Source of the DNA: SAR324 cluster bacterium
Lineage (GTDB): Bacteria > SAR324 > NAC60-12
Direction of reading: 5' to 3'
DNA: 64,000 bases
Assembly: GCA_015231825.1 (NCBI GenBank)
Contig: JADGAV010000009.1
Location: 147,870 to 211,869 of the forward strand
Positions 1 through 64,000 of the stretch are shown one piece after another. The notes under the pieces were generated by a model. The model was not told the DNA's origin and made no database searches. It saw nothing but the letters and a program-made list of their open reading frames with translations. The translations under genes were made by a program, and so were the position numbers. Within the stretch, counting starts at the first letter, position 1. Each line of letters starts with the position of its first letter.

Positions 1-218
1 TCGAATAATGAATTTGATTCGGCAAAATTTCAGAAAATAGAAATGAATGAAAACATAGCCGAAATTGACAATTGCTCGATAAGAGAAAAGGCGGAATATC
101 CCTCAAGCCTTGTGTTTTCTGACAACGTCGCGCTATCTCAAATACCAGCTGAAGAAGATTTTAGGGAGAAATCTTCAAAATCGAGATTTGAGATAGAAGC
201 ACAAAATGATGATTTCTG

Positions 219-2201
219 ATGCTGGATCGCCTCCAGACAGCGTTGCAATCGGTTGACTCCATTACGGACCATTCAGAAGAATGGCTGTGGGAACTTTTGT
301 CTTCCCTTCCCCTTTCTCCCCTGTTAATTGATCGAAGTCTCTCACTGCTTAAAAAGCTCAAGCATCTCAATCTTGATTCTCCATACATTCTATCAACTCT
401 GCTTTTTTTTCTTTTTCCTGGAAAGGAAGATTTTTCGGGGCGAGAAGAAAAGATTTCTCCTTTGATTTTAAAGCACTACGAATCTCTTCAGAATATATTT
501 TCACTCGCCCCCAGTCTCCGCAGCAGAAATCAGGAAGAACTTTTTCTGAAAATGCTGATTGCGATGACAAAGGACCTGCAGCTGCTGGCCTCAATTTTGG
601 CAATTCAGCTTCAGGGTCTTGAATCAGTCGAGGATCTTTCTGAGGAAGAGCAACGCGTTTATTCACGGAAAATACTCGCAGTTTATGCCCCTTTGGCAGA
701 AAGGCTGGGAATTTTTTGGATTAAATCGGAATTGGAAGATATTGCATTGCGGTATGTAGCCCCGGAAATTTATTATGAACTGAAACAGAAAGTTGCCAAA
801 AAAAGAAATGACCGCTCCAGAATGATCGAAGAAATTACTCAAGAAATTCGACAACTGATGGAAGAAACTGAAATTCAGCATGAAGTCCAAGGGCGGTACA
901 AGCGATTTTATTCGATCTATCAAAAACTTCAGAAAGTCGATTATGACTTTGATCGTATCCAGGATTTGATTGGATTTCGAATTTTAGTCAACAATGTTCA
1001 CGATTGCTATAAGGCTTTGGGCTACGTTCATGAACGATGGTCTCCAAAACCCGGGCGTTTCAAAGACTATATTTCTAAACCAAAACCCAACCGATACCGC
1101 TCTTTGCACACAACAGTACTGGATGTGAATGGAGAATCAATTGAAATTCAAATCAGAACTCATGAAATGCATGAAGTAGCGGAGTTTGGCGTAGCGGCCC
1201 ATTGGCAGTACAAGAAAGGAATCAATCAGCACAATGGCAACTCAGAATTTTACGACAATCTCAGAAAAAAGGCCAACAATGAATTTGAAGGGGACAGACG
1301 ACCGGTAAAAAACACCGGAGATGACCTTTCCAATAAAATTGTTGGATTCAATCGAGGAAGGAAATTAGGTGGAGATAGGGAAGCATTAGAAACAGAAATT
1401 TCAAGTCCCGGCATAGATTTTCTTGAAAATAAAATTTATGTGCTGACTCCGCAGAATGATGTCATAGAATTGCCAAAAGGAGCCACTCCAGTTGACTTCG
1501 CCTATGCGATACATTCGAAAGTAGGCGATCATATCACCGCGGCAAAAGTCAATGGCAGGATATTGAAGCTTGATGATTGTCTTTCAAATGGAAATTGTGT
1601 TGAAGTGATCAATTCTCCGAAGCAAACTCCTCGATATGAGTGGCTCAAGTTTGTCAAGACCAGCAAAGCGAAAAACAAAATCCGTCATGCTGTTCGGAAA
1701 AAAGATCGCGAAACCAATAAAAAAGTAGGAATGGAATTGCTGGATAAAGAATTCAAACGACACGGTTTGAATTTCAATCGGGTGGTCAAAGACGGGACAC
1801 TTGAAAAAATGGTTCTCCAGAGAAAAAGCCATCCATTGGAGCAGACAGTCTGTGCAATCGGAGAAGGGGGAATGAAAGCCGGAGAAGTGGTTCAATGGTT
1901 TTTAGCCCCTGTAGAAGTAAAGACTGAAGAAGATAGTGCCCAGACCTCTCCGGACAAAAAAAAGCTCCGTTCTTCGATTGAAAGAAAGGGAAAATACGTC
2001 ATTGTAGAAGGAATGGACAACATGCTGGTTCGTTTTGCAAAATGCTGTTCTCCTGAAAATGGCAGTAAAATTTATGGTTATCTGACTCAGGGGAGAGGGA
2101 TAACCATCCATCGTGTGGAATGTCCTGACTTTCAACGTCTCGATGGAAGTCGTCAGATTTCAGCACATTGGGGGGAAGTGCCTGATGCAAAAACGGCCTA
2201 A
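219..2201 (+). CDS. relA: GTP pyrophosphokinase, RelA/SpoT family. RelA-like, with a short and degenerate N-terminal HD region, a synthetase domain, TGS and ACT.
   Basis: Synthetase-domain motifs DLIGFRILV...RYRSLHTTV...EIQIRTHEMHEVAEFGVAAHWQYK; TGS-like segment YVLTPQNDVIELPKGATPVDFAY; C-terminal ACT-like MLVRFAKCCSP...GITIHRVEC. The region aligning to the HD hydrolase lacks the H-D residues. Confidence 0.85.
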   Translation: MLDRLQTALQSVDSITDHSEEWLWELLSSLPLSPLLIDRSLSLLKKLKHLNLDSPYILSTLLFFLFPGKEDFSGREEKISPLILKHYESLQNIFSLAPSLRSRNQEELFLKMLIAMTKDLQLLASILAIQLQGLESVEDLSEEEQRVYSRKILAVYAPLAERLGIFWIKSELEDIALRYVAPEIYYELKQKVAKKRNDRSRMIEEITQEIRQLMEETEIQHEVQGRYKRFYSIYQKLQKVDYDFDRIQDLIGFRILVNNVHDCYKALGYVHERWSPKPGRFKDYISKPKPNRYRSLHTTVLDVNGESIEIQIRTHEMHEVAEFGVAAHWQYKKGINQHNGNSEFYDNLRKKANNEFEGDRRPVKNTGDDLSNKIVGFNRGRKLGGDREALETEISSPGIDFLENKIYVLTPQNDVIELPKGATPVDFAYAIHSKVGDHITAAKVNGRILKLDDCLSNGNCVEVINSPKQTPRYEWLKFVKTSKAKNKIRHAVRKKDRETNKKVGMELLDKEFKRHGLNFNRVVKDGTLEKMVLQRKSHPLEQTVCAIGEGGMKAGEVVQWFLAPVEVKTEEDSAQTSPDKKKLRSSIERKGKYVIVEGMDNMLVRFAKCCSPENGSKIYGYLTQGRGITIHRVECPDFQRLDGSRQISAHWGEVPDAKTA

Positions 2202-2236
2202 TCAAATATATAGAATCAATTTCCTTTTCTGCCAGT

Positions 2237-3385
2237 TCATTTTCCTTTTGGACAATAGAAAGATACTTTGTTGCCATTGAAAATAGGCTTAAACAGATCA
2301 TTCAAATCATTGTTTTCAATAATTGCCCCTGGGGAAGTCTGTTCTACGCTTCTCATTAAATATTCGCTGCCTTGATTGACAGATCCGAGTGAAGCTTTGC
2401 TTTTCTGCCGAATAGCGAGTTTAGAAAGGTTGATCAGATGCCCCTGATTTTCGAGATGGTCATGGAGTTCGAAATTGGTCCCTTTTTCCGGGTCTTCCAA
2501 AATTTCCCCGCAGGAAATAATCAGTAAAAGTACGGATCCTCCAGTTAAAAAACCTTTCAAAAAAAATCCTCGATTAGAATCTGCTCCGGACAGTTTATCT
2601 CGATAGGTTTGATAGGTTTTTGCAAGAGAAAGGAGAATGCCGACTAAAAGTACAAAAAACAAAAAACTCAGTAAAGCCTGGTCAAAAAAAGGTGGATTGC
2701 CATCAAATGGTGCTATCGTGGTGCAACCTAAATCAGGTTTGGGCTCTCTTCCCGATTTAGGATAGATTGTGACAATTCCGATGATGTCGTCTACCCCGAG
2801 ACGTAATCGCTCACGCTCTCTTCCGTATGACATGATGGAAGCCACATCTGAATGATCGTGTCCCAAACCGAAAGTGTGCCCGAGCTCATGGGTCACCGTT
2901 GATTCCAAAGATTTGGCATTCCAATCCAATCCTTCTCCAAGCCATACATCGGCTTCAACGATATGATCCCCTTCCGTTTTAAAAATAGAATACCCTGCGA
3001 AACCGGAGGGAACATCATTGCTGAAGCCAATAACATTGATGCCGTCATCATATTTAGGAGCAGATGCAATAAGTGTCGAATCTGCTTCAAAAAGCTCGGG
3101 AGAACTTTCCTGCAGATCTTCGATTTCAAAAAATGATCCTTTTACACCATTCCATTTTCCCATAGAGTGGCGAACGATGGTTGTGATTTCTTCGTCTGTC
3201 AAATCACAATTACAGCCTGAAGGATTGACAATAAATCGAATGGTATCTCCGTTGCTTACATTCCATTTGATGAATGTTCCATTGGCTGTAAACAGTGTAA
3301 ATCCGCTCAAGATAATCAAACAAAATCCAATCCAGCCAGCTTGCTTTAGAGAGATTTGGATTCTCTTTTGAAGTGCCTGTTTCAT
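2237..3385 (-). CDS. membrane-anchored zinc metalloprotease, matrixin/M10-like zincin (HEXXHXXGXXH plus Met-turn)
   Basis: HELGHTFGLGHDHSDVASIMSY motif; N-terminal signal-anchor MKQALQKRIQISLKQAGWIGFCLIILSGF; second hydrophobic segment after the catalytic domain. Start taken at the internal ATG at 3385, because the track start at 3400 is a TTG. Confidence 0.7.
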   Translation of the reverse strand: MKQALQKRIQISLKQAGWIGFCLIILSGFTLFTANGTFIKWNVSNGDTIRFIVNPSGCNCDLTDEEITTIVRHSMGKWNGVKGSFFEIEDLQESSPELFEADSTLIASAPKYDDGINVIGFSNDVPSGFAGYSIFKTEGDHIVEADVWLGEGLDWNAKSLESTVTHELGHTFGLGHDHSDVASIMSYGRERERLRLGVDDIIGIVTIYPKSGREPKPDLGCTTIAPFDGNPPFFDQALLSFLFFVLLVGILLSLAKTYQTYRDKLSGADSNRGFFLKGFLTGGSVLLLIISCGEILEDPEKGTNFELHDHLENQGHLINLSKLAIRQKSKASLGSVNQGSEYLMRSVEQTSPGAIIENNDLNDLFKPIFNGNKVSFYCPKGK

Positions 3386-3396
3386 AGCATTTTCAA

Positions 3397-3900
3397 TCAA
3401 ATTTTATAGGAAAGCAAAAACCCAAGCCATCCGACAAAAGAAGGTCCGGCGCTTTTGGAACCCAATATGGTTCCTCCTCCTCCAACGAGAGTCACGTATT
3501 GAAGCCGAAGACCAATTGAATTTGTTTTAATAAGATAAAATCCACCTCCAAAATTCAGATAGAGTGGGAGTGACACACCATGTATGGCGTAAACGTCACT
3601 TCCCAAAATTCCAAAAACTCCGTCGCTGCTCAGGGTATCAATTTTTTCAATTGAGACAAGACTCGCGCCCCCAAAAAAAGCAGTGTATTCGATATCGTTT
3701 TCCGTTTTGACTTTTAGAGTCAATCCATCGATCGGAGTTCCCGAAATATACAGAGAGTTAATTATTCCCCCAGAAGGGAAAGTGGCCGCCCCTGAAAGTT
3801 CCAACGCCTGCATGGCAGTAAAAGGGAAAAATCCCAGCAAGACGAGGAGGAACACGAAGCGATAGACTGCTGCAACATGAAAATTCATGGATTTCGTCAT
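3397..3900 (-). CDS. hypothetical secreted glycine-rich beta-strand-rich protein, paralog of the next gene
   Basis: Signal peptide MNFHVAAVYRFVFLLVLLGFFPFTAMQA. Alternating hydrophobic pattern with Gly-rich runs (GGGGTILG). Stop lies 11 bp upstream of the protease start. Start moved to an internal Met to avoid overlap with the upstream ORF. Confidence 0.4.
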   Translation of the reverse strand: MTKSMNFHVAAVYRFVFLLVLLGFFPFTAMQALELSGAATFPSGGIINSLYISGTPIDGLTLKVKTENDIEYTAFFGGASLVSIEKIDTLSSDGVFGILGSDVYAIHGVSLPLYLNFGGGFYLIKTNSIGLRLQYVTLVGGGGTILGSKSAGPSFVGWLGFLLSYKI

Positions 3901-3910
3901 ATTTGTTGTT

Positions 3911-4459
3911 TTACAGACTGATTTCCATTCCAAGATACCAAAAATTTCTGACACCGATTGCATACAATGGGTTCGCGCTGGGAATCAAGATGATAAAACT
4001 GTCCAAACCTATTTTGAAGGCAAAATCGCCGCTGATGCCGAAATTGGCCCCTGTGGTGACAACAACAGCAATGTTTGTTACTGACTCTGTATTTCCTTGG
4101 GCCTCACTGCTGGAGTTGGCCAACCCGATCCCTCCTCCGAGAAAAGTATCGACTGCGCCGCTGGAGATGGCGCGATACTGCAATGCCAACAGTCGTTCTT
4201 TTTCAAAAAATGAACCGTCGCTCTTAATTGCTCCACGGGCATAGGTCATTTCCCATCCATCCTGTGCGCCAAAGGCGATTTTTAATCCAAGAGTTGGCAA
4301 AGAAGCACTGTCTCCCCGATCAATTCCTCCGATCAGTCCGGAATAGAGAACCTCACCCGAACTGACTGCTGGCAATGCTACCAGGCTTCCTATCACCAGC
4401 ATGAGCGGCATTGCCAAAAAACCGGTTTGTCGATTCAATTTTCTGAAGGGATGGAGCAT
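3911..4459 (-). CDS. hypothetical secreted glycine-rich beta-strand-rich protein, paralog of the previous gene
   Basis: Canonical signal peptide MLHPFRKLNRQTGFLAMPLMLVIGSLVALPAVSSG. Gly-rich segments (FLGGGIGLANSS). Co-oriented and tightly spaced with the two downstream genes. Confidence 0.4.
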   Translation of the reverse strand: MLHPFRKLNRQTGFLAMPLMLVIGSLVALPAVSSGEVLYSGLIGGIDRGDSASLPTLGLKIAFGAQDGWEMTYARGAIKSDGSFFEKERLLALQYRAISSGAVDTFLGGGIGLANSSSEAQGNTESVTNIAVVVTTGANFGISGDFAFKIGLDSFIILIPSANPLYAIGVRNFWYLGMEISL

Positions 4460-4563
4460 ATCGGCAAAGGTGGATTCAAAAGTACAAAAGCAAAAACTTA
4501 GAGTGAGAAGCTCATTAAAAGGTTTAGTCATTATTGAAAGAACGACGGTAAATAATTAATAAG

Positions 4564-6081
4564 TCACATTGAAGAAGACATCATGGTCATTGCCAGTTCC
4601 GACAAGTCGATCTTTATTTTATATTGTCGCAGCAGGCCGCCAATCACAATCAGCACCCGTGCCATCAGGACAAAATTGTCAGGTATTTTGACTTTTGCCT
4701 GACGCATCACTTCCAGGTAATATTGCATCTTTGTTAAATCATGATATTCCCCGGTTTTTCCCTGGGATAGAAGCTCTTTCAATTTTTCCGGAAAAGGAGA
4801 ATCAAATCCTGCTTTTTGAAGAATCGTGTCAAACCCTTCAAACTGCTCCAACAGCAAGGCAGTTAACACTTCTCGATAGCTGCTCGTCTCTCGACTGGTC
4901 AGCCTGGCAACGGCACCAAAATCCAGGAGTGCGATTTTTCCGCGGGGGGTAACAAAAAAATTGCCGGGATGAGGGTCTGCGTGAAACAATCCGCTCATGA
5001 AAATTTGTTTTAAAAAACTATGCACCAACTCTTTGAGCAAAGATTCAGCGGCTGTCGGTACTTCCTTGAGAAACTGCCGAATCGGCATTCCTTCGATAAA
5101 ATACATTCCCATAGTGCGAGTCGTCAGCAGCTCTTTCACTAAAATGGGATACTCCCATTGCTGGTTTTGATAGGTGCCAAAAAACTGAGTGAGGTTGCTG
5201 GCTTCATGGTAATAATCCAACTCCTTAAGAATGCTTTTTGACAGTTCCCTTACAATTTGCTCCAGGTCAAGGGTTTCAACCTGGCGGTTGAAAATTTGAG
5301 CAACGGATTCAAAAAATTTGAGATCCGCCTGGATCAACTTTGAAACTCCAGGAATCTGAATTTTAATGGCGATTTCCGGTCCGTGAGACAACTGAGCCTT
5401 GTGAACCTGTCCAATGGAAGCGGTTGCCAATGGAACCGGATCAATAGTAGCGATCAGATCTTGCCATCGTGGACCAAAGGACTCTTCAAGAACCGGGACC
5501 ATCCTTTGCCATTCAATAGGGTTTGCCTGATCCTGAAGCTGAGCGAGTACATCGCTGTAAACTTGAGGAAGTCCGCTCGCGTGGCAGCTGATGAATTGTG
5601 CTGCCTTGACCCATGCCCCTCCCTGTTTTTTGCACAAAGCCGCAAGTTCATTCGCATTTTGCCGATGCATTTCCTCTTCACGCATTGTGTATTCAGATTT
5701 TGACAATGCAACGTTTCGGACTTTGAAAATTTGATGGCGCCCCATCAATTTCATGATTGTTTGGATCGCTTCAATGTAGCGGCCGCTGTTTGCATAGGTT
5801 TCGGAAATCGTTTTCCAACCTCCCCAGATACGTTCTTTCAACTCCTGCAGCTCTTCCATTGTCTCAAATGTCTTCGGAGAGTAGGACTGAAAGGAGCTTA
5901 AAATATCGGAAATTTGTTGATCGAACTGCTGCCAGAATGACGAGGAGTTCTGCCCTTCTTGTTTTTCCTTTTCAGAAGAAGGCGAAATCTCTTTCGGCAG
6001 GTCATTTCGCAATTCATCTGCCTTACTGATGAGGTCCGAAAAGAGCTGTTTTGATTTTTTTACGATTTGTTCAGAATCCAT
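4564..6081 (-). CDS. ubiB: UbiB/ABC1 atypical protein kinase family (AarF domain)
   Basis: ATASIGQVHKAQL, IAIKIQIPGV, HADPHPGNFFV and LLDFGAV motifs typical of the ABC1/UbiB family. Confidence 0.85.
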   Translation of the reverse strand: MDSEQIVKKSKQLFSDLISKADELRNDLPKEISPSSEKEKQEGQNSSSFWQQFDQQISDILSSFQSYSPKTFETMEELQELKERIWGGWKTISETYANSGRYIEAIQTIMKLMGRHQIFKVRNVALSKSEYTMREEEMHRQNANELAALCKKQGGAWVKAAQFISCHASGLPQVYSDVLAQLQDQANPIEWQRMVPVLEESFGPRWQDLIATIDPVPLATASIGQVHKAQLSHGPEIAIKIQIPGVSKLIQADLKFFESVAQIFNRQVETLDLEQIVRELSKSILKELDYYHEASNLTQFFGTYQNQQWEYPILVKELLTTRTMGMYFIEGMPIRQFLKEVPTAAESLLKELVHSFLKQIFMSGLFHADPHPGNFFVTPRGKIALLDFGAVARLTSRETSSYREVLTALLLEQFEGFDTILQKAGFDSPFPEKLKELLSQGKTGEYHDLTKMQYYLEVMRQAKVKIPDNFVLMARVLIVIGGLLRQYKIKIDLSELAMTMMSSSM

Positions 6082-6314
6082 GGCTTTGTTTCACAATGTC
6101 TGTCGGTCAGTATTGAATGATTTGACTTGATCTATCTTATTGAATCTAATAGATATTTTTTGTAAAAGAGCAAATTTTTTCTTTTGCTCAGATGTTTTTC
6201 CCAGGGAGGAAAAATGGTATTGGTTGCTTCGTCGTTTGAAAAATTCACGCTTCATTCTCTTTTCCGGCGGCAAACAAATTGTCGCAGTGAATCACTCAGT
6301 TTTACCATGAAATC

Positions 6315-7610
6315 ATGAAACCATTGATAAAAAAAATCGGTGTAATCGGATTAGGCTATGTTGGACTTCCGCTTGCGGTGGCATTTTCAAAAAAATACGA
6401 TGTTATAGGATTTGATACCAACGCTCAGAAGATTGAAGAATTGAAAGCTGGGATTGACCGTACCAGAGAAGTTTCTACGAACGAACTGGCCGCCAGTTCT
6501 CTTGCTTATACCATAGATCCCCAGGAAATTGAATCCTGTGATTTTATAATCGTCGCTGTACCGACACCGATTACAGAGGCAAAAATTCCTGATTTGATTC
6601 CTCTGCTTTCCGCAAGCAAAACCGTTGGAGAGCATCTTCGGCCTGGCACCACAGTGGTTTATGAATCCACTGTTTACCCCGGTGCGACTGAGGAAGATTG
6701 CGTCCCGCTCCTGGAAAAACATTCAGGATTGAAGTGTGGAACAGATTTTAAAGTTGGCTATTCTCCGGAACGGATCAATCCGGGAGATAAAGAGCACACG
6801 CTCACCAAGATCACTAAAGTAGTATCAGGCATGGATGCTGCGAGTCTTGAGCTGATTGCAGCGGTGTATGAAAGTATCATCGAAGCGGGTGTTTTTCGAG
6901 CCAGCTCAATTCCGGTTGCTGAAGCTGCAAAAGTTATTGAAAATACACAGCGTGATTTGAACATTGCCTTGATGAACGAACTCGCTTTAATCTTTGAAAA
7001 AATGAATATTCCTACCAAGGATGTTCTGGCTGCGGCTGGGACCAAATGGAATTTTCTAAAATTTACACCGGGTTTGGTTGGCGGGCATTGCATTGGAGTG
7101 GATCCCTATTATCTCACTTATAAATCGATGTCCCTGGGGTATCATCCCAATATGATTTTAGCCGGGAGACGAATCAATGATGGAATGGGACGCCTGATTG
7201 CAGAAAAAACAATTCGTCAGTTGATTGCAGCGGAAAAAAACATCAGAAAATCCCGAATTCTTGTTTTGGGCTTTACATTCAAGGAAAATGTTCCGGATGT
7301 GAGAAATACTAAAGTTGTTGATATCATAAATGAGCTTCGTGAATGGGGGGCTGAAATTGATATTTTCGATCCTGTCGCTGATGAAAATGATGCGCAGGAA
7401 GAATACCAGGTCCAGTTTATTTCAAATCCTTCTCCCAAAAGCTACCAGGCCGTGGTATTGACGGTTGGTCACCAAGTTTTTTTGAAACAGGGATTCGAGA
7501 TGCTGATCGATTATTTGGATTTGGAGTCAGGAGAGGGGGTCTTTATCGATGTCAAATCCTGCTTTCTTCCGGAAAATATTCCCGCCAATGTTTTGTACTG
7601 GAGTTTGTAG
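6315..7610 (+). CDS. nucleotide-sugar dehydrogenase (UDP-GlcNAc/ManNAc or UDP-glucose dehydrogenase family)
   Basis: N-terminal Rossmann motif IGVIGLGYVGLPLAVAF; catalytic-Cys region GGHCIGVDPYYL; C-terminal UDP-binding domain; 431 aa. Confidence 0.85.
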   Translation: MKPLIKKIGVIGLGYVGLPLAVAFSKKYDVIGFDTNAQKIEELKAGIDRTREVSTNELAASSLAYTIDPQEIESCDFIIVAVPTPITEAKIPDLIPLLSASKTVGEHLRPGTTVVYESTVYPGATEEDCVPLLEKHSGLKCGTDFKVGYSPERINPGDKEHTLTKITKVVSGMDAASLELIAAVYESIIEAGVFRASSIPVAEAAKVIENTQRDLNIALMNELALIFEKMNIPTKDVLAAAGTKWNFLKFTPGLVGGHCIGVDPYYLTYKSMSLGYHPNMILAGRRINDGMGRLIAEKTIRQLIAAEKNIRKSRILVLGFTFKENVPDVRNTKVVDIINELREWGAEIDIFDPVADENDAQEEYQVQFISNPSPKSYQAVVLTVGHQVFLKQGFEMLIDYLDLESGEGVFIDVKSCFLPENIPANVLYWSL

Positions 7611-7673
7611 AGAACGTTTCAGGAAAATCTCTTTTTTAAACCTAAAAATGCAACGACTTGATTGAACTGCATT

Positions 7674-8516
7674 TTAAGCATTGCTCGGCATCATTGACTC
7701 AATTTCCAGTTTCCGTTTTTTTTCCATTTGAAGCATTATCCATGTGGAAAATACTACTCCAATAGACACGACAATTACGATAATTGTCGCGATAGCATTT
7801 ATTTTTGGGCTGATACCAAGGCGCACACTGGAGAAGACTTTCATCGGAAGTGTCGTTGAACCCGGACCGGAAACGAAACTGGCAATAACGAGATCATCGA
7901 GAGAGAGGGTGAAAGCAAGTAGCCAGCCTGAAACCAATGCAGGAGATATGATTGGCAAAGTGATCACAAAAAACACTTTGAGGGGCGGAGCCCCAAGGTC
8001 CATTGCGGCTTCTTCGATCGAGATGTCCATATCCCTCAACCGGGAGGAGACGATGATTGCTACAAAGGAGCTCGCGAAAGTGACATGAGCGATCCAAATC
8101 GTCAGAGTTCCCCGACCCTCAGGCCATCCGAGCATCTGATCCATTGAAACAAACAAGAGCAGTAGCGACAAGCCGGTGATCACCTCCGGCATAACGAGAG
8201 GTGCGGTGATCATGCTTGAAAAAAGTGTTTTTCCTCGGAAACGTCGAAACCGCACCATAACAAATCCCGCCACCGTTCCAAGAATTAAAGCTCCGCACGC
8301 CGTTAAAAAAGCAATCTTCAAACTGCTCCATGCTGCATCTATTATCCCTTGATCTTGTAGCAATTCCCCATACCACTTGAATGAAAACCCTCCCCAGACT
8401 GTGACCAGTTTTGAGATGTTGAAAGAATAAAACATCAGAATAGCAATGGGAATATAGAGGAAGGCGTACCCGAATGCGAGAAAGAACATTATGCTGAGGG
8501 ACATGTGCGGCTTCAT
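7674..8516 (-). CDS. potI: putrescine/spermidine ABC transporter permease (PotI/PotC-like)
   Basis: Six-TM ABC permease with EAA-like loop (EEAAMDLGAPPLKVFF). 4-bp ATGA overlap with the upstream permease. Confidence 0.85.
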   Translation of the reverse strand: MKPHMSLSIMFFLAFGYAFLYIPIAILMFYSFNISKLVTVWGGFSFKWYGELLQDQGIIDAAWSSLKIAFLTACGALILGTVAGFVMVRFRRFRGKTLFSSMITAPLVMPEVITGLSLLLLFVSMDQMLGWPEGRGTLTIWIAHVTFASSFVAIIVSSRLRDMDISIEEAAMDLGAPPLKVFFVITLPIISPALVSGWLLAFTLSLDDLVIASFVSGPGSTTLPMKVFSSVRLGISPKINAIATIIVIVVSIGVVFSTWIMLQMEKKRKLEIESMMPSNA

Positions 8517-9406
8517 AAAACCTCCCTCGACTGATAGTGATGAAAAATCGCAAGAGGAAAGGCCAGCATGATGAGCATGACGATTGCTACGGCAGAAGCA
8601 ACCGGCCAGTCGCGATTATTGAAAAATTCCTGCCACAATACCTTTCCGATCATCAGCGTTTCAGATCCACCGAGGAGTTCTGGTATGACAAACTCTCCCA
8701 CTACGGGAATGAAAACTAGCATGGATCCCGCCATAATTCCGGGAAGAGAAAGCGGTAAAGTAATGCTGACAAATGATTTCCAGGGACGGGCGCCAAGATC
8801 TGAAGCAGCTTCGAGCAACGCATCATCGTGTTTGACCAGGTTCGTGAAAAGCGGGAGAATCATAAAAGGCATATAGGCATAAACGGTGCCGATGTAAACT
8901 GCTGTATTGGTGTTGAGGAGAGCCAGCGGTTCCGTGATCAGTCCCAATGACATTAAAAAATTATTGATGAGCCCATTGTTTTTAAGAATCCCAATCCAGG
9001 CGTAGATCCGGATTAAAAATGATGTCCACGAAGGGAGAACAATCAGCATCAGGAGCAAATTCCGAACGGCCTGGGAAGATCTGGCAATTCCATAGGCCAT
9101 AGGAAAACCAATCAAGAGACAATAGAATGTTGAAATAAAGGCGATTTTCAGTGAACTGATATAAGCGTTGGTGTACAAATCATCGGTAAGAAGAAACAGA
9201 TAGTTTCCGAAATTCAATTTAATGCTGAGGATTTCTTCCCCATATTCAAATAAGGAAGAGTATGGGGGTCTTGCAATCTGCAGTTCTGCAAAGCTGATTT
9301 TAAAAACGATCGCAAACGGAACGAGAAAGAAGAAGGATAACCAGAGGTATGGAAATGCAATAACCCAATCCCTGCCTCGTAATAATTTTTTCATGGGATT
9401 TTTCAT
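8513..9406 (-). CDS. potH: putrescine/spermidine ABC transporter permease (PotH/PotB-like)
   Basis: ABC permease topology with EAA loop (LEAASDLGARPWKSF). Start chosen at the internal Met that overlaps the ATPase stop. Confidence 0.8.
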   Translation of the reverse strand: MKNPMKKLLRGRDWVIAFPYLWLSFFFLVPFAIVFKISFAELQIARPPYSSLFEYGEEILSIKLNFGNYLFLLTDDLYTNAYISSLKIAFISTFYCLLIGFPMAYGIARSSQAVRNLLLMLIVLPSWTSFLIRIYAWIGILKNNGLINNFLMSLGLITEPLALLNTNTAVYIGTVYAYMPFMILPLFTNLVKHDDALLEAASDLGARPWKSFVSITLPLSLPGIMAGSMLVFIPVVGEFVIPELLGGSETLMIGKVLWQEFFNNRDWPVASAVAIVMLIMLAFPLAIFHHYQSREVL

Positions 9407-10512
9407 GATGATAAAACAACTCCGCTTTGTGGCGACCAACTGATGTACGCTTCATCATCCCAGGTGAACCTTTCTTGGGTACTTCTATTTATGTTGACTT
9501 GGGTTGCCATCACTGTTTTGCCACTGGTCAAAGTCACGTGGTAGGTCGAAAGTCCTCCCAAATAGACAATATCTTTGACGACCCCTTTTGCCCAATTGCA
9601 GTCTTCCTGAGGGAGTTCCCGGCTCACTACAATTTTTTCCGGACGGATTGCCACGGCTACCTCCGTTCCAACGTTTCCGATGAGTCCGTGACTGATCAGC
9701 AGCTTATTCTCAATTTCATGAGAGGCAATCACGACCTGGTCAGGTTTTTCTTCAGCAATCTTGCCGGAAAAGATATTGACAGAGCCGATGAATTCGGCAC
9801 AGAATCGATTGTGAGGAAACTCATAGATCTCTGCCGGTGTGCCGACCTGAATTATGGATCCTTCATTCATGACTGCGATTCGCCAGGCCATCGTCATGGC
9901 TTCTTCCTGATCATGGGTGACCATAACACAGGTCACTCCCACCCGCTCAATAATGTCTACCAGTTCCAGCTGCATCTGGACGCGCAGTTTTTTGTCCAAT
10001 GCCGCCATCGGTTCATCCAGCAAAAGCAATTTGGGGCTTTTGACCAAGATTCTCGCGAGAGCCACCCGTTGCCGTTGTCCTCCTGAGAGTTGGTGAGGAC
10101 TTCGTTTACCGTAATTTTGCATTTCCACCAAAGAGAGTGCTTCTGCGACCTTTTTTTTGATTATATTTTTAGGAGTCCCTTCCTGCTTGAGGCCAAAGGC
10201 GACATTTTTTTCTACAGTCATGTGGGGAAACAAAGCATAGGACTGAAACATCATGTTGACATGACGCAGATAGGGAGGAATGTTTGCCATATCTTCCCCA
10301 TCAATTAAAATCTGTCCTGAGCTGGGAGTCTCAAATCCCGCAAGCATTCGTAAAAGCGTTGATTTTCCGCATCCGGAACTTCCTAATAATGCGAAGATCT
10401 CCCCTTTCCTTATGTTCAAATTGACATCTTTGACTGCTACAATTCGATCAAAGGTTTTGTTGATTTGTTTGATCTCAACAAAGGATTGTGGATCTTCGCT
10501 CAGCGTTGGCAT
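9403..10512 (-). CDS. potG: polyamine ABC transporter ATP-binding protein (PotG/PotA-like)
   Basis: Walker A GSSGCGKST, ABC signature LSGGQRQRVALARIL, Walker B LLLDEP, C-terminal TOBE-like domain. Confidence 0.9.
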   Translation of the reverse strand: MPTLSEDPQSFVEIKQINKTFDRIVAVKDVNLNIRKGEIFALLGSSGCGKSTLLRMLAGFETPSSGQILIDGEDMANIPPYLRHVNMMFQSYALFPHMTVEKNVAFGLKQEGTPKNIIKKKVAEALSLVEMQNYGKRSPHQLSGGQRQRVALARILVKSPKLLLLDEPMAALDKKLRVQMQLELVDIIERVGVTCVMVTHDQEEAMTMAWRIAVMNEGSIIQVGTPAEIYEFPHNRFCAEFIGSVNIFSGKIAEEKPDQVVIASHEIENKLLISHGLIGNVGTEVAVAIRPEKIVVSRELPQEDCNWAKGVVKDIVYLGGLSTYHVTLTSGKTVMATQVNINRSTQERFTWDDEAYISWSPQSGVVLSS

Positions 10513-10647
10513 AGGCGGGTTGGTTGAGACTGTAGAGGTTGAGGCAGCAAATGAAATGCAGGTTTTACACAGTTGAATATCGATTTGCTGTTATTCTATT
10601 CAACTGAAAAGGCGTTCCTGCAAAACTGAGAAACGCCCGCTTTTGAA

Positions 10648-11757
10648 TCATTTGCCGGTTTTGATTTTTGTCCAAACCCGGTTTTGAACCCGATCAATCT
10701 TTGGAGGTGTGACTTCAAAGGTATAAAGTTTTTCTTTGGTTGCCGCATCCGGATAAATGCTTTTGTCTTCTCTCACTTCCTTGTCAACCAGATTGAAAGA
10801 AGCATTGTTTCCATTTGCGTAGGCCACATAGTTAGAAATCTCGGCAATGATTTCGGGTCGCATCAGGAAATCTAGAAATTTGTGGGCATTGTCCGGATGT
10901 TTGGCATCACTTGGAATTGCAAGCATATCAAACCACATTCCAGCACCTTCTTTGGGAATAATATAAAGGATTTCGACTCCATTATCCGCCTCACTTGCTC
11001 GATCGGCTGCTTGAATCACATCGCCTGACCAGCCCATGGCGATGCAGGAATCTCCATTGGCCAGATCATTGATGTATTTTGATGAATGAAAATAGCTCAC
11101 AAAGGGACGGATCTTCTCCAGGAGCGGTTGTGCAAATTTGGTATAATCCGACGCATTGCGGCTATTGGGGTTTTTCCCAAGATAGTGCAGTGCTGCAGGC
11201 AGCACTTCTGAAGGGGCGTCGAGCAAAGAAACTCCACAGGAACTCAACTTGGAAACTATTTCCGGTTTAAAAAGCAGATCCCAGGAATTTAACGCGACCG
11301 AATCGCCAAGAATTGCTTTTAGTTTTCCAACGTTGACTCCAATTCCGGTGGTTCCCCAAAGATAAGGGATGGAATATTGATTGCCCGGATCGACAATCTT
11401 AAGGGTTTCCATCATGGCCATATCGAGATTATTCCAATTTGATAATTTCTTTTTGTCCAGTTTTTGAAAAACACCGGCCTTGATTTGCCTCCCCAGAAAA
11501 GAAGACGATGGAACAACAAGATCAAATCCTGTCTTTCCTGCCAGCAGTTTAGCTTCCAGGACTTCGTTGCTGTCAAAAACATCATATGTCACTTTAATGC
11601 CAGTTTCTTTTTCAAACTTGGCAATGGTCTCTTCGGCGATGTAATCTGACCAATTGTAGACATAGAGCAGTTTTTCTTCGGCGGCATTGAGCATTCCTGC
11701 GAAGAGAAACAAAGCGATGCTGGCAAGAAATATATTTTTGGTCATTTGTTTAAACAT
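10648..11757 (-). CDS. potF: periplasmic putrescine/spermidine-binding protein (PotF/PotD family)
   Basis: Signal peptide [25 protein letters not shown]. PotD/PotF-family length and conserved aromatic-rich binding segments ([17 protein letters not shown]). Confidence 0.9.
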
Positions 11758-11803
11758 TTTTACCTCCCTTGGTGATTTTGGAAAAAGAAATGAAATTCGT
11801 TTA

Positions 11804-13168
11804 TTAGTTCTTCATTTGCAGCTTTTCTGAAGTTAAATCAAGACTTTTTAGAGCCAGAGTGATCAGCTCATCAATATGTGACTTATCGAATATCAGAGGG
11901 GGTGAGATCACCATGGTATCTCCAACGGACCTCATCACTAAACCCGATCGAAAACAGGCGTCCCGGCAGATGAGACCAACGTTGTCTGATTCAGGGAAAC
12001 ACTCCATACTGTTTTTGTCTTTTACCAGTTCCAGTGCAGCCATAAAACCTATGCTTCTGGCTTCTCCAACCAGCGGATGATTTTCCAGTTCTTTCCAGCG
12101 TTTTTGCAGATAAGGGGCCGTGAAATCGTGGACATTCTCGATGATTTTTTCTTCTTTTATAATTCTGATGTTTTCTGTTGCAACCGCACAGGCCACTGGA
12201 TGACCGGAATAAGTGAAGCCGTGGTAAAACTCTCCACCCTCGTCAATCAAAACACCGGCCACACGATCAGAAACCATCACTCCGCCGATGGGGAGATAAC
12301 CCGAGGAAAGACCTTTGGCAATAGGCATTAAATCGGCCTTGATTTGAAAGTGATCACTGCCGAACCAACGGCCCATGCGACCGAATCCGCAGATAACTTC
12401 ATCGGCGATCAGCAAAATTCCGTACTTGTCACAGATCCGCTGGATTTCGGGCCAATAAGTTGCTGGAGGAATAATGACCCCACCGGCCCCTTGTACGGGT
12501 TCACCAATGAATGCTGCGACTCTGTTTTCACCCAGCTCAATAATTTTTGTTTCCAAAGCCTGTGCGGCATTGATTCCAAATTCATCTGGTGTTGAATCGC
12601 CTCCATCCTTAAACCAATGGGGTTGTTGAATGTGAACAATATCAGGAATAGGAAGTCCTCCCTGGGCATGCATCGGCTTCATTCCACCCAGACTCGCAGC
12701 CGCCATCGTGCTGCCGTGATAGGCGTTCTCGCGGCTGATAATCACGGTTTTATCTGCTTTTCCCTTCAAATCCCAATATCGTCGAACCATTCTTACTACG
12801 GTATCGTTCGCTTCAGAACCGGAATTGGTAAAAAATACATGATTGAAATGATTTGGAGTGACTTCACTCAAGATTTGCGAAAGTTCTGCTGCAGGCGGGT
12901 GAGTCGTCTGAAAAAACAAATTGTAATAGGGGAGGGAAAGCATTTGCTGATAGGCGGCATCGACGAGTTCTTTCCTGCCATAACCGATGTTGCAGCACCA
13001 GAGTCCTGCCATTCCATCCAAAATTTTGTTTCCTTCTGAATCCCAGAGGTAAACACCCTCTGCTCTGGTGATCACACGACTTCCTTTTTTATTCAGGTCT
13101 TTGTAGTCAGTAAATGGATGCAAATTGTGAGCAGCATCAATTTGCTGTAATTCACTTGTGGTTTTCAT
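11804..13168 (-). CDS. class III PLP-dependent aminotransferase (putrescine/beta-alanine--pyruvate transaminase, SpuC-like)
   Basis: 454 aa; PLP-lysine region [15 protein letters not shown]; omega-transaminase fold motifs. Sits directly upstream of the pot transporter genes. Confidence 0.85.
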
Positions 13169-13202
13169 TCGACACTCCGGTGCTGGAAAATGGATTTTGA
13201 AT

Positions 13203-14537
13203 TTAGACGTTCAACAAAAGAAATTCTCGTTCCCAGGGACTGATCACTCGATAGTAGGTCTGATATTCTTTTTCTTTGACCGCAATGTATATTCGGACAA
13301 ACTGTTCTCCTAAAACATCTTGAAGAACCTGATTGTTTTTTAGCTGGCGGAGCGATTCATGGAGCGTTCTTGGCAGTCCGAAAGGTAAATCATAGGCGTT
13401 TCCCTCGAAAGGAGGAGTGGGTTCCAGATTTTCTTCCATTCCCAAATATCCGCATGCTAAGGTTAGGGCGATCGCCAGGTAAGGGTTTGCATCGGCTCCT
13501 GCGACTCTGTTTTCAACACGTGTGTTCTCTGGAGAGGAGAATGGAATTCTTAGTCCAACGGTGCGATTGTCGTATCCCCAATGCACGTTGATAGGACACG
13601 CCATGTCTCTGGTGAATCTTCGAAAAGAATTCACATTGGGAGCAAAAAACGGCATTGCTGCTGGCAGATATTTCTGCAGTCCGGCAATATAGGAAAAAAA
13701 GTAGTTGCTGTTCTTCCCTTCTTCATTGATAAAAATGTTCTGATGTGTTTTTTTGTCAAGAATGCTTTGGTGAATGTGCATTGAACTTCCCGCTTCGTTT
13801 TCCATCGGTTTTGCCATGAAAGTTGCGTACATCTGATGACCAATGGCGGCTTCCCGCACCGTCCGTTTGAACAGAAAAGACTGATCTGCCAGACTTAGGG
13901 GTTCACCGTGGAGAAAATTGATTTCTAACTGTGCGGCTCCTCCTTCGTGGATTAAAGTGTCAATATCAAGATTTTGTGCATCACAGAATTTGTAAATGTC
14001 TTCATAAAAAGCAGTGAATTCATCCAGTGCTTCAATCCCGTAAGGTTGACGGCCGATTTCTTGACGACCCGATCTTCCAACAGGAGGTTCGAGGGGGTAA
14101 TCGGGGTCCGGGTTGGTTTTTGTCAGAAAAAACTCGAGTTCGGGCGCCACTACCGGTTGCCAGTGTTTATCCTCATAAAGTTTTAAAATCTTCCTTAAAA
14201 TGCTTCGCGGAGCAAAACTGACTAATTCCTCTTGCTGATTGTAGCAATCATGGATAATCTGTGCTCTCGGTTTTTTTGCCCACGGAACAATTCTGATTGT
14301 ATCTGCATCCGGGCGCAAAAGCATGTCGAATTCTGCCGGATCGACCAACGTCGATTCGTCGGGCCAGTCGCCAGTGACGGTCTGAGTGAAAATCGATTCT
14401 GGAATACGTATCCCGTTTTCCTGCGTAAATTTGGAGGCAGGCATGATTTTTCCTCGTTGGATTCCGGTAATATCGGGAATTATGCACTCCACTTCCGAGA
14501 TATTATGTTTGATAAACCATTTTTTTATTGATTCCAT
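13203..14537 (-). CDS. puuA: glutamine synthetase family protein, gamma-glutamylputrescine/polyamine synthetase (PuuA-like)
   Basis: GS catalytic-domain motifs (ELEFFL, KPMENEAGSSMHIHQSI, NRTVGLRIP, NRVAGADANPYLA). Start placed at the internal Met MESIKKWF, which matches the N-terminus of the divergent paralog. Confidence 0.8.
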   Translation of the reverse strand: MESIKKWFIKHNISEVECIIPDITGIQRGKIMPASKFTQENGIRIPESIFTQTVTGDWPDESTLVDPAEFDMLLRPDADTIRIVPWAKKPRAQIIHDCYNQQEELVSFAPRSILRKILKLYEDKHWQPVVAPELEFFLTKTNPDPDYPLEPPVGRSGRQEIGRQPYGIEALDEFTAFYEDIYKFCDAQNLDIDTLIHEGGAAQLEINFLHGEPLSLADQSFLFKRTVREAAIGHQMYATFMAKPMENEAGSSMHIHQSILDKKTHQNIFINEEGKNSNYFFSYIAGLQKYLPAAMPFFAPNVNSFRRFTRDMACPINVHWGYDNRTVGLRIPFSSPENTRVENRVAGADANPYLAIALTLACGYLGMEENLEPTPPFEGNAYDLPFGLPRTLHESLRQLKNNQVLQDVLGEQFVRIYIAVKEKEYQTYYRVISPWEREFLLLNV

Positions 14538-14677
14538 AGAAAAAGTCTTTTTGAAATCAGCGGCGAATTTTTTAAAAGGAAAATAAATCGGAATGTTGCT
14601 TAAATGCGATCTTGACCGTGACAACAGTATTAATAAGTTTCGCTTCTAAATGTCAAACCTTCTCTGCATAATAAAAG

Positions 14678-16066
14678 ATGCCGGTACCTGAAAGTATAAG
14701 GGAAGCGAAAAATTTCCTCGTCCAGTTTCCTGAAATTGAAAATATTGACTTGTTGATCCCCGACACCAATGGAATTTTTCGTGGAAAAAGAATTGGTCGG
14801 CAGGATCTGGTCAAGGTTTATCAAGAAGGGGTTTATTTTCCGGGTTCCACGTTTGCACTGGACATCACGGGTCATACCGTGGAGGCAAGTGGTCTTTCAT
14901 TTGATATTGGTGATGCCGATCAGCTCTGTCGCCCAATTCCTGGAACCTTGCAGTCGGTTCCCTGGAAAGATCCTTTATCAGGCCAGGTCTTGTTGACAAT
15001 GTACCAGCAGGAAGAAGAATTGTTTTTCGCCAGTGCAAGGAATGTCCTGCACCGGGTTCTGGATCGATTTTCTGATCTCAAACTCACTCCGGTGGTTGCT
15101 GTTGAAATGGAATTTTATTTACTGGAACGGAGACTGGAACAAGATGAACCGCCGCAACCGCCGCTCTCTCCGGTAACTGGAATTCGGGAAAGCGCCACCC
15201 AGGTTTATTCAATGGAAAATCTGGATGACTATCAAGAGTTCCTTTTGGAAGTCTCGCAGGTTTCAAATATTCAAAATATTCCGGTCAATGCTGCTATTGC
15301 CGAATATGCACCGGGTCAGTTTGAAGTAAACTTGCATCACCAACCGGACCCGTTGGGCGCCTGCGATCATGCCATGCTTCTGAAGCGGATCATCAAAGGG
15401 GTTGCTCGAAAGCATGAAATGGATGCTACTTTTATGGCCAAACCCTACATGGAATGTTCCGGCAACGGCACTCATATTCACCTCAGTTTGCTGGACGAAG
15501 AAGGAAACAACGTTTTTAAAGGAGAGGAAAGGCATGAAATCAATGAAATGCCAAAAAACGAATTTCTTCAGCACGCTGTTGGTGGATTGCTCGAAACTAT
15601 GAACGAAGGAATGGCGATATTTGCTCCCAATGCCAATTCATTCAAACGTTTTCAGAACAATAATTATGTCCCAATGTGCCCCAATTGGGGATGGAACAAC
15701 CGAACAACAGCAATTCGAATTCCCTCCGGACCTCCCAATGCCACCAGAATTGAACACAGGGTTGCCGGTGCTGATTCCAATCCATACTTACTGTTGGCTG
15801 CTCTGTTGGCTGGAATCGATTATGGCATACGTCATTGTGTTAAACCTTACAATTTTGTCGTCGGTAACGGTTACGAACAACACGAATCGAGCCTTCCAGA
15901 CAATTGGAAAGAGGCTCTCGAATCTTTGAAAAACGGCAAAATCCTACCCGATTATTTGGGAGAGCAATATTGCAAAATGTATCTTGCCTGCAAGACAGAA
16001 GAAATGCAGGCTTTTCAACAGCATATCTCCAGGTTGGAGTATCAGTGGTACTTGAATGCAGTTTGA
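14678..16066 (+). CDS. glutamine synthetase family protein, second gamma-glutamylpolyamine synthetase paralog
   Basis: Same GS-family motifs (EMEFYL, KPYMECSGNGTHIHLSL, NRTTAIRIP, HRVAGADSNPYLL). Divergently transcribed from the previous gene, with 53 bp between them. Confidence 0.8.
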   Translation: MPVPESIREAKNFLVQFPEIENIDLLIPDTNGIFRGKRIGRQDLVKVYQEGVYFPGSTFALDITGHTVEASGLSFDIGDADQLCRPIPGTLQSVPWKDPLSGQVLLTMYQQEEELFFASARNVLHRVLDRFSDLKLTPVVAVEMEFYLLERRLEQDEPPQPPLSPVTGIRESATQVYSMENLDDYQEFLLEVSQVSNIQNIPVNAAIAEYAPGQFEVNLHHQPDPLGACDHAMLLKRIIKGVARKHEMDATFMAKPYMECSGNGTHIHLSLLDEEGNNVFKGEERHEINEMPKNEFLQHAVGGLLETMNEGMAIFAPNANSFKRFQNNNYVPMCPNWGWNNRTTAIRIPSGPPNATRIEHRVAGADSNPYLLLAALLAGIDYGIRHCVKPYNFVVGNGYEQHESSLPDNWKEALESLKNGKILPDYLGEQYCKMYLACKTEEMQAFQQHISRLEYQWYLNAV

Positions 16067-16111
16067 GTTTCGCCGGTAGTAAATTGATTATCCACTTCCT
16101 GAGAAAACATT

Positions 16112-17392
16112 ATGACACGTTTGGAACATGAGCCTTCTTATTATGTCGCTTCCGCGAATCAAAACCTCAACTATCCCACTTTGGAAGAAGAGAATTCTTG
16201 TGATGTCTGTGTAATTGGCGGCGGAATAACAGGCGCATCTGCTGCGCTGCATCTCAGACAGAAAGGGTATGAAGTAACCCTTTTAGAATCGAATCGCGTT
16301 GCCTGGGGAGCATCAGGAAGGTCCGGAGGGCAATACATTTTTGGTTACAGCTGTTCTCAAAAAGTTTTGGAAAAAAATGTTGGCAAAGCCGATGCAAAAA
16401 AATTGTGGGATCTTTCAATTGACAGTATCCGTCTTGTAAATCAACTGATTGAGGAACATCAAATTGAATGCGATCAGGTTGCCGGGCAGATCAGTGTTGC
16501 CCTCAAACCACGACAACATAGAGAATTGATTGAGTGGAAAGCAGAATTGGAAAATGATTACGATTACAAAGGACTGCAGTTGTATGAAGGTGATGAATTA
16601 AAATCTCTCCTCAATTCAGAAAGATACCTGGCTGGTTTGTTTGATCCTCAGAGCGGACATTTGCATCCGATGAATTATACTTTAGGCCTGATGCGGGCAG
16701 CTGAAAAGGCGGGAACAATGATTTTTGAGGGCTCAAAGGCAACAAAGATCGAATATTCGGACAATCCGGTTGTTTACACGGAAAAAGGGAGCGTCAAATG
16801 CAAATACGTGATCCTGGCAGGAAACGCATATCTTGGTGATTTGGCGGAAAAACTGGAAAAGCGAATTATGCCGGTCGGCACTTATATTGGAGCCAGTGAA
16901 GTCCTTGGAAAGGAAAGAGCAAAGTCCCTCATCAGCAATAACATGGGAGTCTGTGATATCAATTTCGTACTGGATTATTACCGTCTTTCTAAAGACTACC
17001 GGATGCTGTTTGGCGGTCGGGTCAGTTATTCAAAAATTGATCCCTGGAATCTTGCAGAAACGATGAGAAAGCGTATGGTGACCGTCTTCCCGCAATTGAA
17101 GGAAGTGAAAATGGATTATGCATGGGGAGGGTATGTCGGCATTACCATGAATAGAGCACCCCATTTTGGGAGATTAAGAAACAATGTTTATTTTGCGCAG
17201 GGCTTTTCAGGACATGGAATCGCCTTAACCGGCATGGCAGGGAAATTGATGGCGGAGGCACTGGCTGGCACGGCAGAAAAATTTGATCTATTTGAGAAAA
17301 TCAGCCACAACCCTTTTCCTGGTGGAAAATACATGAGAACTCCAGGATTGGTGCTCGCCATGGCCTATTTCCGCTTAAGAGACATGCTCTGA
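16112..17392 (+). CDS. puuB: FAD-dependent oxidoreductase, gamma-glutamylputrescine oxidase (PuuB-like, DAO family)
   Basis: N-terminal FAD motif DVCVIGGGITGASAA; DAO-family length; placed after the GS-like gene as in puu clusters. Confidence 0.75.
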   Translation: MTRLEHEPSYYVASANQNLNYPTLEEENSCDVCVIGGGITGASAALHLRQKGYEVTLLESNRVAWGASGRSGGQYIFGYSCSQKVLEKNVGKADAKKLWDLSIDSIRLVNQLIEEHQIECDQVAGQISVALKPRQHRELIEWKAELENDYDYKGLQLYEGDELKSLLNSERYLAGLFDPQSGHLHPMNYTLGLMRAAEKAGTMIFEGSKATKIEYSDNPVVYTEKGSVKCKYVILAGNAYLGDLAEKLEKRIMPVGTYIGASEVLGKERAKSLISNNMGVCDINFVLDYYRLSKDYRMLFGGRVSYSKIDPWNLAETMRKRMVTVFPQLKEVKMDYAWGGYVGITMNRAPHFGRLRNNVYFAQGFSGHGIALTGMAGKLMAEALAGTAEKFDLFEKISHNPFPGGKYMRTPGLVLAMAYFRLRDML

Positions 17393-17461
17393 CCCGTTTT
17401 TGCCGGACTCCTTTTTCCTAAAAAATGGGAGATCGGGATGCAGCAATGTGAGAGAATATTT

Positions 17462-17810
17462 CATGAATTTAAAACTGAAACAGCTTGTTTTGATGGGGGT
17501 CTGCCTGATTGTAGTGGTCATTCTGGGCAGCAAATTCATTGGCAAGGATAGCCTTTCCAGCCCCAGCAAATTGGATAGGGAGGCTGTTGAAATTTTCGTT
17601 AAAGGTCTTCCCGTTGCAGCTTTCAATACCCCTCCCGAAAGCAAATCCATTGAGCTAGTTGGAATTCAGCAAAAAGATGAGGGCGCAATGATCTATGTCA
17701 GGTACCGGGCAAAGGATGATGGAAAACAGCATACGATTCCCTTCGAGATTGTCCGGTTCGATTCGGGAAGATGGTATTTTCCGAAAATGAGTGAATTTGT
17801 CCTGGAATGA
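17462..17810 (+). CDS. hypothetical small membrane-anchored or secreted protein
   Basis: N-terminal hydrophobic segment MNLKLKQLVLMGVCLIVVVILG. I recognise no domain. Confidence 0.35.
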
Positions 17811-17923
17811 TTGCATTTCAAATTCCTGCTCAGCAGCAGCTGAACTCCAAATTCGGAAAAATAAATGAAGGAATTCGAATCAATGGTTTTTCAAGGATCT
17901 CGTCTGTGCGTGCTGATGTGCGA

Positions 17924-19147
17924 TCAATCAAATCCACTGCAGCTGGAGCAGCTGCTGCAGGAAGAATTGTCACCGGAAGAGTCCCAATCTCCGTAATTCA
18001 GCCAGCTTCTGCCGTCGTCTCCAAAACTCTCATCAGCAGAAACTCCTTCTGCCTGAACATCTCCAACTAAATTCGCAGATTCAAATTCATTCTGATATTC
18101 ATGATTGCTGTGGTATTCAATGTCTCCCGACTCAGGAGCTTCAAAGGGAGCATCGACATTTAAAGTGTCTGTACTGCTTGCATTAAAACCTTCATCACCC
18201 ACGGTCAGCATGGACTGACCGGCCTCGTCAACCAACGTGAAATTATGAGCATGAATGCTGTGAAAATAGCTCATTTCACTCCACAGCCAGGCATAGAGAA
18301 ATGCGTCCTGGTAACCATAATATCCGTAATAGACAGGTTCTGCATTTCGATGCTGCGGCAGGTCGGAAGGAGCCTTTATTGATTTTTTTGGGCGAATCAT
18401 TTTCGCTTTGGATTTGATTTCGATCGAATCCACTTTGATATTAGTCCGGATTGCCTGTTCCAGCATTTGAACAAATTGGTCAAAGGCATGTTGTTTTTCG
18501 CGCAGATAGCCGTCGTATTTGTTCTGATCTTTGAAAATTGTCGACATCTGTTTTTTCAGTTGTTTGATGTCTGTGCCTCCTTCTCGTTTCAAATCATTGA
18601 TGATGCCGTTGATATGAATAGCAATAGGCATTTCCCCCACCTTGTGTTCTCTTTTAATGTCGATTTCAATCAGATAACGCAACTGTTCTGTTTCGTGTTC
18701 CATTACCAGATAGAGTGTTTTGAAAACCTCTGCTTCCAGTTTGTCAACGCGGAATTCAAAGTTGTCCATCGCTTCTTTTAAATCATCTTCGACCCCTTTT
18801 TCATCGAGATAAAAATCAAAATCATCTTTAGCCAGTCTGACGATATTGGTGATTCCGGTTCTGCGAAAAACAATATTGAATTGCTGCAGGATTGAAAGTG
18901 CATTGAAAGTCTCGTGTTCTTCTTTTTCAGTTCCCAGTCCGGCAGTGAGGTAATAGAAAATCTTTCCAAACATTTGGGTTGGCTTGACTGCTTCAATCAA
19001 GGTTTCCTGAGATGGTCTGACACCGATATTTCCGCTAAAATACATTGTTCCCCTTTGACTAAAAGATGTTGGTCTGGCAGGTCCCGCAATTACTTTCTGC
19101 TCCATAAAAAGGAACCGTTCCCCAAAATTCCTCTGAAGGGGTGCCAA
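17924..19147 (-). CDS. hypothetical protein with an acidic Cys/Ser-rich C-terminal tail
   Basis: 407-aa ORF with no recognisable motif. C-terminus DWDSSGDNSSCSSCSSCSGFD. Start uncertain: it overlaps the upstream ORF by about 90 bp and internal Met codons exist. Confidence 0.4.
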   Translation of the reverse strand: MAPLQRNFGERFLFMEQKVIAGPARPTSFSQRGTMYFSGNIGVRPSQETLIEAVKPTQMFGKIFYYLTAGLGTEKEEHETFNALSILQQFNIVFRRTGITNIVRLAKDDFDFYLDEKGVEDDLKEAMDNFEFRVDKLEAEVFKTLYLVMEHETEQLRYLIEIDIKREHKVGEMPIAIHINGIINDLKREGGTDIKQLKKQMSTIFKDQNKYDGYLREKQHAFDQFVQMLEQAIRTNIKVDSIEIKSKAKMIRPKKSIKAPSDLPQHRNAEPVYYGYYGYQDAFLYAWLWSEMSYFHSIHAHNFTLVDEAGQSMLTVGDEGFNASSTDTLNVDAPFEAPESGDIEYHSNHEYQNEFESANLVGDVQAEGVSADESFGDDGRSWLNYGDWDSSGDNSSCSSCSSCSGFD

Positions 19148-19598
19148 AATGCAAAAGATACAATTTCATGGTAAGCCGAAATTGTTTGTGATTTTCCTGA
19201 TCAATTCTGCGATCGGATCCAGAACTGGATTCGCCAGGATCATGGTGGATAAATCGATCAAAATTGCTGATGCAGAATTGATCATAGGTTTGAGTGCATA
19301 GAATAAATTCATGCCAAACCAAATCTATGATTTTGCTGGGAGTTAATCTCTTTTTTGAGTAAGCGATTAAATTTAGAAACCGAATCACTTCCCCCAGTGC
19401 AGTAGTCACACGATTTTCTTCGATCAGGCAATTTTCTCTGATCTTTTCTTTTAAAACGGGTTTCTTTAGAAGAATTTCCTCTGCTAATTGGAAATGGTTG
19501 AGTTTTCCGGGAAATATAAGTGATTGGTCCTCACAGACATGCTTGTTGATGTTCCTCATGAATTCAATCCGTCCAGAAGATGTTTCGTGATCATCCAC
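19059..19598 (-). CDS. hypothetical protein
   Basis: 179-aa ORF, co-oriented with and overlapping the previous gene. No recognisable domain. Confidence 0.3.
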   Translation of the reverse strand: MDDHETSSGRIEFMRNINKHVCEDQSLIFPGKLNHFQLAEEILLKKPVLKEKIRENCLIEENRVTTALGEVIRFLNLIAYSKKRLTPSKIIDLVWHEFILCTQTYDQFCISNFDRFIHHDPGESSSGSDRRIDQENHKQFRLTMKLYLLHFGTPSEEFWGTVPFYGAESNCGTCQTNIF

Positions 19599-19813
19599 AT
19601 TAACTTATTCTTTCGATAAATTTAAGAAATTTCTCTACTATTGCAGTATTCTGCGACGCGAGGATGCCCTCAAGCGGTCTCATTCCTCCTGCCGATTTGA
19701 TGCTCTGCTATCTCCTTCACCCTGAATTTAAATTGTGTTAGAATCTTTCTGTTATTCAATGAAAGAAAAAATGGGAATCTTTCGTTTTCAATTGTTTATT
19801 GGGAAAATCTGAT

Positions 19814-20422
19814 ATGAAAAAAGTCACCCATTATTTTGACTATAAAAGCCCCTATGCCTTTCTCGCACAGGAGGCTACCTTCCAGTTGAGGAAGGATACC
19901 GGCATCGAAATAGACTGGCTACCTTATACGCTCAACATTTCTCAGTTTTTAGGTGTTCCCGAATCGAATCTATCTGAAGAGAAGTCCGTCCAGGTCCGCA
20001 ATGCCCATCAGTGGCGAAGAGTTAAATACATTTACCTGGATTGCAGGCGGGAGGCCAACCGGCGAGGATTGATGGTGCGCGGACCTCGAAAAATCTTTGA
20101 CAGTTCCATTGCCCATATTGGATTTCTCTACGCCAAACATGGAGGTAATTTTGAAAATTTCCACAACACTCTGTTTGAGCGATTTTGGAAAAGGGAATTG
20201 GATCTGGAAAACCCGATTGCTGTTGCCGAATTGTTAGAGGAAACGGATGTAAATCCAGCTGGGTTTCAGGATTTTTTGGTGGGAGAAGGGCGCAGTGAAC
20301 TCAGTAAAATTCAAAGCGATGCGGAGGCAAGAGGAGTTTTTGGAGTCCCGTCCTATCTGGTCGACAATGAACTATTTTGGGGAGCAGAACGATTGGGACG
20401 GGTAAGGGAACTTTTAACCTGA
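19814..20422 (+). CDS. 2-hydroxychromene-2-carboxylate isomerase / DsbA-like thioredoxin-fold protein (GST-kappa family)
   Basis: N-terminal YFDYKSPYAFLA and C-terminal FGVPSYLVDNELFWGAERLGRVREL typical of the HCCA isomerase/DsbA-like family. Confidence 0.7.
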   Translation: MKKVTHYFDYKSPYAFLAQEATFQLRKDTGIEIDWLPYTLNISQFLGVPESNLSEEKSVQVRNAHQWRRVKYIYLDCRREANRRGLMVRGPRKIFDSSIAHIGFLYAKHGGNFENFHNTLFERFWKRELDLENPIAVAELLEETDVNPAGFQDFLVGEGRSELSKIQSDAEARGVFGVPSYLVDNELFWGAERLGRVRELLT

Positions 20423-20464
20423 TAGGGACAATCTTCGTTGTGTTACTGCTTCTAAAAAATCTGT

Positions 20465-21703
20465 TCATGACAAGGCTAATTCAGGAGCAGGATGCTGCTT
20501 TTTGCTGATGTAATAGTAGAGTCCGCCAAGCAGGGAGAGATTGATTACCCCTGCAGCAGCAGCGTTGGCGTAGGAAATCGTATAGTCGCCGGAAATGTCA
20601 AAAAAATAGCCGCCTTGAAAGCCACCGAGCCCCATCCCTATCCACCCGAAAAATGAAACGATAGCGAGCGAAACACTGCGTCGATGCAAAGGAGTCATTT
20701 CACGCACACAAATTGTTAGGCTGGTCATCACTCCCGCATAGCCAAAACCAAAAACAATTGCCAAAACATTGAGACTGAATAAAGTATCGAGCTGGGTGAA
20801 CCAAAAGACAAAGAGCGTCTGCCCGAACGAAGACAGCATGTATGTTTTCAGACCACCAATGTAATCTGAAATTTTTCCAAAGGCAATCCTCCCGAAAAAT
20901 CCTGAAATCATGACTAAACTCAGTACACCTGCCGCATTTTGGGCATCTATTCCTTTGTCCTGTACGAGAGCGGCCACGTGAATGATGGGTGTCGCCATAC
21001 AGATACAGCAAAATATTACAGCGGTACTTAACCAGGGAACAATGACACGGAGCACGTCCGGGTGAAACTCTTTTTCAACAGAACCTGCCCGTATCTCAGG
21101 AGATAATGCAACTTTTTTCGGAGAAGGAGGTGTGCGGACCAGAAATGCCAGGGGCAACAAAACAATAAATGAAAAGGCGCCGCAGATGAGGTAGGTTGTT
21201 CTCCACCCGGAAACAGAAATTGAATAACTGATGAAATAGGGGATTATTCCATTCCCCAATGCCTGTCCTGATGTTGTTATTCCAAGCGCCAATCCTTTGT
21301 TGTGAGTGAACCAGTTCCCCACGTTTGCCACTAGAGGAGCATAAAGAGTCGAAATTCCCAAAGCTCCCAAAATGATGTAGAAGAGATAAAACTCGACAAT
21401 CGTGTCGAGATAGGCCAGCAAAGTGTACCCGATGCCGAGACAGACTGTGCCGAAAATAAATATAACCGAAACATTGTAACGATCAGCAAGATAGCCCATT
21501 GCAATCCCGCCTAAACCAACAGAAATGGTACCGGCCAAATAGGCGATTGACGTCTCTCCTCTTAGCCAGCCTAAATCTGTTGTGATTGGGATTAAAAACA
21601 CTGAGATAGAGTTAAAGGCACCAATCCCGATGCCGAGTGCAATGGATGTGACAACCACCATCAGCCAGCCGTAGTTGTCGTTGATTATCTGTCGAAAATT
21701 CAT
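20465..21703 (-). CDS. MFS transporter
   Basis: 12 predicted TM helices and two-fold internal symmetry, 412 aa. Confidence 0.8.
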   Translation of the reverse strand: MNFRQIINDNYGWLMVVVTSIALGIGIGAFNSISVFLIPITTDLGWLRGETSIAYLAGTISVGLGGIAMGYLADRYNVSVIFIFGTVCLGIGYTLLAYLDTIVEFYLFYIILGALGISTLYAPLVANVGNWFTHNKGLALGITTSGQALGNGIIPYFISYSISVSGWRTTYLICGAFSFIVLLPLAFLVRTPPSPKKVALSPEIRAGSVEKEFHPDVLRVIVPWLSTAVIFCCICMATPIIHVAALVQDKGIDAQNAAGVLSLVMISGFFGRIAFGKISDYIGGLKTYMLSSFGQTLFVFWFTQLDTLFSLNVLAIVFGFGYAGVMTSLTICVREMTPLHRRSVSLAIVSFFGWIGMGLGGFQGGYFFDISGDYTISYANAAAAGVINLSLLGGLYYYISKKQHPAPELALS

Positions 21704-21979
21704 TGAAATTCAGGAAGGAAAAATGCGGAATGCGTTGCAAAACAGCTTAGATTATTCTTCTTTTAAAAGGGGGGAGTCAAGTTTAATGAGAAATTGTTAC
21801 AGAATCGCATGGGAAATTTTTTTTGAAAAAAGTCGAGGAAGGAGAAAATAAATATTTGCTGGGGTTCTGGAGCCGACGGAGAGATCAGCCAGACCGAAGA
21901 GAATTGCTCTTGTTCCGTCTGACTGATGCTCCGTAGGAGTCTCATGATAAATGGCTTCCTTCTTGCCGAAAGAACACTC

Positions 21980-22186
21980 TTATTGAAAAAGATTCCCTTG
22001 ACAGTATCCACAGTAGGCTTCCGTGTAGTTGTGGTAAGTCAGAGTTCCTTTTCCATGGCAGTGGGGACAGATTTTTTTCCAATTAAAAATTCTTGTATTT
22101 GCACTCCCGTGCAGTTTTTGCGTTTGATTGCTGGGTGATTGAATTTTCGCTCCCATATCCTTCTCCGTTTCAGAGCTTTTGGCCAA
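21980..22186 (-). CDS. possible small zinc-ribbon protein (CxxC...CxxC)
   Basis: 68-aa ORF with CPHCHGKG...CGYCQG. TTG start. Lies in an otherwise about 700-bp non-coding gap. Confidence 0.2.
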   Translation of the reverse strand: MAKSSETEKDMGAKIQSPSNQTQKLHGSANTRIFNWKKICPHCHGKGTLTYHNYTEAYCGYCQGNLFQ

Positions 22187-22399
22187 GCCCGATAGTTATG
22201 TTTCTAGCATCTGTCAAACAAACTGCAGAATGACATTTAGTAATGCATAATTAAGACCTGCTTAGATGGCAATTAACAATAATATCAAAATCTGATATGG
22301 GTATTGCAGGCTAAATGATAGGAATCCGTATTTTTCTGGTTGTCTTATCTGGCATAAGACTTTTGGCTTTTTGAATAATGGGATTGCAGAGATAACTCT

Positions 22400-23455
22400 A
22401 TGGATCGAGAAAAAGAATTTACGGGAATTATGCCTGTTCGAGAGTCATCGCTTTTCGATGTGGATGCCTTGCAGGACTATATGGAAAAAAATATTGATAA
22501 TTATAGCGGCAATTTGGAAGTCCGGCAGTTCAAAGGCGGGCAGTCCAATCCGACTTATCTTTTGAGTGCAGGTGGCGTCCAATATGTCATGCGTCGGAAA
22601 CCTGCAGGCATATTGCTCAAGTCAGCACATGCGGTGGATCGGGAGTTTCGCGTGCTTTCCGCCCTGGCTTCAACAAGTGTTCCCGTGCCCAAAATGATAT
22701 GCCTGTGCATGGACGAGTCTGTGATTGGGACCTGGTTCTATATTATGGAATACTGCAAAGGGCGAATATTCTGGGAAATGAGTTTGCCGGAAATACTTCC
22801 TCTGGAACGGGGAAGTATTTATGACGCCATGAATGACACCATTGCCAATCTCCATCAAATTGATTATATCTCGGCAGGATTAGAAGATTTTGGAAAGCCT
22901 GAAAACTATGTTTCCAGACAGATTGCGCGTTGGACAAAACAGTACCAGGCTTCCAAAAATGAAGAGATTCCGGCAATGAGTCATCTTATTGAGTGGCTTC
23001 CTGAAAATATCCCTGAGCATGAAGAATGTTCCATTGTTCATGGAGATTTTCGCATGGATAATCTTGTTTTTCATGAAAAAGAATCTCGTCTGATTGCAGT
23101 TTTAGATTGGGAAATTTGTACGTTGGGACATCCGATTGCAGACTTCAGTTACCACTGCATGCAATGGCGGCTTCCATCGAATGTGTTTTACGGCATAGCT
23201 GATCTGGATCTGAAAGCCTTGGGAATTCCGACCGAAGAAGAGTATGTTGCTGCATATTGTCGTCGAACTGGGCGTGTAGAGATTAAAAATTGGGATTTTT
23301 ACATGATCTACAACATGTTCCGTCTCGCAGCAATTCTTCAGGGAATCATCGGCAGGGTCCGTGACGGGACAGCTGCCAATTCGCAAGCAGAAACGGTTGC
23401 TCCATTTATCCGTCCTCTTGCCGAAAAAGGGTGGGATGAAGTTCAAAAATTGTGA
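22400..23455 (+). CDS. phosphotransferase enzyme family protein (APH/ACAD10-like kinase fold)
   Basis: Catalytic loop HGDFRMDNLVF and metal-binding LDWEICTLGHPIADF, characteristic of the aminoglycoside/choline-kinase-like phosphotransferase family. Confidence 0.75.
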   Translation: MDREKEFTGIMPVRESSLFDVDALQDYMEKNIDNYSGNLEVRQFKGGQSNPTYLLSAGGVQYVMRRKPAGILLKSAHAVDREFRVLSALASTSVPVPKMICLCMDESVIGTWFYIMEYCKGRIFWEMSLPEILPLERGSIYDAMNDTIANLHQIDYISAGLEDFGKPENYVSRQIARWTKQYQASKNEEIPAMSHLIEWLPENIPEHEECSIVHGDFRMDNLVFHEKESRLIAVLDWEICTLGHPIADFSYHCMQWRLPSNVFYGIADLDLKALGIPTEEEYVAAYCRRTGRVEIKNWDFYMIYNMFRLAAILQGIIGRVRDGTAANSQAETVAPFIRPLAEKGWDEVQKL

Positions 23456-23468
23456 TTACTAAGGGAGT

Positions 23469-24734
23469 TTGTCGGTGGCTCTTTATTTTTCCATAGCTTT
23501 GCCGAGGAGAGCCAGAACCTGCCGCATTCCTCAGCTGCTCAAGTTCATTTTGATTGCATTTTGCTGCTTGGGATACACTTCCTGCGACTCCATTCGTCAG
23601 GGGATTCAACAATACAAAGATGAGCTGATCTACAAATGGGATTCGTTCGAGTTAAAAAAAATAAAAGCTCCCCCGCAAAGAAGGTTTTACAAGGGAGACT
23701 CTCAATGGAAGATGCTGCCGGTTGCACTCGGATCAGCCGTCGCATTGATTCTGTTAGCCTACTACTACAGCAAGTATTGGGAGCGGCAAAACCAGTACAA
23801 AATTGAGCAGAAAAAGATACTGGCGAGGTTGCACAAACTTTACAATCAGCTTCAGATCCTGGATGAAGATGAAACTCTGATGGGGGAATTGATGGAAGAC
23901 CTGGAAGCTTCCTCCATTCTGAGATTGATTGAATCTCCTGAAGAATTCGAAGCCCGGGTCGAGGGATTCAAGCAAAAGAATCCGGATGAAAAAGTACTTT
24001 CTGCAATTTATCACCTGCGGCACAAGCTAGGCTTTGGTTTTTACAATAAATCTATCCCTTTCCTCTGCACTCAGATGTTGGGGACTTCCGAGCAATTGGA
24101 GTGTTCAATTGAATTACCAAAAAAGTCGGTTTCATTTTTTACCCCTGTTCTTTCTGCGACAGAACAGTTTCTCGTGATTAAAGCTCCTCGTGTCAAGGGG
24201 AAAGCGGTCAATTTAAAGAAATACAAGCAGCTCACCTGCAGAATTTGCAGGAGCGATGATGCGGACTATCAGTTCACGCTGCCGATTCTGCGTCAAATCA
24301 AAGGTAAATTTGATGCGGTGGTGCTTGGGCACACCTGGGATATCGAAAAACGATTGCTGCGTCATGCAGACCGAGTCTCTCTCGAAATTCCAAAAGATTT
24401 TTATGTGATCCCCGAAAAGTACATGTTTCTTTATGCTGACCAATCTCACGCACTGTCTTCAAGCCCGGAGGTCTCAAATTTTCGAGGGCGCATTGTTGAT
24501 CTCAGTTCAGGGGGGGCAAAAGTTCATACGAAAGAACTCCCTCACAATATCCAGGAGGATGCCCTCTTACTTTTTGGCATGAAGGAAGCAAATATTTCCG
24601 GGGACTTGACGGCAAAAGTTTTGAGCATCAATACTCTGGGAGAAGAACATTTTTTACATCTTCAGTTTTTTCGATTGAGAGAAATGAAACGCATGCGCCT
24701 CAGCCGATTTATTTCAAAGATAGAAAATCAGTGA
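23469..24734 (+). CDS. membrane protein with a possible C-terminal PilZ (c-di-GMP-binding) domain
   Basis: N-terminal hydrophobic segments. C-terminal RLLRHADR (RxxxR-like) followed by DLSSGGAKV (DxSxGG), resembling PilZ motifs. Confidence 0.45.
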   Translation: MSVALYFSIALPRRARTCRIPQLLKFILIAFCCLGYTSCDSIRQGIQQYKDELIYKWDSFELKKIKAPPQRRFYKGDSQWKMLPVALGSAVALILLAYYYSKYWERQNQYKIEQKKILARLHKLYNQLQILDEDETLMGELMEDLEASSILRLIESPEEFEARVEGFKQKNPDEKVLSAIYHLRHKLGFGFYNKSIPFLCTQMLGTSEQLECSIELPKKSVSFFTPVLSATEQFLVIKAPRVKGKAVNLKKYKQLTCRICRSDDADYQFTLPILRQIKGKFDAVVLGHTWDIEKRLLRHADRVSLEIPKDFYVIPEKYMFLYADQSHALSSSPEVSNFRGRIVDLSSGGAKVHTKELPHNIQEDALLLFGMKEANISGDLTAKVLSINTLGEEHFLHLQFFRLREMKRMRLSRFISKIENQ

Positions 24735-24945
24735 GAATGAGTAAATAAAGTGTGGAAAATGCAGCACCCTCATGCGCTGTCAAATTTTATACTTTCGTGA
24801 TAAATTTGTGACACAAAAAATTTCTTTTTCCTTTATTCTAAAGCCCAGTAAAGTCCATAGACCGTCATAACTGCAAATGCGAAATGCATGCACGGTTTTT
24901 ATTCGAGTATCGAACCCGATTTCCATTACTTTAAAGAGGTACCTT

Positions 24946-25896
24946 ATGTTTGTACGTATTAAAAAAAGTTGGGAGCTGCCAGAATCTGATGTTACTCCTG
25001 AATCGATATATGTACAGCGCAGAACATTATTGAAAGCAGCGGGATTCTCCCTGGCTGCCGGATTAATTCCTACCACTTCCATGGGAACGAGCGCTGGATT
25101 TCCTTCCAATTTGAATCCTAAATACCCCGCAGGAGATTTAAATGTGACCAAAGAGGATTTGATCACCTCCTATAACAATTTTTATGAATTTTCTTTTGAC
25201 AAACAGGATGTGGCGGAACAAGCTGAAAACTTTAAATCTGAGCCCTGGACATTGGAAATCAGCGGGATGGTGCACAAACCGCAAAAATTTGATGTCAATA
25301 AATTGGTCAACCAATTGGGTAATGAGCAGAGGGTTTACCGTTTCCGATGCGTAGAAGCCTGGGCGATGGTTGCGCCCTGGGATGGATTCCCATTGCAAAA
25401 GCTGGTGGAACTGGTTCAACCGACCTCACAGGCAAAGTATCTGAGATTTGTTTCTTTTCTGGATCATGAGATGGCACCGGGGCAAGTCCGTGCTCCCCAA
25501 TACCCATGGCCTTACAATGAAGGGTTGACCCTTGCAGAAGCCACCAATGAGCTGCCGCTAATGGTAACAGGAGTTTACGGCAAACCCCTACCCAGTCAAA
25601 ATGGCGCTCCACTTCGCTTGATAGTCCCCTGGAAATACGGTTTCAAAAGCATCAAATCGATTACAAAGATTGAATTTACAGACAAAATGCCCAAAACCCT
25701 ATGGAGTGATTTGGCGCCGAGCGAATATGGGTTTTACGCAAATGTTAATCCGGAGGTGGATCATCCGCGCTGGTCACAAAAACAGGAACGAATTGTCGGC
25801 ACCTGGTTTAAAAAGCAGGAGACACTCAAATTCAATGGCTATGGAGACCAGGTAGCAGGGCTCTATAAGGGGATGGATTTGAAAAAATGGTATTGA
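24946..25896 (+). CDS. msrP: protein-methionine-sulfoxide reductase catalytic subunit MsrP (YedY, molybdopterin)
   Basis: Strong end-to-end similarity to E. coli YedY (RCVEAWAMVAPWDGFPL, NGAPLRLIVPWKYGFKSIKSI, YGFYANVNPEVDHPRWSQ). Tat-like signal QRRTLLKAAGFSLAAG. RBS aagagg 7 nt upstream of the ATG at 24946. Confidence 0.9.
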   Translation: MFVRIKKSWELPESDVTPESIYVQRRTLLKAAGFSLAAGLIPTTSMGTSAGFPSNLNPKYPAGDLNVTKEDLITSYNNFYEFSFDKQDVAEQAENFKSEPWTLEISGMVHKPQKFDVNKLVNQLGNEQRVYRFRCVEAWAMVAPWDGFPLQKLVELVQPTSQAKYLRFVSFLDHEMAPGQVRAPQYPWPYNEGLTLAEATNELPLMVTGVYGKPLPSQNGAPLRLIVPWKYGFKSIKSITKIEFTDKMPKTLWSDLAPSEYGFYANVNPEVDHPRWSQKQERIVGTWFKKQETLKFNGYGDQVAGLYKGMDLKKWY

Positions 25897-25899
25897 GGA

Positions 25900-26517
25900 A
25901 TGAAGTTATTCGAAGCTTTCCTGAAATCCAAAATATTGCTTCTGATCTTGCTCATCTTACCTGCAATCATGATTGTTTCGGCAGGTTTAATGGGCGGGTT
26001 TGATGCCAACCCCGTCGAGTTTCTTCAATTGGAAACAGGTGAAAAAACTCTTTGGCTGCTGTTAATCGTTCTATGGATTTCTCCTCTCAAGGCCGTGTTT
26101 CCCCAGTTGAATCTTCTTAAGATTCTTATTCGTCACAGGCGTTGGATTGGGGTGGCTTGTTTTGTCTATGGAGTTTTTCATTTCGCAATCTATCTTCTTG
26201 ATTCCGGCTCATTGGAAATCATGCTGGAAAACTTCACGCGTTATTTCATCATCAGCGGAAGCCTTGCTTTTCTGATCCTTTTTGCTTTGGCGCTCACCAG
26301 CAGCAACGGAATGATTAAAAAACTGGGAGGAAAAAAATGGAAAAACCTTCATCGTCTGATATATATAGCCACTTTTCTTGTTTTCCTCCACATGATTGCC
26401 AAAGAAAAAAGTAACATCATCACCACATTCCTTTATTTTGTTCCACTTGTCCTGGCCGAAGCATATCGGATATATGTTTTCTGGCGGGTCAGACACAGGA
26501 AACTCTCGACCTCATGA
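25900..26517 (+). CDS. msrQ: MsrQ (YedZ) heme-binding membrane subunit
   Basis: 205-aa multi-TM protein immediately downstream of msrP, with conserved His residues in the TM helices. Confidence 0.8.
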   Translation: MKLFEAFLKSKILLLILLILPAIMIVSAGLMGGFDANPVEFLQLETGEKTLWLLLIVLWISPLKAVFPQLNLLKILIRHRRWIGVACFVYGVFHFAIYLLDSGSLEIMLENFTRYFIISGSLAFLILFALALTSSNGMIKKLGGKKWKNLHRLIYIATFLVFLHMIAKEKSNIITTFLYFVPLVLAEAYRIYVFWRVRHRKLSTS

Positions 26518-27275
26518 ATCTTAGACTGATTGAAGAAATTGCACTCAATTCATGGCCATCACTGCAACAGATGTTTTTTGATGGTTGGATATTGAGATTT
26601 TCCAAAGGCTATACCAAGAGAGCCAATTCAGTCAACGCGCTTTATCCCGGAGATCTGCAGGTCACTGAAAAAGTAAAAACGTGTGAACAAATTTATGCGA
26701 CGCAGGGTTTGCCTCCTGTTTTTCGCCTCACTTCCTTCAACCAGCCGGACGAACTCGATCTTATTCTTCAAAAGCAGGGATATCAGCGACTGGATCTGAC
26801 AAGCGTTCAGTGCCTTGATTTGCAGAATATTTCGGTGCTCACTTCAGCTGGTTTTCAAATCTGGGACAATCGACATTTAAATGAGTGGTTGGAGGTTTTT
26901 TCGAGACTCAGTGGCAAATCCGGAGCAGTCAACCCGGTCCACCGTGAATTGCTTGAACATATTCCTTCTCCAAAAATTCTGACTGTCTTACGGCGCGAAG
27001 AGCAAATCGTTTCTTGTGCTTTGGTGGTGAAGGAAGGTGACTATTTGGGCCTTTTTGACATGGTTACTGGCGCATCCTCCCGGAATCAGGGAAATGGAAA
27101 AAAACTGCTTTCCAGTATCCTGAAATGGGGAAAGCAGGAAGGCGCTCATTATGCCTACCTGCAGGTTGTCAACACCAACAAACCCGCAATGCAGCTTTAT
27201 GCCCAATTTGGATACCAGGAAATCTATCACTACTGGTATCGAGTTCAAGATCAACACGATTTTCCGGAGGCATAG
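26514..27275 (+). CDS. GNAT family N-acetyltransferase
   Basis: C-terminal acetyl-CoA-binding motif RNQGNGKKLLSSILKWG. 4-bp overlap with msrQ. Confidence 0.7.
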   Translation: MNLRLIEEIALNSWPSLQQMFFDGWILRFSKGYTKRANSVNALYPGDLQVTEKVKTCEQIYATQGLPPVFRLTSFNQPDELDLILQKQGYQRLDLTSVQCLDLQNISVLTSAGFQIWDNRHLNEWLEVFSRLSGKSGAVNPVHRELLEHIPSPKILTVLRREEQIVSCALVVKEGDYLGLFDMVTGASSRNQGNGKKLLSSILKWGKQEGAHYAYLQVVNTNKPAMQLYAQFGYQEIYHYWYRVQDQHDFPEA

Positions 27276-27329
27276 TCCTTTCCTTCAGTTTGCCGGGATG
27301 CGCCCTTTTCAATTTTTTAAATACTTTTT

Positions 27330-28136
27330 CTAAATGAAGCGGTCCGCCCCGCCAGAGGCTTCGATAGTGGCTCCGGTAACAAAACCGTTTCTTTCAGAGA
27401 CCAAAAAGGCAGTGAGAGCGGCAATTTCCTCCGGTGTTCCAAATCGTCCGATCGGCGTTTTTTCAGCTCCAAGTTTTCCAATCAATTCTTCGTTGGAGAG
27501 ATTCGACCATTCCGGTCGGTTTTCACGAACTTTCGGAATCATATTGGATTGCCAGTTATCGGTCGTGACAGCTCCAACTCCAATTGCGTTGACAAGGATT
27601 CCGTCTTTTGCATGTTCCAAAGCTAAAGATTTGGTAAAGTTGTTGATAGCAGCGCTCAGTGCATGGGAAATCATTAAGGTTGGATTAGGGAAAATTCCCC
27701 CCACTGATGAAATATTGACAATTCGCCCTCCACCGTTTTTTTGCATCAACGGAACAACGGAACGGCAGCAATTCACCATCCCGTATAGTTTCACTTCCGT
27801 CATCGATTTCCAGTCTTCTTCTGAAGTTTGCAGCAGAGCACCGGCTTGTGCTCTTCCTGCGTTGTTGACCAGGATGTTCACGGTGCCGAAACAACGGACC
27901 GCTTCTTCGACAATGCGGCTGGAGTCTTCAGAGATTGAAATATCTGCTGCTATTCCGGCAACTGCGGCATTTGTTTTGTCACGAATGCGCGTGATCGCAT
28001 CCTGCAGCCGATCATTGTTCCGTGCAATCATAAAAACTTTTGCCTGGTCAAATGCCAGCTGTTCTGCGATTGCAAATCCGATTCCGGTGCTCGCTCCTGT
28101 GATCAGAGCAACTTTATTTTTGATTTGAAGATCCAT
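27330..28136 (-). CDS. SDR family oxidoreductase
   Basis: VALITGASTGIG cofactor motif; NNAG; YxxxK region; 268 aa. Confidence 0.8.
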   Translation of the reverse strand: MDLQIKNKVALITGASTGIGFAIAEQLAFDQAKVFMIARNNDRLQDAITRIRDKTNAAVAGIAADISISEDSSRIVEEAVRCFGTVNILVNNAGRAQAGALLQTSEEDWKSMTEVKLYGMVNCCRSVVPLMQKNGGGRIVNISSVGGIFPNPTLMISHALSAAINNFTKSLALEHAKDGILVNAIGVGAVTTDNWQSNMIPKVRENRPEWSNLSNEELIGKLGAEKTPIGRFGTPEEIAALTAFLVSERNGFVTGATIEASGGADRFI

Positions 28137-28287
28137 GGTTCTCCTCTGATAGTATAAATCCTGATCTTTTTGGGGGGATCTTCGGGCGTCCTACCAAAAA
28201 ACGCGGCAAAGTGGCCGGACTCCAATCAATTCATCCTGTTGAAATTTATAGAATGACTGAACGGAATGATCCCACAAGGTGAATCCC

Positions 28288-29022
28288 TCATATACGTGCG
28301 ATCAGGCTGAATGCGACAAGAATTAGAAAAATCAGCACTAATTTCCGAAAAATTTCGTCAGTGATGTGTTTGCGAATTTTTCCTCCCAGTTTGATTCCTA
28401 TTGCTACCGGGATGATTCCTCCTCCTGCGAGAAATAAAGTCTGCTGATCAAGGAGTCCGAGCCCACCTAATCCAATCAACATCACCAGGCTTGACAAGGT
28501 GAAGGAAATATTGATTGACTGAACGAAGAGGTTTTTTTCCAGTTTGAGAGAAAGCAGGTAAGGCAGAATCGGAATCATTTGTGATCCGGTCACGCCATTG
28601 ACAAATCCGGTGAGGGTACCAACCGGGATGGTCAAGCACGATGCTGTCCTGGCACTCAGCACAAATTCGCTTCTGGACAAAGCCCAAATCGTATAAATCA
28701 GCAGTACGACTCCAAGAAATGCGCGGGCACTGGAACTGTTGACTGAGTTTAAAACCCATAAGCCCAAAATTAGTCCGGGGATTGCGGAGAGATACATTTT
28801 CCAGAATCGTTTTGCCGCAACAGAAAAATTCCCGGCATTGAGCATCACCAGAATATTGCTTGAAATGGAAGGTAGGATCACAAGGGGGATACTCGATTTT
28901 AAATCAATCATAAATGTTAAGATGGGAAGACAAATTGTCGAAAAGCCTAATCCTGTAATTCCCTTTAAAAATGCAGAAATAAAAAAAGTTGCAATAACGA
29001 AAACAATGATCTGGAAATCCAT
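28288..29022 (-). CDS. sulfite exporter TauE/SafE family membrane protein
   Basis: 244 aa, 7-8 TM helices, internal duplication typical of DUF81/TauE. Confidence 0.7.
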   Translation of the reverse strand: MDFQIIVFVIATFFISAFLKGITGLGFSTICLPILTFMIDLKSSIPLVILPSISSNILVMLNAGNFSVAAKRFWKMYLSAIPGLILGLWVLNSVNSSSARAFLGVVLLIYTIWALSRSEFVLSARTASCLTIPVGTLTGFVNGVTGSQMIPILPYLLSLKLEKNLFVQSINISFTLSSLVMLIGLGGLGLLDQQTLFLAGGGIIPVAIGIKLGGKIRKHITDEIFRKLVLIFLILVAFSLIARI

Positions 29023-29072
29023 AGGATCAATTCAGCAAGATTTGGAGATACTCAGCTTTTTTGCCTGGATGA

Positions 29073-29837
29073 CTACGATTCACTTGGGCTTTCAAATTTT
29101 TCTTTTGCTGCCTGGCTAAAGGCCTTTTTAGCCTGCTCAAGGTTGTGTAGAATATCTTCCTTGGACATCCCTACCGTGTCTCGGGCCGCCGCGATCACAG
29201 TTTGGCATTCATTGCTGTCCATAAATCGGGATGCGTCTAAGATGCGGGGCAGGTCTTCATCAGGAAGTGCGAGGAAACCATGCTTGTCAGCATGAATCAA
29301 TTGCCCCGGACGAATGGTTTGCCCAAAAACTTCCACTTCACAGTTCCAGGAAACAGGGATTCCATAACCATGACCGACACACATGCGGCGGGCTAGAGCC
29401 TTGAATCCTGCATTGGTCATCTCTTCTAAATCTCGGATCCCGCCATCGGTGATGGTCCCGACGCATCCCAAACTTCGATGGGTATTGCTGTTCACTTCAC
29501 CCCACAAGGATCCGACCAGTTTGGGCTTATCGAGATCCTGCACCACGACAATCTTGGGGCCGGGAACAGAAGCAACATAGGCTCGGTATTGCCTTGTATT
29601 TTCCGGGTGATTTTTCTGATATTCCCTGTCGCTTGCTCGATAAGTGACAGTTACGGCATACCCAACCATCGGGCCCATTTGTGGCATAAAGTCTGTTGTT
29701 TCCTCGAGATTGATACCATCTTTTGTGCGATCATGCCGGGTAATCATTTCCCATCCGTTGTAGATTGTAGGGGTGTTCCAGCGTTTCAATTCAAGTATCT
29801 CGGAGTGACTCAAACGTTTTACATTGGAATTGTCCAT
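29073..29837 (-). CDS. RraA family protein (RraA/DlpA-like, 4-hydroxy-4-methyl-2-oxoglutarate aldolase fold)
   Basis: GSLWGEV...GCVGTITDGGIRD motif matching the RraA family G-x-V-x-DG-x-RD signature. Confidence 0.55.
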   Translation of the reverse strand: MDNSNVKRLSHSEILELKRWNTPTIYNGWEMITRHDRTKDGINLEETTDFMPQMGPMVGYAVTVTYRASDREYQKNHPENTRQYRAYVASVPGPKIVVVQDLDKPKLVGSLWGEVNSNTHRSLGCVGTITDGGIRDLEEMTNAGFKALARRMCVGHGYGIPVSWNCEVEVFGQTIRPGQLIHADKHGFLALPDEDLPRILDASRFMDSNECQTVIAAARDTVGMSKEDILHNLEQAKKAFSQAAKEKFESPSES

Positions 29838-30093
29838 AAAATGGCTCCGTTCAGATTATTGTTTGTTGTGAGGGTTACAGAGTAGAAGAATGGAGGGATC
29901 ATCCTCTCATTTCCTGATAATTTCCAGTCTATATTCTGACCTGCTATGTTCTGTTTACCTTGACCTTTTTCAATGACAGTCGCTATGAGGAGGAAGCATT
30001 GAAGAAAAAAACACGGTCATTGCAGAAAGTGGTATCGATTGAACTCAAAAACAACCAGTCCTTTTGGGCATATTATTTGGAGAAGACATGAAC

Positions 30094-31161
30094 ATTATGC
30101 ACAAAAAAGCAATTCCTTGGAAAATCCCGTCCGGAGTCCTTTTAGTCTCTTTGATTTTAATCGTGTCCGCCTGCGGAGGTGGTGGTGGCGGCGGAGCTGG
30201 GGATTCAGAGAGCATCGATATCAATGGCTCAGATGCTTTGCTCAGCAGCGGAGCAATACCTTTTGATGATGACAGTGCATCAGACACCGACGATTTGTCA
30301 ATCCTTGATGACGGCATTGATTCTTCTGACAGCATAAGCATAGATTCCGGGACGGTGAATTCCGTGAATGATGATAATGAAACAGGAACTGGGAACTCCT
30401 CGAACGCTTCCAGCTCCACAGGCTGCGGGGCGCCGACCGGTTTTTCAAAAAAAGTAGAAGTTTTAGGGCTCTGTGTTTTTTCGACTGCTACGGTTGCGGA
30501 TTCCAGGATTTTGCATGCAGCCAGGGTGCTGGCAGAATATTTGGACAATGACGAAAACGGGGTTGCCGATAACGCGACCCTGATTGCCAAATTGCTTGAA
30601 AGAAAAGCCTACATGGTCATGTTCCTTGATCAGTCGGAGCAGGATTCTTTTGCCGGTGAATTGACAGGGAACAGCCAGAATTTATTTGATCATGAAACTC
30701 ATCCTGAGGGTTCCAGCGAAGGCGATTTCGATGCGACTTTAGAAGAAGTCCTGCATTTAATTTCTCATGAAGGATTGGCAAACATTTATCCCGATGTGTT
30801 TGGAGAAAACAGTGGTACCAGCTTAACTGATGCTATGGATACGGCAAGAGGCGGGCATTTTGAGGAAATTCCAAGTACCTATCCTTCTTCTGCCTGGTTC
30901 ACTTACAACGACAGTACCTGTGATTATGCCTGTCAGGCAACGGAATATTTCTATTTTGCCTTGACGTCAATTTTAGGAGCTCAGGAATATGCAGGTCGAT
31001 ATGATAACATTTCTATCGAATGGAAGCTCAACACGAGGTCGAAAGTTCAGGCAGGTGATCCGACCATCTACAGTTTGCTGACAGACAATCGATACCAACT
31101 CCCGACTGTTGTTCCTGACGGGAAATACAACGGAGCGACCCTCACGATAGAGGCCCCCTAG
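30094..31161 (+). CDS. hypothetical lipoprotein with poly-Gly and acidic low-complexity linker
   Basis: Lipobox LVSLILIVSAC followed by GGGGGGGAG. Asp/Ser-rich linker, then a globular domain of unknown function containing HLISHEG. Confidence 0.45.
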   Translation: MMHKKAIPWKIPSGVLLVSLILIVSACGGGGGGGAGDSESIDINGSDALLSSGAIPFDDDSASDTDDLSILDDGIDSSDSISIDSGTVNSVNDDNETGTGNSSNASSSTGCGAPTGFSKKVEVLGLCVFSTATVADSRILHAARVLAEYLDNDENGVADNATLIAKLLERKAYMVMFLDQSEQDSFAGELTGNSQNLFDHETHPEGSSEGDFDATLEEVLHLISHEGLANIYPDVFGENSGTSLTDAMDTARGGHFEEIPSTYPSSAWFTYNDSTCDYACQATEYFYFALTSILGAQEYAGRYDNISIEWKLNTRSKVQAGDPTIYSLLTDNRYQLPTVVPDGKYNGATLTIEAP

Positions 31162-31216
31162 AGAAGACCGGCTTAGAGAAATCAATTCAATAAAATCCTG
31201 AATAATTCCTGTAGTG

Positions 31217-32332
31217 ATGGACACTCGCAAAATTATTCATGTTGACATGGATGCTTTCTATGCTTCCGTCGAAATTTTGGACAATCCCCAATTCAAAGGG
31301 CAGCCTTTGATTGTGGGAGGAAGTCCTGAAAATCGTGGTGTTGTGGCCGCTGCCAGTTATGAGGTCAGAAAGTATGGAGTCCACTCGGCAATGGCCTCCA
31401 GTCGGGCAAAACAGTTATGTCCCCATGCGGTTTTCATCAAGCCTCGATTTTCACGCTATAAAGACATTTCCAGCCAAATTCATCAAATTTTTCTGCAATA
31501 CACCGACCTTGTCGAAACTCTTGCCCTGGATGAAGCCTGGCTGGATGTGACACAAAACCTTCCGGAGGAGCCATCCGCGACGATTCTTGCCCAAAAAATT
31601 AAAACCCAAATTCTAGAAGAGGTCGGGTTGACATGTTCTGCAGGAGTTTCATTCAATAAATTTCTTGCGAAAATAGCATCGGACGAAAAAAAGCCGGATG
31701 GCTTGTTTGTCATTCAGCCCAAAAATGCAGTTTCCTTTTTACTTTCAATGGAGGTAAAAAAAATTCCCGGTGTAGGCAAGGTCACTGCCAAACATCTGGC
31801 TGAACATGGGATACTGGTGGGACATCAGCTCCATGAAAAAACAGAAAGTTTCCTGGTTCAGCATTTTGGAAAATTCGGTCGTGTGATGTATGAACGAATT
31901 CGTGGAATCGACCACAGACCCGTCAGCCCCGTTCGGGAGAGAAAGTCCATGAGCGTTGAAACTACGTTTTCCAAAGACTGGGTTTATGGAGCGACTCTTC
32001 TGAATGAGTTGGACAAATTGATAGAAAATTTATGGAAAAACTGCCAAAAACGTTCCTTGAATGGCAGAACGGTTACACTAAAAATAAAGTTTAATGACTT
32101 TCAGCAGATCACACGCAGTACCAGCGTGAATCAGGCCATCGCTTCCTCCGAAGAAATGTTTCAACTTTGCCAGCGCAAATTGGAGCGGGTCTGTCAGAAA
32201 GAGTATCTTCAGAAACCAATTCGATTGCTTGGAGTCGGAGTTTCAAATTTTGAGAAGGAGGGAGGACAGGAAGCCAAACAACTCGATTTTTTTGAATTGA
32301 TCGACCATTCGGATTCGACTGGGAACGGCTGA
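31217..32332 (+). CDS. dinB: DNA polymerase IV (Y-family)
   Basis: IIHVDMDAFYASVE, GQPLIVGG, SIDEAWLDV-like LALDEAWLDV. 371 aa. Start taken at ATG 31217 (the track start is GTG). Confidence 0.9.
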   Translation: MDTRKIIHVDMDAFYASVEILDNPQFKGQPLIVGGSPENRGVVAAASYEVRKYGVHSAMASSRAKQLCPHAVFIKPRFSRYKDISSQIHQIFLQYTDLVETLALDEAWLDVTQNLPEEPSATILAQKIKTQILEEVGLTCSAGVSFNKFLAKIASDEKKPDGLFVIQPKNAVSFLLSMEVKKIPGVGKVTAKHLAEHGILVGHQLHEKTESFLVQHFGKFGRVMYERIRGIDHRPVSPVRERKSMSVETTFSKDWVYGATLLNELDKLIENLWKNCQKRSLNGRTVTLKIKFNDFQQITRSTSVNQAIASSEEMFQLCQRKLERVCQKEYLQKPIRLLGVGVSNFEKEGGQEAKQLDFFELIDHSDSTGNG

Positions 32333-32348
32333 TGTGCTGGGCATCCAT

Positions 32349-33599
32349 TCAGTAATCCGGGGGTGAGTCGGCAGATGTCAACAAGAAAGTGCCCAGCAGG
32401 GAAAGTATAGACACGCTCAGAAAAGGGATCGTGTATCCATGGAAGAGATCATGGAGAACTCCCATCAGACCGGGGCCGATTGCGATCCCAATGCTGATCA
32501 GCATCCAACCGAATGAATAGATTCTACCATAATCCCTGAGTCCAAAGGAATCTGCAACGAGGAGGGGTTGGAGCATCAACAGATTCCCCATTGTCATTCC
32601 AAAAGCAACTGTCCCCAGAATTAGAATGTCTCCTGAAGTCCCGAATGCCAACACCGTTAAAGCAATTGCCTGGAGCAGCATCAATGCGACAATCAGCGAT
32701 CGAATACTGATATATCGATGAACGACCCATCCTCCGATCAATCTCGAAATGACACTGACTCCTGCTAAAACAGAAATAGCAGTGGCGGCCATTTCTCCAC
32801 TCACCCGGTCATTGACCACCTTGAATAAATGGGCAATCGCTCCGACTTGAGACATCATGATTACGATGAAACTGCTTATCATGATAATAAAGTACCTGCC
32901 GGCAATTGCTTTTTTGTAAGGAACTCCACGCTGAGTTTGATGATCAGAATTGATGTCTGATTTGAGTGCAGCACCATCCATCCCCATTTTTAAAAAGGCG
33001 GGTTCAGAGCGGACGAAAACGGCTGTGATCGGAAAAATTCCCAGAAAATAGATCACCCCGAACCAAAAAGTGGCTTTCTGCAGTCCCATCTCGTGAATCA
33101 TTTTTGCAGAAAGCGGAATCAAAATGACTCCCCCCACCGACAATCCTGTAGAAGCGATCGAGAGGGCAACGGCTCGCTTTTGATTGAACCAGTTGGCGAC
33201 AAGTGTGGTGCCGGGAACCAGAGAGGAAAACGAAAATCCCACTGCAAAAATAAAATACACGGTGTACAGCTGCCAGATTTCCCTGATAAATCCGATTGCC
33301 ACCAAACTGAAAGCTCCGACTATGGAACCGATCGTGATGGTAAAACGGGGGTCGTATTTTTTCATGAGGTTGGCCGCCAGGAGTCCGCTCATTCCACTGG
33401 TGATAAAAAACAGAGTGATGGCACTGGACGCATAGGTGACGGAAAATCCACGTTCAGCGATCAGGGCGGTCATAATTACGGAAAGATTGTAAAAACCCAA
33501 TCCGGAGGAAAACATCAGCATAACAAACACTGCAAGCACAACCTTCCATCCATAGTAGATCGAACCGGTGTGATCTCGCATCGAGTTTTGAAATTTCAT
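32349..33599 (-). CDS. MFS transporter
   Basis: 416 aa, 12 TM helices. Confidence 0.75.
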   Translation of the reverse strand: MKFQNSMRDHTGSIYYGWKVVLAVFVMLMFSSGLGFYNLSVIMTALIAERGFSVTYASSAITLFFITSGMSGLLAANLMKKYDPRFTITIGSIVGAFSLVAIGFIREIWQLYTVYFIFAVGFSFSSLVPGTTLVANWFNQKRAVALSIASTGLSVGGVILIPLSAKMIHEMGLQKATFWFGVIYFLGIFPITAVFVRSEPAFLKMGMDGAALKSDINSDHQTQRGVPYKKAIAGRYFIIMISSFIVIMMSQVGAIAHLFKVVNDRVSGEMAATAISVLAGVSVISRLIGGWVVHRYISIRSLIVALMLLQAIALTVLAFGTSGDILILGTVAFGMTMGNLLMLQPLLVADSFGLRDYGRIYSFGWMLISIGIAIGPGLMGVLHDLFHGYTIPFLSVSILSLLGTFLLTSADSPPDY

Positions 33600-33747
33600 C
33601 TATGTTCGAGCAAAAAAATTGGACGAATTCGCGAGGAACGTGTGAACTTTGTGGGGGATCCTCTAATGAGAAAGGGTCCTCAATTTGGAATTGAAACTCC
33701 CCCCTGTTCTAGCAGGGAGAGTTTCGGCAGGGGATTGATCCGCATTA

Positions 33748-34944
33748 TTATTCAGCACCGATGATGCAGACAGCAGCGACATTTTGGTGAGGTGCTCCTC
33801 CCAAATTATGAGTCATGCCCATAGAAGGCTGCCCCAGTTGACGCTGTTCTGCACGACCCTGGAGCTGCAGATACATTTCATACAGCATACGCAGTCCGGA
33901 TGCCCCGATCGGATGACCAAAACATTTCAACCCGCCGTCTATCTGACAGGGCACTTTACCATCCGCATCATAGAATCCATCCATCACGTCTTTTATTGCT
34001 CCTCCTTCCGGTGAAATGAAAAGATCTTCCATTGTCACCATTTCGGTGATGGAGAAACAATCGTGGACTTCAAACATGCTGACTTGCTCCCGAGGATTGT
34101 CAATGCCTGCTTCTTTATAGGCTTTTTTAGCCGCAATTCTGGTGGTATGAAAGTAGCTGCCGTCCCAGGAATTGTGTCCTGTTTCTGAGCCGCTGGACAA
34201 AGCCAGTTGCAGGGCCTTGACCGTGATCAGATTTGTTTTTCCCATAGATCTGGCGATCTCGGGCGTCGTGACAATGGCGCATGCGGAACCATCACTGACG
34301 CCGCAGCAATCAAACAAACCAAGGGGTTCAGCAATCATCGGAGCATTGATGACCTGCTCTTCAGTGACTGCTTTCTGCAAATGGGCTTTTGGGTTTTTTG
34401 CTCCATTGGCATGGCTCTTGACAGAAACATGTGCAATCGCTTTTTTTAAATCCTCCGCTTTGACATTGTGCTTTGCACGATAAGCGCTTGCCAATTGTGC
34501 GAAATTACCAGGTGCAGATCCCGTCGCTTGCCATTGGGGTGACAAGGTTCCGACACCACTGGCAGGCAATCCTCCGTAGCCGGTATCCTTAAGCTTTTCA
34601 ACCCCGAGTGCCAGCGCAATATCGCAGGCTCCGGAGGCAACAGCATAGACGGCACCCCGGAATGCTTCTGAACCGCTTGCGCAAAAATTTTCGACTCGGG
34701 TGACGGCAATATTGGGGAGCCGCAGGGCCATTGAGAGCGGAAGTCCCGATTTCCCAACGTGCACATCTTCTATGGCAGTTGAAAACCAGGCGGCATCCAG
34801 TTGTTTCGGTTCAATTCCAGCGTCCGACATGGCTTCCAAATACGCTTCCACCATCAATTCTTCAGCACCTGCATCCCATCTTTCCCCAAATTTTGAGCAT
34901 CCCATCCCCAGGATTGCCACTTTGTCTTTAATTCCAGTTGCCAT
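33748..34944 (-). CDS. SCP-x-type thiolase (acetyl-CoA C-acyltransferase / nonspecific lipid-transfer protein thiolase domain)
   Basis: Catalytic Cys region VENFCASGSEAF, C-terminal GHPIGASGLR and Cys-containing tail. 398 aa, typical of SCP-x/Ltp-type thiolases. Confidence 0.8.
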   Translation of the reverse strand: MATGIKDKVAILGMGCSKFGERWDAGAEELMVEAYLEAMSDAGIEPKQLDAAWFSTAIEDVHVGKSGLPLSMALRLPNIAVTRVENFCASGSEAFRGAVYAVASGACDIALALGVEKLKDTGYGGLPASGVGTLSPQWQATGSAPGNFAQLASAYRAKHNVKAEDLKKAIAHVSVKSHANGAKNPKAHLQKAVTEEQVINAPMIAEPLGLFDCCGVSDGSACAIVTTPEIARSMGKTNLITVKALQLALSSGSETGHNSWDGSYFHTTRIAAKKAYKEAGIDNPREQVSMFEVHDCFSITEMVTMEDLFISPEGGAIKDVMDGFYDADGKVPCQIDGGLKCFGHPIGASGLRMLYEMYLQLQGRAEQRQLGQPSMGMTHNLGGAPHQNVAAVCIIGAE

Positions 34945-34973
34945 TGTTGTTCTCCTTTTTTTAAATTGAAGAT

Positions 34974-36425
34974 TTATCGGATTGGCACCGCTTTCCAGAA
35001 ATAACGAACGAATCCACGACGTTCGTCAAAACCCTTGATTCTAAAAACCATTCTTACAGCGGTACCAACGTCAATTTCTCCCACTGCTACATCAGTAAAA
35101 TCTGTCATGAAGCGTCCTCCCTTGTCAAACACTATCATTCCATAATGTGAGGGGGGATCCATCGTATAAGTTAAATAATCTGCCGACCAGCTTTGAATTT
35201 TTGCGTTCTCATTGACAAAACTGTAAGGGTCTTGAGTATGTGGGGCCGCGCAGTCCGGGTTGACACAAACATCTTGCCGAGGAAACTGCGGACTGCCGCA
35301 TTGGCGGCATTTTCCTCCCACTAATCCAAGAATCATGTCTCGTCTGCGATAAAGAGTGGTCAATGCGGTTTTGTTATCTCGTTCTGCCCGCATGCCATAT
35401 TCTTTGTCAATCAGTCTGTTAAACGCGAGGAACCGGTTGTAATTGGATTCCTCCTGACGATTGGCCAGAGACCCCCGGATACCGTTTGGTTTGCTCATTT
35501 TTGCCAGGTGTTCAGTCACCCGGAATATGAGCACATCACAACCCTGCCCAAAACTGGCGACCATGATCAATTGCCCTGCACGGACGTCTTCCTCCATGCG
35601 ATTCAACAGCATGATTAAAGGATGAGCAACTCCGGTATCTCCGCATGTTTGTGCCAAATTGTCGCAGAGGATTTCACTTGAAATTCCTGCTGCTTTCGCA
35701 GCGGTCTCAGCGGCCCTGCCGATGGTGGCGGGTAAAACAAAATGATTGATTGCCTCTGCAGGAAGATTTGTTTTTGCCAGAGCTTGCGCGATGGTTGGAG
35801 GAATAATTTTTTTATACCCTTCATCTCGAATCCAACGCTCTTCCCAGTTGTAATCAAATTGCTGCCCTTCTCCCTTAAAATGATCTACAAAATCTACAGT
35901 TGTGCTATGTCCGCCCAAATATTCCAAAATCACATGCTCGGTTCCAATTGTCACTGCGGCGGCACCGTCTCCAAACGCCAGTTCCTGTGTGCTGGATGGT
36001 CTGGTCTTACGATGATCTGAAGCAACAACCAAAGCGTTTTGATAGCTTCCCCCTTTTACCGCAGCAAGAGCCTGCATCAAGGCCGAGGTTCCCGCCCTTT
36101 GCGATGAGCCGATGTCGAGTGAAGCAATGTCCTGCCCCAAGCTTAAAGCTTCCACAATTATTCCTGCATTTTGACGATCCACAAAGGGCATACTGGTTGA
36201 GGCAAAATATATTGCATCTGGAGATTTGAGACTGATCGGAGCAATGCAGTCCCGTGCGGCTTCCACTCCCATTGTAACGGAATCTTCATCCCAATTGCAC
36301 ATCGATCGTTCGAATTTTGCCTTTCCACGTAATGACGGGTCTGCCCAGGAATGTGCGTCTACAATTGATTTGCGCAAGAGACGCAAGCGTGGAATATAAC
36401 CACCAAAAGAGGTAATTCCTACCAT
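34974..36425 (-). CDS. HMG-CoA-synthase-like condensing-enzyme domain fused to a DUF35 OB-fold/zinc-ribbon domain
   Basis: N-terminus MVGITSFGGYIPRLRL...DEDSVTMGVEAAR resembles archaeal HMGCS. C-terminus CRQCGSPQFPRQDVCVNPDCAAP plus an OB-fold region is DUF35-like. The position of the catalytic Cys appears to read SSQRAGTSAL. Confidence 0.65.
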   Translation of the reverse strand: MVGITSFGGYIPRLRLLRKSIVDAHSWADPSLRGKAKFERSMCNWDEDSVTMGVEAARDCIAPISLKSPDAIYFASTSMPFVDRQNAGIIVEALSLGQDIASLDIGSSQRAGTSALMQALAAVKGGSYQNALVVASDHRKTRPSSTQELAFGDGAAAVTIGTEHVILEYLGGHSTTVDFVDHFKGEGQQFDYNWEERWIRDEGYKKIIPPTIAQALAKTNLPAEAINHFVLPATIGRAAETAAKAAGISSEILCDNLAQTCGDTGVAHPLIMLLNRMEEDVRAGQLIMVASFGQGCDVLIFRVTEHLAKMSKPNGIRGSLANRQEESNYNRFLAFNRLIDKEYGMRAERDNKTALTTLYRRRDMILGLVGGKCRQCGSPQFPRQDVCVNPDCAAPHTQDPYSFVNENAKIQSWSADYLTYTMDPPSHYGMIVFDKGGRFMTDFTDVAVGEIDVGTAVRMVFRIKGFDERRGFVRYFWKAVPIR

Positions 36426-36882
36426 AACAACTTTTCCTCCTCTATTTCTAGATTGCTCGCAATTGCGAATTGATTAGGGATACTTGAGGTTGTTTCCTGT
36501 TTTTCGTAAAATGACTGTCAGCATTGTTCCAATCGGTGTTTTGGGGTCACCGGGTGAGGTCGTAGTAATTCATGGAAAGAGAACTCGATGCGGCTTGCCA
36601 CCCTTTTGGTTCAGATTTGGAAAACTGTTTCTCGTAGTGATGATCAGTTTATTTGTTCTCTTGTAAGATTCGTGATTTTGAACAATTTTGCAAGGGAAAT
36701 CGATGAACCGGACCCTGTCGATACGGCTTTTTTGGGAATCAAAGATAAATTTGAAATTTGCCCGGGATCGTTCTAGTTTAAAGCTCGCATTAAAATAACA
36801 GGTTTCATGGATGGGATCCGGGAGTAAGATGCGTTTCAAACGATGTCCTGAAACAGTTTGATGGATTTTTTCCTGATCAGCA

Positions 36883-37914
36883 TTGAGGATGAAAATGGCA
36901 AAAAAGACAATTGAAGTAGCCGGACCTTTTTTCGAAGATTTTGAGCATGAACAGCTGATGGAACAGGCACCTTCGCTAACCATTAGCTCAGGATATGCAG
37001 TAATGTATCAAAGCCTGTTTGGCGACCGGTTGCGCTTACCCCTGGATCGGGAACTCTGTAAAAAAATACTCGGCAGCGAAGCCACTTTGGTCAATCCTCA
37101 TCTTCTTTATAACCTGGTGACAGGACAAACGACCTATGCTTCTCAAAACGTCAAAGGCAATTTATTTTACCGCGGCCTGGTTTTCAAGAAACCGGTTTTC
37201 ATTGGTGACACGCTGAACACGAATACCAAAGTACGGGCTCTCCGGCAAAATAGACACAAAGAAGGACGTCCTGCGACCGGGATGGTTGTTCTGGAAATTC
37301 AGGTCGTCAATCAGTTTCAGGAAGAAGTGATGTTCTTTTGGAGATGTCCGATGATTCCCTGCCGGGATCCCAATGCCGACACAGGGCATGCGGATTCGTT
37401 TGATTCCATTCCTTCCGAAATCAATCTGGAGGCAGTCAAGAAAATGATTCCTTCTCATTGGAAACTTGACCGATTTCAGCAAGACTGTTCAGGAGATCAT
37501 TTTGCGCAGATTGCCGAAGAAACAATCTATAAAATTGCTGCGAGGGACACGGTCACCTCGGCTCCGGAATTGGTCCGGATGACCTTGAATATGGCCACGA
37601 CCCATACGGATGCCGGCGCCAGCACCTACAAAAGGCGTTTGGTCTATGGAGGCCACACCATCTCCGTCGCCGCCGCTCAGATCGTCAGGGCTCTTCCCAA
37701 TACTGTCACCGTGATGGCATGGAAGGCCTGCAGTCACACGGCTCCTGTTTTTGAAGGTGATATTTTGCGTACCGAAATGTCTGTGGGTAAAAAACATGCT
37801 CTTGAAAAAAACGGAGGTTTGGTGGAACTTCATGCAGAGGTATATGCAAATCGGGAAGAAGAAACGGATGAAGTCAAAGTTCTGGATTGGGAATTGATCG
37901 TTTTGATGGCTTGA
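36883..37914 (+). CDS. MaoC-like (R-specific) enoyl-CoA hydratase, probable double hot-dog
   Basis: 343 aa, twice a single hot-dog. Hot-dog hydratase-type segments in both halves. Sits in an acyl-CoA gene cluster. Confidence 0.65.
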   Translation: MRMKMAKKTIEVAGPFFEDFEHEQLMEQAPSLTISSGYAVMYQSLFGDRLRLPLDRELCKKILGSEATLVNPHLLYNLVTGQTTYASQNVKGNLFYRGLVFKKPVFIGDTLNTNTKVRALRQNRHKEGRPATGMVVLEIQVVNQFQEEVMFFWRCPMIPCRDPNADTGHADSFDSIPSEINLEAVKKMIPSHWKLDRFQQDCSGDHFAQIAEETIYKIAARDTVTSAPELVRMTLNMATTHTDAGASTYKRRLVYGGHTISVAAAQIVRALPNTVTVMAWKACSHTAPVFEGDILRTEMSVGKKHALEKNGGLVELHAEVYANREEETDEVKVLDWELIVLMA

Positions 37915-37918
37915 TTCA

Positions 37919-39151
37919 GTGGAGTTGAAACAAATAGAGGGATTTATGAATGGAATATTGAATGGAATGCGGGTTGTAGAAGGTTCGGCTTTTGTTGCAG
38001 CCCCTTCTGGAGGAATGACGCTGGCTTCATTGGGGGCAGATGTGATTCGCTTTGATCTGCCTGGAGGAGGGTTGGACTATAAACGATGGCCCGTTGCAAA
38101 AAGCGGTCAAAGTCTTTACTGGGCAGGACTGAACAAGGGCAAACGTTCCATCACCGTTGATTTTCGTACCCCGAAGGGACAGGAAATTCTGACGGCGTTG
38201 ATTTGTTCTGAAGGAGAAAACAAAGGTCTTTTTCTCACAAATTTTCCGGCAAAAGGGTGGTTGGACTACGAAAACTTAAAAAAGCGTCGCTCGGATCTGA
38301 TCATGCTCAACGTGAAAGGAGACCGGCACGGGGGATCTCAGGTGGATTATACCGTCAATCCGCGAGTAGGGTTTCCCACAGCAACGGGGTTTGAAGACTC
38401 AGAACCGGTCAATCATATGCTGCCTGCCTGGGATCTGATTACGGGTCAAATGGGGGCTGTCGGCCTGCTGGCTGCTGAACGCCATCGACGATTGACGGGG
38501 CAGGGGCAGCTGATCAATCTCCCGCTGGCCGATGTGGCAATGGCGACATTGGGGAATCTGGGAATTATTGGAGAAGTGATGATCAACAAGGAAGATCGAC
38601 CGCGCTACGGAAACTTCATGTATGGTGCTTTTGGAAAAGATTTTGAAACAAAAGATGGAAAGCGGATCATGATCATTGCCATTTCTCTCAGGCAATGGAG
38701 TGGTTTATGCCGTGCTACGGATTCGACGGAGGAAATGGAAGGCTTAAGCCGGCGCTTGAAGCTTGATTTCAGAGAAGAAGGGAATCGCTTCCTGGCACGG
38801 GAATCCATTGCGGCTCTGCTCATCCCCTGGATGAAAAGTCATGATTTGCAGGAAATTGAAAAAGTGTTTGAAGCGAACGGAGTTTGTTGGGGACCCTATC
38901 AGACCTTTCGGGAATTTGTTGAATCCGATCCTGAATGTACGGTTGAAAACCCCCTCTTTAAGAAGGTTAATCAACCAGGCATCGGGGACTATCTTGTTCC
39001 CGGTTATCCTGTTGATTTTTCCGCTGTTCCGCGAGTAGAACCCGGCCCGGCCCCTGAGCTTGGAGCCGATACCGACGAGGTATTGTCTATCGAGTTGGGG
39101 CTCTCTGACAGCGAAATCGGGAAACTCCATGATCAGAAAATTGTCGTGTAA
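37919..39151 (+). CDS. family III CoA-transferase (CaiB/BaiF/alpha-methylacyl-CoA racemase family)
   Basis: N-terminal GMRVVEGSAFVAAPSGGMTLASLGADVIRFD motif typical of CoA-transferase family III. 410 aa. Confidence 0.85.
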   Translation: MELKQIEGFMNGILNGMRVVEGSAFVAAPSGGMTLASLGADVIRFDLPGGGLDYKRWPVAKSGQSLYWAGLNKGKRSITVDFRTPKGQEILTALICSEGENKGLFLTNFPAKGWLDYENLKKRRSDLIMLNVKGDRHGGSQVDYTVNPRVGFPTATGFEDSEPVNHMLPAWDLITGQMGAVGLLAAERHRRLTGQGQLINLPLADVAMATLGNLGIIGEVMINKEDRPRYGNFMYGAFGKDFETKDGKRIMIIAISLRQWSGLCRATDSTEEMEGLSRRLKLDFREEGNRFLARESIAALLIPWMKSHDLQEIEKVFEANGVCWGPYQTFREFVESDPECTVENPLFKKVNQPGIGDYLVPGYPVDFSAVPRVEPGPAPELGADTDEVLSIELGLSDSEIGKLHDQKIVV

Positions 39152-39196
39152 TAAATTTTAGAAAAAAATAAATCTGTCCCGTTTTTTCTACTATTT

Positions 39197-40891
39197 TTGA
39201 GGAATCAAATGGAAATTTCAAATCGAGTCGGAGAAGCTCAGAAAGTACTTGGGCAGGGGCGTAATCTTCTGCAGTCCTGTTGGAGTACCGTCAAAAATCA
39301 TTGTTTGATCAATGGCAGGATCTCTTCATCCAGGTTGGATGAATTTCAACTGGTCTGTTATGAACTTGCCCTGTCAACTGCTGAGATCACCGGTGCTGAA
39401 CTGTTGTTGGAGTATGCCCAAAGACTTCGCAGCAAAGCGTCGAACCCCGGCGCGGAAATGATGCTGGAAGAGAAGATCGCTTTTACTTTTTGTTCTGAAA
39501 TCCTGCACTCGGTTCGCAGCAGGCTCGCAGCTAGAAAAGCGGATTTCGGCTTGTCTTCAACGACTTTGAATACTGCCCTTTATTCGCAGGAAACGGAAAA
39601 TTTTTGCGACCGCTATCTGAGATCCCAAAGCTTGGAGGAACTCGGGAGGTCTCTGCTGGAACTGGATGGAAGAACAGGAGACTCTCTTTTGGATGAAGAG
39701 AAAACAATCATGGTGGAAAGCTTCCGGAAATTTGCAGAAAAAGTTGTCGTTCCTCTGGCGGAAGAAATTCATCGGAAAGATCTGATCATTCCGGATGAAA
39801 TAATAAATCCCTTGATCGAATTGGGTTGTTTCGGGCTTTCAATTCCCATGAAGTATGAGGGGATTCAGGCAGATGATCAGGAAGACAACCTGGGGATGAT
39901 TGTCGTTACCGAAGAACTTTCCAGAGCGTCTCTGGGAGCGGCAGGGAGTTTGATCACTCGTCCGGAAATAATGGCAAAATCTCTGCTCAGAGGAGGAACT
40001 GAAGAGCAAAAACAGGACTGGCTGCCAAAGCTCGCTGCAGGCGATCCGCTATGTGCAATTGCGATCACGGAACCGGATTTCGGTTCCGATGTGGCTTCCA
40101 TTCAATTGAAGGCGTCAAAAACTGAAGGAGGATGGCTCCTGCAGGGAGAAAAGACATGGTGTACTTTTGGAGGAAAAGCCGGTGTCCTGCTGACTTTGGC
40201 CAGAACCAACCCGGATATGAGTTTGGGGCACCGGGGATTGAGCTTGTTTATAGTGGAAAAACCCAGCAGCGACGGCCATGAATTCAACTTCACCCAAAAG
40301 GAAGGAGGAAGCATCAGCGGAAAAGCAATCCCCACTTTAGGCTATCGCGGAATGCACTCTTTCAATGTTTTTTTTGATGATTACTTTGTTCCGGATTCCG
40401 GATTACTGGGAGAAGAAGCAGGTGAAGGAAAAGGATTTTATTTCACGATGGCCGGGTTTTCCGGCGGCAGAATCCAAACCGCCTCAAGGGCGAACGGCTT
40501 GATGCAGGCAGCCTATGAACAGGCACTGGAATATGCAAAAAATCGAAAAATCTTTGGAAAACCACTTTCCAATTATCAATTGACCCTGGTCAAACTGGCG
40601 AAAATGGCCTGCCTGCTTACTGCGTCCCGTCAATTCACCTATTCTGTCGGGCGCCTGCTGGATTCGGGCAACGGACAAATGGAAGCCAGCATGGTGAAAT
40701 TGTTTGCCTGCAAATCTGCGGAATGGATTTGCCGTGAAGCCACTCAAATTCATGGTGGCTTGGGGTATGCAGAAGAAACTCCAGTCAGCCGTTATTTTGT
40801 CGATTCCCGCGTGCTCTCTATCTTTGAAGGAGCGGAAGAAACGCTAGCCTTGAAGGTGATTGCCAAAACTATGATTGAGCAGGCGGACTAA
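39197..40891 (+). CDS. acyl-CoA dehydrogenase with N-terminal extension
   Basis: ACAD middle and C-terminal domains (GSDVASIQL, catalytic region YAEETPVSRYFVDSRVLSIFEGAEE). 564 aa. Confidence 0.8.
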   Translation: MRNQMEISNRVGEAQKVLGQGRNLLQSCWSTVKNHCLINGRISSSRLDEFQLVCYELALSTAEITGAELLLEYAQRLRSKASNPGAEMMLEEKIAFTFCSEILHSVRSRLAARKADFGLSSTTLNTALYSQETENFCDRYLRSQSLEELGRSLLELDGRTGDSLLDEEKTIMVESFRKFAEKVVVPLAEEIHRKDLIIPDEIINPLIELGCFGLSIPMKYEGIQADDQEDNLGMIVVTEELSRASLGAAGSLITRPEIMAKSLLRGGTEEQKQDWLPKLAAGDPLCAIAITEPDFGSDVASIQLKASKTEGGWLLQGEKTWCTFGGKAGVLLTLARTNPDMSLGHRGLSLFIVEKPSSDGHEFNFTQKEGGSISGKAIPTLGYRGMHSFNVFFDDYFVPDSGLLGEEAGEGKGFYFTMAGFSGGRIQTASRANGLMQAAYEQALEYAKNRKIFGKPLSNYQLTLVKLAKMACLLTASRQFTYSVGRLLDSGNGQMEASMVKLFACKSAEWICREATQIHGGLGYAEETPVSRYFVDSRVLSIFEGAEETLALKVIAKTMIEQAD

Positions 40892-40993
40892 AATTTTTTT
40901 TGGTATAGTCCGCAAATTCCTGTTTTCCGATTAAAATTTATTGCAAACCGATTTTTCAGGCTGCCTTTAATTCCAAAAAAGCTATTTATTCAC

Positions 40994-41764
40994 TTATGCC
41001 AGGCGAACTGCTCCATCCAAGCGGATGGTTTCTCCACTGAGCATCGTGTTTTCAATAATCGATTTTGCCAAAGCTGCATATTCGTCAGCACGTCCCAGAC
41101 GTTTTGGAAAAGGGGTGCTGGCTGCCAGGGCTTCCCGTGCTTTTTCAGGGAGACCATCCATCATGGGGGTATGAAAGAGACCGGGTGCAATAGTCATCAC
41201 CCGCATTCCGTAATCGGCAAATTCTCGTGCAATGGGAAGAGTCAATCCCACAAGTCCTCCCTTGGATGCAGAGTAGGCAGCTTGTCCGATTTGACCGTCA
41301 TAAGCGGCTACCGAAGCAGTGTTGATGAAAACTCCTTTTTCGCCGTCTGCATTTGTTGCCTCATTGTGGAACATTTTCTCGGAAGTATGACGAATGACAT
41401 TCATGGTCCCGATTAAATTGATATTGATCACTTTGGCAAACGAATCAAAGGTCATCATGCCTCTCTTTTGACTGAGGACTTTTGCAGGTGTCCCTACCCC
41501 GGCACAATTGATCACGATGTGAAGTGAAGCAAATTTTGCAATCACACGGTCCACACCAGCTTTTACCTGCTCATCGTCTGAGACATCTGTTTTAACAAAA
41601 AGGACTTTGTCCCCCAATTCTTCTGAAATCGCCTTTCCGGTTTCTTCATTGTAGTCGAAAATTGCAACACCACCTGCACCTTCTGCAAGCAATAGGCGGA
41701 CGCACGCGGCCCCAAGACCAGAAGCCCCGCCGGTGACAAGGGCATATTTATTAGTAATTTCCAT
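40994..41764 (-). CDS. SDR, 3-hydroxyacyl-CoA dehydrogenase type II (HSD10-like)
   Basis: YALVTGGASGLGAA, NCAG, YSASKGG motifs. Start taken at MEITNK to avoid overlap with the upstream gene. Confidence 0.8.
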   Translation of the reverse strand: MEITNKYALVTGGASGLGAACVRLLLAEGAGGVAIFDYNEETGKAISEELGDKVLFVKTDVSDDEQVKAGVDRVIAKFASLHIVINCAGVGTPAKVLSQKRGMMTFDSFAKVININLIGTMNVIRHTSEKMFHNEATNADGEKGVFINTASVAAYDGQIGQAAYSASKGGLVGLTLPIAREFADYGMRVMTIAPGLFHTPMMDGLPEKAREALAASTPFPKRLGRADEYAALAKSIIENTMLSGETIRLDGAVRLA

Positions 41765-41805
41765 TTGATTCTCCTGAAAAATTGTAAAATTGAAAACACG
41801 CAAAA

Positions 41806-42423
41806 TTATGATTGCTTTTGAGCACGTAGAATTGCCTCTCGTATCAAGCATAGACGATCGTTGCCGAAATACATGTCATTCCGGTTTACGAAGACTGTAG
41901 GAGAACCAAAACCTCCCCGGTCTATTAACTCCTGAGTATTGGTTTTGAGCCGTTCTTTAATTTCGGGCTTCGCGATTTCCTGAAAAAAGTCATCTGGCTC
42001 CAATCCGACTTGCCGGCAGATTTCCGTCAGGATTTCTGTTTGGGAAATATCCTGATCATCCCCCCAATAGGACTTGAATACCGCATTTGCAAAAGGAAGC
42101 AATTTTCCTTGCTTTTCAGCAATGAAGCAACCCCGCATCGCACGAACACTATTGACTGGAAAGACGGTAGGAGGCATTTTGATTTGAATGCCGTAGTGAT
42201 TTGACCAGTCAGCAAGATCTTTGATCATGTATTGGGCTTTAGGAATCACTGGATTTTCCCGGGACTGATAGACACTGGGGTTGATGCTGTTAAAAATGCC
42301 TCCCACCAGAATCGGCTTCCATTCAATCTGAACCTCCCGTTCTTTTGCCAACGGTTGAATCCCGATAAAGCCCAGATAAGTCCATGGACTGGAGCAATCA
42401 AAAAAAAATTCCACTGAAACCAT
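41806..42423 (-). CDS. 2-hydroxychromene-2-carboxylate isomerase / DsbA-like protein, second paralog
   Basis: FFFDCSSPWTYLGF N-terminus and GGFGSPTVFVNRNDMYFGNDRL C-terminus. Confidence 0.7.
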   Translation of the reverse strand: MVSVEFFFDCSSPWTYLGFIGIQPLAKEREVQIEWKPILVGGIFNSINPSVYQSRENPVIPKAQYMIKDLADWSNHYGIQIKMPPTVFPVNSVRAMRGCFIAEKQGKLLPFANAVFKSYWGDDQDISQTEILTEICRQVGLEPDDFFQEIAKPEIKERLKTNTQELIDRGGFGSPTVFVNRNDMYFGNDRLCLIREAILRAQKQS

Positions 42424-42608
42424 ATTTATTCCCCAAACCTTTAAATATAGGATAATATCTCCAAGTTCTGTTTTATTTTCAAGTGAATTTTGCCAGAAGA
42501 TGCTTCGCTTTCAAAGCAGGTCTTTTTTTGGTATTTGGATCACCGAAAGTGAAGTCCGCATCAAACCGATTGGTCTCCACTTTTTTAAACACTTTAATCA
42601 AAATAATA

Positions 42609-42979
42609 TCATGGCAATCGTTATCAAGTCTCCTTCTATCATAGAAGCCGCCGGTACAAAACCAAAAATTATTGAAGAATATGTGGGTCGGGTGAATTCC
42701 CGTCATGAACAGGTCAGTATTGCGAAAATGACCAGTCCTTCAGGGTGGGTAGAGCCAGGGCAAACTCCTGAATTTGATGAATATACAATGGTTTTGAAAG
42801 GAGAATTGACCGTGACTACTAAAAAAGAAAGCTTTCAGGTGAGTGCCGGACAAGCCATTGTGGTGGAAAAAGGAGAATGGATTCAATACAGCACCCCGCA
42901 TCCGGAAGGTGCAGAATATGTGGCCGTTTGCCTCCCTGCTTTTTCAATGGAAACTGTCCATCGTGATGATGAAGTTTGA
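42609..42979 (+). CDS. cupin-fold protein, ectoine-synthase (EctC)-like
   Basis: C-terminal AEYVAVCLPAFSMETVHRDDEV resembles the EctC tail (...ACVFTP...EVHRED). About 123 aa from Met MAIVIK. Confidence 0.45.
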
Positions 42980-42986
42980 AACTGCT

Positions 42987-44087
42987 TTATGTTGTCTTCA
43001 AGGTGAATAGCTTTATCTTTTCCTCTTTTCCTCTCAACTCACATTCGCCAATCTCCGTCAAATCGTAGCTATTTTTAAACAAATTGATCAATTTTTCAGA
43101 AATGAGAATGTCCACTTCATAAGAATTACATTCACTCTGAATTCTAGCAGTAGTATTTAAAACATCTCCTGAAAATGCGATCTCCTTTTTTAAAATTCCT
43201 ATTTCTCCAATAGTGGTTTTCCCAAAATGCAATCCAGCCTTAAAACCAGGAACCAAGCCAAATTTTTTTAAATATTTTCCGGAGGCCCTATCCAGGGTTT
43301 TTTTCATGATTAAAAAACATTGTATGCAGTTTTCATTTTTTACCCCTTCTTTCAATGTCCAGGAGATAATCACTTCATCACCAACATATTTATAGATTTC
43401 TCCGGAAGTTTTAGTAATGGCTTCTGTAAGGTCTTTGTAGTATTCATTCAACAACTCATAAAATTTTATATGTCCTAATTTTTCGGCAATGGAAGTTGAC
43501 GATTTCATGTCCAGGAACATGAATATTCGTTCTTCTTCTCTGGGTTTATGATATTTGCCAAGGATAAAATCTTTAAGGATACTCTGCCCAAGTTGATCAC
43601 TGACTTCTGAAAAGAAAAGCATTATGAATACAACTGTCCCCATGTAAATGATGACAGACCAAAAAGCAAAGTTTGTGATAAATTGAGTTACAGAATTAAG
43701 ATTTAATGGGTCAAAAAGCGAAACCTCTAAAACTATGCTGTTCAGAATAATGGTTAGGCTCAACAGAAATATACAAAGTGTGCTTATGTAGATGGAGGTT
43801 TTGATGAAAATTTTTTTCCCAAAAGACTGTCCGATAAAAATTTTTTTCAAAAACAGAATTTCGATAATTCCTATTGTCCAACCAATCAGTAATGCTCCCA
43901 CACTGACACCAACAAATGACTGCTCAAATTGATAGGGATTTCCTGTTGCTGGATAGTAATTTAAGTTACCGAGCAGTCCTCTTTCAACTACAGTCCAAAG
44001 AACACCAAAAAAACAGCAAATAATTCCAAATGGTAGAATTTTACTGATATTTCTTTTTTGAGTTGGAGAAAAATTAATAGGAGACAT
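42987..44087 (-). CDS. membrane-anchored class III adenylate/guanylate cyclase
   Basis: Six N-terminal TM helices. Cyclase homology domain with FMFLDMKSST, YVGDEVI and NTTARIQS motifs. Confidence 0.75.
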   Translation of the reverse strand: MSPINFSPTQKRNISKILPFGIICCFFGVLWTVVERGLLGNLNYYPATGNPYQFEQSFVGVSVGALLIGWTIGIIEILFLKKIFIGQSFGKKIFIKTSIYISTLCIFLLSLTIILNSIVLEVSLFDPLNLNSVTQFITNFAFWSVIIYMGTVVFIMLFFSEVSDQLGQSILKDFILGKYHKPREEERIFMFLDMKSSTSIAEKLGHIKFYELLNEYYKDLTEAITKTSGEIYKYVGDEVIISWTLKEGVKNENCIQCFLIMKKTLDRASGKYLKKFGLVPGFKAGLHFGKTTIGEIGILKKEIAFSGDVLNTTARIQSECNSYEVDILISEKLINLFKNSYDLTEIGECELRGKEEKIKLFTLKTT

Positions 44088-44238
44088 GAGATCCTTCTGT
44101 CGAACATTGGCACTAGCAAGCGGATAGGCAGACTATGCCTTTACAATCAATTTTTCAGGAGCGATCAATTCGAACCCTGCAAAAGCGAGATGGTGACATG
44201 GCTTTATACCCTTGTCAGCTGCTCCAGGCTGCAAAATA

Positions 44239-44694
44239 CTACAATTTTTTTAACAATTGTTTGTTTGCTGAGAATTGAAAACCAAGTCTGATATAGTACT
44301 CTAAGGCTCTTTTGTTCGTGGGCGTTGTTTCCAACTGCAAAGCGACTATGCCTCTCTTTTTTGAATCCCCGATACTGTTTAAAAAATGCGACCCAATCCC
44401 CTTATCTCGATAGTCCGGTTTGACATATAACTCATCTATATTCGCGAAACTTCCACCATATTCATTGCTCCAAAAATAAATGATAATTGCATAACCAACT
44501 ATAACTTTTTCTACTTCAAAAACTATGATCGATCCCTTTTGCGGATGACGTTTCAGTTCATCAATCGTCTTGTTGATTTTCGCAATTGTCATTTTCTCTC
44601 CATATTCGTCTTCTGAATAGAGAGAAAAAACCATCTTCTCAAGTTCTTCACAATCGCTTTCAATAAAATCTCGAAATACTGCTTTACTTGCCAA
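44239..44694 (-). CDS. GNAT family N-acetyltransferase
   Basis: YRDKGIGSHFLNSI acetyl-CoA-binding motif. 151 aa. Confidence 0.7.
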   Translation of the reverse strand: MASKAVFRDFIESDCEELEKMVFSLYSEDEYGEKMTIAKINKTIDELKRHPQKGSIIVFEVEKVIVGYAIIIYFWSNEYGGSFANIDELYVKPDYRDKGIGSHFLNSIGDSKKRGIVALQLETTPTNKRALEYYIRLGFQFSANKQLLKKL

Positions 44695-44932
44695 CTTTAT
44701 AAACCTTGGATTGATAATTAATGCGTGTTATGAGCCTGTACTCATTCCATCCAATATTGAAGATGTTTTTTCTTCCTGCATTATCAGCATGGAGAAATTA
44801 GGCACGTATTTCTTTGATATTTTGAAAATTTCCTTTTTTTATTTTTTGAAACCATTGCAGAAAGGAAGGTTTTACAGTTGGATGAATTGTATAAAACTTA
44901 ACTCCAGGAAGTCCGGAGCTCGGTTTCGAGCG

Positions 44933-46138
44933 TCATTCCCTGTCCGGGATCGCAGGAATCTCGGTGCACTTGCCGCGAGGGATATCGCCGGCACGGTCAT
45001 ACATTGGCAACTCACAGACTTCACTGGCTCGAGTATGTCCGTCAACGCATTCGACGCGCAGTTCGCTCCCCGGCCCAAGAGTCGGATCCTTCAGGCGTGC
45101 GATGGCAACACCACATTGAAGGTAGGGAGACCAGGCGCTGCTGCAGACAAGACCGGCGGACTCGCCATTGAGATAAAGAGTATCACCGTGGCGGGCCACG
45201 CCATCGGCGCATCGCAGCCCCCAGGTACGTCTGCTCTTGTCCGCCTGTGCGAGTGCGGGCATACCGATAAAGCCGGATTTTTTAAAATCCACCAACGCCC
45301 CAAGCCCCGCGGCGAACGGAGTCACGCTGTCATCAAAATCAGTACCTGCGAAAAGCAACCCAGCTTCTATGCGTCGGGCGTTGGTCGCTGCAGCCGGTAT
45401 GGTGTGAATCCCGTGGCGTTCTCCTGCCTTCAGGATCACTTCCCCGATGACATCAGCGTCGGTATCGGATCCGAAGTAAAACTCCCAGCCCAGCTCGTTG
45501 GTGAAACCCGTCCGGCTGATCACCACAGGTTGGCCACCGATATGTATCTGGGCCAGATCGAAGTATCGAAAGAGATCCGGCATACCTTCGTCGGAGGCTT
45601 GAGCGAGCACATCCATTGAACGCGGACCCTGGACCTGGCTGATCCAAACATTGGCATCGAATACCTCGACGGCGAAACCTTCCGCGTGGGCACGCAGCCA
45701 GACTGGAAACTCGCCATCACCTTGGGCATACCAAAAGCGGTCGGGCGCGAGCCGAAGAAGGACTCCATCCATAATCATTCCGCCATCCGCAAAACAGGCA
45801 ATTTGATAGCTGCAACGCCCGACACGCACGCGTGACACATCTCGTGTGAACACACGGTTTAGCATAGCTTCGGCATCCGGCCCGCGGATCTCGGTTGCCA
45901 GTTCGCCGGTATGTGCAAGACCGACCTGCCGCCGCAAACGCCAGTAGAGTTCTTCCGTGCCAACGTTGCCGTATGCAAGCGATCGCAACCGTCGATTGTA
46001 GACGCCGAACTCCGGGTCATGCGGAAGTTCCTGGTGCACCAGCGGATGCGGTGTCATGGACTGTCGGAATTCACTCGCACCACCACTGGTGGTCACTGGC
46101 TTCACCACGAATTCTGTATTGTTCTTTGAGTGTATCAA
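44933..46138 (-). CDS. aminomethyltransferase, GcvT/DmdA family folate-binding protein
   Basis: GcvT-family architecture (ISRTGFTNELGWEFY, C-terminal barrel). The CDS is about 57% GC whereas flanking DNA is about 40%. Confidence 0.8.
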   Translation of the reverse strand: MIHSKNNTEFVVKPVTTSGGASEFRQSMTPHPLVHQELPHDPEFGVYNRRLRSLAYGNVGTEELYWRLRRQVGLAHTGELATEIRGPDAEAMLNRVFTRDVSRVRVGRCSYQIACFADGGMIMDGVLLRLAPDRFWYAQGDGEFPVWLRAHAEGFAVEVFDANVWISQVQGPRSMDVLAQASDEGMPDLFRYFDLAQIHIGGQPVVISRTGFTNELGWEFYFGSDTDADVIGEVILKAGERHGIHTIPAAATNARRIEAGLLFAGTDFDDSVTPFAAGLGALVDFKKSGFIGMPALAQADKSRRTWGLRCADGVARHGDTLYLNGESAGLVCSSAWSPYLQCGVAIARLKDPTLGPGSELRVECVDGHTRASEVCELPMYDRAGDIPRGKCTEIPAIPDRE

Positions 46139-46755
46139 ATTACCTCCCGGTGTTTAGGGCTTAAAGAAATCAACAAATGATCTGATTCGCTTCAAAGGAA
46201 TAGCGGATCAACTCCCCAAGACTCAGCAGCACAGTCTGGGAAATCGCCTCCATCTGTTTGTTGAACTGAAATCCACCTCAGGCTCTCGTGTCTGCTTCTT
46301 TTCTTAAAGCACTGTTGTTGCATCCAAAAAATGGCATTCATGACGCTTTTTGACTTTTTTTAAAAATCTTGTCTCAAGTAAGTTCGCTTTCTACTTGTAG
46401 AATCTTTTCTTTTATCCATAAATTTAGCAGAGTTTCTTCACGGATTCCTCGCTTTTCTGCATTTTGCTTAATCTTTTGTGAATGTTGTTCTTTTTTTGAA
46501 AGTATCTGCTGTGTGTTTCAAATTTGATATTGAACGAGGCAACCCCTTTTTGTGCTCTGTTGAATCATGTTCTTTCCGGAAGGCACCGATTTCCGGGCAA
46601 GTTTGGGTATTTGAAGCAGTGGTTGTACGGGACCGGGACAAATCCCTGGCTCTTTGAAGATGAATTTCAGCCGGTATTCTTGTACTTCGGGAACTTCTTA
46701 TTCTTCCACATTGTGATTCCAATGCAGTTTTTCGACGTCACCCTTTAAGCCATCG

Positions 46756-47508
46756 TTAGGCCTTTTGAAGTCCTTGTAAATATTCATTTTTCCTATCTTT
46801 CTCAAGATATTTCAGCGCATTACCAAGACTTTCTTTTGAAAATGATTTCAAGTGATTTTCAACAAATGAAATGACAATTTTTTCATTTTGTTTTGATATA
46901 TCACGCAAAATCCAGCCCACTGCGGTCTTTGAAAAACGTTCTTTTCTGTTGATGAGAACACTGCATGCCTCTTGAATCAATGGATAATATTTTGACTCCG
47001 ATGCTAAATTTACAAAAGGAACTACAGATGATCTTGCTTGCCACAAATAGTCAGCATCTTTCCATTTTATTATTGATTCTGCACATTGTTCACCGTTTTC
47101 CTTGATTGTTGCTCCCAATATACGAACGCAAAACCAGTCACAAATATTCCAATCAAATATCAATTCCTGTTCATATATTTCTTCATACCTTTCAAGCAGA
47201 ATTTTCCAGGGAAACTTGTCATAGAGATAATTTTGAAGCAATAAGATTCCTGCAAGTTTGTCTTCTGCGATGGGCTCTCTAAAAAATTCCAATGCCAAAT
47301 CAAGCTGATTTTCTAAAGTCCAGTTGTCAATTCCATTTGCCTTCCGCCATTCTCCCAGCAATTCCCGATTTTTGGGAATACCGACTCCTCTGAATGGAAT
47401 CACTCCTTTCATATATTTTTCCCACCATAGCTTTGTTTTTTCGCTAGCTTCAGTTGCCAATGCCTTTTGGTGTTTTTGAATTAATTCCTGATAATTGCTT
47501 GTCATCAT
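46756..47508 (-). CDS. DNA alkylation repair enzyme family protein (AlkC/AlkD-like HEAT repeat)
   Basis: 250-aa all-helical protein with W/K-rich repeats (KTAVGWILRD). Resembles pfam08713 family members. Confidence 0.5.
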   Translation of the reverse strand: MMTSNYQELIQKHQKALATEASEKTKLWWEKYMKGVIPFRGVGIPKNRELLGEWRKANGIDNWTLENQLDLALEFFREPIAEDKLAGILLLQNYLYDKFPWKILLERYEEIYEQELIFDWNICDWFCVRILGATIKENGEQCAESIIKWKDADYLWQARSSVVPFVNLASESKYYPLIQEACSVLINRKERFSKTAVGWILRDISKQNEKIVISFVENHLKSFSKESLGNALKYLEKDRKNEYLQGLQKA

Positions 47509-47860
47509 TTAAAGCCTAACATAGTCGCAAACATTAAAAATGGGTTTCACTTCTAAAAAGGAGTTCTTCAATTGTTATAATCAGCGAGTCCAATCAATCA
47601 ACTGTTCAATCAAATTCCTCGAATGGAACTTCAATTTTGGGTGTATAATTTAGATGGGAATTTGGTGAAATTGATAATCCACGGCATACATTTACCGGTG
47701 AGTCGGAATGATACCTCAACTTGCCTTTTCTGCTGATTACAGTATTCTTTTTCTTCCTGCCAAGTTCAATTCCTTATGGAGGAAAGGTATTTCCTTTGTG
47801 AGAAGGATTGTCTGTGATCAATTCAAAATTATTTACTGCACTGAAAAGGAGTATAGTCAT

Positions 47861-48463
47861 ATGAGAACCCTGCTTTTGATTTTGTCCCTGTTTTTTACCA
47901 TTTCCTACGCCGAGGCACAGGAATCGATTCGTGGAAATTTTGATGCCTTAAACGGGGTGCCGAAAATGCACAGCATGGAGAAATTTGTGTTTGAAGAATT
48001 TCTCAATTTCGGCTGTCCGCACTGCAATAATTTCCGGATGCTCTCTCAGGAAATGAAGGAAAAATATAAAAATCGGGTTGAATTTATTGATGTCCCCATT
48101 TTATTTCGTGGACAGGCCGATGCACCACTACGTTTGTTTTATGTCGCCAAATCTCTCGGCAAAGCAGAATCGGTGAAAAATGCAATTTTTGAAGCGCAGT
48201 TCAAACATGGTGTGGATGTATTTGACCCTGGAATCATCAACTATCTTGCTCGCTCATTGGGGATGGGAAAAGAATACAGTCGAGATGCGCAAAGTGCTGA
48301 AATCACTCAAAAGATAAAGGACAGTGAGCAAAAAGCAACCCGCTATGGAATCCAGGCTACACCCACTATTGTGTTGGCAGAAACTTTGAGGATGAAAATT
48401 GGCGGCAGCATGGAAGAATTTGTAGAGAATCTCCCGCAAACCTTTGATGATTTATTGAAATAG
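47861..48463 (+). CDS. dsbA: DsbA family thiol:disulfide oxidoreductase
   Basis: Signal peptide MRTLLLILSLFFTISYAEA. CPHC active site (FLNFGCPHCNNF). RBS aaggag 7 nt upstream of ATG 47861. Confidence 0.75.
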   Translation: MRTLLLILSLFFTISYAEAQESIRGNFDALNGVPKMHSMEKFVFEEFLNFGCPHCNNFRMLSQEMKEKYKNRVEFIDVPILFRGQADAPLRLFYVAKSLGKAESVKNAIFEAQFKHGVDVFDPGIINYLARSLGMGKEYSRDAQSAEITQKIKDSEQKATRYGIQATPTIVLAETLRMKIGGSMEEFVENLPQTFDDLLK

Positions 48464-48502
48464 AGTTTTCCGGCCTCAGAAAAGGCCGGAACTTTTGGTT
48501 CT

Positions 48503-49423
48503 TTATTTTAGAGATTCGAAAAAGTCACGTTCGCTACTGAGCAAAAGCGTCGTGCCTTCTTTCATCGTTTCCCGATAAGCATCGTGTGAACGTTGAAATT
48601 TGAAAAAGTCAGGATCTTTTCCATAAGCTGCAGCATAAATAGAAACGGAACTGGCGTCAGCGGTTCCCCGGATTTCTTCTGATTTTTTTTGCGCTTCCGC
48701 AAGGAGCTTGATCCGGTCCCGATCTGCAGCAGAACGAATGGATAGAGATTGCTCTTCTCCTTCAGAGCGGTACCTTTTTGCGTCCCGCCGACGTTCTGCT
48801 TCCATACGCCCGTAAACGGCACGACTGTTGGCGGTCGGCAGATCTGCTCGTTTAATCCGCACATCCTCAATTTCTATTCCAAATGCCCTGGCTTCTTTTT
48901 GAGCATTTTCTGTGATTTCCTTCAAAATGCTTTTACGCAGGTTGATTGCCTCGGCATCGAGCACACTGTTCTTGATCTGCGTGCTGAATTGACCGCTGTG
49001 CTGGCTTCCGGAGACAATTTCAGTAAGGGTATGCTGACCAAGAACCTGCCGGACCTGGGAATAAATAATATCATCCAAACGGGCTTGTGCCTGAGAGGTG
49101 CTGCGCATGGTTTGATAAAATTTTAAAGGATCGGTTACTTTCCATTTCGCATAATTGTCAACCACCATTTCTTTTTTGTCTTTTGTAAAAATTGAGCCGG
49201 GGTCGGCATCGTAGGTCAACAGTCGATTGTCAACAACAAAGATTTCGGTGATAAAAGGAATTCTAAAATGCAGGCCCGGTTCCTTGTAAATTCTTACGGG
49301 ATCTCCCAAACGTATTTTTACGGCATATTCAGTTTGATCAATGACAAAAGCAGTTGCAGAATATGCCACTACAAGACCGATTACGATGAAGAGCAAAATT
49401 TTGATAGCGCTGAAGGATTTCAT
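48503..49423 (-). CDS. hflC: SPFH/band-7 family protein (HflC-like)
   Basis: N-terminal TM anchor, SPFH domain (YAVKIRLGDPVRIYKEPGLHFRIPFI), coiled-coil region. 306 aa. Confidence 0.75.
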   Translation of the reverse strand: MKSFSAIKILLFIVIGLVVAYSATAFVIDQTEYAVKIRLGDPVRIYKEPGLHFRIPFITEIFVVDNRLLTYDADPGSIFTKDKKEMVVDNYAKWKVTDPLKFYQTMRSTSQAQARLDDIIYSQVRQVLGQHTLTEIVSGSQHSGQFSTQIKNSVLDAEAINLRKSILKEITENAQKEARAFGIEIEDVRIKRADLPTANSRAVYGRMEAERRRDAKRYRSEGEEQSLSIRSAADRDRIKLLAEAQKKSEEIRGTADASSVSIYAAAYGKDPDFFKFQRSHDAYRETMKEGTTLLLSSERDFFESLK

Positions 49424-49652
49424 ATCGAGTTTATGCCGTTAAATGATTTAAATACCAAATTTTAGACTGAAACTTGCATGTTTATGCGTTTTACAAAAAG
49501 ATAACAGAATCTGATGCTAAGAAAAATGTCTGAAAATCTTGGTTAGGATTGCAAAAATTTTCGACTATCATATCACCATCACTTGATTTTTTACAATTTT
49601 TTTTGCAAAGAGTCTTTGTCTGGCAAGTCGATCAGCAACACGGAGGTTCAAT

Positions 49653-49901
49653 ATGTTTGGTTTTCGTTCTCCCAAAGAACAGGACATTGTGATTCAACTC
49701 GCATTGAAGCAAATTGAGAAAATGCTGAAGGAAATGGATGGAGAAGGGAAAGATTTGAGGAAACTGAAATTGAAACGATTTCAAAAAACACACCATGTGA
49801 ATTGTCGCTGCGATCAATGTCAGACTGCCAAGGCTAAGGAAGATCCCCGCCTGAGAGGACTTCAGGAAGCCGGATTTAAAGTCTATGTGGAAGGAGATTG
49901 A
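49653..49901 (+). CDS. small hypothetical protein
   Basis: 82-aa ORF with a CRCDQC motif, directly upstream of the mla-like operon. Coding status uncertain. Confidence 0.25.
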   Translation: MFGFRSPKEQDIVIQLALKQIEKMLKEMDGEGKDLRKLKLKRFQKTHHVNCRCDQCQTAKAKEDPRLRGLQEAGFKVYVEGD

Positions 49902-49958
49902 TGAAAGGAAAGAGATTCCCCGATGTCCTGTAAATTTCCGAAGTTTCCTCCCTGTTGA

Positions 49959-51050
49959 ATGAGTTTTATGCGAATTGAACTGCCCGAAAAAATGAGCCTG
50001 GAAACCATTCCGCAATTTCTTTCCCAAATTGATTCGGTGCTTTCCAAACCTGCTGGTGAAGAATTGGTTTTAGATTTTTCCCGGGTCAATCATTTGGATA
50101 TGTCCGGAGTGGGTACTGTGGTGCGATGCATGGAGCGGTGCCGAACAGAAAAAATTGAAATTCGGTTTGAAAATGTAGATCCCAAACTCTCCCATTTGCT
50201 GGGATTTGTGAATATAGAAGATGTGGCAGGCAGCACCGGTCCGCCACCTAAAAAAAGGGGGATTTTTGAAAAAATTGGCCGAGACACCCGCTGGTACTTT
50301 AAAGATACTCTTGGATTTTTAGAGTTTTTGGGAAAAACAACAAGCATTCTCGCAAAAGAACTGCTCCGCCCTGATAAAATTCGATGGTCCGATACCTTTT
50401 ATTATCTGGAAGCCACGGGAGTCAATGCGCTGCCCATTGTCGGATTGATTTCATTGTTGCTCGGAATGATCATTGCTTTTCAATCTTCAGATCAGTTGGC
50501 CCAGTTTGGGGCGAACATATTTGTTGTCGAGCTGGTCTCGATTTCAATGCTGAGAGAATTGTCCCCATTGATCACTTCCATCCTGATAGCAGGTCGATCC
50601 GGCTCTGCTTTTACTGCAGAAATTGGTACAATGCAGGTTTCTGAGGAAGTTGATGCGATGAGAGTGATTGGGCTGGACTTGACCGAATATTTGATTTCTC
50701 CAAAATTCTGGTCTTTACTGATCGCGTTGCCGCTCCTTGTTTTCTTTGGAGATTTGATGGGGCTGATCGGGGGGGCCGTTATCGCAAACTGGAAGCTGGA
50801 TATTCCCTACATGACATTTATTTTAAGATTGCAGGAAAAGGTGGCAGTCACTCATTTGGTTCTGGGATTGGGGAAGTGCTTTGCTTTTGCAGCAATTATC
50901 AGCATTGTCGGATGCTACCGCGGAATGCTGGTGACCAGTGGTGCAGGGAGCGTTGGCCGGCAGACAACGTCCTCCGTGGTGACTTCTATCTTTCTCGTAA
51001 TTATTGCCGATGCGGCTTTTTCGATCATTTTTACGATGGTCGGGATTTAG
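49959..51050 (+). CDS. mlaE: MlaE-family ABC permease with N-terminal STAS (MlaB-like) domain fusion
   Basis: N-terminal about 100 aa STAS-like (VLDFSRVNHLDMSGVGTVV), followed by MlaE/YrbE permease helices. Confidence 0.8.
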   Translation: MSFMRIELPEKMSLETIPQFLSQIDSVLSKPAGEELVLDFSRVNHLDMSGVGTVVRCMERCRTEKIEIRFENVDPKLSHLLGFVNIEDVAGSTGPPPKKRGIFEKIGRDTRWYFKDTLGFLEFLGKTTSILAKELLRPDKIRWSDTFYYLEATGVNALPIVGLISLLLGMIIAFQSSDQLAQFGANIFVVELVSISMLRELSPLITSILIAGRSGSAFTAEIGTMQVSEEVDAMRVIGLDLTEYLISPKFWSLLIALPLLVFFGDLMGLIGGAVIANWKLDIPYMTFILRLQEKVAVTHLVLGLGKCFAFAAIISIVGCYRGMLVTSGAGSVGRQTTSSVVTSIFLVIIADAAFSIIFTMVGI

Positions 51051-51074
51051 AATTCTGGTGTGTGAACCGAAAGA

Positions 51075-51842
51075 TTGATGATGAACGTTATTGAAGTCAA
51101 TAAACTGGTCACTAAATACGGAGCAAGGGTGATTCACAATGAATTGACCTTTAACATTCAAAAGGGAGAGATTTTTGTGATTTTGGGCGGCAGCGGCTGC
51201 GGGAAAAGTACCCTGCTCAAGCACCTGAGCCGCTTGCTCATGCCCAGCAGCGGCCAAATACTGATCGATGGCACCGATGTTACCTTTCTTCATGAAAGTT
51301 CCTTGCAGGAAGCAATGAGGCCGGTCGGATTTATGTTTCAATCGGGTGCTTTATTTGGTTCGCTTACACTTCTGGAAAATGTGGCGGTTCCCTTGTTTAA
51401 ATTCACGAAATTGGACAAAGAGACCGTGAAAGCAATATCCCGGGTCAAATTGGGGATGGTCGGCCTGGGTGGATTTGAGGGGTACTATCCCCATGAAATC
51501 AGCGGCGGTATGAAAAAAAGGGCAGGAGTTGCAAGAGCAATGGCGCTTGATCCTAAAATTCTTTTGCTGGATGAACCCAGCGCGGGCCTGGATCCGATCA
51601 GTGCGGATGAACTGGACGATTTGATTTTAGGATTGAACCGGGCGTTGGGGATTACTTTTGTGATCGTGACCCACGAATTGCAGAGCATTTTCAAAGTCGC
51701 TCAGAGAGTAATCATGTTGGGGCGGGGAAACATACTCGCGGAAGGGGATCCGAATCTTCTGAAAGATTCCGAGAAACCCTGGGTATCTGATTTTTTTAAC
51801 CGCCGTGGTAAATTCAAACAATATTTGACGAGCAATCCATGA
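51075..51842 (+). CDS. mlaF: MlaF-family ABC transporter ATP-binding protein
   Basis: Walker A GGSGCGKST, signature ISGGMKKRAGVARAM, Walker B LLLDEP. Confidence 0.85.
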   Translation: MMMNVIEVNKLVTKYGARVIHNELTFNIQKGEIFVILGGSGCGKSTLLKHLSRLLMPSSGQILIDGTDVTFLHESSLQEAMRPVGFMFQSGALFGSLTLLENVAVPLFKFTKLDKETVKAISRVKLGMVGLGGFEGYYPHEISGGMKKRAGVARAMALDPKILLLDEPSAGLDPISADELDDLILGLNRALGITFVIVTHELQSIFKVAQRVIMLGRGNILAEGDPNLLKDSEKPWVSDFFNRRGKFKQYLTSNP

Positions 51843-53788
51843 CTCCAAAAAGCAAGAATATTTTAGTTGGCATGTTTGTGATTTTTTTCTCCGCAGGAGC
51901 TGTTGCTTTTATAACCTGGCTTGGTACGACCACAGTCAGAGAAGAAACCGATACTTACCTCGCCTACCTTGAAGAATCGGTTTCAGGTCTCTCTCAAAAC
52001 TCTCCTGTTAAATACAAAGGGGTGACAATAGGCCAGGTGGAGAAAATCAGGATCAACCCGGAAAATTCCAACCAGGTTGAACTGCAATTGATGATTAAGC
52101 GTGGCACGCCCATCAAAGTTGATTCGGAATTGATCTTGACCTCTCAGGGGATTACCGGACTCCAATATATTGAAATAACTGGAGGAAGTGAAGAGAAAGG
52201 ACTGTTGAAAGCAAAGCCAGGAGACAATTTCCCGGTCATTGTCTCCGGAAAATCTACCCTGGCGACAGTAGAAGCCGCAATTGGCCCGATGCTGAGCAAT
52301 ATCAACCTCGCGATTGAGGACATTCGGCAGGTGCTCAAAAGCGCCAGTCCTGAACGCTTGACGAATATTTTGTCGGATGTTGAAAGTATCACCGAAACAG
52401 TAGCGGATAATTCTACAGCGATTGTTGAAGATCTCAATCAAACCGGAGAAGGTCTTAAACAGGTAGTGGAACAGACCAATCAGCTGATGGATAATGCCAA
52501 TAATTTTTTTAATAATCGTGAAGATCAGGTCGTGGCGATGATTGGAGAAGTTCAACAGGCTTCCAGCGCGGTTAACCGTTTGTTGGGAAGCATCGAACAG
52601 GAAAAAATCATTGGGAATCTCGGTAAAACCGTCAGTCATGTTGATCAACTTGTAGAAAATTTAAATGGAAGGGGAGAAGGTCCTTTGTTGGATCTCGTTG
52701 AAGGAATGAGTCAATCCACCACCCGTTTGAACCGCCTGCTTGCGCGATTTGAAGAGGAGCAGATTGTGCAGGGAGTCGGGAAAACAATCACTCGTGTTGA
52801 CCAACTGGTAGCCAATGTGGAAGAAAAGTTCAATGGACCTGTTGAGTCGATGCTCAGTGAAATTCAGCAGTCGGCTCAAGCGGCCAATCGGATCGTAACA
52901 AAAGTCGAAGAAGAGCAGCTTGTTGAAGGAGTGGGACAAGTCGTTGCCAAGGTTGAAAAAATTGTAGATAGTCTGGATCAGACGGCCAGCAATGCGGATC
53001 AGTTTTTTGCAAACTTGAATAAAACTGCTGGAAGTGTCGAAATATTTATTTCAAATTTAAACCAGACAATGACCAAAACCGATCAGTTCATTTCCCACAT
53101 GGATCTGACGCTCGTTTATGTTGACCAATTCATCAGTAATCTGGATCAAACAACCAGCAACGTTGATCAATTTGTTTCGAATCTTAATACTACTGCTTCC
53201 AAAGTGGATCAATTTATTGCCGGTCTTGATCAGACAACCGAGGGTATCGAAGATTTTATGCAAGTATTGAGTGAAACTGCCGCGAAGACGGATCGGTTTA
53301 TTGGCAATCTGGATCGCACCACTGGCAACGTGGATCGATTTGTGGGCAATCTGGATCAAACTGCAGTAAAAGCCGACCGGTTCATGGTGAATTTGAATCA
53401 GTCGGTCGGCAATATGAATCAATTTATCGCGACGATGAATCGGGCGGCCGAGAAGACGGATCAGTTTGTTGCCACGTTGAATCAGACGGCGACTGAAATC
53501 GATCAGCTCTTTGATACTTTGAATGATCAAGTGGTCGAAAATGAATTCCAGGCGATGCCGAAATCAATCAATTTGACGCTGAAAGAAATTCGAAAACTGA
53601 CGGGGACCTTAAATCAATCGGCAGAAGATGCAGAAATTTCTTCGACCATGGAGGATTTGAAGAAAACTCTGGAGGACATCCAGACATTTGCTCAAACCTG
53701 GACTCAGGTGGCAGAGGAACTTGAAAACCAGCCGTCTGCCTTGATATTTGGGGAGTCTAAAGCGGAAATCAATGTTGCTCCAGAATGA
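51839..53788 (+). CDS. mlaD: MCE/MlaD-family protein with long C-terminal coiled-coil tandem-repeat region
   Basis: N-terminal TM segment, MCE domain (SPVKYKGVTIGQVEKIRI), then about 14 tandem copies of a 14-residue repeat (xDQFxxNLxQTxxx). Confidence 0.75.
   Translation: MTPKSKNILVGMFVIFFSAGAVAFITWLGTTTVREETDTYLAYLEESVSGLSQNSPVKYKGVTIGQVEKIRINPENSNQVELQLMIKRGTPIKVDSELILTSQGITGLQYIEITGGSEEKGLLKAKPGDNFPVIVSGKSTLATVEAAIGPMLSNINLAIEDIRQVLKSASPERLTNILSDVESITETVADNSTAIVEDLNQTGEGLKQVVEQTNQLMDNANNFFNNREDQVVAMIGEVQQASSAVNRLLGSIEQEKIIGNLGKTVSHVDQLVENLNGRGEGPLLDLVEGMSQSTTRLNRLLARFEEEQIVQGVGKTITRVDQLVANVEEKFNGPVESMLSEIQQSAQAANRIVTKVEEEQLVEGVGQVVAKVEKIVDSLDQTASNADQFFANLNKTAGSVEIFISNLNQTMTKTDQFISHMDLTLVYVDQFISNLDQTTSNVDQFVSNLNTTASKVDQFIAGLDQTTEGIEDFMQVLSETAAKTDRFIGNLDRTTGNVDRFVGNLDQTAVKADRFMVNLNQSVGNMNQFIATMNRAAEKTDQFVATLNQTATEIDQLFDTLNDQVVENEFQAMPKSINLTLKEIRKLTGTLNQSAEDAEISSTMEDLKKTLEDIQTFAQTWTQVAEELENQPSALIFGESKAEINVAPE
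52950..53545 (+). repeat. in-frame 42-bp tandem repeats (about 14 copies) within the MCE gene
   Basis: DNA periodicity gatcaatttgtttcgaatct / gatcagtttgttgccacgtt etc. Protein repeats VDQFVSNLNTTASK / VDQFIAGLDQTTEG / TDRFIGNLDRTTGN ... Confidence 0.7.
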
Positions 53789-53817
53789 AAAATGATCATT
53801 GATATGCTGTTCTCCAT

Positions 53818-54966
53818 TCAGATTTCAGTTTGATCCGATTTGTAAGGTTGATGCGATTTTCCGTAGGCGATGCTGCTGGAAATATCGTTTTTTTCTTGTT
53901 CAATAAATTCAGAAATCGCCTCACGAAAACCGTCATGCACAATCCAATGTGCACTGTAGATGATTTCCTGCAGGAACCCTCTCTGAACTTTGTGCCTGCC
54001 CTGCGCTCCTGCTTCAAATAATTGTATTTTCTGAGCAATTGCAAATTCAATAGTTTGATAGTAACACAACTCAAAATGGAGGTTTTTGAATTCTTCCAGA
54101 CATCCCCAATATCTTCCGTAGAGCCCTTTGCCTTTGTGGTAATTGATTGACCCGGCGACCCACCTGTCGTCTGCCCTGGCAAGAACCAGCACGATCTGAT
54201 CTTTCATCACTCGAAAAACCTGTTCAAAAAACTCAAGGGAAAGATAGTCAATTGCTCCCATTTTGTAGATCGTCGAAAGATAGAATTCATACATGATGCG
54301 GCTGTGTTCTGGCAGTAATTCATCTCCTCTAAAGACCTTGATTTCGATATTCTGCTCTTTCACCTTCCGACGTTCCCGCAGAATTTCCTTGCGTCGTTTT
54401 CCCTTCAAAGTATCGAGAAAATTGTCGAAATCCGAGTAGTCCCTGTTTTTCCAATGATATTGAGTGCTGTGTCTCACCATAAATCCGGCGTCCTCAAAAA
54501 CAGGGACCTCGCTTGGCGGGATAAATAGAAAATGCAAGGAACTGCATTGCCATTTGTCCATCAGTTCACCTGCGGATCTGAGCAGGATGGTACTTATTTT
54601 CTTAGAATCTGCATTTGGATGAACTAGAATCTTTTTTCCTGTTGCAGGAGTGAATGGAACGGCGGAAACCAGTTTTGGATAGTAGTCCACACCATGCTGC
54701 ATATATGCATTGGCCCATCCCCAATCAAAAATGTATTCGCCGTAACTGTTATTTTTGAGATAAAGATAGATGGCACCAAGCAAGCTTTTTTCTTCCCAGC
54801 AGGTCAAATAACAGGGAACCCAGCCCGCTTTTCTGCCAACACATCCTCCGGCTTCCATTGCCATCAGGTATTCATATTCTGAAAACGGAAAATCAGACCC
54901 GATCAATTCACTCCATGCCTCTTTCGGAATATCTTGAAGCTTGCTAAAAATTTTTAATTCCACCAT
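53818..54966 (-). CDS. GNAT-fold FemAB-like/BioF2-like acyltransferase family protein (pfam04339-like)
   Basis: 382 aa, two GNAT-like halves. Resembles peptidoglycan-bridge FemAB-like/DUF482 proteins. Confidence 0.5.
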   Translation of the reverse strand: MVELKIFSKLQDIPKEAWSELIGSDFPFSEYEYLMAMEAGGCVGRKAGWVPCYLTCWEEKSLLGAIYLYLKNNSYGEYIFDWGWANAYMQHGVDYYPKLVSAVPFTPATGKKILVHPNADSKKISTILLRSAGELMDKWQCSSLHFLFIPPSEVPVFEDAGFMVRHSTQYHWKNRDYSDFDNFLDTLKGKRRKEILRERRKVKEQNIEIKVFRGDELLPEHSRIMYEFYLSTIYKMGAIDYLSLEFFEQVFRVMKDQIVLVLARADDRWVAGSINYHKGKGLYGRYWGCLEEFKNLHFELCYYQTIEFAIAQKIQLFEAGAQGRHKVQRGFLQEIIYSAHWIVHDGFREAISEFIEQEKNDISSSIAYGKSHQPYKSDQTEI

Positions 54967-55440
54967 TTCTCTTTACCTTCTATTCTTTACAATATCCTGT
55001 AATGCCTTTTACAATGAATACAATAGTTCGGGAAATTCCATTTGATATTTCTTTTTTGAACGGTTTAAATTTTTTCTTTTTCATTATTAATCCGTTGGCG
55101 AGAGTCAGGCAGGGCCCAGGCTCCACTTTGAGATCAAATGCCGTTTTCAAAGATGGAAACCCAATCACGGAAACGTTTTGGATAGAAGTTTTTTGAGATC
55201 TGATGCTACAAAAAATGTTAAAAAAGGAACGGGTCTCTCGATCCTCAGAACCACGATCTGAATGTTACGGAAGAACTTTAAAAATAGAATAACTGACTGA
55301 AAAAATAATAACAAATCGGTTCTGTAAATTTATTGATTCTCATTTTGTTTTCAGCAGTTTAGAGTCCAGAAGAAATTTGAAATTCTCTCCTGTTCATGTA
55401 GGATTGGTGAAAACAGGAGAATTGTTGAAAAGTTCAATAC

Positions 55441-56094
55441 TTGTTCATCAAACAAGAAGACTGGGTGAAAAAGCGATTTGTAAAGAACGGGTCAGCGAGT
55501 GAGAACAGAGTGAATGAACGTCGAAAAAACAGAATAGAGGCCTATTACCAAAATAAAATTCCGAATATCGAGATTTTGATTGATAATGTATGGGATCCGC
55601 ACAATGTCGCTGCTGTGGCAAGAACCGCGGATGGGTTGGGGATTTCTGTGCTGGATCTGTATTACACATACAATGAATTTCCAAAACTTCATAAAGTCGG
55701 CAAGAAAACCAGTGCCAGTGCCAATCAATGGATTCGGTTCGAAAAAATCGAGAACCTGTCCAAATTTGTCGAGCAAAAAAGATCGGCAGGATTCCAATTT
55801 CTCGGGACTGGAATGGGAGGAAATGCGAAGCAGTTGAACCTGTTTCAATTTCCTGAAAAATGCGTGATTATAATGGGATCTGAAAGCACTGGGATGTCTC
55901 CGGAATTGAAAGAAATTTGTGATGAACTGATCTATATCCCGATGGTGGGGATGGTCACCAGTTACAACATTTCTGTTGCAGCCGCCCTCATAATGTACGA
56001 AATTTTCAGTCAGAAAGGAAATGCACTACAAATGAAACCGGAAGAAGATTTCTGCAACAATTACAACCGGGGAAGACTTCCTCCAGGGCGTTGA
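55441..56094 (+). CDS. SpoU/TrmH family RNA 2'-O-methyltransferase
   Basis: SPOUT motifs GNVGAxxR-like VAAVARTADGLGIS; IIMGSESTGMS; YIPMVGMVTSYNISVAAALIMYEI. Confidence 0.75.
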   Translation: MFIKQEDWVKKRFVKNGSASENRVNERRKNRIEAYYQNKIPNIEILIDNVWDPHNVAAVARTADGLGISVLDLYYTYNEFPKLHKVGKKTSASANQWIRFEKIENLSKFVEQKRSAGFQFLGTGMGGNAKQLNLFQFPEKCVIIMGSESTGMSPELKEICDELIYIPMVGMVTSYNISVAAALIMYEIFSQKGNALQMKPEEDFCNNYNRGRLPPGR

Positions 56095-56348
56095 TACCCC
56101 TTTTAAAAACGGACTTAGCATGCAAAAACCATTTGGATGTGCCACCTATGTTCTCATGATAATCGGGCTCATTTTATTATTGACCTGCATCGGTGGATCC
56201 TCCTCGGCCAATTCAAAAACGGGCATTTCCAGGGCTACAGATATGCGAGTCTTTTGCTTGGAGTGTGAAATTCCGCTCAGGTCAAATGAAATTCATTTTT
56301 GAAATTGCTCAATTTCCCTTCAATGCGAATTTACAAAGACTTTGCTTA

Positions 56349-57200
56349 TTACGCGAACAATTTGTTGACTCCATCTGCAATACTTCTGATGTGTGCGGGA
56401 GTCGTGCCCCTTCCTCCTCCAATCATAGCCGGTTCCAGGGGGAGGAGCTTGCTGAGTGTTTCTGTAAAAGCAGAAGAAATTTCGCCAAAATGAAGCGGGG
56501 CAGGTTCATCCAGCAAAAGACTGACAATCCCAAACTGATCCACGGAAGACTGAACCAATTCTGTCAGATGTGCTTCCTGCCAACTGGCTTGAATTCCGAT
56601 AAAATCTGAGATTTGCTGCACTTCTGCCAGTTTGCCGAGGAAATCACGCGGATCATCATTTTGAAAACGCAAATGGGCGACCACCTGTTTTGGGGTGGAA
56701 CGCTTTGCTACTCTTGCCGCCAGTTTCAGGTCTTCAAAGTCTGTGAATTCACTGAGCATGAAAAAGAGTACTCCTGTGTCTGACTGGTAAATCAATTGTT
56801 CTCCATACGATTTTTCCAGCAGGTGGTTTGGGATTTTCCCGGAAACATCTTTGTGGACCGAAGTGATGCTTCCTGCGGGAATACCTGCTATCCCTGCACC
56901 CTCCCTCAGCAGGGCCATTCCGTTGTTGTTGATATTTTCTCCTCGATCAATCAGGCCCAGAGATTCCAATACGAGACGATGGGCTCCTTCTGTGTTGGTT
57001 CGCAAAATCGCTGCTCCTGACTGCAGATATTGTTTGTAAGTTTGAGAAACCAGCTCAGGGTGGGTGATGTTGGCGATAAAGGAAGCTTCTGTTTCCGGAA
57101 ATCCCAGGTTCTGCAGCAGAAGCGGTTTGCTGCCATCGCATACAACCGGAGCATTTTTTTCCAGGTAGTCTAACAGAGAGAATTTGGGAGGACGTGCCAT
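56349..57200 (-). CDS. homocysteine S-methyltransferase (Hcy-binding) domain protein with a non-canonical zinc site
   Basis: LLDYLEKNAPVVCDGSKPLLLQNLG and AAILRTNTEGAH match the pfam02574 N-terminus. The GGCCGTTPxHI motif reads GGGRGTTPAHI. Confidence 0.55.
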   Translation of the reverse strand: MARPPKFSLLDYLEKNAPVVCDGSKPLLLQNLGFPETEASFIANITHPELVSQTYKQYLQSGAAILRTNTEGAHRLVLESLGLIDRGENINNNGMALLREGAGIAGIPAGSITSVHKDVSGKIPNHLLEKSYGEQLIYQSDTGVLFFMLSEFTDFEDLKLAARVAKRSTPKQVVAHLRFQNDDPRDFLGKLAEVQQISDFIGIQASWQEAHLTELVQSSVDQFGIVSLLLDEPAPLHFGEISSAFTETLSKLLPLEPAMIGGGRGTTPAHIRSIADGVNKLFA

Positions 57201-57229
57201 GGGATGGTCTTATTTGGAATTATGGAACT

Positions 57230-58294
57230 CTACAGCCTGCCGTGGCATTTTTTGTACTTTTTTCTGGAACCGCAGGGACATGGACCATTTCTTTCAGCAT
57301 TATAGAAAATCGGATCATTGGCTGAAACGGTTTCTCTCAGCGCTGATTCCAGGTTTTTGTCTGTTATTGTCGCATCATTTCCAACAAAATTTCCGAGAAA
57401 TTTGCCGCATTCAGAAAGTGGTTTCAAGGTTTTTGCTCTGGAAACCAGTGAAAAAGGAAACTGATATTTTTCCTGAAGCGCTGTTGCTTTTGAGACAGTC
57501 TCTTCAGCCCAGTCTAGAGGGATATCGGTTCCAAAAACAACAATGGTTCTTTCCAGCAAAAGATAAACATGTCGAAATGCATTTTGAATCGTGTTGATTT
57601 TTCTGAGAAACAGAGGATCAGACTCGATCATATTGAACAGCACCACGCCCTGCGCATTCAAATGCTTTTTACACCGCTGATAGAAATCGGCTGAAGCAAG
57701 GTGCAAAGGACTGAAACCGGTGCCGCGGAATGCATCAACAAAAATGAAATCATAACAAACGTTTTCTGCACGACTTTCCAAATAGTCACGCCCGTCCATA
57801 ATCACCGCGCTTTGTCGATGATCTGGTTCAAATCCAAAAAACCGCCTGGCCAAAACAAGAGTTTCAGCATCAATATCCGTGCTTTCAATTGTCAACTCAG
57901 GAAAATAATGATGCAAAACCAAAGGAATTCTGCCTCCTGCCAGGCCGATCATGTAGACTCTTTCCGGGTTTGCATTCCAAAGAAGAGAAAGCATCATTGC
58001 CTGATTATACGGTGTCGGGCTTAAATCGAAAGGATCATTTAAATCGATGGCCGACATCGCGCCGCTTGAAGCGGGATTGGGATGCAGTGAATGCGGATCT
58101 ACAAAATACATCCTTACAATGGATGAACTTTCTTTAACAATTTTGATTCGATGCAGATCAGACCATTTTTCGTAGATCGTCCCGATGGGTTTGTCCTGCA
58201 GCCAGTGCAGTCGTTTTGACACGGATATTCTGTTTTGGTCAAACCAGCCACTTTTTTGCATTGGCCTGCCTCTGGGAATTTTTTTTGAAATCAA
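57230..58294 (-). CDS. spermidine-synthase-like (PABS-fold) SAM-dependent transferase with C-terminal SEC-C metal-binding motif
   Basis: MIGLAGGRIPLVLHHY...TDIDAE...FVDAF resembles aminopropyltransferase. C-terminal CPCGSRKKYKKCHG is a SEC-C motif. Confidence 0.6.
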   Translation of the reverse strand: MISKKIPRGRPMQKSGWFDQNRISVSKRLHWLQDKPIGTIYEKWSDLHRIKIVKESSSIVRMYFVDPHSLHPNPASSGAMSAIDLNDPFDLSPTPYNQAMMLSLLWNANPERVYMIGLAGGRIPLVLHHYFPELTIESTDIDAETLVLARRFFGFEPDHRQSAVIMDGRDYLESRAENVCYDFIFVDAFRGTGFSPLHLASADFYQRCKKHLNAQGVVLFNMIESDPLFLRKINTIQNAFRHVYLLLERTIVVFGTDIPLDWAEETVSKATALQEKYQFPFSLVSRAKTLKPLSECGKFLGNFVGNDATITDKNLESALRETVSANDPIFYNAERNGPCPCGSRKKYKKCHGRL

Positions 58295-58484
58295 TTCTCT
58301 TTCATTTCAAAGCCTTCAAAATTAGCTTTCCGATGAGGCGGTGGTTTTGCAGTTTTTGAATTTGAACTTCATCTGCAGGGAAGTCTGATAACGGACCTTA
58401 AGATCCGTCATTGACGCGTTCCCTGCAAAGGCCTGGGGAATTGGGGATTGTGTTGACGGATCACTAACTTGAAAATTATCTTGC

Positions 58485-59573
58485 CTATCGTCGTCTGCCA
58501 AATCCGCGAAAACTGCGGCCTGAGCTGCGGCCAAAACTAAATCCGCTGGAGCGGCGAGTGGGTGCCCTGAAAGTCTTTCTGGGGGCGGTCGTTCTCTGAG
58601 AAGCAACTGAAGATCGGGTTTTTCCAAATCCTCCAGAACGTGTAACATTTTGGCTGTTTCGGGATTTAAATTGGGTGCTCTTGATTTGATTGAGCGATTT
58701 GGGCGGTACTTTTTTGCTGGTGGAAGCAACGGATTGACCTCGGGAGTTCTTAGCCGCTGTAGAGGATGGGGCCGCTTTACTGAGACCTGCCACGTTTCGA
58801 TTTTGGCTGATGGCCGTGGTGGTTCTGGGAGCATAACCAGCTCCGTATGCGCCAAATCCGCCGTAGTATCGGGGAGCGAACATCCAGTTCATCATCATCG
58901 AAGTCATCAGGATGCTGGAAAGGCTGGTATGGTGATGGTAGTATGGCTGAGAATGACCGCTGTATAATTGCTGGTTGGGGGCGGTCTGTATCATCATATT
59001 CTGATCGTTTTCCTTGATTGCCGCCGTGCTCATGATCTCAATGGATTTGTTTTCTGCGATGTCCACCCAGGCCTTTTGATCACTGCCTTCAGGAAGGGTT
59101 TTTACTTCGGATGGATCGGGTACCCGAATGGAAAGCAATAAATTTTCGGAATCTTCTGCAAGTGCCTGGGGGACCACCATCACAGGATCTGCAATTCCGT
59201 CGTTGTTTAAATCAATCGTGCTGATGTCTCGAATTTTGTTGGAAACTTTAGTCACCAGAGTTTGTGCAAAATCTTTTTCCTGTGCGCCGGAGTTCACGGT
59301 TTCCTTCATTGCTTCTTCAACAAGTCCAGGCACTACTTTGGGATCCAGATTTTCGGTCAGATCCACCCCCAATTCTTCGATAGCGGCCTGGTTCAGTGTG
59401 TCACTGACTCCGACGACAGTTCGGTCAGGGAGAGTCATTGATTTTTGTACCTGCCGGCCATCTCCCTTAAAAAAGATCCAATAGCCGATGAGTAGAAAAA
59501 TCGCGATCAGAATTCCTTTGGTCGAAAAGATCCCTTGCACGATATCGTCTTTCTCTTTGGAGTTTTTTGCCAT
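58485..59573 (-). CDS. hypothetical membrane-anchored protein with Arg/Gly/Ser-rich C-terminal tail
   Basis: TM anchor GILIAIFLLIGYWIFF. Tyr/Gly segment YYGGFGAYGAGYAP. Tail ...SSGFSFGRSSGRSFRGFGRRR. Confidence 0.45.
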   Translation of the reverse strand: MAKNSKEKDDIVQGIFSTKGILIAIFLLIGYWIFFKGDGRQVQKSMTLPDRTVVGVSDTLNQAAIEELGVDLTENLDPKVVPGLVEEAMKETVNSGAQEKDFAQTLVTKVSNKIRDISTIDLNNDGIADPVMVVPQALAEDSENLLLSIRVPDPSEVKTLPEGSDQKAWVDIAENKSIEIMSTAAIKENDQNMMIQTAPNQQLYSGHSQPYYHHHTSLSSILMTSMMMNWMFAPRYYGGFGAYGAGYAPRTTTAISQNRNVAGLSKAAPSSTAAKNSRGQSVASTSKKVPPKSLNQIKSTQFKSRNSQNVTRSGGFGKTRSSVASQRTTAPRKTFRAPTRRSSGFSFGRSSGRSFRGFGRRR

Positions 59574-59932
59574 GTCCCCTCGATTCTTTCTGGTAAATAA
59601 GTGCCGGTGTCAAAGCCGGAGCTTCTCAAAACAGCGTACTGCCCCAATTGTGTTTGGAAGTGAAACCGAATTTATCATATCCTCAGGCAAGTGCCAAATT
59701 TTTCCTCAATGATTCCCGGGTTGAGTGAAAGAAGGATCCACGGTTTTTGATTTGACCGGCCAGAAATCTGCTTTTCTTTTTGCCTTGAAAAGGCATCGTT
59801 TGCGGACTATATTTCAGGATTAATATGTTCATTTCTGCTCATTTTTCCCGTTGCCAAGTTCGGTATTGACAAGAAACTTTTTTCCATCCGCACCGGTTCC
59901 CATTCCTAAAATATACTCATTATACTCTCCTC

Positions 59933-61549
59933 ATGACTTTAGAAACTGATACGAGTTACGGCATCGTGATTGCCGGCCACGGCAGTCGCGATAAAGAAGG
60001 TGTCCAGGAATTTGAGGACACCATTGCGCTTTTAAAAAAACAACACCCGCATAAAGTGGTCACTCATGGATTTTTAGAATTTGCATCACCTACGATTGAT
60101 TATGCAATTCGGGAAAACATTAAAATGGGGTCGAAGCGCATCGTCATGATCCCTGCGATTTTATTTGCAGCAAGTCATGGCAAGAATGACATGCCCATTG
60201 AGATGTTGAGTACAAAAAAGGAATTTCCGGATGTGGATTTTCAATATGCCGGGGCAATGGAGCTGCATCCGCTTTTGTTGAAATTGTTTCAGGAGAGAAT
60301 CATCGAGGCAGAAGCCCGTTCTTCCCGGACAATCAAACGGTCAGAAAGTTTGCTGGTGATTGTGGGACGGGGTACGACGGATTCTGATACCAATTCAAAT
60401 GTCAGCAAACTGACCCGCATGATCGAGGAAGGGATGGGTTTTGGAGCTTCCTTTGTCTGCTATTCCGGGACTGCGGAACCGATGGTTCGAAACGGGATTG
60501 AATTTGCAGCAAAGATGGGTTTCAAGCGTCTGGTCGTGATTCCATATTTTTTGTTCACCGGAGTTTTGATCAAGCGAATCTATCAGGCGGCTGATGAAGT
60601 CAGCGAACTTTTTCCTGATCTTGAGATTCTGAAGGCGCAATACTTGGGTGTGCATGAAAACGTGACCAATGTTTGGATGGAAAAGGCGGAGGAAGGGATT
60701 AATGGCAAGGCGGTCATGAATTGTACGCTTTGCAAATACCGCACACAAATTGTTGGTTTTGAAAAGGAGGTAGGAACCGTGCAGGAGGCGCACCATCTCC
60801 ATGTGAGAGGCCTGAACGAAAACAACGAATCTCAGGAACATCATCATCACGATCATTCTCATGGGCATCACCACCACCATGCCTCAGACGAGGTCGAAAA
60901 ACAGAAAGCGGAAATTTATGTCCCCCATCCCATTGAAGCCGAGAGTTTTAAAATAATTGAGGAGCAATACGACTGGTTGAAAATTCCGGAATCTCATCGT
61001 CCGGTCATCCAGCGCCTGGTTCACACCAGCGGAGATTTTTCAATTGTCGAGGATATCAGTATTTCAAAAGATGCCGTCGAATCAGGGGTTCGTGCCCTGA
61101 TTTCCGGAAGCGGAATCATCACAGATGTGACGATGGTCAAAAGTGGTTTGAAAAGGGCTTTGCTTTCCCAAATTGGAACCGAGGTCGTCTGCGAGGTTCA
61201 TGAAGAAGAAACCCGGCTGCTTGCGAAGGCAGCAACAATAACTCGTTCTGCTGCCGGTATCCGTCGAGCCTGGCAAAAACGAGGGGATGATGTGATTGTC
61301 GCGATTGGAGACGCACCAACCGCAGTGATGGAAACGATTCGTCTCATCAAGGAACAGAACTGGCGTCCTCATTTGATCATCGGTCTGCCGGTGGGTTTTG
61401 TCGGAACACAAGAATGCAAGGAGCAGCTGAGGCAAATTGAGGAAGTTCCTGTTATCACCAATTCTGGCAATAGAGGGGGATCTCCCTGGGCTGCGGCAGT
61501 CGTCAATGCGCTAATGATTCGAGCTGTTAATCATTTAGCCGTTTCATGA
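59933..61549 (+). CDS. cbiX: fusion of long-form sirohydrochlorin cobaltochelatase CbiX (two CbiX domains plus His-rich segment) and precorrin-8X methylmutase CbiC
   Basis: Two CbiX-like halves (GIVIAGHGSRD...; LLVIVGRGTTDSD...). His-rich HHHHDHSHGHHHHH. C-terminal CbiC/CobH motifs (VHTSGDF, IGDAPTAV, GLPVGFVG). Confidence 0.8.
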   Translation: MTLETDTSYGIVIAGHGSRDKEGVQEFEDTIALLKKQHPHKVVTHGFLEFASPTIDYAIRENIKMGSKRIVMIPAILFAASHGKNDMPIEMLSTKKEFPDVDFQYAGAMELHPLLLKLFQERIIEAEARSSRTIKRSESLLVIVGRGTTDSDTNSNVSKLTRMIEEGMGFGASFVCYSGTAEPMVRNGIEFAAKMGFKRLVVIPYFLFTGVLIKRIYQAADEVSELFPDLEILKAQYLGVHENVTNVWMEKAEEGINGKAVMNCTLCKYRTQIVGFEKEVGTVQEAHHLHVRGLNENNESQEHHHHDHSHGHHHHHASDEVEKQKAEIYVPHPIEAESFKIIEEQYDWLKIPESHRPVIQRLVHTSGDFSIVEDISISKDAVESGVRALISGSGIITDVTMVKSGLKRALLSQIGTEVVCEVHEEETRLLAKAATITRSAAGIRRAWQKRGDDVIVAIGDAPTAVMETIRLIKEQNWRPHLIIGLPVGFVGTQECKEQLRQIEEVPVITNSGNRGGSPWAAAVVNALMIRAVNHLAVS

Positions 61550-62697
61550 CTCTTCCCATACGAAAACCTTTTGATTTTAGTCAGTTGGCCGAGAATGGTC
61601 TGCGCCGGGGAGTGACCACCGGAACCTGTGCCACGGCTGCCGTGAAAGCGGCGTTGTTAAAAATTTTGTGTGGAGAAGAACGTCAGGAAGTCCTGGTCAA
61701 CCTGATCGACGGCTATCATTTTGTACGCATTCCTATCTTGAGACTCGAAGAATTTGGTCAAAATCGTGTCAAAGCGGTTGTGGTGAAAGATGCGGGGGAT
61801 GATCCCGATGCCACGCATCAGGCAAAAATTTTTGCAGTCGTTCAAGCAAACGATCAGAAAGCGATTCGTTTTATAGCAGGAGAGGGAGTCGGCACTATTA
61901 CCCAGCCTGGCTTTGCTTTTCCCATAGGAGACCCTGCCATCAATCCCGTTCCCCGGGAAATGATGGTCAAGGCGGTAGAAGAAATTGTTGGAGAAGCAGG
62001 ATATTGCGGAGATTACGGGTTTGATTTGGAAATCGGTTGTGAAGACGGACTGAAAATTTCTAAAAAAACCTACAATGCCCGTTTAGGGATTGAGGGGGGA
62101 ATTTCTATTCTTGGCACAACCGGAATTGTTGAGCCCAAGTCTCTTTCTTCTTATTTGGCATCCATTGAATTGTATATCCGGATTGCTGCCGCCGATTGTC
62201 CTCCGGCGATAGTCTTCAGCCCCGGCAATATTGGACAGCGTTTTGCCTCGAAGACATTGAATTTTCCGATCAGGCGGATTGTGCAAATGTCCAATTTTGT
62301 CGGTTTTTCCCTCGACTCTCTGCAGCGCACATTGACTGAGTACGATTATTTTCTTCCCTGCCTCTGGCTGGCGGGACATCCCGGGAAACTGGCGAAGTTA
62401 CTGGATCAGGTCTGGGACACCCATTCTCGAAACAGCAAAGCTGCAGTGGGTGCAGTATGCCGGGCTGCTGAAAAATTTGGTATGGATCAGGATTTGATAA
62501 AAGCCTGTCAGCAGTCCAGCACGGTTGAACAGATTACTCAGCTAATGGCATCTGACCGTTTCGCTGCTCTCTTTTGGGCGGACCTTGAGAATCAAATTGC
62601 TCAAATTGCAAAAACAAAAATACCTTCGGTCCAGGAAGTCCAGGTGCGGTTGATCAGCATGAAAGGGGCACTTCTCAGAGAAATTTCTTCTACGTGA
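61546..62697 (+). CDS. cbiD: cobalt-precorrin-5B (C1)-methyltransferase CbiD
   Basis: GVTTGTCATAAVKAAL N-terminal motif diagnostic of CbiD. 383 aa. 4-bp overlap with the upstream gene. Confidence 0.85.
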   Translation: MTLPIRKPFDFSQLAENGLRRGVTTGTCATAAVKAALLKILCGEERQEVLVNLIDGYHFVRIPILRLEEFGQNRVKAVVVKDAGDDPDATHQAKIFAVVQANDQKAIRFIAGEGVGTITQPGFAFPIGDPAINPVPREMMVKAVEEIVGEAGYCGDYGFDLEIGCEDGLKISKKTYNARLGIEGGISILGTTGIVEPKSLSSYLASIELYIRIAAADCPPAIVFSPGNIGQRFASKTLNFPIRRIVQMSNFVGFSLDSLQRTLTEYDYFLPCLWLAGHPGKLAKLLDQVWDTHSRNSKAAVGAVCRAAEKFGMDQDLIKACQQSSTVEQITQLMASDRFAALFWADLENQIAQIAKTKIPSVQEVQVRLISMKGALLREISST

Positions 62698-62718
62698 AAA
62701 ACTTATGTTAGGGCGCAA

Positions 62719-63468
62719 ATGAGAGAAACAAAAAAGCAGGGCACAGGAACATTTTATGGAGTCGGAGTTGGACCGGGTCCAAGAGGCTTATTCCCGGTCA
62801 GTGCAGTCGAGGCCCTCTTGTGCTGCGATATTATTTTCTGTCCCAAAGCCGATACCAAGGAATATTCCTTTGCGCGTCAGTGTTTGAACGGGATTGATAT
62901 TCCTGAAGAAAAGTTTGAGGAAATTCCTTTCCACATGGATCCAAATCGTGATCTGCTGCGGGGGCACTACCGGCAGCTGGCCGATCAGATTGCAGAACAT
63001 TTGAAACAGGGAAAAAATGTCGGCTGTCTTACTTTGGGGGATAGCATGACCTACTCAACTTATGGATACACCATCGCCGCCTTGTTGGAGGTGCTTCCCC
63101 AGGTCGAACATCATACCTTCCCGGGAATCACCAGTTATGCCCATCTTGCTGCCACCTTCAACTGGCCTTTGGGAGAGGGGAAGGAAAGGGTTCTGATTCT
63201 TCCCTGTCCGGACGAAATGGAGAATCTCCGAAATGATATCGACACCCACGATGTGGTGGTTCTGATGAAAATCGGTAAACGCCTGACCGATGTGCTTCAG
63301 GTCCTCGATTCGATGAAAATCAAGGAACACTGCGTTTTCGGGCGAAGAATGGGGTTGGAAGATGAAATCCTCTGCAATGATTTGAGTCGTCTGCCTGAAG
63401 AGGAGTCTTTGGGTTATTTATCCACGATGTTAATCCGAAAAAACCCAAGAGAGAAACGGCATTTATGA
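62719..63468 (+). CDS. cbiL: precorrin-2 / cobalt-factor-2 C20-methyltransferase CbiL
   Basis: FYGVGVGPGPRGLFPVSAVEAL tetrapyrrole-methylase motif. 249 aa. Confidence 0.85.
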   Translation: MRETKKQGTGTFYGVGVGPGPRGLFPVSAVEALLCCDIIFCPKADTKEYSFARQCLNGIDIPEEKFEEIPFHMDPNRDLLRGHYRQLADQIAEHLKQGKNVGCLTLGDSMTYSTYGYTIAALLEVLPQVEHHTFPGITSYAHLAATFNWPLGEGKERVLILPCPDEMENLRNDIDTHDVVVLMKIGKRLTDVLQVLDSMKIKEHCVFGRRMGLEDEILCNDLSRLPEEESLGYLSTMLIRKNPREKRHL

Positions 63469-64000
63469 AAGTCTATTTTATTGGCGCGGGCCCGGGGGCT
63501 CCTGATCTGATCACGCTGCGCGGGGTAAATATTCTAAAAAATGTCCCAATGGTGATGTATGCCGGGTCGCTGGTGAGCGTTGAAATTCTGGAACATTGTG
63601 CAGAAGGGACTGAGATCATCGACACCTCCCAGCTCAATCTGGAAGAGCAGGAATCCTGTTATCTGCAGGCGAAAGAAAAGCATTGGGATGTGGCCAGGGT
63701 GCACTCGGGAGATCCTTCCATCTATGGTGCGATTGCCGAACAAATCCGACGATTGAATCAGTTGGAAATTCCTTTTGAAATTGTTCCGGGCGTCTCTTCT
63801 TTTGCTGCATCTGCAGCGGCATTGAATGCGGAATTGACCAAACCCAAAATGTCGCAAACCATCATTCTCACACGCACTTCTGGAAGAGCCTCTCCGGTTC
63901 CTGAAAAAGAAGCATTGTCTGAATTGGCTGCTCATCAGGCGACTTTGTGCATTTTTCTTTCGGGCCCTCATCTGCCGCAGATCGTCAAAGATCTTCGTCA
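63465..64000 (+). CDS. cbiF: precorrin-4 / cobalt-precorrin-4 C11-methyltransferase CbiF (3' end truncated by window edge)
   Basis: MKVYFIGAGPGAPDLITLRGVNIL...VHSGDPSIYGAI motifs. ATGA overlap with the cbiL stop. The ORF runs off the window. Confidence 0.8.
   Translation, partial: MKVYFIGAGPGAPDLITLRGVNILKNVPMVMYAGSLVSVEILEHCAEGTEIIDTSQLNLEEQESCYLQAKEKHWDVARVHSGDPSIYGAIAEQIRRLNQLEIPFEIVPGVSSFAASAAALNAELTKPKMSQTIILTRTSGRASPVPEKEALSELAAHQATLCIFLSGPHLPQIVKDLR

Follow-up and report, generated by a model that had tools for sequence, protein, structure and literature searches.

A conserved, putative three-gene cell-envelope cassette of SAR324 combines a matrixin-like zinc protease with two predicted small outer-membrane proteins

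MYXO-CTERM-type sorting signals are tripartite, Cys-containing sequences located at the C terminus of proteins; in Myxococcus, an intramembrane protease cuts the MYXO-CTERM signal, and a lipid predicted to be carried on the invariant Cys anchors the protein at the cell surface (PMC11980579, 10.1101/2023.06.07.544157, PMC3325183). TraA of Myxococcus xanthus, a Sec-exported MYXO-CTERM protein of the cell surface, is encoded in a tight operon and acts in one pathway with the envelope protein TraB (PMC3325183, PMC11980579). The locus described here lies on a 64,000-nucleotide stretch of SAR324 DNA (the window) and consists of genes for two small proteins, A and B, followed by a gene for a zinc protease, C. 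It resembles the TraA-TraB pair in that the short relatives of C share the tail design of TraA and have a putative operon-encoded envelope partner. The two systems differ, however, in several respects: (i) TraA is an adhesin/receptor and not a protease; (ii) TraB, at about 500 aa, carries an OmpA-like peptidoglycan-binding domain, whereas the trio encodes two putative barrels of about 135 to 150 aa; (iii) the tail of the SAR324 protease is internal, unlike that of TraA; and (iv) they have no sequence relationship.

A second point of comparison is the myxosortase-dependent metalloprotease family NF041905 (MXAN_2677/MXAN_2678), in which a metzincin core is likewise combined with a Cys-type sorting tail. 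NF041905 was the top NCBIfam match for C of the window and for all of the ten relatives scanned, but the scores were 20 to 39 bits against a cutoff of 250, the HExxH-to-Met-turn core alone was aligned, and C is not a member of this family. Searching the literature for MXAN_2677/2678, or for SAR324 in combination with metalloprotease and outer membrane, returned no publications. The initial annotation had not recognized the trio as a described system, and Pfam, NCBIfam, PADLOC and the literature search agree with it in holding no description. A role in anti-phage defence was also considered and dropped, there being no PADLOC match.

The three ORFs are co-directional on the minus strand, with maximal extents of 3911-4531, 3397-3963 and 2237-3400. 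The best-supported starts are ATG codons at 4459 for A, 3900 for B and 3385 for C; alternative starts are available at 4531 or 4411 for A and at a TTG (3400) for C, which overlaps the stop codon of B. Read from the sequence with the best-supported starts, the spacers measure 10 bp between A and B (stop of A at 3911, start of B at 3900) and 11 bp between B and C (stop of B at 3397, start of C at 3385), in line with the tightly packed arrangement originally proposed. Promoter and terminator scans performed no better than on shuffled sequence, and exact-sequence look-ups of B, C, the ABC1 kinase and P0001 of the window returned no match. Since conserved homologues exist for each of A, B and C, none of them is a chance ORF, and the concern that the two small ORFs might be spurious can be set aside.

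Gene A (3911..4459, minus strand) encodes a 182-aa precursor, assigned from the ORF, its homologues, an AlphaFold2 model and Foldseek. Its signal peptide, MLHPFRKLNRQTGFLAMPLMLVIGSLVALPAVSSG (4355..4459, minus strand), was recognized by reading the sequence, with predicted cleavage before Glu; in orthologues, the same alignment column carries ...QA↓EI or ...SA↓EF. Among 5.8 billion proteins, eight homologues of A were found, 54 to 73% identical, the window's own record aside. The AlphaFold2 model (pLDDT 77, pTM 0.70) has eight strands, and Foldseek matched it to OmpA-TM, Ail, NspA, OprF-N and OmpX with E values of 4e-6 to 1e-4 (TM-score 0.5 to 0.6 against 9fzd, 1bxw, 3qrc, 1p4t, 4rlc and 1qj9). 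Besides the predicted fold, A shares with OmpA-TM, OmpX, Ail, NspA and the OprF N-domain its size, a signal peptide and a beta-signal-like C-terminal strand, for which the family pattern is ...LG.E(I/V).(L/F/I). The first loop of A bears the invariant motif GGIDRGDSASLPT, and within this loop (aligned-query residues 26-39) 9 of 14 residues are invariant, compared with about 32% overall. A is confidently predicted from its model to be a small eight-stranded outer-membrane beta-barrel belonging to a family that has no curated model.

Gene B (3397..3900, minus strand) encodes the 167-aa precursor of a small Gly-rich beta-protein, assigned on the same four kinds of evidence. An A-x-A pattern points to cleavage of its signal peptide, MTKSMNFHVAAVYRFVFLLVLLGFFPFTAMQA (3805..3900, minus strand), before LE. 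The family numbers ten homologues among 5.8 billion proteins, and its members end in SYKI, SYRF or SLKF, following the pattern ...LL.S(Y/L)(K/R/Q)(F/L/I). The model again shows eight strands, at a pLDDT of 62.5, which is low confidence; OmpA-TM and Ail headed the Foldseek matches weakly (E of 8e-3 or worse, TM-score of about 0.37). B is probably a second eight-stranded outer-membrane barrel, a prediction that is tentative and held with lower confidence than that for A.

The initial annotation had described both small proteins as glycine-rich, with signal peptides and an alternating beta pattern, and this stands: both contain about 13 to 14% Gly, and both N termini, as judged by eye, start with a basic N-region, continue with a hydrophobic core and end in a cleavage motif of small residues. 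The last strand of each is amphipathic and ends in F, L or I, resembling a beta-signal, while the mature proteins, of about 135 to 150 aa, are almost wholly predicted strand. The further proposal that A and B resemble each other as a paralogous pair had to be rejected, given a pairwise BLASTP E value of 2.9 and profile-profile hhalign probabilities of 0.5% and 0.4%; the common ground between them is at most the fold class. No OMP family in Pfam or NCBIfam matched A or B at E values up to 1, and neither profile had a PDB sequence match at E values up to 10. By Foldseek, A and, tentatively, B are outer-membrane-barrel-like; by Pfam and NCBIfam, neither is a well-known OMP, and they differ from OmpA-TM, OmpX, Ail, NspA and OprF in sharing no sequence family with them and in being always linked to the protease. 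Proteins of the A or B type were never observed without it, contrary to the outcome of unlinked OMPs that had been envisaged. Both proteins would be exported via Sec and inserted into the outer membrane.

Gene C (2237..3385, minus strand) encodes a matrixin-like zinc metalloprotease of 382 aa in which there are three hydrophobic segments, as indicated by Pfam, PDB matches and five aligned orthologues. Its N-terminal hydrophobic segment (residues 15-39; 3284..3343, minus strand, for residues 15-34), defined by hydropathy, may be a signal peptide or a signal anchor. The catalytic domain that follows (residues ~35-213; 2747..3283, minus strand), delimited by Pfam, alignment and PDB matches, includes a CxC motif formed by C58 and C60. 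The zinc site, HELGHTFGLGHD at 2855-2890, reads H166-E-L-G-H170-T-F-G173-L-G-H176 (2890-2858; His166 codon at 2890-2888) and conforms to the HEXXHXXGXXH consensus, which is invariant in the five orthologues; the Met-turn is S-I-M185-S-Y, with M185 (codon at 2831-2833) also invariant. These motifs, together with a match to PF00413 (Peptidase_M10) at 33.8 bits, above the Pfam gathering score of 24, extending over residues 67-213 and profile positions 18-158 of 159, confirm the assignment to the zincins with a Met-turn made at the outset.

PDB sequence matches of C were to the catalytic domains of MMP-7, -12, -16 and -1. Karilysin is a bacterial MMP-like enzyme. With MMP-7, MMP-12 and MMP-16, C shares the HExxHxxGxxH motif, the Met-turn, an N-terminal strand resembling KW...LTYRI and a C-terminal helix of the form L..DDI.GI..IY. 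It differs from the MMPs in lacking the prodomain and its PRCGxPD switch, in an adamalysin-like Asp after the third His (HD), in a serralysin-like SxMSY Met-turn, in its predicted membrane tether and in an extra C-terminal module. The cysteine-switch motif PRCGxPD is absent from C, no more than about 10 residues separate the N-terminal segment from the start of the catalytic alignment, the KW motif lies at residues 40-41, and residue 21 of the MMP-16 catalytic domain aligns with residue 63 of C. Because the mature N terminus of the MMPs can be aligned directly after the N-terminal hydrophobic segment, C has no prodomain and would, judged by its sequence, be produced directly as a matrixin-like zinc endopeptidase.

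The initial annotation placed a signal anchor and one further TM segment ahead of a C-terminal domain. The N-terminal segment holds, but two hydrophobic segments, at residues 231-259 and 273-296, follow the catalytic domain instead of one. The first belongs to an internal module resembling a sorting tail (2615..2725, minus strand), defined by invariant alignment columns and phmmer alignments and composed of the invariant Cys221 (2723-2725) in LGCTT, a PPFFDQA motif, a TM helix at residues ~236-257 and a Lys/Arg-rich stretch. Relatives of C of about 255 aa carry Cys, a TM helix and a basic cluster at their extreme C terminus, and phmmer alignments of C run through its Cys-helix-basic module to the C termini of these relatives; at the level of sequence, the second hydrophobic segment of C is thereby shown to correspond to their tail. 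In the short-protease family, C220 of this tail and P241 within its Leu-rich helix are both invariant, and the end is basic. The signature of Cys, hydrophobic helix and basic cluster is thus present in C of the window and in its short relatives, but its C-terminal placement is confined to the ~255-aa relatives, as about 125 residues follow the helix in C. Curated models of such tails (TIGR03901 for MYXO-CTERM, and JDVT-, Synerg- and CGP-CTERM) were run on ten isolated tails, of which only one reached 14.7 bits (TIGR03901, cutoff 20), and the segment of C in the window matched none of the curated C-terminal sorting-signal models. Scans of ten window ORFs of 244 to 285 aa and of the trio flanks revealed neither a sorting protease of the CPBP/Rce1 type nor a gene for type II secretion.

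The second of the two segments resembles a lipoprotein signal (2510..2557, minus strand), as judged by a conserved pattern and hydropathy. Residues 277-292 comprise K277-G, a hydrophobic run of 13 residues and I-I-S-C292 (Cys codon at 2510-2512); the corresponding sequences in the five orthologues are IISC, VAAC, MAAC, MVAC and IVAC, and P0019, P0020 and P0027 have the pattern as well. The positive residue, the hydrophobic run and [IVM][IAV][SA]C resemble those of Lgt/Lsp lipoprotein signals (lipobox [LVI][ASTVI][GAS]C), which, however, sit N-terminally, whereas the Cys of C is residue 292 of 382, some 290 residues into the protein and behind two other hydrophobic segments. The C-terminal domain (residues 293-382, ~90 aa; 2240..2509, minus strand), delimited by alignment, begins with a variable linker and continues with the conserved SPGAII.GG..F...KP.I.G(D/N)K.(S/T)F(Y/F)C378P.G; it had no match in Pfam or NCBIfam and is missing from the ~255-aa relatives. 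Both the CxC motif and the Cys near the C terminus are restricted to proteins that have this extension; given the co-occurrence, the domain probably contacts the protease to which it is tethered, with a regulatory or structural function. Two other origins for it were discarded: a separately translated lipoprotein, rejected as a general mechanism since the orthologues share no in-frame start at a consistent position, although the window offers GAGGA-N6-TTG at codon 276, and a downstream lipoprotein gene, none being conserved in the short-protease loci.

The trio recurs across genomes and is kept while its flanks change. All seven distinct SAR324-type loci with enough context (the window, L001, L002, L005, L007, L012 and L013) retain A, B and the protease; they are bordered upstream by an ABC1 kinase, UbiA, Uma2 or a histidine kinase and downstream by RelA or a giant sensor kinase. 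Scanning a genome collection with the alignment of the SAR324 proteases returned only three SAR324 MAGs, and the same alignment retrieved nothing from metagenomes, which is accounted for by the high specificity of the derived patterns. A wider set consists of 50 metagenomic loci encoding short proteases, to which C is related at an E value of about 1e-19. Counting was restricted to the 29 loci with at least 950 bp upstream, and in 25 of these both small genes precede the short protease on the same strand and in the same order. The trio is found in SAR324, the MAGs GCA_028281495, GCA_002753255 and GCA_028282505 among them, and in a clade labelled Oligoflexales, and no fourth conserved component was seen in its flanks.

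The first small gene of the wider set (the up2 family) aligns with the A family at an hhalign probability of 95% (E 2.6e-8, 164 columns), the up2 HMM retrieves the SAR324 A proteins at E values of 1e-6 to 1e-4, and the up2 hallmark EEGDDRxxPA is the equivalent of the first-loop motif of A. On these profile comparisons, A is homologous to up2. The same does not hold for B and the up1 family: hhalign probabilities ranged from 0.6 to 24%, comparison without the signal peptides gave no support for homology (hhalign 0.6%; HMM search), and up1 is a positional analogue only. The up1 and up2 families are themselves unrelated (hhalign 2 to 5%).

The trio is a self-contained, conserved unit and probably a cell-envelope cassette. 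The reading that we favour, at a probability of roughly 0.45, is that A and B are outer-membrane partners of a tethered protease. By analogy with TraB partnering TraA, the three proteins would form a proteolytic complex at the outer membrane or cell surface, as follows: (i) the exported catalytic domain of C would be held at the membrane by the Cys motif, TM helix and basic cluster; (ii) A and B would serve as a platform that docks, anchors or regulates C, probably through the conserved first loop of A; and (iii) within SAR324, this tail would have moved to an internal position and come to be followed by a lipoprotein-type signal and the ~90-aa domain, which bears a cysteine close to its end. 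Localization, any processing, physical interaction between A/B and the protease, and the function of the C-terminal domain are what we infer here. As the SAR324 tail is not C-terminal, it may just be one arm of an inner-membrane helical hairpin, in which case C would be a periplasm-facing inner-membrane protease.

SAR324 is an abundant deep-ocean lineage. If the favoured reading is correct, a compact, conserved module places an MMP-like protease at the envelope together with two private outer-membrane proteins in uncultured bacteria, including SAR324 and at least one Oligoflexales-labelled lineage. Two uncurated small-OMP families would be added, an apparently unclassified Cys-containing C-terminal sorting signal would join the MYXO-CTERM-type group, and the SAR324 form would represent a natural experiment in which a tail was internalized and a lipobox then followed. 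A surface protease complex would also bear on protein and peptide use by SAR324.

The leading alternative, unlikely as we consider it, is the dedicated processing suggested in the initial annotation, in which C cleaves or matures A and/or B by loop trimming or segment removal; the genes would then travel together because the small proteins are substrates. Strictly conserved linkage and gene order speak for it, the strongly conserved loop of A could be a recognition or cleavage site, and a protease without a prodomain would be active on export. Mature A and B are small and nearly all predicted strand, however, so that little is left to remove, and the alignments of neither family contain a visible conserved propeptide-like extension. 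We know of no eight-stranded barrel that needs a private protease. A partner or anchor relation of A and B to C is at least as likely as a substrate relation. The order of the genes, with the small ones first, fits A and B as substrates equally well.

For SAR324 only, C could be a precursor with tandem sorting signals. The internal Cys-helix-basic module would be processed as a sorting signal, freeing a lipid-anchored protease, and Lgt and Lsp would then act at the internal lipobox to free a ~90-aa lipoprotein that regulates or inhibits the protease, perhaps through its cysteine. With both products on a two-barrel platform, the trio would be a new and widespread outer-membrane protease system with an unclassified Cys-type signal. 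The lipobox pattern and, ahead of it, Lys-Gly and the hydrophobic run are kept in every protein that bears the extension, the motif around Cys221 does not vary, and CxC and the C-terminal Cys co-occur solely with the extension. Yet lipoprotein signals are N-terminal by definition and, to our knowledge, internal use is without precedent; the ORFs and flanks scanned contain no sorting protease; and a helical hairpin that is not processed, with a different role for its conserved Cys, would fit the same features. This scheme is accordingly a long shot.

We give little credence to mere co-transcription of independent envelope proteins, in which two generic small OMPs would be regulated together with a housekeeping metalloprotease of the periplasm or inner membrane but have no function in common with it. 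The location of the cassette amid housekeeping genes would suit this explanation. It is disfavoured by the A and B families never occurring apart from the protease, by their extreme narrowness (8 and 10 members among 5.8 billion proteins) and by the persistence of the trio in SAR324 and the Oligoflexales-labelled clade in spite of changing flanks.

Finally, the idea of A and B as secreted or amyloid-like (curli-/Fap-like) proteins in place of integral barrels, to which their Gly- and beta-rich composition, their signal peptides and the only moderate confidence of the B model might lend some colour, is disfavoured and deserves hardly any weight, because neither protein contains sequence repeats of the curli or Fap subunit kind, both are predicted, B at lower confidence, to form closed eight-stranded barrels matching OmpA-TM, OmpX and Ail, each has an amphipathic C-terminal strand with F, L or I as its last residue, and no secretion or nucleator genes lie nearby. 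As regards genomic setting, the short-protease loci are flanked by heterogeneous housekeeping genes, and the cassette in the window also sits amid genes of this kind.

The three ORFs on the minus strand fill positions 2237-4531 of the window, which belongs to a MAG of a SAR324 cluster bacterium. From a reading of the sequence and a comparison of orthologue N-termini, the likely genes are A (3911-4459, 182 aa; annotated start at 4531), B (3397-3900, 167 aa), and the matrixin-like protease gene C (2237-3385, 382 aa), for which an alternative TTG start at 3400 overlaps the stop codon of B. Spacers of 10 bp (A-B) and 11 bp (B-C) separate them. Protein A matches the NCBI record with locus tag HQM13_10720 at 100% identity, as B does that of HQM13_10715, and promoter and terminator scans of the region returned nothing beyond chance. 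The order A-B-protease on one strand recurs in seven distinct loci with differing flanks (the window, L001, L002 [also L003 and L004], L005, L007 [also L008], L012, and L013), which bears out the three-gene unit proposed in the initial annotation; the L012 protease is only 48% identical, and its divergent A/B pair was confirmed by HMM. The upstream neighbor varies among an ABC1 kinase, UbiA, Uma2, and a histidine kinase, with an ABC1/UbiB-type kinase gene in the window (4564-6081, minus strand) and in L012. Downstream, a convergent RelA/SpoT gene (219-2201, plus strand, in the window) is found in most loci (the window, L001, L005, L007, and L012); L002 is followed by a gene for a 1584-aa sensor protein, and the RelA/kinase synteny is absent there. 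In L005 (SAR324 MAG GCA_002753255, region 8525-9196), a perfect 63-bp tandem duplication of 2.1 copies covers the 3' end of gene A, stop codon included, and the roughly 550 bp from there to gene B are noncoding; the trio can thus accommodate an insertion between its first two genes. In a different assembly, the contig with A (L006) stops just past A, and a second one (L010) starts about 640 bp upstream from the match to the protease.

The protease scores above threshold for Pfam Peptidase_M10, and its best PDB sequence matches are the catalytic domains of MMP-7, -12, -16, and -1. Its orthologues invariantly carry the zinc site HELGHTFGLGHD, the Met-turn SIMSY, and the terminal L..DDI.GI..IY helix. 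The catalytic-domain alignment starts no more than about ten residues after the N-terminal hydrophobic segment, and both a prodomain and a PRCGxPD switch are absent; by sequence, C is an MMP-like zincin without a prodomain. Hydropathy gives three hydrophobic segments (residues 15-39, 231-259, and 273-296), one more than the initial annotation had listed. The second is preceded by invariant LGC(T/S)T and PPFFDQA and followed by a Lys/Arg-rich sequence. The third begins with invariant Lys-Gly and ends in every orthologue with a lipobox-like [IVM][IAV][SA]-Cys, after which come a variable linker and the conserved SPGAII.GG..F...KP.I.G(D/N)K.(S/T)F(Y/F)CP.G. Directly before the lipobox-like segment, an in-frame GAGGA-N6-TTG (2558-2575, minus strand; protease codons 271-276) could let a C-terminal product resembling a lipoprotein be translated separately in the window genome; an in-frame start at a consistent position is not conserved in the four orthologues compared.

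An exhaustive HMMER search returned 655 relatives of C at E values up to 1e-3, among which only two full-length proteins, plus fragments, carry the C-terminal extension. Next, at E values of about 1e-19 to 1e-8, comes a large group of short proteases of 245-300 aa, one of them labeled "M57 family metalloprotease [Oligoflexales bacterium]". In these, a signal peptide and an M10 domain (HExGHCxGLGHxH) are followed by an invariant Cys, a stretch of 10-20 residues, a helix that is rich in Leu and contains an invariant Pro, and a basic C-terminus. This tail has the same tripartite design as the Cys-containing C-terminal sorting signals (10.1101/2023.06.07.544157; PMC11980579); it matches no curated sorting-signal model, the best result being a single tail with 14.7 bits against TIGR03901 (cutoff, 20). 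The alignments of the short proteases to C run through its second hydrophobic segment up to their own C-termini, and this segment thus corresponds, by alignment, to the relatives' tail; what is most unusual here is that an internal lipobox comes after this internalized tail. The extension co-occurs with a CxC motif (C58 and C60) and a cysteine near the C-terminus (residue 378 in the window), whereas the short proteases lack CxC and have instead an invariant DCD and the Cys of HExGHC, which suggests different disulfide or metal arrangements in the two subfamilies.

Proteins A and B each start with a plausible signal peptide, contain 13-14% glycine, and have amphipathic strands at the C-terminus, and neither matches Pfam, NCBIfam, or PADLOC models or PDB sequences. 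Their families comprise 8 and 10 clusters, respectively, among 5.8 billion proteins, and homologues, where labeled, are always SAR324. The AlphaFold2 model of A from the family alignment (pLDDT, 77; pTM, 0.70) has eight long antiparallel strands and matches the OmpA transmembrane domain, Ail, NspA, the OprF N-domain, and OmpX in Foldseek (E = 4e-6 to 1e-4; TM-score, 0.5-0.6); the B model also has eight strands (pLDDT, 62.5), and the same targets top its list weakly (E about 1e-2). Small outer-membrane barrels are predicted, confidently for A and tentatively for B. The supposed paralogy of the pair was not supported, as no sequence similarity was found (BLASTP E = 2.9; hhalign, 0.5%); a fold class is the most they could have in common. 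When positions invariant in the A family were placed onto the predicted strands, conservation was highest in the loop joining strands 1 and 2 (GGIDRGDSASLPT; 9 of 14 residues invariant), which would face outward by the canonical topology of the fold. This loop (4319-4357; A residues 35-47 from the 4459 start) includes an invariant, RGDS-like D-R-G-D(-S), which may be coincidental.

For the short proteases, 52 loci were gathered by a metagenome scan and two look-ups of gene context, and a comparable arrangement is common among them: two tightly packed genes on the same strand precede the protease in 25 of 29 metagenome loci whose upstream sequence reaches 950 bp or more (HMM-based count), as well as in L014. 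The first, up2 (172-195 aa), carries EEGDDRxxPA, YYGRxxGP, and WxSHxYxAG and ends in ARKQxxSLxxGVxF/L; the second, up1 (143-165 aa), carries GPPSxGxGGSNPxxIPP and ends in SPYAxRxGxxxxF/L. Neither belongs to a Pfam or NCBIfam family. The A family is homologous to up2 (hhalign, 95%, E = 2.6e-8 over 164 columns; 91% on the mature parts; HMM hits), and EEGDDRxxPA aligns with the RGDS-like motif of A. Homology of B to up1 was not demonstrable by hhalign or HMM search, and B is its positional analogue. Among 64 flanking ORFs of short-protease loci, Pfam revealed heterogeneous housekeeping genes and no recurrent fourth component.

We infer that the ancestral protease was a tail-sorted enzyme anchored at the envelope or surface, with A and B as its dedicated outer-membrane partners, for which TraA, a MYXO-CTERM protein, and TraB, encoded in the same operon as its partner (PMC3325183), offer a precedent; the SAR324 extension, with its internal lipobox-like segment and near-end cysteine, would dock back onto the catalytic domain. 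The association can also be explained by other lines of reasoning: (i) A and B could be substrates of the protease, which we consider unlikely; (ii) C could be processed in tandem into two lipoproteins, which is less probable still; (iii) the trio could be merely co-transcribed, a very doubtful reading, the unit being real and its linkage strongly conserved in two or more labeled lineages while the neighboring genes change; and (iv) the glycine content might suggest amyloid-like proteins, which is highly improbable beside the predicted barrels. Each part is of a known kind (metzincins, small outer-membrane barrels, tripartite sorting tails, and lipoboxes). No curated model covers the A, B, up1, or up2 families or fits the tail, and a literature search found no description of the cassette.

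The proteases of the four loci without the up1/up2 pair diverge most (33-35% identity). In three of these loci (L057, L059, and L061, at about 1350-3450), the protease has upstream an ORF of 411-437 aa whose C-terminus is OMP-like and ends in LKYQF or LKFQF, itself preceded by a 252-276-aa ORF without family assignment; this may represent a variant cassette. In L015 (1252-6771 of a JGI 2.45-Mb contig), a short Cys-tailed M10 protease follows a Tol-Pal-like four-gene cluster with Pfam matches to MotA_ExbB, ExbD, TonB_2, and TolB_N. A single OMP-like gene (189 aa; weak AcfA-family match) sits between the cluster and the protease, in the position usual for pal.

Follow-up and report, generated by a model that had tools for sequence, protein, structure and literature searches.

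The window, a 64,000-nucleotide stretch of SAR324 DNA, contains a cluster of seven genes on two strands. All seven open reading frames (7/7) were found at the positions given in the original prediction, and their Pfam and NCBIfam domains agree with its description. Judged from its sequence, the locus combines a thiolase that is intact with a catalytically inactive fusion protein made up of an HMG-CoA-synthase-like (HMGS-like) domain and DUF35. The genes and features are:

32349..33599, minus strand: MFS transporter, monocarboxylate/oxalate-formate-like (Pfam MFS_1; NCBIfam SfMCT at 128 bits, below cut-off)
33748..34944, minus strand: thiolase, archaeal-ACAT/SCP-x-like, 398 aa, 29 bp downstream of the fusion gene (NCBIfam NF004810)
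34974..36425, minus strand: fusion protein, 483 aa, with an HMGS-like domain (~1–335), a linker and DUF35 (zinc ribbon and OB fold, ~365–483)
34974..35333, minus strand: DUF35 part of the fusion, a zinc ribbon (CxxC...CxxxxC) followed by an OB fold (Pfam zf-ChsH2/OB_ChsH2_C; matches 6esq_E)
36099..36101, minus strand: codon CAA of Gln109, at the HMGS catalytic-Cys position (GSSQRAGT), aligned to Cys114 of 6esq_I, with codon check
36426..36894, no strand: intergenic region of 469 bp separating the divergent units fusion–thiolase (minus) and hydratase–Mct–Mcd (plus), from the gene coordinates
36895..37914, plus strand: double hot-dog MaoC hydratase, Rv0216-like and mesaconyl-CoA-hydratase-like (Pfam MaoC_dehydratas, MC_hydratase)
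37919..39151, plus strand: predicted mesaconyl-CoA C1–C4 transferase (Mct), ~65% identical to Mct
39197..40891, plus strand: predicted (2S)-methylsuccinyl-CoA dehydrogenase (Mcd), P. migulae type, 564 aa, with an N-terminal extension of ~165 aa
40994..41764, minus strand: SDR, HSD10/type-II 3-hydroxyacyl-CoA dehydrogenase (PDB 4pn3, 268 bits; human HSD10, ~247 bits)
41806..42423, minus strand: DsbA-like protein, 2-hydroxychromene-2-carboxylate isomerase/GST-kappa family (Pfam DSBA, 1.6e-40)

The intergenic region presumably houses the promoters of both divergent units; neither an Rfam match nor an inverted repeat of at least 10 nt was found within it, and an identical divergent layout occurs in a SAR324 relative (locus L170). 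A terminator-like hairpin at 33699–33720 has the thiolase gene on one side and the MFS gene on the other; the MFS gene, which is missing from L170 and sits after the thiolase in locus L169, is a non-conserved member and probably a separate unit. The SDR, which probably begins at Met30 of the longest open reading frame (40994–41851), is of the HSD10 type, as had been proposed, and the DsbA-like protein matches the PDB structures 3fz5, 2imd and GSTK1. The seven genes had been taken for a complete set; however, these two accompany the cluster only in L170, the closest SAR324 relative, and no counterparts were found in the other ~170 loci examined. Other operons with the fusion/thiolase pair use a different SDR or a 3HCDH, and the membership of the SDR in the pathway is uncertain.

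The fusion protein carries, in order, the Pfam domains ACP_syn_III/ACP_syn_III_C, zf-ChsH2 (residues 368–392) and OB_ChsH2_C (409–462), and reaches 170 bits with PRK04262, the archaeal HMGS model, which is under the cut-off of 244 bits. Its best PDB sequence matches are PhlA (9skh_A, 6e-33), archaeal HMGS (6esq_I) and DUF35 (6esq_E), and the top structural matches of its AF2 model (pLDDT 74) are PhlA, MucA and archaeal HMGS. Catalytic residues were mapped by alignment to 6esq_I, in a numbering that agrees with the E82/C114/H238/N270 tetrad of PMC12960953. The replacement of the catalytic cysteine by glutamine, originally read by eye, was in the correct register, and the loss is wider than had been proposed, as E82, H238 and N270 are replaced by Thr77, Pro232 and Asp263, leaving a domain that, on this alignment, lacks all four catalytic residues. 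Glutamine occupies the cysteine position in 25/25 distinct fusion proteins compared, even at identities as low as 43%, whereas the remaining three tetrad positions vary. The zinc ribbon is preserved, with C373, C376, C387 and C392 all invariant in alignment A1, and further invariant motifs (RQNAG, DFVDHF and WEERWIRDEG) lie within the HMGS-like domain. The identical protein sequence occurs in a SAR324 MAG, more than 100 full-length homologues share 58–85% identity, 568 relatives were found in reference genomes, and the same fused gene is present in Pseudomonas, Variovorax and Spongiibacter. The fusion is therefore not an artefact, because the family is large and conserved and the glutamine is invariant.

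The thiolase scores 705 bits against NF004810 (cut-off 403 bits), is assigned to the SCP-x-related Thiolase_C_1 group and matches the PDB structures 7yvy, 6esq_A and BbsB (7pxp). All of its catalytic residues are kept, namely Cys88 (in the NFCASG motif already noted), His294 (HDCF) and His344 (GHP), and its gene immediately follows that of the fusion in 65/80 genome loci, at 69–92% identity. Together, the two proteins are predicted to form a bacterial "ACAT/HMGS-DUF35" thiolase complex. This arrangement, originally regarded as not a textbook one, is not new: an equivalent from P. fluorescens, with the same fused, tetrad-less HMGS-DUF35 and an active ACAT, was published in January 2026, and this class is the majority among bacterial HMGS/ACAT/DUF35 loci, the commonest of ~1,030 (PMC12960953). 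The P. fluorescens complex does not condense acetyl-CoA, cleaves acetoacetyl-CoA, the only substrate tested for a family member, and shows no activity traceable to its HMGS-like domain, while its thiolase is nearly inactive as an H294Y mutant (PMC12960953); the residue bears the same number, His294, in the SAR324 thiolase. PhlACB and MucABC are nearer analogues of the pair than Ltp2/ChsH2, to which it had been compared. From homology to the P. fluorescens complex and to the archaeal, PhlACB and MucABC complexes of solved structure, we infer that the pseudo-HMGS/DUF35 protein has a structural and not a catalytic part, in line with the scaffold originally suggested, and that it holds the thiolase and probably solubilises it, while the thiolase would itself carry out CoA-dependent thiolysis of a 3-oxoacyl-CoA.

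The plus-strand unit departs further from the original reading. The CoA-transferase, placed there in the AMACR/BaiF family, is better assigned as an Mct orthologue: although it scores 584 bits against TIGR04253, under the 725-bit cut-off, it aligns to the Mct structures 7xkg and 8apq at 570–573 bits, gap-poor across 404 residues, and conserves the equivalents of the Mct catalytic pair Arg47 and Asp165. No AMACR structures were found among its PDB matches at E<1e-10. The "extended ACAD" does have an N-terminal extension, but the label was too generic, and the enzyme is predicted to be Mcd, matching P. migulae Mcd (8ciw_A) at 623 bits across the full length with ~55% identity. Its arginines R255, R384 and R431 and catalytic E544 correspond to R252, R376, R421 and E535 of PdMCD, the arginine triad being the binder of the terminal carboxylate, and its pocket, small and filled with Ile, shares the motif LCAIAITEP with PmMcd. 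The hydratase, whose longest open reading frame begins at 36883 and whose NCBI model has 339 aa, matches 2bi0 (241 bits), 4e3e (104 bits) and Mch 8hgn (79 bits), in agreement with its proposed double hot-dog architecture, and its homologues elsewhere adjoin Mct (L166) or an HpcH/HpaI lyase (L167). These three enzymes are expected to act on C4/C5-dicarboxylyl-CoA esters, jointly converting (2S)-methylsuccinyl-CoA to mesaconyl-C1-CoA, mesaconyl-C4-CoA and a hydroxy-dicarboxylyl-CoA of the citramalyl-CoA type. No lyase gene was found in the window.

Comparison of gene neighbourhoods, as had been suggested, showed that at least four operon layouts, from several classes, place the pair beside Mcd and/or Mct. 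One is that of the window and L170. Another, ACAD–fusion–thiolase–Mcd–SDR–hydratase2–Mct, occurs in ~10 marine contigs and three partial ones, so that the pair is immediately upstream of Mcd in 13/80 Mcd-anchored loci, although some of these ~13 contigs may stem from related organisms and are not all independent events. Gammaproteobacterial MAGs carry fusion–thiolase–Mcd–luciferase-like oxygenase, and a fourth layout of 12 genes (ECH–SDR–hydrolase–fusion–thiolase–ECH–ECH–3HCDH–hotdog hydratase–HpcH/HpaI lyase–Mcd–Mct) surrounds near relatives of P. migulae Mcd, an enzyme characterised biochemically, in Pseudomonas sp. TCU-HL1, Spongiibacter and metagenome contig L162 (Mcd 94% identical to that of P. 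migulae); Variovorax has a similar operon with a Rieske dioxygenase ahead. The layouts are not strictly equivalent, because the Rv0216-like hydratase and the HSD10-like, typically S-specific SDR of the window are unlike those of the other operons. When the loci are anchored on the pair in genomes, 74/80 lack an Mcd within 10 kb and 6/80 have one, no Mct orthologue was found near the pair (0/80), and in most of them the pair is isolated amid housekeeping genes such as glmS/glmU and recG, so its core function may be a general one.

The repeated gene linkage suggests that both units belong to a single catabolic route that breaks down a branched dicarboxylic acid or a related acid, a proposal that we judge to have about an even chance of being correct. 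Beta-oxidation-type steps would finish with thiolysis by the complex, releasing (methyl)succinyl-CoA, which Mcd would oxidise; Mct would then shift the CoA to the other carboxyl, enabling hydration to citramalyl-CoA, and a lyase encoded elsewhere in the SAR324 genome would yield acetyl-CoA and pyruvate. In BbsAB, a DUF35-associated thiolase releases succinyl-CoA, and ThnP/ThnO provides a precedent for thiolysis followed by an intramolecular CoA shift and then an ACAD (PMC11659651).

Less probable, though a serious competitor, is a general housekeeping thiolase for short-chain 3-oxoacyl-CoA (acetoacetyl-CoA), whose adjacency to an Mcd/Mct operon in the SAR324 lineage would have no pathway meaning. 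The solitary pairs among housekeeping genes fit such a role, as do an unusually high thiolase conservation (79–92% identity across classes), the thiolysis of acetoacetyl-CoA in vitro by a family member and one 3.47-Mb relative in which the pair and the MaoC–Mct genes lie ~150 kb apart; however, the pair is found with Mcd and/or Mct in several classes and in four different gene arrangements, a capture that would be rare for a housekeeping gene, and it directly precedes Mcd in 13/80 contigs anchored on that gene. Rather unlikely is an anabolic cluster in which the complex condenses two acetyl-CoA into a variant ethylmalonyl-CoA pathway, with Mcd, Mct and hydratase leading out of it via citramalyl-CoA to acetyl-CoA and pyruvate. 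The archaeal homologue is biosynthetic, metagenome loci L082, L085 and L125 combine Mcd–Ecm–MeaB–Ccr with a divergent Mct–hotdog–HpcH lyase set, and crotonyl-CoA could be the common meeting point of the marine operon's short-chain ACAD, SDR and hydratase 2. Yet the pair is missing from the ethylmalonyl-type loci, neither the window nor any pair-containing operon has a ccr, ecm or epimerase gene, the P. fluorescens complex does not make acetoacetyl-CoA in vitro (PMC12960953), and the Pseudomonas/Variovorax operons, with their Rieske dioxygenase, hydrolase, TetR and RND pump, plainly serve catabolism.

The original proposal, in which an AMACR-like racemase, a long ACAD, MFE-2/HSD10-type enzymes and an SCP-x thiolase degrade steroid side chains or 2-methyl-branched fatty acyl-CoA by beta-oxidation, now appears very improbable: the HSD10-type SDR, the SCP-x-related thiolase, the MFE-2-type hydratase 2 and 305-aa SDR of the marine operons and the heteromeric-looking ACAD pair in L128 are consistent with it, but the transferase resembles Mct and not AMACR, the ACAD has the carboxylate-binding triad and small pocket of Mcd, and no steroid-catabolic genes were found nearby. 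A separate question is whether the HMGS-like domain is truly dead, since, within the thiolase superfamily, replacing Cys by Gln is known to bring a gain of function. FabH C112Q (9ka5) is among the fold matches of the AF2 model, and the strict glutamine and the many invariant motifs could mark a new activity or ligand role, such as KS-Q-like malonyl-thioester decarboxylation or a dicarboxylyl-CoA binding site. We regard this as improbable, as the domain has Pro/Ala and variable residues in place of the His and Asn on which KS-Q decarboxylases depend, the P. fluorescens complex showed no activity attributable to the domain, and packing and interface constraints alone could explain the conservation. 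In this SAR324 locus, the fusion/thiolase pair adjoins methylsuccinyl-/mesaconyl-CoA enzymes, not branched-fatty-acid enzymes, and these Mcd and Mct neighbours provide a testable lead on its physiological role.

The locus is organised as two divergent units separated by 469 bp. The minus-strand unit encodes a protein in which an HMG-CoA-synthase (HMGS)-like domain is fused to DUF35, together with a thiolase, and the plus-strand unit encodes a hydratase, a mesaconyl-CoA C1-C4 transferase (Mct), and a (2S)-methylsuccinyl-CoA dehydrogenase (Mcd). All seven ORFs listed in the original prediction are found in this region, and its HSD10 label for the SDR is right.

Genes of the locus and the adjoining transporter gene
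32349-33599, minus strand: MFS transporter, after the thiolase gene and beyond a terminator-like hairpin
33748-34944, minus strand: thiolase, 398 aa, 29 bp downstream of the fusion gene
34974-36425, minus strand: fusion of HMGS-like domain and DUF35, 483 aa
36895-37914, plus strand: double hot-dog MaoC hydratase, first gene of a three-gene operon
37919-39151, plus strand: family III CoA-transferase (Mct), second gene of the operon
39197-40891, plus strand: acyl-CoA dehydrogenase (ACAD; Mcd), 564 aa, third gene of the operon
40994-41764, minus strand: HSD10-type SDR, converging on the plus-strand operon
41806-42423, minus strand: DsbA-like gene of the HCCA-isomerase/GST-kappa family, also converging on the plus-strand operon

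When the cluster and the 469-bp intergenic region were scanned for Rfam families, inverted repeats, promoters, and terminators, only the terminator-like hairpin after the thiolase gene stood out from the background. The divergent intergenic region also contains a 10-bp perfect palindrome, CGCAATTGCG (36457-36470), about 35 bp upstream of the fusion start codon, which is too short to judge and is absent from the output of the repeat tool. Several further ORFs of 100-220 aa, at 33093-33764 (plus strand), 36570-36983 (minus strand), and 34172-34766, overlap real genes in antisense or occupy intergenic sequence; nothing supports them, and they most likely represent shadow ORFs. A search for genes of the ethylmalonyl-CoA pathway and its lyases covered the whole 64-kb window, and no ccr, ecm, mcl, or ccl gene was found elsewhere in it.

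Other gene sets in the window include a cluster at 7674-17392 that resembles gamma-glutamyl-polyamine catabolism, with ABC transporter genes (two permeases, an ATPase with a TOBE domain, and a binding protein), a class III aminotransferase, two divergent glutamine-synthetase-like genes, and a DAO-type FAD oxidoreductase. The genes at 49959-53788 form an Mla-like set for lipid transport, in which a STAS-MlaE fusion and an ABC ATPase are joined by an MlaD that is unusually long (649 aa) and has a coiled-coil-like C-terminal half. Cobalamin biosynthesis genes at 59933-63468 include one in which CbiX and CbiC are fused (538 aa), as well as those for CbiD and a tetrapyrrole methylase. An APH-family phosphotransferase is encoded at 22400-23455, about 10 kb from the cluster, and an APH and DUF6285 pair lies 6-7 kb from the fusion and thiolase genes in Parvibaculum and SO-S41 loci (17519-18923 of locus L001; about 31 Parvibaculum-type loci). 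Such pairs of APH and a small protein are reminiscent of the LvaAB or ACAD10-11 route for 4-hydroxyacyl-CoA.

The fusion is a single polypeptide in which an N-terminal HMGS-like domain, composed of FabH/HMGS-type halves (Pfam ACP_syn_III and ACP_syn_III_C), is followed by a ChsH2-type zinc ribbon and an OB fold (DUF35). It scores below the cut-off of both NCBIfam models of archaeal HMGS (170 bits against 244, and 107 against 353). Among solved structures, its N-terminal 330 residues match PhlA (6e-33), the HMGS subunit of the archaeal thiolase/HMGS/DUF35 complex (chain I of PDB entry 6esq; 2e-23), and MucA, in this order, and its C-terminal part matches the DUF35 subunit of that complex. The AlphaFold2 model of the fusion (pLDDT 74, pTM 0.73) has PhlA, MucA, and archaeal HMGS as its closest fold neighbours, followed by bacterial HMGS and FabH.

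The 6esq chain I sequence was rebuilt from a printed alignment, and its numbering reproduces the catalytic tetrad E82/C114/H238/N270 of PMC12960953. Since Thr77, Gln109, Pro232, and Asp263 of the fusion align with Glu82, Cys114, His238, and Asn270, respectively, the Cys-to-Gln replacement originally called by eye is correct, and the loss extends to all four catalytic residues. The Gln is invariant in all 25 distinct fused homologues, down to 43% identity and including the Pseudomonas, Variovorax, Spongiibacter, and marine-operon versions, while the first position of the tetrad varies among Thr, Cys, Asp, and Ser, the third is Pro or Ala, and the fourth can be anything. The four zinc-ribbon cysteines are also invariant. 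The Gln of the pseudo-active site may mimic an acylated Cys and stabilise that site. The possibility, raised at the outset, that the fusion is an artefact can be discarded, as more than 100 full-length homologues share 58-85% identity with it. A SAR324 cluster MAG encodes an identical protein under the name "OB-fold domain-containing protein", and 568 relatives were confirmed in reference genomes of Parvibaculum, many Alpha- and Gammaproteobacteria, SAR324, and Leptospirales.

The thiolase passes the NCBIfam equivalog NF004810 with 705 bits (cut-off 403 bits). Its closest structures are archaeal-type acetoacetyl-CoA thiolases (ACAT; 7yvy and 6esq_A, 184-200 bits), followed by BbsB (150 bits), and it is far from PhlC (about 65 bits). 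The protein retains Cys88 (C88-A-S, in NFCASG), His294 (H294-D-C-F), and G343-H344-P, and has the CxS, HDxF, and GHx motifs that characterise the thiolase next to the fusion in the P. fluorescens-type class. With its nucleophilic Cys and both histidines in place, the thiolase is not a candidate for an Ltp2-like retro-aldolase of citramalyl-CoA, a role that was considered and rejected.

The combination of these two proteins has been described before. A study published in January 2026 surveyed 1,030 bacterial loci in which HMGS, ACAT, and DUF35 genes are co-localised, 1,001 of which are without secondary-metabolism neighbours (Nat Commun 2026;17:2196; PMC12960953). The P. fluorescens complex characterised in that study comes from one of these 1,001 loci and consists of a fused HMGS-DUF35 without the E-C-H-N tetrad and an ACAT with Cys, HDxF, and GHx. 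It makes neither acetoacetyl-CoA nor HMG-CoA but cleaves acetoacetyl-CoA, its H294Y mutant is nearly inactive, and it was termed an "evolutionary intermediate" with no pathway assigned (PMC12960953). On sequence, the SAR324 pair has every feature of this P. fluorescens-type ACAT/HMGS-DUF35 class. A physical complex that is thiolytic and non-condensing is known experimentally from the P. fluorescens proteins and is predicted, by analogy, for the SAR324 pair. The arrangement, which the original prediction regarded as departing from the textbook, is therefore already known, and the locus adds a SAR324 member to the family.

The plus-strand operon gives the locus a more specific character. The ACAD matches the Mcd of P. 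migulae (8ciw_A) from end to end with 623 bits and about 55% identity. The match takes in the N-terminal extension that marks Mcd (about 170 residues); the Pfam core of the SAR324 protein starts at residue 167, and the preceding part aligns with the P. migulae extension from residue 13. P. migulae Mcd oxidises methylsuccinyl-CoA and has an unusually high activity with succinyl-CoA (PMC10266731). The residues that define Mcd were described in PdMCD as Arg252, Arg376, and Arg421, which bind the terminal carboxylate, and the catalytic Glu535 (PMC5798300); Arg255, Arg384, Arg431, and Glu544 of the SAR324 protein align with them and are invariant in the alignment of Mcd homologues. At the position of the small residue that shapes the C2-methyl pocket in PdMCD (Ala285), the SAR324 protein has Ile, as in P. 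migulae Mcd (Ile275). The transferase scores 584 bits with TIGR04253, under the 725-bit cut-off, which is nevertheless its best match by a wide margin (the next is 115 bits). The equivalents of Arg47 and Asp165 are conserved (motifs LDYKRWP and LPAWDLITG), and the 404-residue alignment to the Mct structures 7xkg and 8apq has only one or two single-residue gaps and is without the inserted glycine-rich loop that intermolecular enzymes of family III have. Its NCBIfam and PDB matches include no model or structure of a racemase or of BaiF, which speaks against the AMACR/BaiF label first given to it.

The hydratase is a putative mesaconyl-CoA hydratase. Its score with the Pfam mesaconyl-CoA hydratase family PF19315 is 27.3 bits, barely over the cut-off of 26.5 bits, and its closest structure is Rv0216 (241 bits), followed by a Chloroflexus MaoC protein (104 bits) and the mesaconyl-CoA hydratase Mch (79 bits). 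Homologues of this MaoC protein directly adjoin an Mct-like gene in a related genome of 3.47 Mb and, in Cycloclasticus, an HpcH/HpaI lyase gene, a gene context that supports its assignment as a mesaconyl-CoA hydratase. The operon, judged by its protein sequences, reads as Mcd, then Mct, then hydratase, acting on C5 (or C4) dicarboxylyl-CoA esters rather than on 2-methyl-branched fatty acyl-CoA.

Gene neighbourhoods were compared in two samples. In 80 reference-genome loci anchored on the fusion, the thiolase gene lies directly downstream in 65, with a striking 69-92% identity, and it was the only universal gene in the tests for conserved neighbours; the hydratase, Mct, SDR, DsbA-like, and MFS genes, also tested as conserved fusion neighbours, are absent from these loci. 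The surroundings are mostly lineage-specific housekeeping genes, and de novo clustering of the neighbours yielded only lineage-specific synteny (glmS, glmU, recG, and APH with DUF6285) and shadow ORFs. Mcd lies within 10 kb of the fusion in six of the 80 loci, all gammaproteobacterial, and directly after the thiolase gene in four of the six; a luciferase-like oxygenase is the next gene after Mcd in both of the two examined among these four. In one gammaproteobacterial MAG (L034:4809-8750), a single-module NRPS-like protein (C-A-T-TE, 1,313 aa) is encoded directly upstream of, and on the strand opposite to, a fusion-thiolase-Mcd-luciferase-like oxygenase operon.

Among the 80 Mcd-anchored metagenome loci, three groups can be distinguished. 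The first comprises classic ethylmalonyl-CoA clusters (Mcd-Ecm-MeaB-Ccr), some with a divergent Mct-hotdog-HpcH lyase set. The second has a same-strand order of a 379-aa ACAD, fusion, thiolase, Mcd, a 305-aa SDR, an MFE-2-type hydratase 2, and Mct, on about 10 marine contigs and three partial ones, and the third has Mcd, sometimes hydratase 2, and Mct without the fusion and thiolase pair. In loci L082, L085, and L125 (e.g., L085:2568-6908 and 10001 onward), the Mcd-Ecm-MeaB-Ccr genes are accompanied by divergent genes for Mct, a 285-aa hot-dog hydratase, and an HpcH/HpaI lyase, which suggests a pathway variant that exits via mesaconyl-C4-CoA and citramalyl-CoA to acetyl-CoA and pyruvate instead of via beta-methylmalyl-CoA. 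A crotonyl-CoA carboxylase/reductase-like protein with two C-terminal CBS domains (ADH_N and ADH_zinc_N, 583 aa; 16350-18101 of locus L094) was found in 16 Mcd-anchored loci.

Close relatives of P. migulae Mcd are encoded in a 12-gene operon with the order ECH, SDR, alpha/beta hydrolase, fusion, thiolase, ECH, ECH, 3HCDH, hot-dog hydratase, HpcH/HpaI lyase, Mcd, and Mct. It is carried by a metagenome contig whose Mcd is 94% identical to that of P. migulae, by Pseudomonas sp. TCU-HL1 (CP015992), where ferredoxin reductase, ferredoxin, TetR, and RND pump genes follow, and by Spongiibacter taiwanensis (CP098455). A similar operon on plasmid 3 of Variovorax sp. SRS16 has genes for Rieske dioxygenase alpha and beta subunits in front of it and a TetR gene behind it; the plasmid search that yielded it was aimed at a link to camphor plasmids and gave no match to a CAM plasmid. 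The SAR324 proteins are 72-74% (thiolase), 43-47% (fusion), 51-56% (Mct), and 50-54% (Mcd) identical to those of the 12-gene-type operons. Within SAR324, the closest relative (fusion 85% identical) has the same seven-gene layout without the MFS gene, and a more distant one has fusion, thiolase, and MFS genes at one site and hydratase and Mct genes about 150 kb away.

Comparison with characterised systems places the SAR324 pair closest to the P. fluorescens complex, with which it shares the HMGS-like domain fused to DUF35, the lost tetrad, the neighbouring thiolase with Cys, HDxF (His294), and GHx, and the absence of PKS and NRPS neighbours. In its published description, that complex is treated as an orphan, whereas the pairs of SAR324 and other lineages are linked to Mcd and Mct; the retrieved Pseudomonas-type fusions are only 43-47% identical to that of SAR324, and the thiolases 72-74%. 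The archaeal complex consists of the same three modules (thiolase 184 bits, HMGS 86, DUF35 32; TM about 0.83 on the target), but its HMGS is active, channelling acetoacetyl-CoA to mevalonate synthesis, and works with a separate DUF35 protein, whereas the SAR324 protein has lost the HMGS catalytic residues and carries DUF35 as a fused domain. Assignment to this archaeal mevalonate-pathway type was rejected, as all four residues of a competent HMGS are replaced and the HMGS models score below cut-off.

The Friedel-Crafts C-acyltransferases PhlACB of Pseudomonas protegens and MucABC of Streptococcus contain the best sequence and fold matches of the fusion (PhlA and MucA), which also lack the tetrad, and, as would be the case in SAR324, catalysis sits in the thiolase-like subunit. 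In contrast to the SAR324 thiolase, PhlC and MucB have lost the HDxF histidine, use phenolic or tetramate acceptors, and belong to biosynthetic clusters; the HDCF motif of SAR324 excludes it from this type, and no PKS or NRPS genes are present in the window. The steroid side-chain aldolases Ltp2-ChsH2 and Sal-Shy resemble the SAR324 pair in that a thiolase-fold protein is held by a DUF35 fused to another enzyme and one partner is without canonical thiolase-superfamily chemistry. There, however, the thiolase-like protein is a retro-aldolase without the nucleophilic Cys, and the fusion partner of DUF35 is a MaoC hydratase, whereas in SAR324 the thiolase is intact, with Cys88 present, DUF35 is fused to a dead HMGS-like domain, and MaoC is a separate gene, and membership of the aldolase type was rejected on these grounds.

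BbsAB likewise pairs an SCP-x-type thiolase with a DUF35 zinc-finger partner, and the Bbs benzylsuccinate pathway resembles the SAR324 set in its family III CoA-transferase, ACAD acting on a substituted succinyl-CoA, hydratase, SDR, and succinyl-CoA-releasing thiolysis. BbsA differs from the fusion as a stand-alone DUF35 without an HMGS-like domain, the BbsEF transferase is intermolecular, and the pathway is anaerobic and aromatic. The ACAD and transferase are orthologous, by score and active-site residues, to Mcd of the ethylmalonyl-CoA pathway and Mct of the 3-hydroxypropionate bi-cycle (which also includes the mesaconyl-CoA hydratase Meh), and the reaction order Mcd, Mct, hydratase is the one known from these pathways. 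Unlike them, the SAR324 locus is without ccr, ecm, mcl, or a carbon-fixation context, its Mcd belongs, with an Ile in the methyl pocket, to the P. migulae subtype, which is known for high succinyl-CoA side activity, and its hydratase is Rv0216-like rather than a canonical Mch or Meh.

By analogy with the complex assayed in P. fluorescens and with homologous complexes of solved structure, the pseudo-HMGS/DUF35 protein would be a structural partner and the thiolase would carry out thiolysis, and four independent gene orders point to the pair working together with Mcd and Mct. In the simplest scheme, which we propose, beta-oxidation-type reactions would end with a thiolysis that gives (methyl)succinyl-CoA, either as the acyl-CoA left after chain shortening (e.g., of a 4-methyl-3-oxoadipyl-CoA-type intermediate) or as the released two-carbon-equivalent fragment, as succinyl-CoA in BbsAB. 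Mcd would then oxidise (methyl)succinyl-CoA to mesaconyl-C1-CoA, Mct would move CoA to C4, and the hydratase would form a citramalyl-CoA-type product to be cut by an HpcH/HpaI lyase, which is encoded in the Pseudomonas operon and not in this window. A characterised precedent for thiolysis followed by an intramolecular CoA shift and an ACAD is ThnP/ThnO in anaerobic naphthalene degradation (PMC11659651). As in the proposed scheme, thiolysis there puts CoA on the "wrong" carboxyl of a dicarboxylic acid, and a CoA-transferase shifts it to allow an ACAD to continue beta-oxidation; unlike Mct, ThnP is a non-homologous family I transferase with bicyclic substrates. In other lineages, the presence of Rieske dioxygenase, hydrolase, and oxygenase genes nearby could, speculatively, reflect the catabolism of a cyclic or branched compound.

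Several other explanations have to be weighed against this scheme. A serious rival, to which we give roughly one chance in a few, is that the pair is a general short-chain thiolase: most family members stand alone and acetoacetyl-CoA is the sole tested substrate, to be set beside the gene orders that join the pair to Mcd and Mct. An anabolic variant of the ethylmalonyl-CoA pathway is less probable; every pair-containing operon is without ccr and ecm. The invariant Gln could be taken as the mark of a KS-Q-like decarboxylase activity, but this is unlikely because the His and Asn that it requires are missing from the fusion. Still further down the scale is the 2-methyl-branched fatty acyl-CoA beta-oxidation that the original prediction had in mind, which is contradicted by the active-site evidence for Mcd and Mct.

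Put forward tentatively, as a possibility that is more doubtful than probable, the "orphan" ACAT/pseudo-HMGS-DUF35 complexes might not be evolutionary leftovers but thiolases dedicated to a catabolic route that is widespread yet undescribed and that degrades branched dicarboxylic acids, possibly terpenoid- or alicyclic-derived, in SAR324, marine gammaproteobacteria, Pseudomonas, and Variovorax. The flow would run from (2S)-methylsuccinyl-CoA to mesaconyl-C1-CoA, mesaconyl-C4-CoA, and citramalyl-CoA, with Mcd and Mct acting outside the ethylmalonyl-CoA pathway and the 3-hydroxypropionate bi-cycle, and the invariant Gln would mark a retained ligand-binding or regulatory function. The searched literature yielded no systematic linkage of the pair to Mcd and Mct, no Mcd and Mct in catabolic operons outside these two pathways, and no Gln invariance in the pseudo-HMGS, as well as nothing specific on the Pseudomonas 12-gene operon or its substrate; a 2025 paper lists the ethylmalonyl-CoA pathway enzyme as the sole known methylsuccinyl-C1-CoA dehydrogenase. 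The first three of these points together provide a testable role for a large class of loci (about 1,000; PMC12960953). The repeated operon linkage to Mcd and Mct, including one operon that surrounds close relatives of the characterised P. migulae Mcd, offers a concrete hypothesis for the function of the complex, and shows two enzymes known from acetate assimilation and CO2 fixation at work in catabolic operons. If confirmed, the route would constitute a new degradation module in abundant marine bacteria.

What the first reader, a model, noticed from the sequence alone, without database searches (positions are those of the whole stretch)
44900..46140. Single GcvT/DmdA-family gene with sharply elevated GC content, boundaries matching the CDS
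The aminomethyltransferase-family gene on the minus strand is about 57% GC, with GC-rich codons CGG/GCG/GCC. The flanking GNAT gene and the 600-bp upstream spacer are about 38-42% GC, like the rest of the window. The compositional jump coincides with the stop and start codons. A spurious 302-aa antisense ORF appears only because of the high GC. This looks like a recently acquired single-gene insertion. It could be a DMSP-demethylase-like or glycine-cleavage-T paralog. The same pattern could alternatively come from assembly chimerism.
Basis: seen in the sequence. Interest (0 to 1): 0.6.

Follow-up and report, generated by a model that had tools for sequence, protein, structure and literature searches.

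The report
Foreign folate-enzyme gene in SAR324 islet
The GC-rich gene is real and foreign: it sits in a 4.7-kb patchwork of imported genes that a related SAR324 genome lacks at the same spot, and its closest relatives elsewhere are mobile integron gene cassettes, so this is an ordinary but well-documented case of horizontal gene transfer.

Summary
The ORF at 44933-46138 (-) encodes a 401-aa GcvT-family protein with 57.8% GC. The other 54 window ORFs average 44.7% (sd 3.3, max 50.5).

It is not a lone insertion in normal flanks. Its neighbours (cyclase, GNAT, AlkD-like) are the lowest-GC genes in the window, at 33-36%. A related genome (L122) is collinear with the window on both sides but has 72 nt where the window has 4,735 bp (42982-47716). 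All four co-oriented genes therefore form a lineage-specific islet.

The nearest homologues (83-88% aa, 87% nt) lie in 48-64% GC contigs. The named ones are Xanthomonadales, Woeseia and Chloroflexota MAGs. In at least four independent arrays the gene is a canonical integron cassette with attC sites. The closest AlkD-like relative is also a cassette. The window AlkD-like gene keeps the GTTAGGC and GCCTAAC core heptamers exactly at its ends. No attC hairpin or integrase survives in the window.

The window gene copy shows 66 GC-to-AT versus 14 AT-to-GC lineage-specific changes and normal purifying selection. That fits a resident, ameliorating, functional gene rather than a chimera.

The protein is a THF-dependent aminomethyl/methyl-transferase of unknown substrate. 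It is not GcvT, DmdA or Tdm by curated cut-offs.

Verdict: a known kind of event, of moderate interest.

The parts
42982..47716 (-). Lineage-specific islet of 4,735 bp carrying four co-oriented genes (AlkD-like, GcvT-family, GNAT, cyclase). The related genome L122 has only 72 nt here.
   Evidence: blastn collinearity: window 36891-42981 matches L122 14533-8482, and window 47717-52641 matches L122 8409-3466, at 75-76% identity. Junction sequences are shown. The L122 gene order is given.
44933..46138 (-). GcvT-family (aminomethyltransferase-fold, THF-binding) CDS of 401 aa with a TTG start. GC is 0.578.
   Evidence: Pfam GCV_T 1e-42 and GCV_T_C 4e-14. NCBIfam scores are all below cut-off: Tdm C-terminal half 210.8/1100, GcvT 154/300, DmdA 151/410. 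The best PDB match is the TMAO demethylase C-terminal domain, 9q59, 5.6e-49. Homologues of 401 aa align over 100% of the length.
46139..46229 (-). Retained proximal part of the leader that travels with this gene in other genomes. It includes the Shine-Dalgarno GGGAGG at 46144-46149. The distal ~86 nt of the 177-nt cassette leader are missing.
   Evidence: blastn homology to L038 and L065 runs to 46229.
44900..44932 (-). Conserved 3' tail of the imported unit, with a terminator-like hairpin (stem 44920-44900, then a T-rich tail in AT-rich host sequence).
   Evidence: Homology to L036, L042 and L114 runs to 44910-44912. Terminator scan. Downstream alignment.
46756..47508 (-). AlkD-like DNA alkylation repair gene, GC 0.355. 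Probably a former integron cassette.
   Evidence: Pfam DNA_alkylation 5.6e-36. The closest relative (81%) in L035 is a canonical cassette between attC sites. In other hosts the gene keeps GC 0.37-0.39 whatever the host GC is.
47514..47520 (-). GTTAGGC core-site (R') heptamer 5 nt upstream of the AlkD-like ATG. Homology to the L035 cassette begins exactly here.
   Evidence: Sequence. Alignment A3. This is the only minus-strand GTTAGGC in the 64-kb window.
46755..46761 (-). GCCTAAC inverse-core (R'') heptamer overlapping the AlkD-like stop codon, as in the L035 and L124 cassettes. No attC hairpin follows it.
   Evidence: Alignment A4. Fold of 46670-46761 gives z = +0.04.
46230..46754 (.). Spacer of 525 nt of unknown origin between the AlkD-like and GcvT units. 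It has no protein relic, no repeat, no RNA family match and no convincing attC.
   Evidence: tblastx and blastn, Rfam, inverted repeats. The attC-like candidate 46168-46266 has z = -1.42.
44239..44694 (-). GNAT acetyltransferase gene, GC 0.357, part of the islet.
   Evidence: Pfam Acetyltransf_1 2e-14. GC. Absent from L122.
42987..44087 (-). Membrane-anchored adenylate/guanylate cyclase-domain gene, GC 0.334. It is the last gene of the islet, and its stop codon lies 7 nt from the convergent cupin stop codon.
   Evidence: Pfam Guanylate_cyc 4.8e-14. GC. Junction.
44711..45619 (+). Spurious 302-aa antisense ORF made possible by the high GC of the GcvT gene.
   Evidence: It overlaps the well-supported minus-strand CDS.

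Best explanation
The GC-rich gene is a horizontally acquired, still functional cargo gene. It lies in a 4.7-kb islet (42982-47716) that the window's SAR324 lineage gained between a cupin gene and a dsbA-like gene.

The islet is a patchwork of four co-oriented accessory genes. Each keeps the base composition of a different source: three are about 34-36% GC and one is 58% GC. This is why the GC step coincides with the gene borders.

The most likely source is the integron gene-cassette pool of marine bacteria. The GcvT-family gene circulates elsewhere as a 1.55-kb cassette made of a 177-nt leader, the ORF and a 99-nt attC. The AlkD-like gene circulates as a classical cassette. In the window the units survive as fossil cassettes: the ORFs, short homologous UTRs and two core heptamers remain, but no attC hairpin and no integrase.

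Shown: the foreign composition; the empty site in a relative; the nesting of the protein inside a clade from GC-richer hosts; the cassette status of the relatives; and GC-to-AT amelioration with purifying selection in the window copy.

Inferred: that the window copies arrived by integrase-mediated insertion, for example at a genomic GWT/GTT site as described for SALIN and small CALIN elements, and lost their attC sites afterwards.

The enzyme has an aminomethyltransferase fold and binds THF. Its most probable role is to transfer a C1 unit from a small methylated compound to tetrahydrofolate. The substrate is unknown.

The confidence of 0.72 is for the whole statement, including the cassette-pool origin. 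Foreign origin within a lineage-specific islet on its own rates about 0.9.
For: **Composition**
- Gene GC is 0.578, against a window mean of 0.447 (z 3.9 to 4.8).
- The neighbouring islet genes have the lowest GC in the window.

**Empty site**
- L122 (GCA_010367345.1) has the order FemAB-Mla-HflC-DsbA2-cupin-DsbA1-SDR-ACAD-CoA transferase-MaoC. It is collinear with the window on both sides at 75-80% nucleotide identity.
- L122 has 72 nt where the window has 4,735 bp.

**Phylogeny**
- The window protein is a terminal twig among sequences of 83-88% identity.
- These come from contigs with flank GC of 0.48-0.64. The named members are Xanthomonadales, Woeseia, Gammaproteobacteria and Promineifilaceae.
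- No other SAR324-labelled hit appears in the top 120.
- High GC is not intrinsic to the family. Members in 27-32% GC contigs have GC 0.33 and GC3 0.18 (L107, L110).

**Extent of the imported DNA**
- Homology to relatives covers 44910-46229 only.

**Amelioration and selection**
- The window lineage has 66 S>W versus 14 W>S unique substitutions, the largest count among 11 copies.
- There are 43 synonymous versus 27 non-synonymous codon changes, similar to the relatives.

**Cassette status of relatives**
- L038 and L065 carry attC sites of 96, 99, 72 and 69 nt with RYYYAAC...GTTRRRY ends. Their fold z-scores run from -3.1 to -7.0.
- The same cassette, with the same 5' boundary and the same attC, follows a DUF1330 cassette in L038 and a HicAB cassette in L118.
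- L042 has an attC.
- In L040 the array lies between housekeeping genes with no integrase among the ten ORFs scanned.

**AlkD-like gene**
- L035 is a canonical cassette whose own attC has z = -5.1.
- The window keeps GTTAGGC 5 nt before the ATG and GCCTAAC over the stop codon. Homology to L035 starts at the core site.
- Three of the four such heptamers in the 64-kb window lie in the islet.

**Literature**
- Integrase-mediated insertion of cassettes at genomic GWT sites produces SALINs and small CALINs (bioRxiv 10.1101/2022.09.11.507474, read).
Against: - No attC hairpin is detectable in any islet spacer. Fold z-scores are +1.8 to -1.4, and the inverted-repeat scan found nothing suitable.
- No integrase lies within about 6 kb on either side.
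- No target-site duplication or terminal repeats were found.
- The GcvT unit lacks the distal part of its cassette leader and its attC, so its own cassette boundaries are not preserved.
- Nothing links the GNAT and cyclase genes to cassettes.
- Only a subset of the close GcvT relatives shows clear attC sites.
- The polarity, insertion in the window lineage versus deletion in L122, rests on composition rather than on an outgroup. Four other SAR324 relatives are rearranged at this point.
- Read-level support for the junctions could not be examined.
Confidence: 0.72

Rival explanations
1. Assembly or binning chimera: the 1.3-kb GC-rich segment, or the whole islet, was wrongly joined into a SAR324 contig from another organism in the sample.
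For: - The contig comes from a MAG.
- The composition changes abruptly.
- No second assembly carries the same junctions. The best hits are 87-88% for GcvT and 81% for AlkD.
- Read data are not available.
Against: - Both flanks of the islet are collinear with one independent genome. The GcvT segment is nested between low-GC genes, so four false joins inside intergenic DNA would be required.
- Similarity to relatives decays gradually into the leader instead of stopping at a high-identity break.
- The copy carries a strong GC-to-AT substitution bias, as expected after residence in a lower-GC genome.
- A terminator-like hairpin straddles the GC/AT border.
Confidence: 0.04
2. Foreign genes acquired by a route unrelated to integrons, for example transformation with illegitimate recombination, or a phage, gene transfer agent or vesicle. 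On this view the cassette status of the relatives is incidental.
For: - The window has no attC hairpins, no integrase and no clean cassette boundary for GcvT.
- Several close relatives (L001, L003, L004, L036, L119, L120) also lack clear attC sites.
- A scan of the viral contigs found no viral copy, so no vector is identified in either direction.
Against: - The AlkD-like gene keeps both core heptamers exactly at its ends, and its homology to a bona fide cassette starts at GTTAGGC.
- Two of the four islet genes have cassettes as their closest relatives.
- The co-orientation of all four genes and their mosaic GC are typical of cassette arrays. L040 and L118 show equivalent integrase-less arrays between housekeeping genes.
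Confidence: 0.2
3. The islet is ancestral and L122 lost it, so it is a deletion in the relative rather than an insertion here. The gene would still be foreign, but anciently acquired.
For: - Only one relative has an informative syntenic site.
- The four other close SAR324 genomes are rearranged beyond DsbA2.
- The GcvT copy has already accumulated about 90 private substitutions.
Against: - All four genes are still compositional outliers in two opposite directions.
- GC3 of 0.597 is far from the host value of 0.45.
- The nearest homologues of two of the genes are mobile cassettes in other phyla at 81-88% identity. An ancient acquisition should not leave such close relatives.
Confidence: 0.08
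4. Native gene whose high GC reflects amino-acid composition or selection on expression.
For: - GC1 (0.66) and GC2 (0.48) are raised as well as GC3.
- Across the family the gene is usually 1-5 points GC-richer than its flanks.
Against: - The excess here is +13 points against the window and +22 against the immediate flanks. This is the second largest of about 85 loci, exceeded only by L041, which has 846 nt of flank.
- Family members track host GC down to 0.33 (L107, L110).
- The gene is absent from the syntenic site in L122.
- No SAR324-labelled homologue appears among the top hits.
Confidence: 0.02

Closest known systems
Integron gene cassettes, CALIN and SALIN (clusters of attC sites, or single attC sites, lacking an integron integrase)
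   Same: - The closest relatives of the GcvT-family gene (L038/L065, L118, L042, L040) and of the AlkD-like gene (L035, L124) are cassettes bounded by RYYYAAC...GTTRRRY attC sites.
- The window islet resembles those arrays. It is a short run of co-oriented accessory genes of mixed GC, lies between housekeeping genes and has no integrase.
- The window AlkD-like gene keeps both core heptamers.
   Different: - No attC hairpin is detectable in the window.
- The GcvT unit is truncated at both cassette ends.
- IntegronFinder-type detection would therefore probably not call this a CALIN. It is at best a decayed one.
Small genomic islet acquired by horizontal transfer
   Same: - Atypical composition.
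- Presence/absence polymorphism at a syntenic site.
- Phylogenetic incongruence.
- Accessory functions.
   Different: - No tRNA, integrase, transposase or direct repeats.
- Very small (4.7 kb).
- Internally mosaic, with parts from at least two sources of different GC.
[quoted passage not shown]
   Same: - Best sequence match in the PDB (5.6e-49) and in NCBIfam.
- Same GcvT-like cloverleaf fold region.
- The residues equivalent to Tdm R480 and F582, which contact THF, are conserved in the alignment.
   Different: - The window protein has only a GcvT-family match (residues 52-381) plus a family-specific ~50-aa N-terminal extension, and it aligns only to residues 436-787 of Tdm. The TMAO-demethylating part of Tdm described in the eLife paper lies upstream of that region.
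- Tdm F672 and K782 are not conserved.
- The score is 210.8 against a cut-off of 1100.
DmdA, DMSP demethylase (NF009133; PDB 3TFH)
   Same: - Same fold and same cofactor.
- Relatives of the window protein at 52-69% identity sit next to acyl-CoA synthetase, enoyl-CoA hydratase, acyl-CoA dehydrogenase and LysR genes. This arrangement recalls dmdA-dmdB-dmdC-dmdD.
   Different: - Scores are 140-195 bits against a cut-off of 410, both for the window protein and for its relatives.
- The neighbouring ligase is not the DmdB equivalog (294/822).
- The window clade (>=75% identity) has no such neighbours.
GcvT, T-protein of the glycine cleavage system
   Same: Pfam GCV_T and GCV_T_C domains; THF-dependent aminomethyl transfer fold.
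   Different: - Below both GcvT equivalog cut-offs (128/236 and 154/300).
- No gcvH or gcvP next to it.
- It has an extra N-terminal segment.

Membership tests
GcvT/aminomethyltransferase superfamily (Pfam PF01571 + PF08669) | Folate-binding domain plus C-terminal barrel, both above the Pfam gathering scores | tested here: met
   GCV_T scores 146.6 bits (cut-off 25.6) and GCV_T_C scores 52.6 bits (cut-off 25.9).
Glycine cleavage T-protein (GcvT proper) | Score above the NCBIfam equivalog or subfamily cut-off | tested here: not met
   TIGR00528 128.2/235.85, NF001567 154.3/300, NF010093 85/459.
Glycine cleavage T-protein (GcvT proper) | Genomic association with gcvH and gcvP | tested here: not met
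   The neighbours are GNAT, AlkD-like and cyclase genes. Close relatives have variable, unrelated neighbours.
DmdA (DMSP demethylase) | Score above the NF009133 equivalog cut-off (410 bits) | tested here: not met
   151.3 bits. Relatives score 140-195 bits.
DmdA (DMSP demethylase) | Demethylation of DMSP to MMPA with THF | not testable with these tools
   Requires an enzyme assay. The only indirect hint is the dmdBCD-like context of relatives at 52-69% identity.
Tdm (TMAO demethylase) | Full-length two-part architecture with the N-terminal Zn-dependent demethylase core (score cut-off 1100 bits) | tested here: not met
   210.8 bits, matching only profile positions 408-756 of 763. The PDB alignment covers Tdm residues 436-787 only.
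Integron gene cassette | attC site (R''-L''...L'-R' imperfect hairpin, 55-140 nt) directly downstream of the ORF | tested here: not met
   In the window the folds downstream of GcvT and of AlkD have z = -1.23 and +0.04, and no suitable inverted repeats were found. The feature is met in the relatives L038/L065, L042, L118 and L035.
Integron gene cassette | 5' boundary at the G|TTRRRY core site shortly before the start codon, with homology between copies ending there | tested here: inconclusive
   Met for the window AlkD-like gene: GTTAGGC lies 5 nt before the ATG, and homology to L035 starts there. Not met for the window GcvT unit, whose homology ends inside the cassette leader at 46229.
Complete integron | intI integrase and attI next to the array | tested here: not met
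   The ORFs within about 6 kb on either side are annotated and none is a tyrosine recombinase. The rest of the 220-kb contig was not examined.
Horizontally acquired genomic islet | Atypical composition, absence from the syntenic site of a relative, and phylogenetic incongruence | tested here: met
   composition; empty site; phylogeny and host GC.
Horizontally acquired genomic islet | Mobility hallmarks: tRNA target, flanking direct repeats, integrase or transposase | tested here: not met
   No tRNA in the window. No flanking repeats. No mobility gene in the islet.

The most novel reading that the evidence does not exclude
The 401-aa protein may belong to an uncharacterised, widely mobile subfamily of THF-dependent demethylases. 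The subfamily is about equidistant from DmdA and the Tdm C-terminal domain. Its members spread among marine bacteria as an integron cassette with their own ~177-nt leader.

More distant members (52-69% identity) sit in operons with an acyl-CoA ligase, an enoyl-CoA hydratase and an acyl-CoA dehydrogenase. This suggests a DMSP-like or MMPA-like methylated-carboxylate demethylation pathway that current dmdA-based surveys would miss. SAR324 would have picked up such a C1- or sulfur-cycle function by cassette capture.
Probability: 0.15. Interest if true: 0.6.

Novelty: new member of a known kind. Interest (0 to 1): 0.35.

Why it matters
The locus is a clean worked example of how a free-living marine lineage (SAR324) gains accessory metabolism. 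A tiny islet with no integrase is built from units that circulate elsewhere as integron cassettes, and each unit still carries the GC signature of its source.

For annotation, it warns that 'aminomethyltransferase/GcvT' here is neither the glycine-cleavage T protein nor DmdA. Counting it as either would distort C1 or DMSP budgets inferred for SAR324.

The mobile GcvT-like subfamily is a reasonable target for biochemical characterisation, given its link to dmdBCD-like operons in distant relatives. The transfer event itself is an already known kind of process.

Tried and rejected
1. **Mobile-element ends around the GcvT gene.** Direct and inverted repeat scans, tRNA search, and tblastx of the spacers against all fetched loci found nothing.
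2. **Phage carriage.** A viral-contig scan with the protein gave no relative.
3. **Known riboswitch or RNA in the leader.** Rfam at permissive E-values on the window and on six relatives gave no relevant hit.
4. **Novel structured leader RNA.**
   - RNAalifold on nine leaders gave -3.3 kcal/mol with no convincing helices.
   - Mean leader identity (0.68) matches that of four-fold degenerate sites (0.66).
   - The conservation is therefore explained by co-inheritance, and I dropped the riboswitch idea.
5. **Inverted repeats bracketing the gene as transposon-like TIRs.** They turned out to be the R' of the preceding attC and the R'' of the gene's own attC.
6. **attC sites in the window.**
   - My heuristic scan for AAC...GTT hairpins gave two weak candidates, 46168-46266 (z = -1.42) and 44745-44887 (z = -1.23). 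Both were rejected as not significant.
   - A covariance model was not built, because the MAFFT alignment of 11 attC sites carried no consensus structure.
7. **Empty site via the HflC neighbour.** In 30 GTDB SAR324 genomes, synteny ends at DsbA2 in the four closest, so they were uninformative. The DsbA1 homologue route succeeded.
8. **MetF-like identity of a ~290-aa neighbour in distant relatives.** No Pfam or NCBIfam support was found.
9. **Taxon names through cluster membership.** No names were returned.
Full report
**1. The observation**

The ORF 44933-46138 on the minus strand encodes 401 aa. It starts with TTG, preceded by a GGGAGG Shine-Dalgarno sequence.

- Its GC is 0.578 (GC1 0.659, GC2 0.478, GC3 0.597).
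- The other 54 long ORFs of the window average 0.447 (sd 0.033, maximum 0.505). This ORF is the top value at every codon position.
- Against all 1206-bp sliding windows outside the region (mean 0.444, sd 0.028, maximum 0.508) the z-score is 4.8.
- GC rises from about 0.35 to about 0.6 within one 150-nt step on each side. The GC-rich sequence begins about 28 nt beyond the stop codon and ends just upstream of the start.
- The 302-aa antisense ORF is present. It overlaps a gene with strong Pfam support on the other strand.
- Synonymous-codon choice is only moderately atypical (z = -2.3).

One part of the description is wrong. The flanks are not typical of the window. The cyclase (0.334), AlkD-like (0.355) and GNAT (0.357) genes are the three lowest-GC genes of the window.

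**2. Where the window comes from and what surrounds the gene**

The protein is 100% identical to a record named 'SAR324 cluster bacterium' on a 220,519-bp contig. The neighbouring genes are as follows:

- Lower-coordinate side: a block with a MaoC-like hydratase, a CoA transferase, an acyl-CoA dehydrogenase, an SDR, a DsbA-family isomerase (DsbA1) and a cupin.
- Islet: four minus-strand genes, in order of transcription AlkD-like, GcvT-family, GNAT and a membrane cyclase.
- Higher-coordinate side: DsbA-like (DsbA2), HflC-like, MlaEFD and FemAB-like.

**3. The empty site**

A genome-collection scan with the HflC-like protein returned 30 SAR324-type loci. The four closest keep FemAB/Mla-HflC-DsbA2, but synteny stops after DsbA2, so they were uninformative.

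A search with DsbA1 found a 79%-identical homologue. Its contig (L122, GCA_010367345.1) carries the order FemAB-MlaD-MlaF-MlaE-HflC-DsbA2-cupin-DsbA1-SDR-ACAD-CoA transferase-MaoC.

- At DNA level, window 36891-42981 aligns with L122 14533-8482.
- Window 47717-52641 aligns with L122 8409-3466, at 75-76% identity.
- L122 therefore has 72 nt where the window has 4,735 bp (42982-47716). Homology breaks two bases after the cupin stop codon and resumes about 150 nt before DsbA2.

The unit that differs between the genomes is thus the whole four-gene islet, not the GcvT gene alone. Because both flanks belong to one collinear genome, an end-to-end chimera is excluded. An inserted false segment would need several false joins inside intergenic DNA.

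**4. Origin of the GcvT-family gene**

- The best non-self hits are 83-88% identical over the full length. The named ones are Xanthomonadales, Woeseia, Gammaproteobacteria and Promineifilaceae MAGs, followed by Acidimicrobiia and Piscinibacter at 70-72%.
- In a neighbour-joining tree of the 115 of the best 120 hits that are at least 360 aa long, the window protein is a terminal twig inside this clade.
- Across about 85 loci recovered from metagenomes, every member with at least 75% identity lies in a contig with flank GC of 0.48-0.64.
- The window's excess (+0.13 over the window, +0.22 over its immediate flanks) is the second largest seen. Only L041, with 846 nt of flank, is higher at +0.139.
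- Family members in 27-32% GC contigs have GC 0.33 and GC3 0.18, so the protein does not force a high GC.
- Nucleotide identity to the nearest copies is 87%, and 76% at third codon positions.
- DNA homology covers 44910-46229 only. That is the ORF, about 23-35 nt of 3' tail and about 91 nt of leader.
- Relative to the consensus of ten close copies, the window copy has 66 GC-to-AT and 14 AT-to-GC private substitutions. This is the largest count of any copy. The ratio tracks host GC across copies: 0.6 in the 64%-GC host, 4.3 in the 50%-GC host and 4.7 here.
- Private codon changes are 43 synonymous and 27 non-synonymous, similar to the other lineages.

I read this as a gene that has lived in the AT-richer genome long enough to start ameliorating and is still under purifying selection.

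**5. How the gene travels**

In close relatives the genomic context differs every time, yet about 170-200 nt upstream and 35-90 nt downstream are shared. Inspection of L038 explained why.

- The gene lies between canonical attC sites: 556-651 (GCATAAC...GTTATGC, 96 nt) and 2099-2197 (GCATAAC...GTTAGGT, 99 nt).
- A further core site sits upstream, and a DUF1330-like ORF forms the preceding cassette.
- As single-stranded DNA these sites fold far better than shuffles (z = -4.9 and -3.1). Further sites on L065 are textbook attC sites: GCCTAAC...GTTGGGT of 72 nt (z = -3.1) and GCCTAAC...GTTAGAG of 69 nt (z = -7.0).
- The same cassette, with the same 5' boundary at GTTATG and the same 99-nt attC, follows a HicAB cassette in L118, just after the pnp terminator.
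- L042 has the same 5' boundary and an attC of 63 nt.
- In L040 the gene is the last unit of a 4-kb array of small ORFs. The array includes a HigB toxin gene followed by an HTH-domain gene, likely its antitoxin. It lies between a hydrolase gene and a TonB-dependent receptor gene, with no integrase among the ten ORFs scanned, including all those over 150 aa upstream of the array. This makes it a CALIN-type array.
- An alignment of 11 such sites gives the consensus ends GCATAAC-AA ... CGTTAGG.

Not every close relative shows a clear attC.

**6. The other islet genes**

The nearest homologue of the AlkD-like protein is 81% identical, and the named relatives are 'Spirochaetales' MAGs. The gene has GC 0.37-0.39 wherever it occurs. 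This includes a 55%-GC contig (L035) and a 46%-GC contig (L124). It matches its surroundings only in contigs of about 39% GC.

In L035 it is a classical cassette:

- An attC ends in GTTAGGC 9 nt before the ATG.
- The gene's own attC starts with GCCTAAC over the stop codon (87 nt, z = -5.1).

In the window the same gene has GTTAGGC 5 nt before its ATG and GCCTAAC over its stop codon. Homology to L035 begins exactly at the core site and continues through the inverse core. These heptamers occur only four times in the 64-kb window. Three are in the islet and two sit at the AlkD-like gene borders in the right orientation.

**7. What is missing in the window**

- No islet spacer folds like an attC. 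Fold z-scores are +1.45, +1.78, +0.04, -1.23 and -1.42.
- The inverted-repeat scan found nothing suitable.
- No integrase gene lies within about 6 kb.
- There is no tRNA and there are no flanking repeats.
- The 525-nt spacer 46230-46754 matches nothing.

The islet is therefore best described as an array of fossil cassettes. Integrase-mediated insertion of cassettes at genomic GWT sites, which yields single or few cassettes without an integrase, has been demonstrated experimentally (bioRxiv 10.1101/2022.09.11.507474). Both islet junctions carry a GTT on the coding strand, but that is weak evidence. The route of entry remains an inference.

**8. What the protein is**

- Pfam finds the aminomethyltransferase folate-binding domain and the C-terminal barrel.
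- NCBIfam places it below every curated cut-off: Tdm C-terminal half 210.8/1100, GcvT 154/300 and 128/236, DmdA 151/410.
- That domain binds THF and converts channelled formaldehyde to methylene-THF (eLife RP109964).
- In the printed alignment, the equivalents of Tdm R480 and F582 are conserved. F672 and K782 are not.
- The window protein has no region that aligns to Tdm residues 1-435, the part upstream of the THF-binding domain. Instead it has a family-specific extension of about 50 aa.
- Relatives at 48-69% identity give the same score pattern. This is a distinct, uncharacterised subfamily.
- In 37 such loci the gene is linked to an AMP-forming acyl-CoA synthetase (PRK08162 type, not the DmdB equivalog). 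In 32 it is linked to an enoyl-CoA hydratase. It is often linked also to a divergent LysR regulator and an acyl-CoA dehydrogenase.

This arrangement recalls dmdABCD. It suggests demethylation of a small methylated carboxylate, followed by CoA activation. The window clade (at least 75% identity) has no such neighbours.

My best functional call is a THF-dependent C1 transferase or demethylase of unknown substrate. DmdA-like activity is possible but unproven.

**9. Verdict**

The compositional anomaly is real and well explained. It reflects horizontal acquisition, most likely from the integron cassette pool, within a small mosaic islet that a related genome lacks. This is a new example of a known process. 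The residual interest lies in the mobile, uncharacterised GcvT-like subfamily and in how an integrase-less cassette patch became fixed in a SAR324 chromosome.

Noticed in passing
L038:646-822, L118:2822-3000, L042:30-206, and partly window 46139-46229: A leader of about 177 nt travels with the GcvT-family cassette in different arrays. It has strongly conserved blocks (for example CCCGCGAAC, TCAGACAA, and TTTCAAGCCGTCAACACTGGGAGACAACGTG). Cassettes are usually promoterless with short 5' UTRs, so this one may carry its own promoter or operator. There is no Rfam match and no convincing consensus fold, and overall conservation is no higher than at four-fold degenerate sites.
   Followed up: partly
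L054-L117 (e.g. L054:6256-10829, L071:9418-15474, L079:8096-10929): Relatives at 52-69% identity are consistently clustered with an acyl-CoA synthetase, one or two enoyl-CoA hydratases, an AidB-like acyl-CoA dehydrogenase and a divergent LysR regulator. This is a dmdABCD-like layout built around a non-DmdA GcvT-family enzyme, and a possible uncharacterised demethylation pathway.
   Followed up: partly
L035:111-1022; L124:416-1340; window 46755-47520: The AlkD-like DNA alkylation repair gene is itself an itinerant integron cassette. It keeps GC at about 0.37-0.39 in hosts ranging from 39% to 55% GC. In L035 it sits next to SnoaL, RelB and MazG cassettes and to transposase fragments.
   Followed up: yes
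L118:2203-4362 and L040:7100-11250: Small cassette arrays without an integrase are inserted directly after a pnp terminator (L118) or between a DUF3530 hydrolase gene and a TonB-dependent receptor gene (L040). Each contains a toxin-antitoxin-type cassette: HicAB in L118, and in L040 a HigB toxin gene with an adjacent HTH-domain gene.
   Followed up: partly
window 47708-48463: The longest-ORF start of the DsbA-like gene (251 aa) is probably too far upstream. Homologues in L005, L006, L007, L029 and L122 are about 200-219 aa and align from about 47828-47861 onward.
   Followed up: partly
window 51839-53788: The MlaD-like protein is 649 aa, with a long low-complexity or coiled-coil C-terminal extension. 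Relatives are 374-479 aa and only 46-54% identical, whereas the adjacent MlaE and MlaF are 77-88% identical. This is a fast-evolving tail.
   Followed up: no
window 33748-42423 and L122:8991-17477: A conserved block of CoA-dependent catabolic genes is shared at 75-81% nucleotide identity with L122. It contains a thiolase, a ChsH2-like OB-fold/ACP-synthase-III-like protein, a MaoC-like hydratase, a family III CoA transferase, a 564-aa acyl-CoA dehydrogenase, an SDR and a 2-hydroxychromene-2-carboxylate isomerase-like DsbA. It looks like a steroid or aromatic side-chain degradation module.
   Followed up: no
window 42987-44087: The cyclase gene is the lowest-GC gene of the window (0.334). Its stop codon is only 7 nt from the convergent cupin stop codon, which is exactly at the islet border.
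   Followed up: partly
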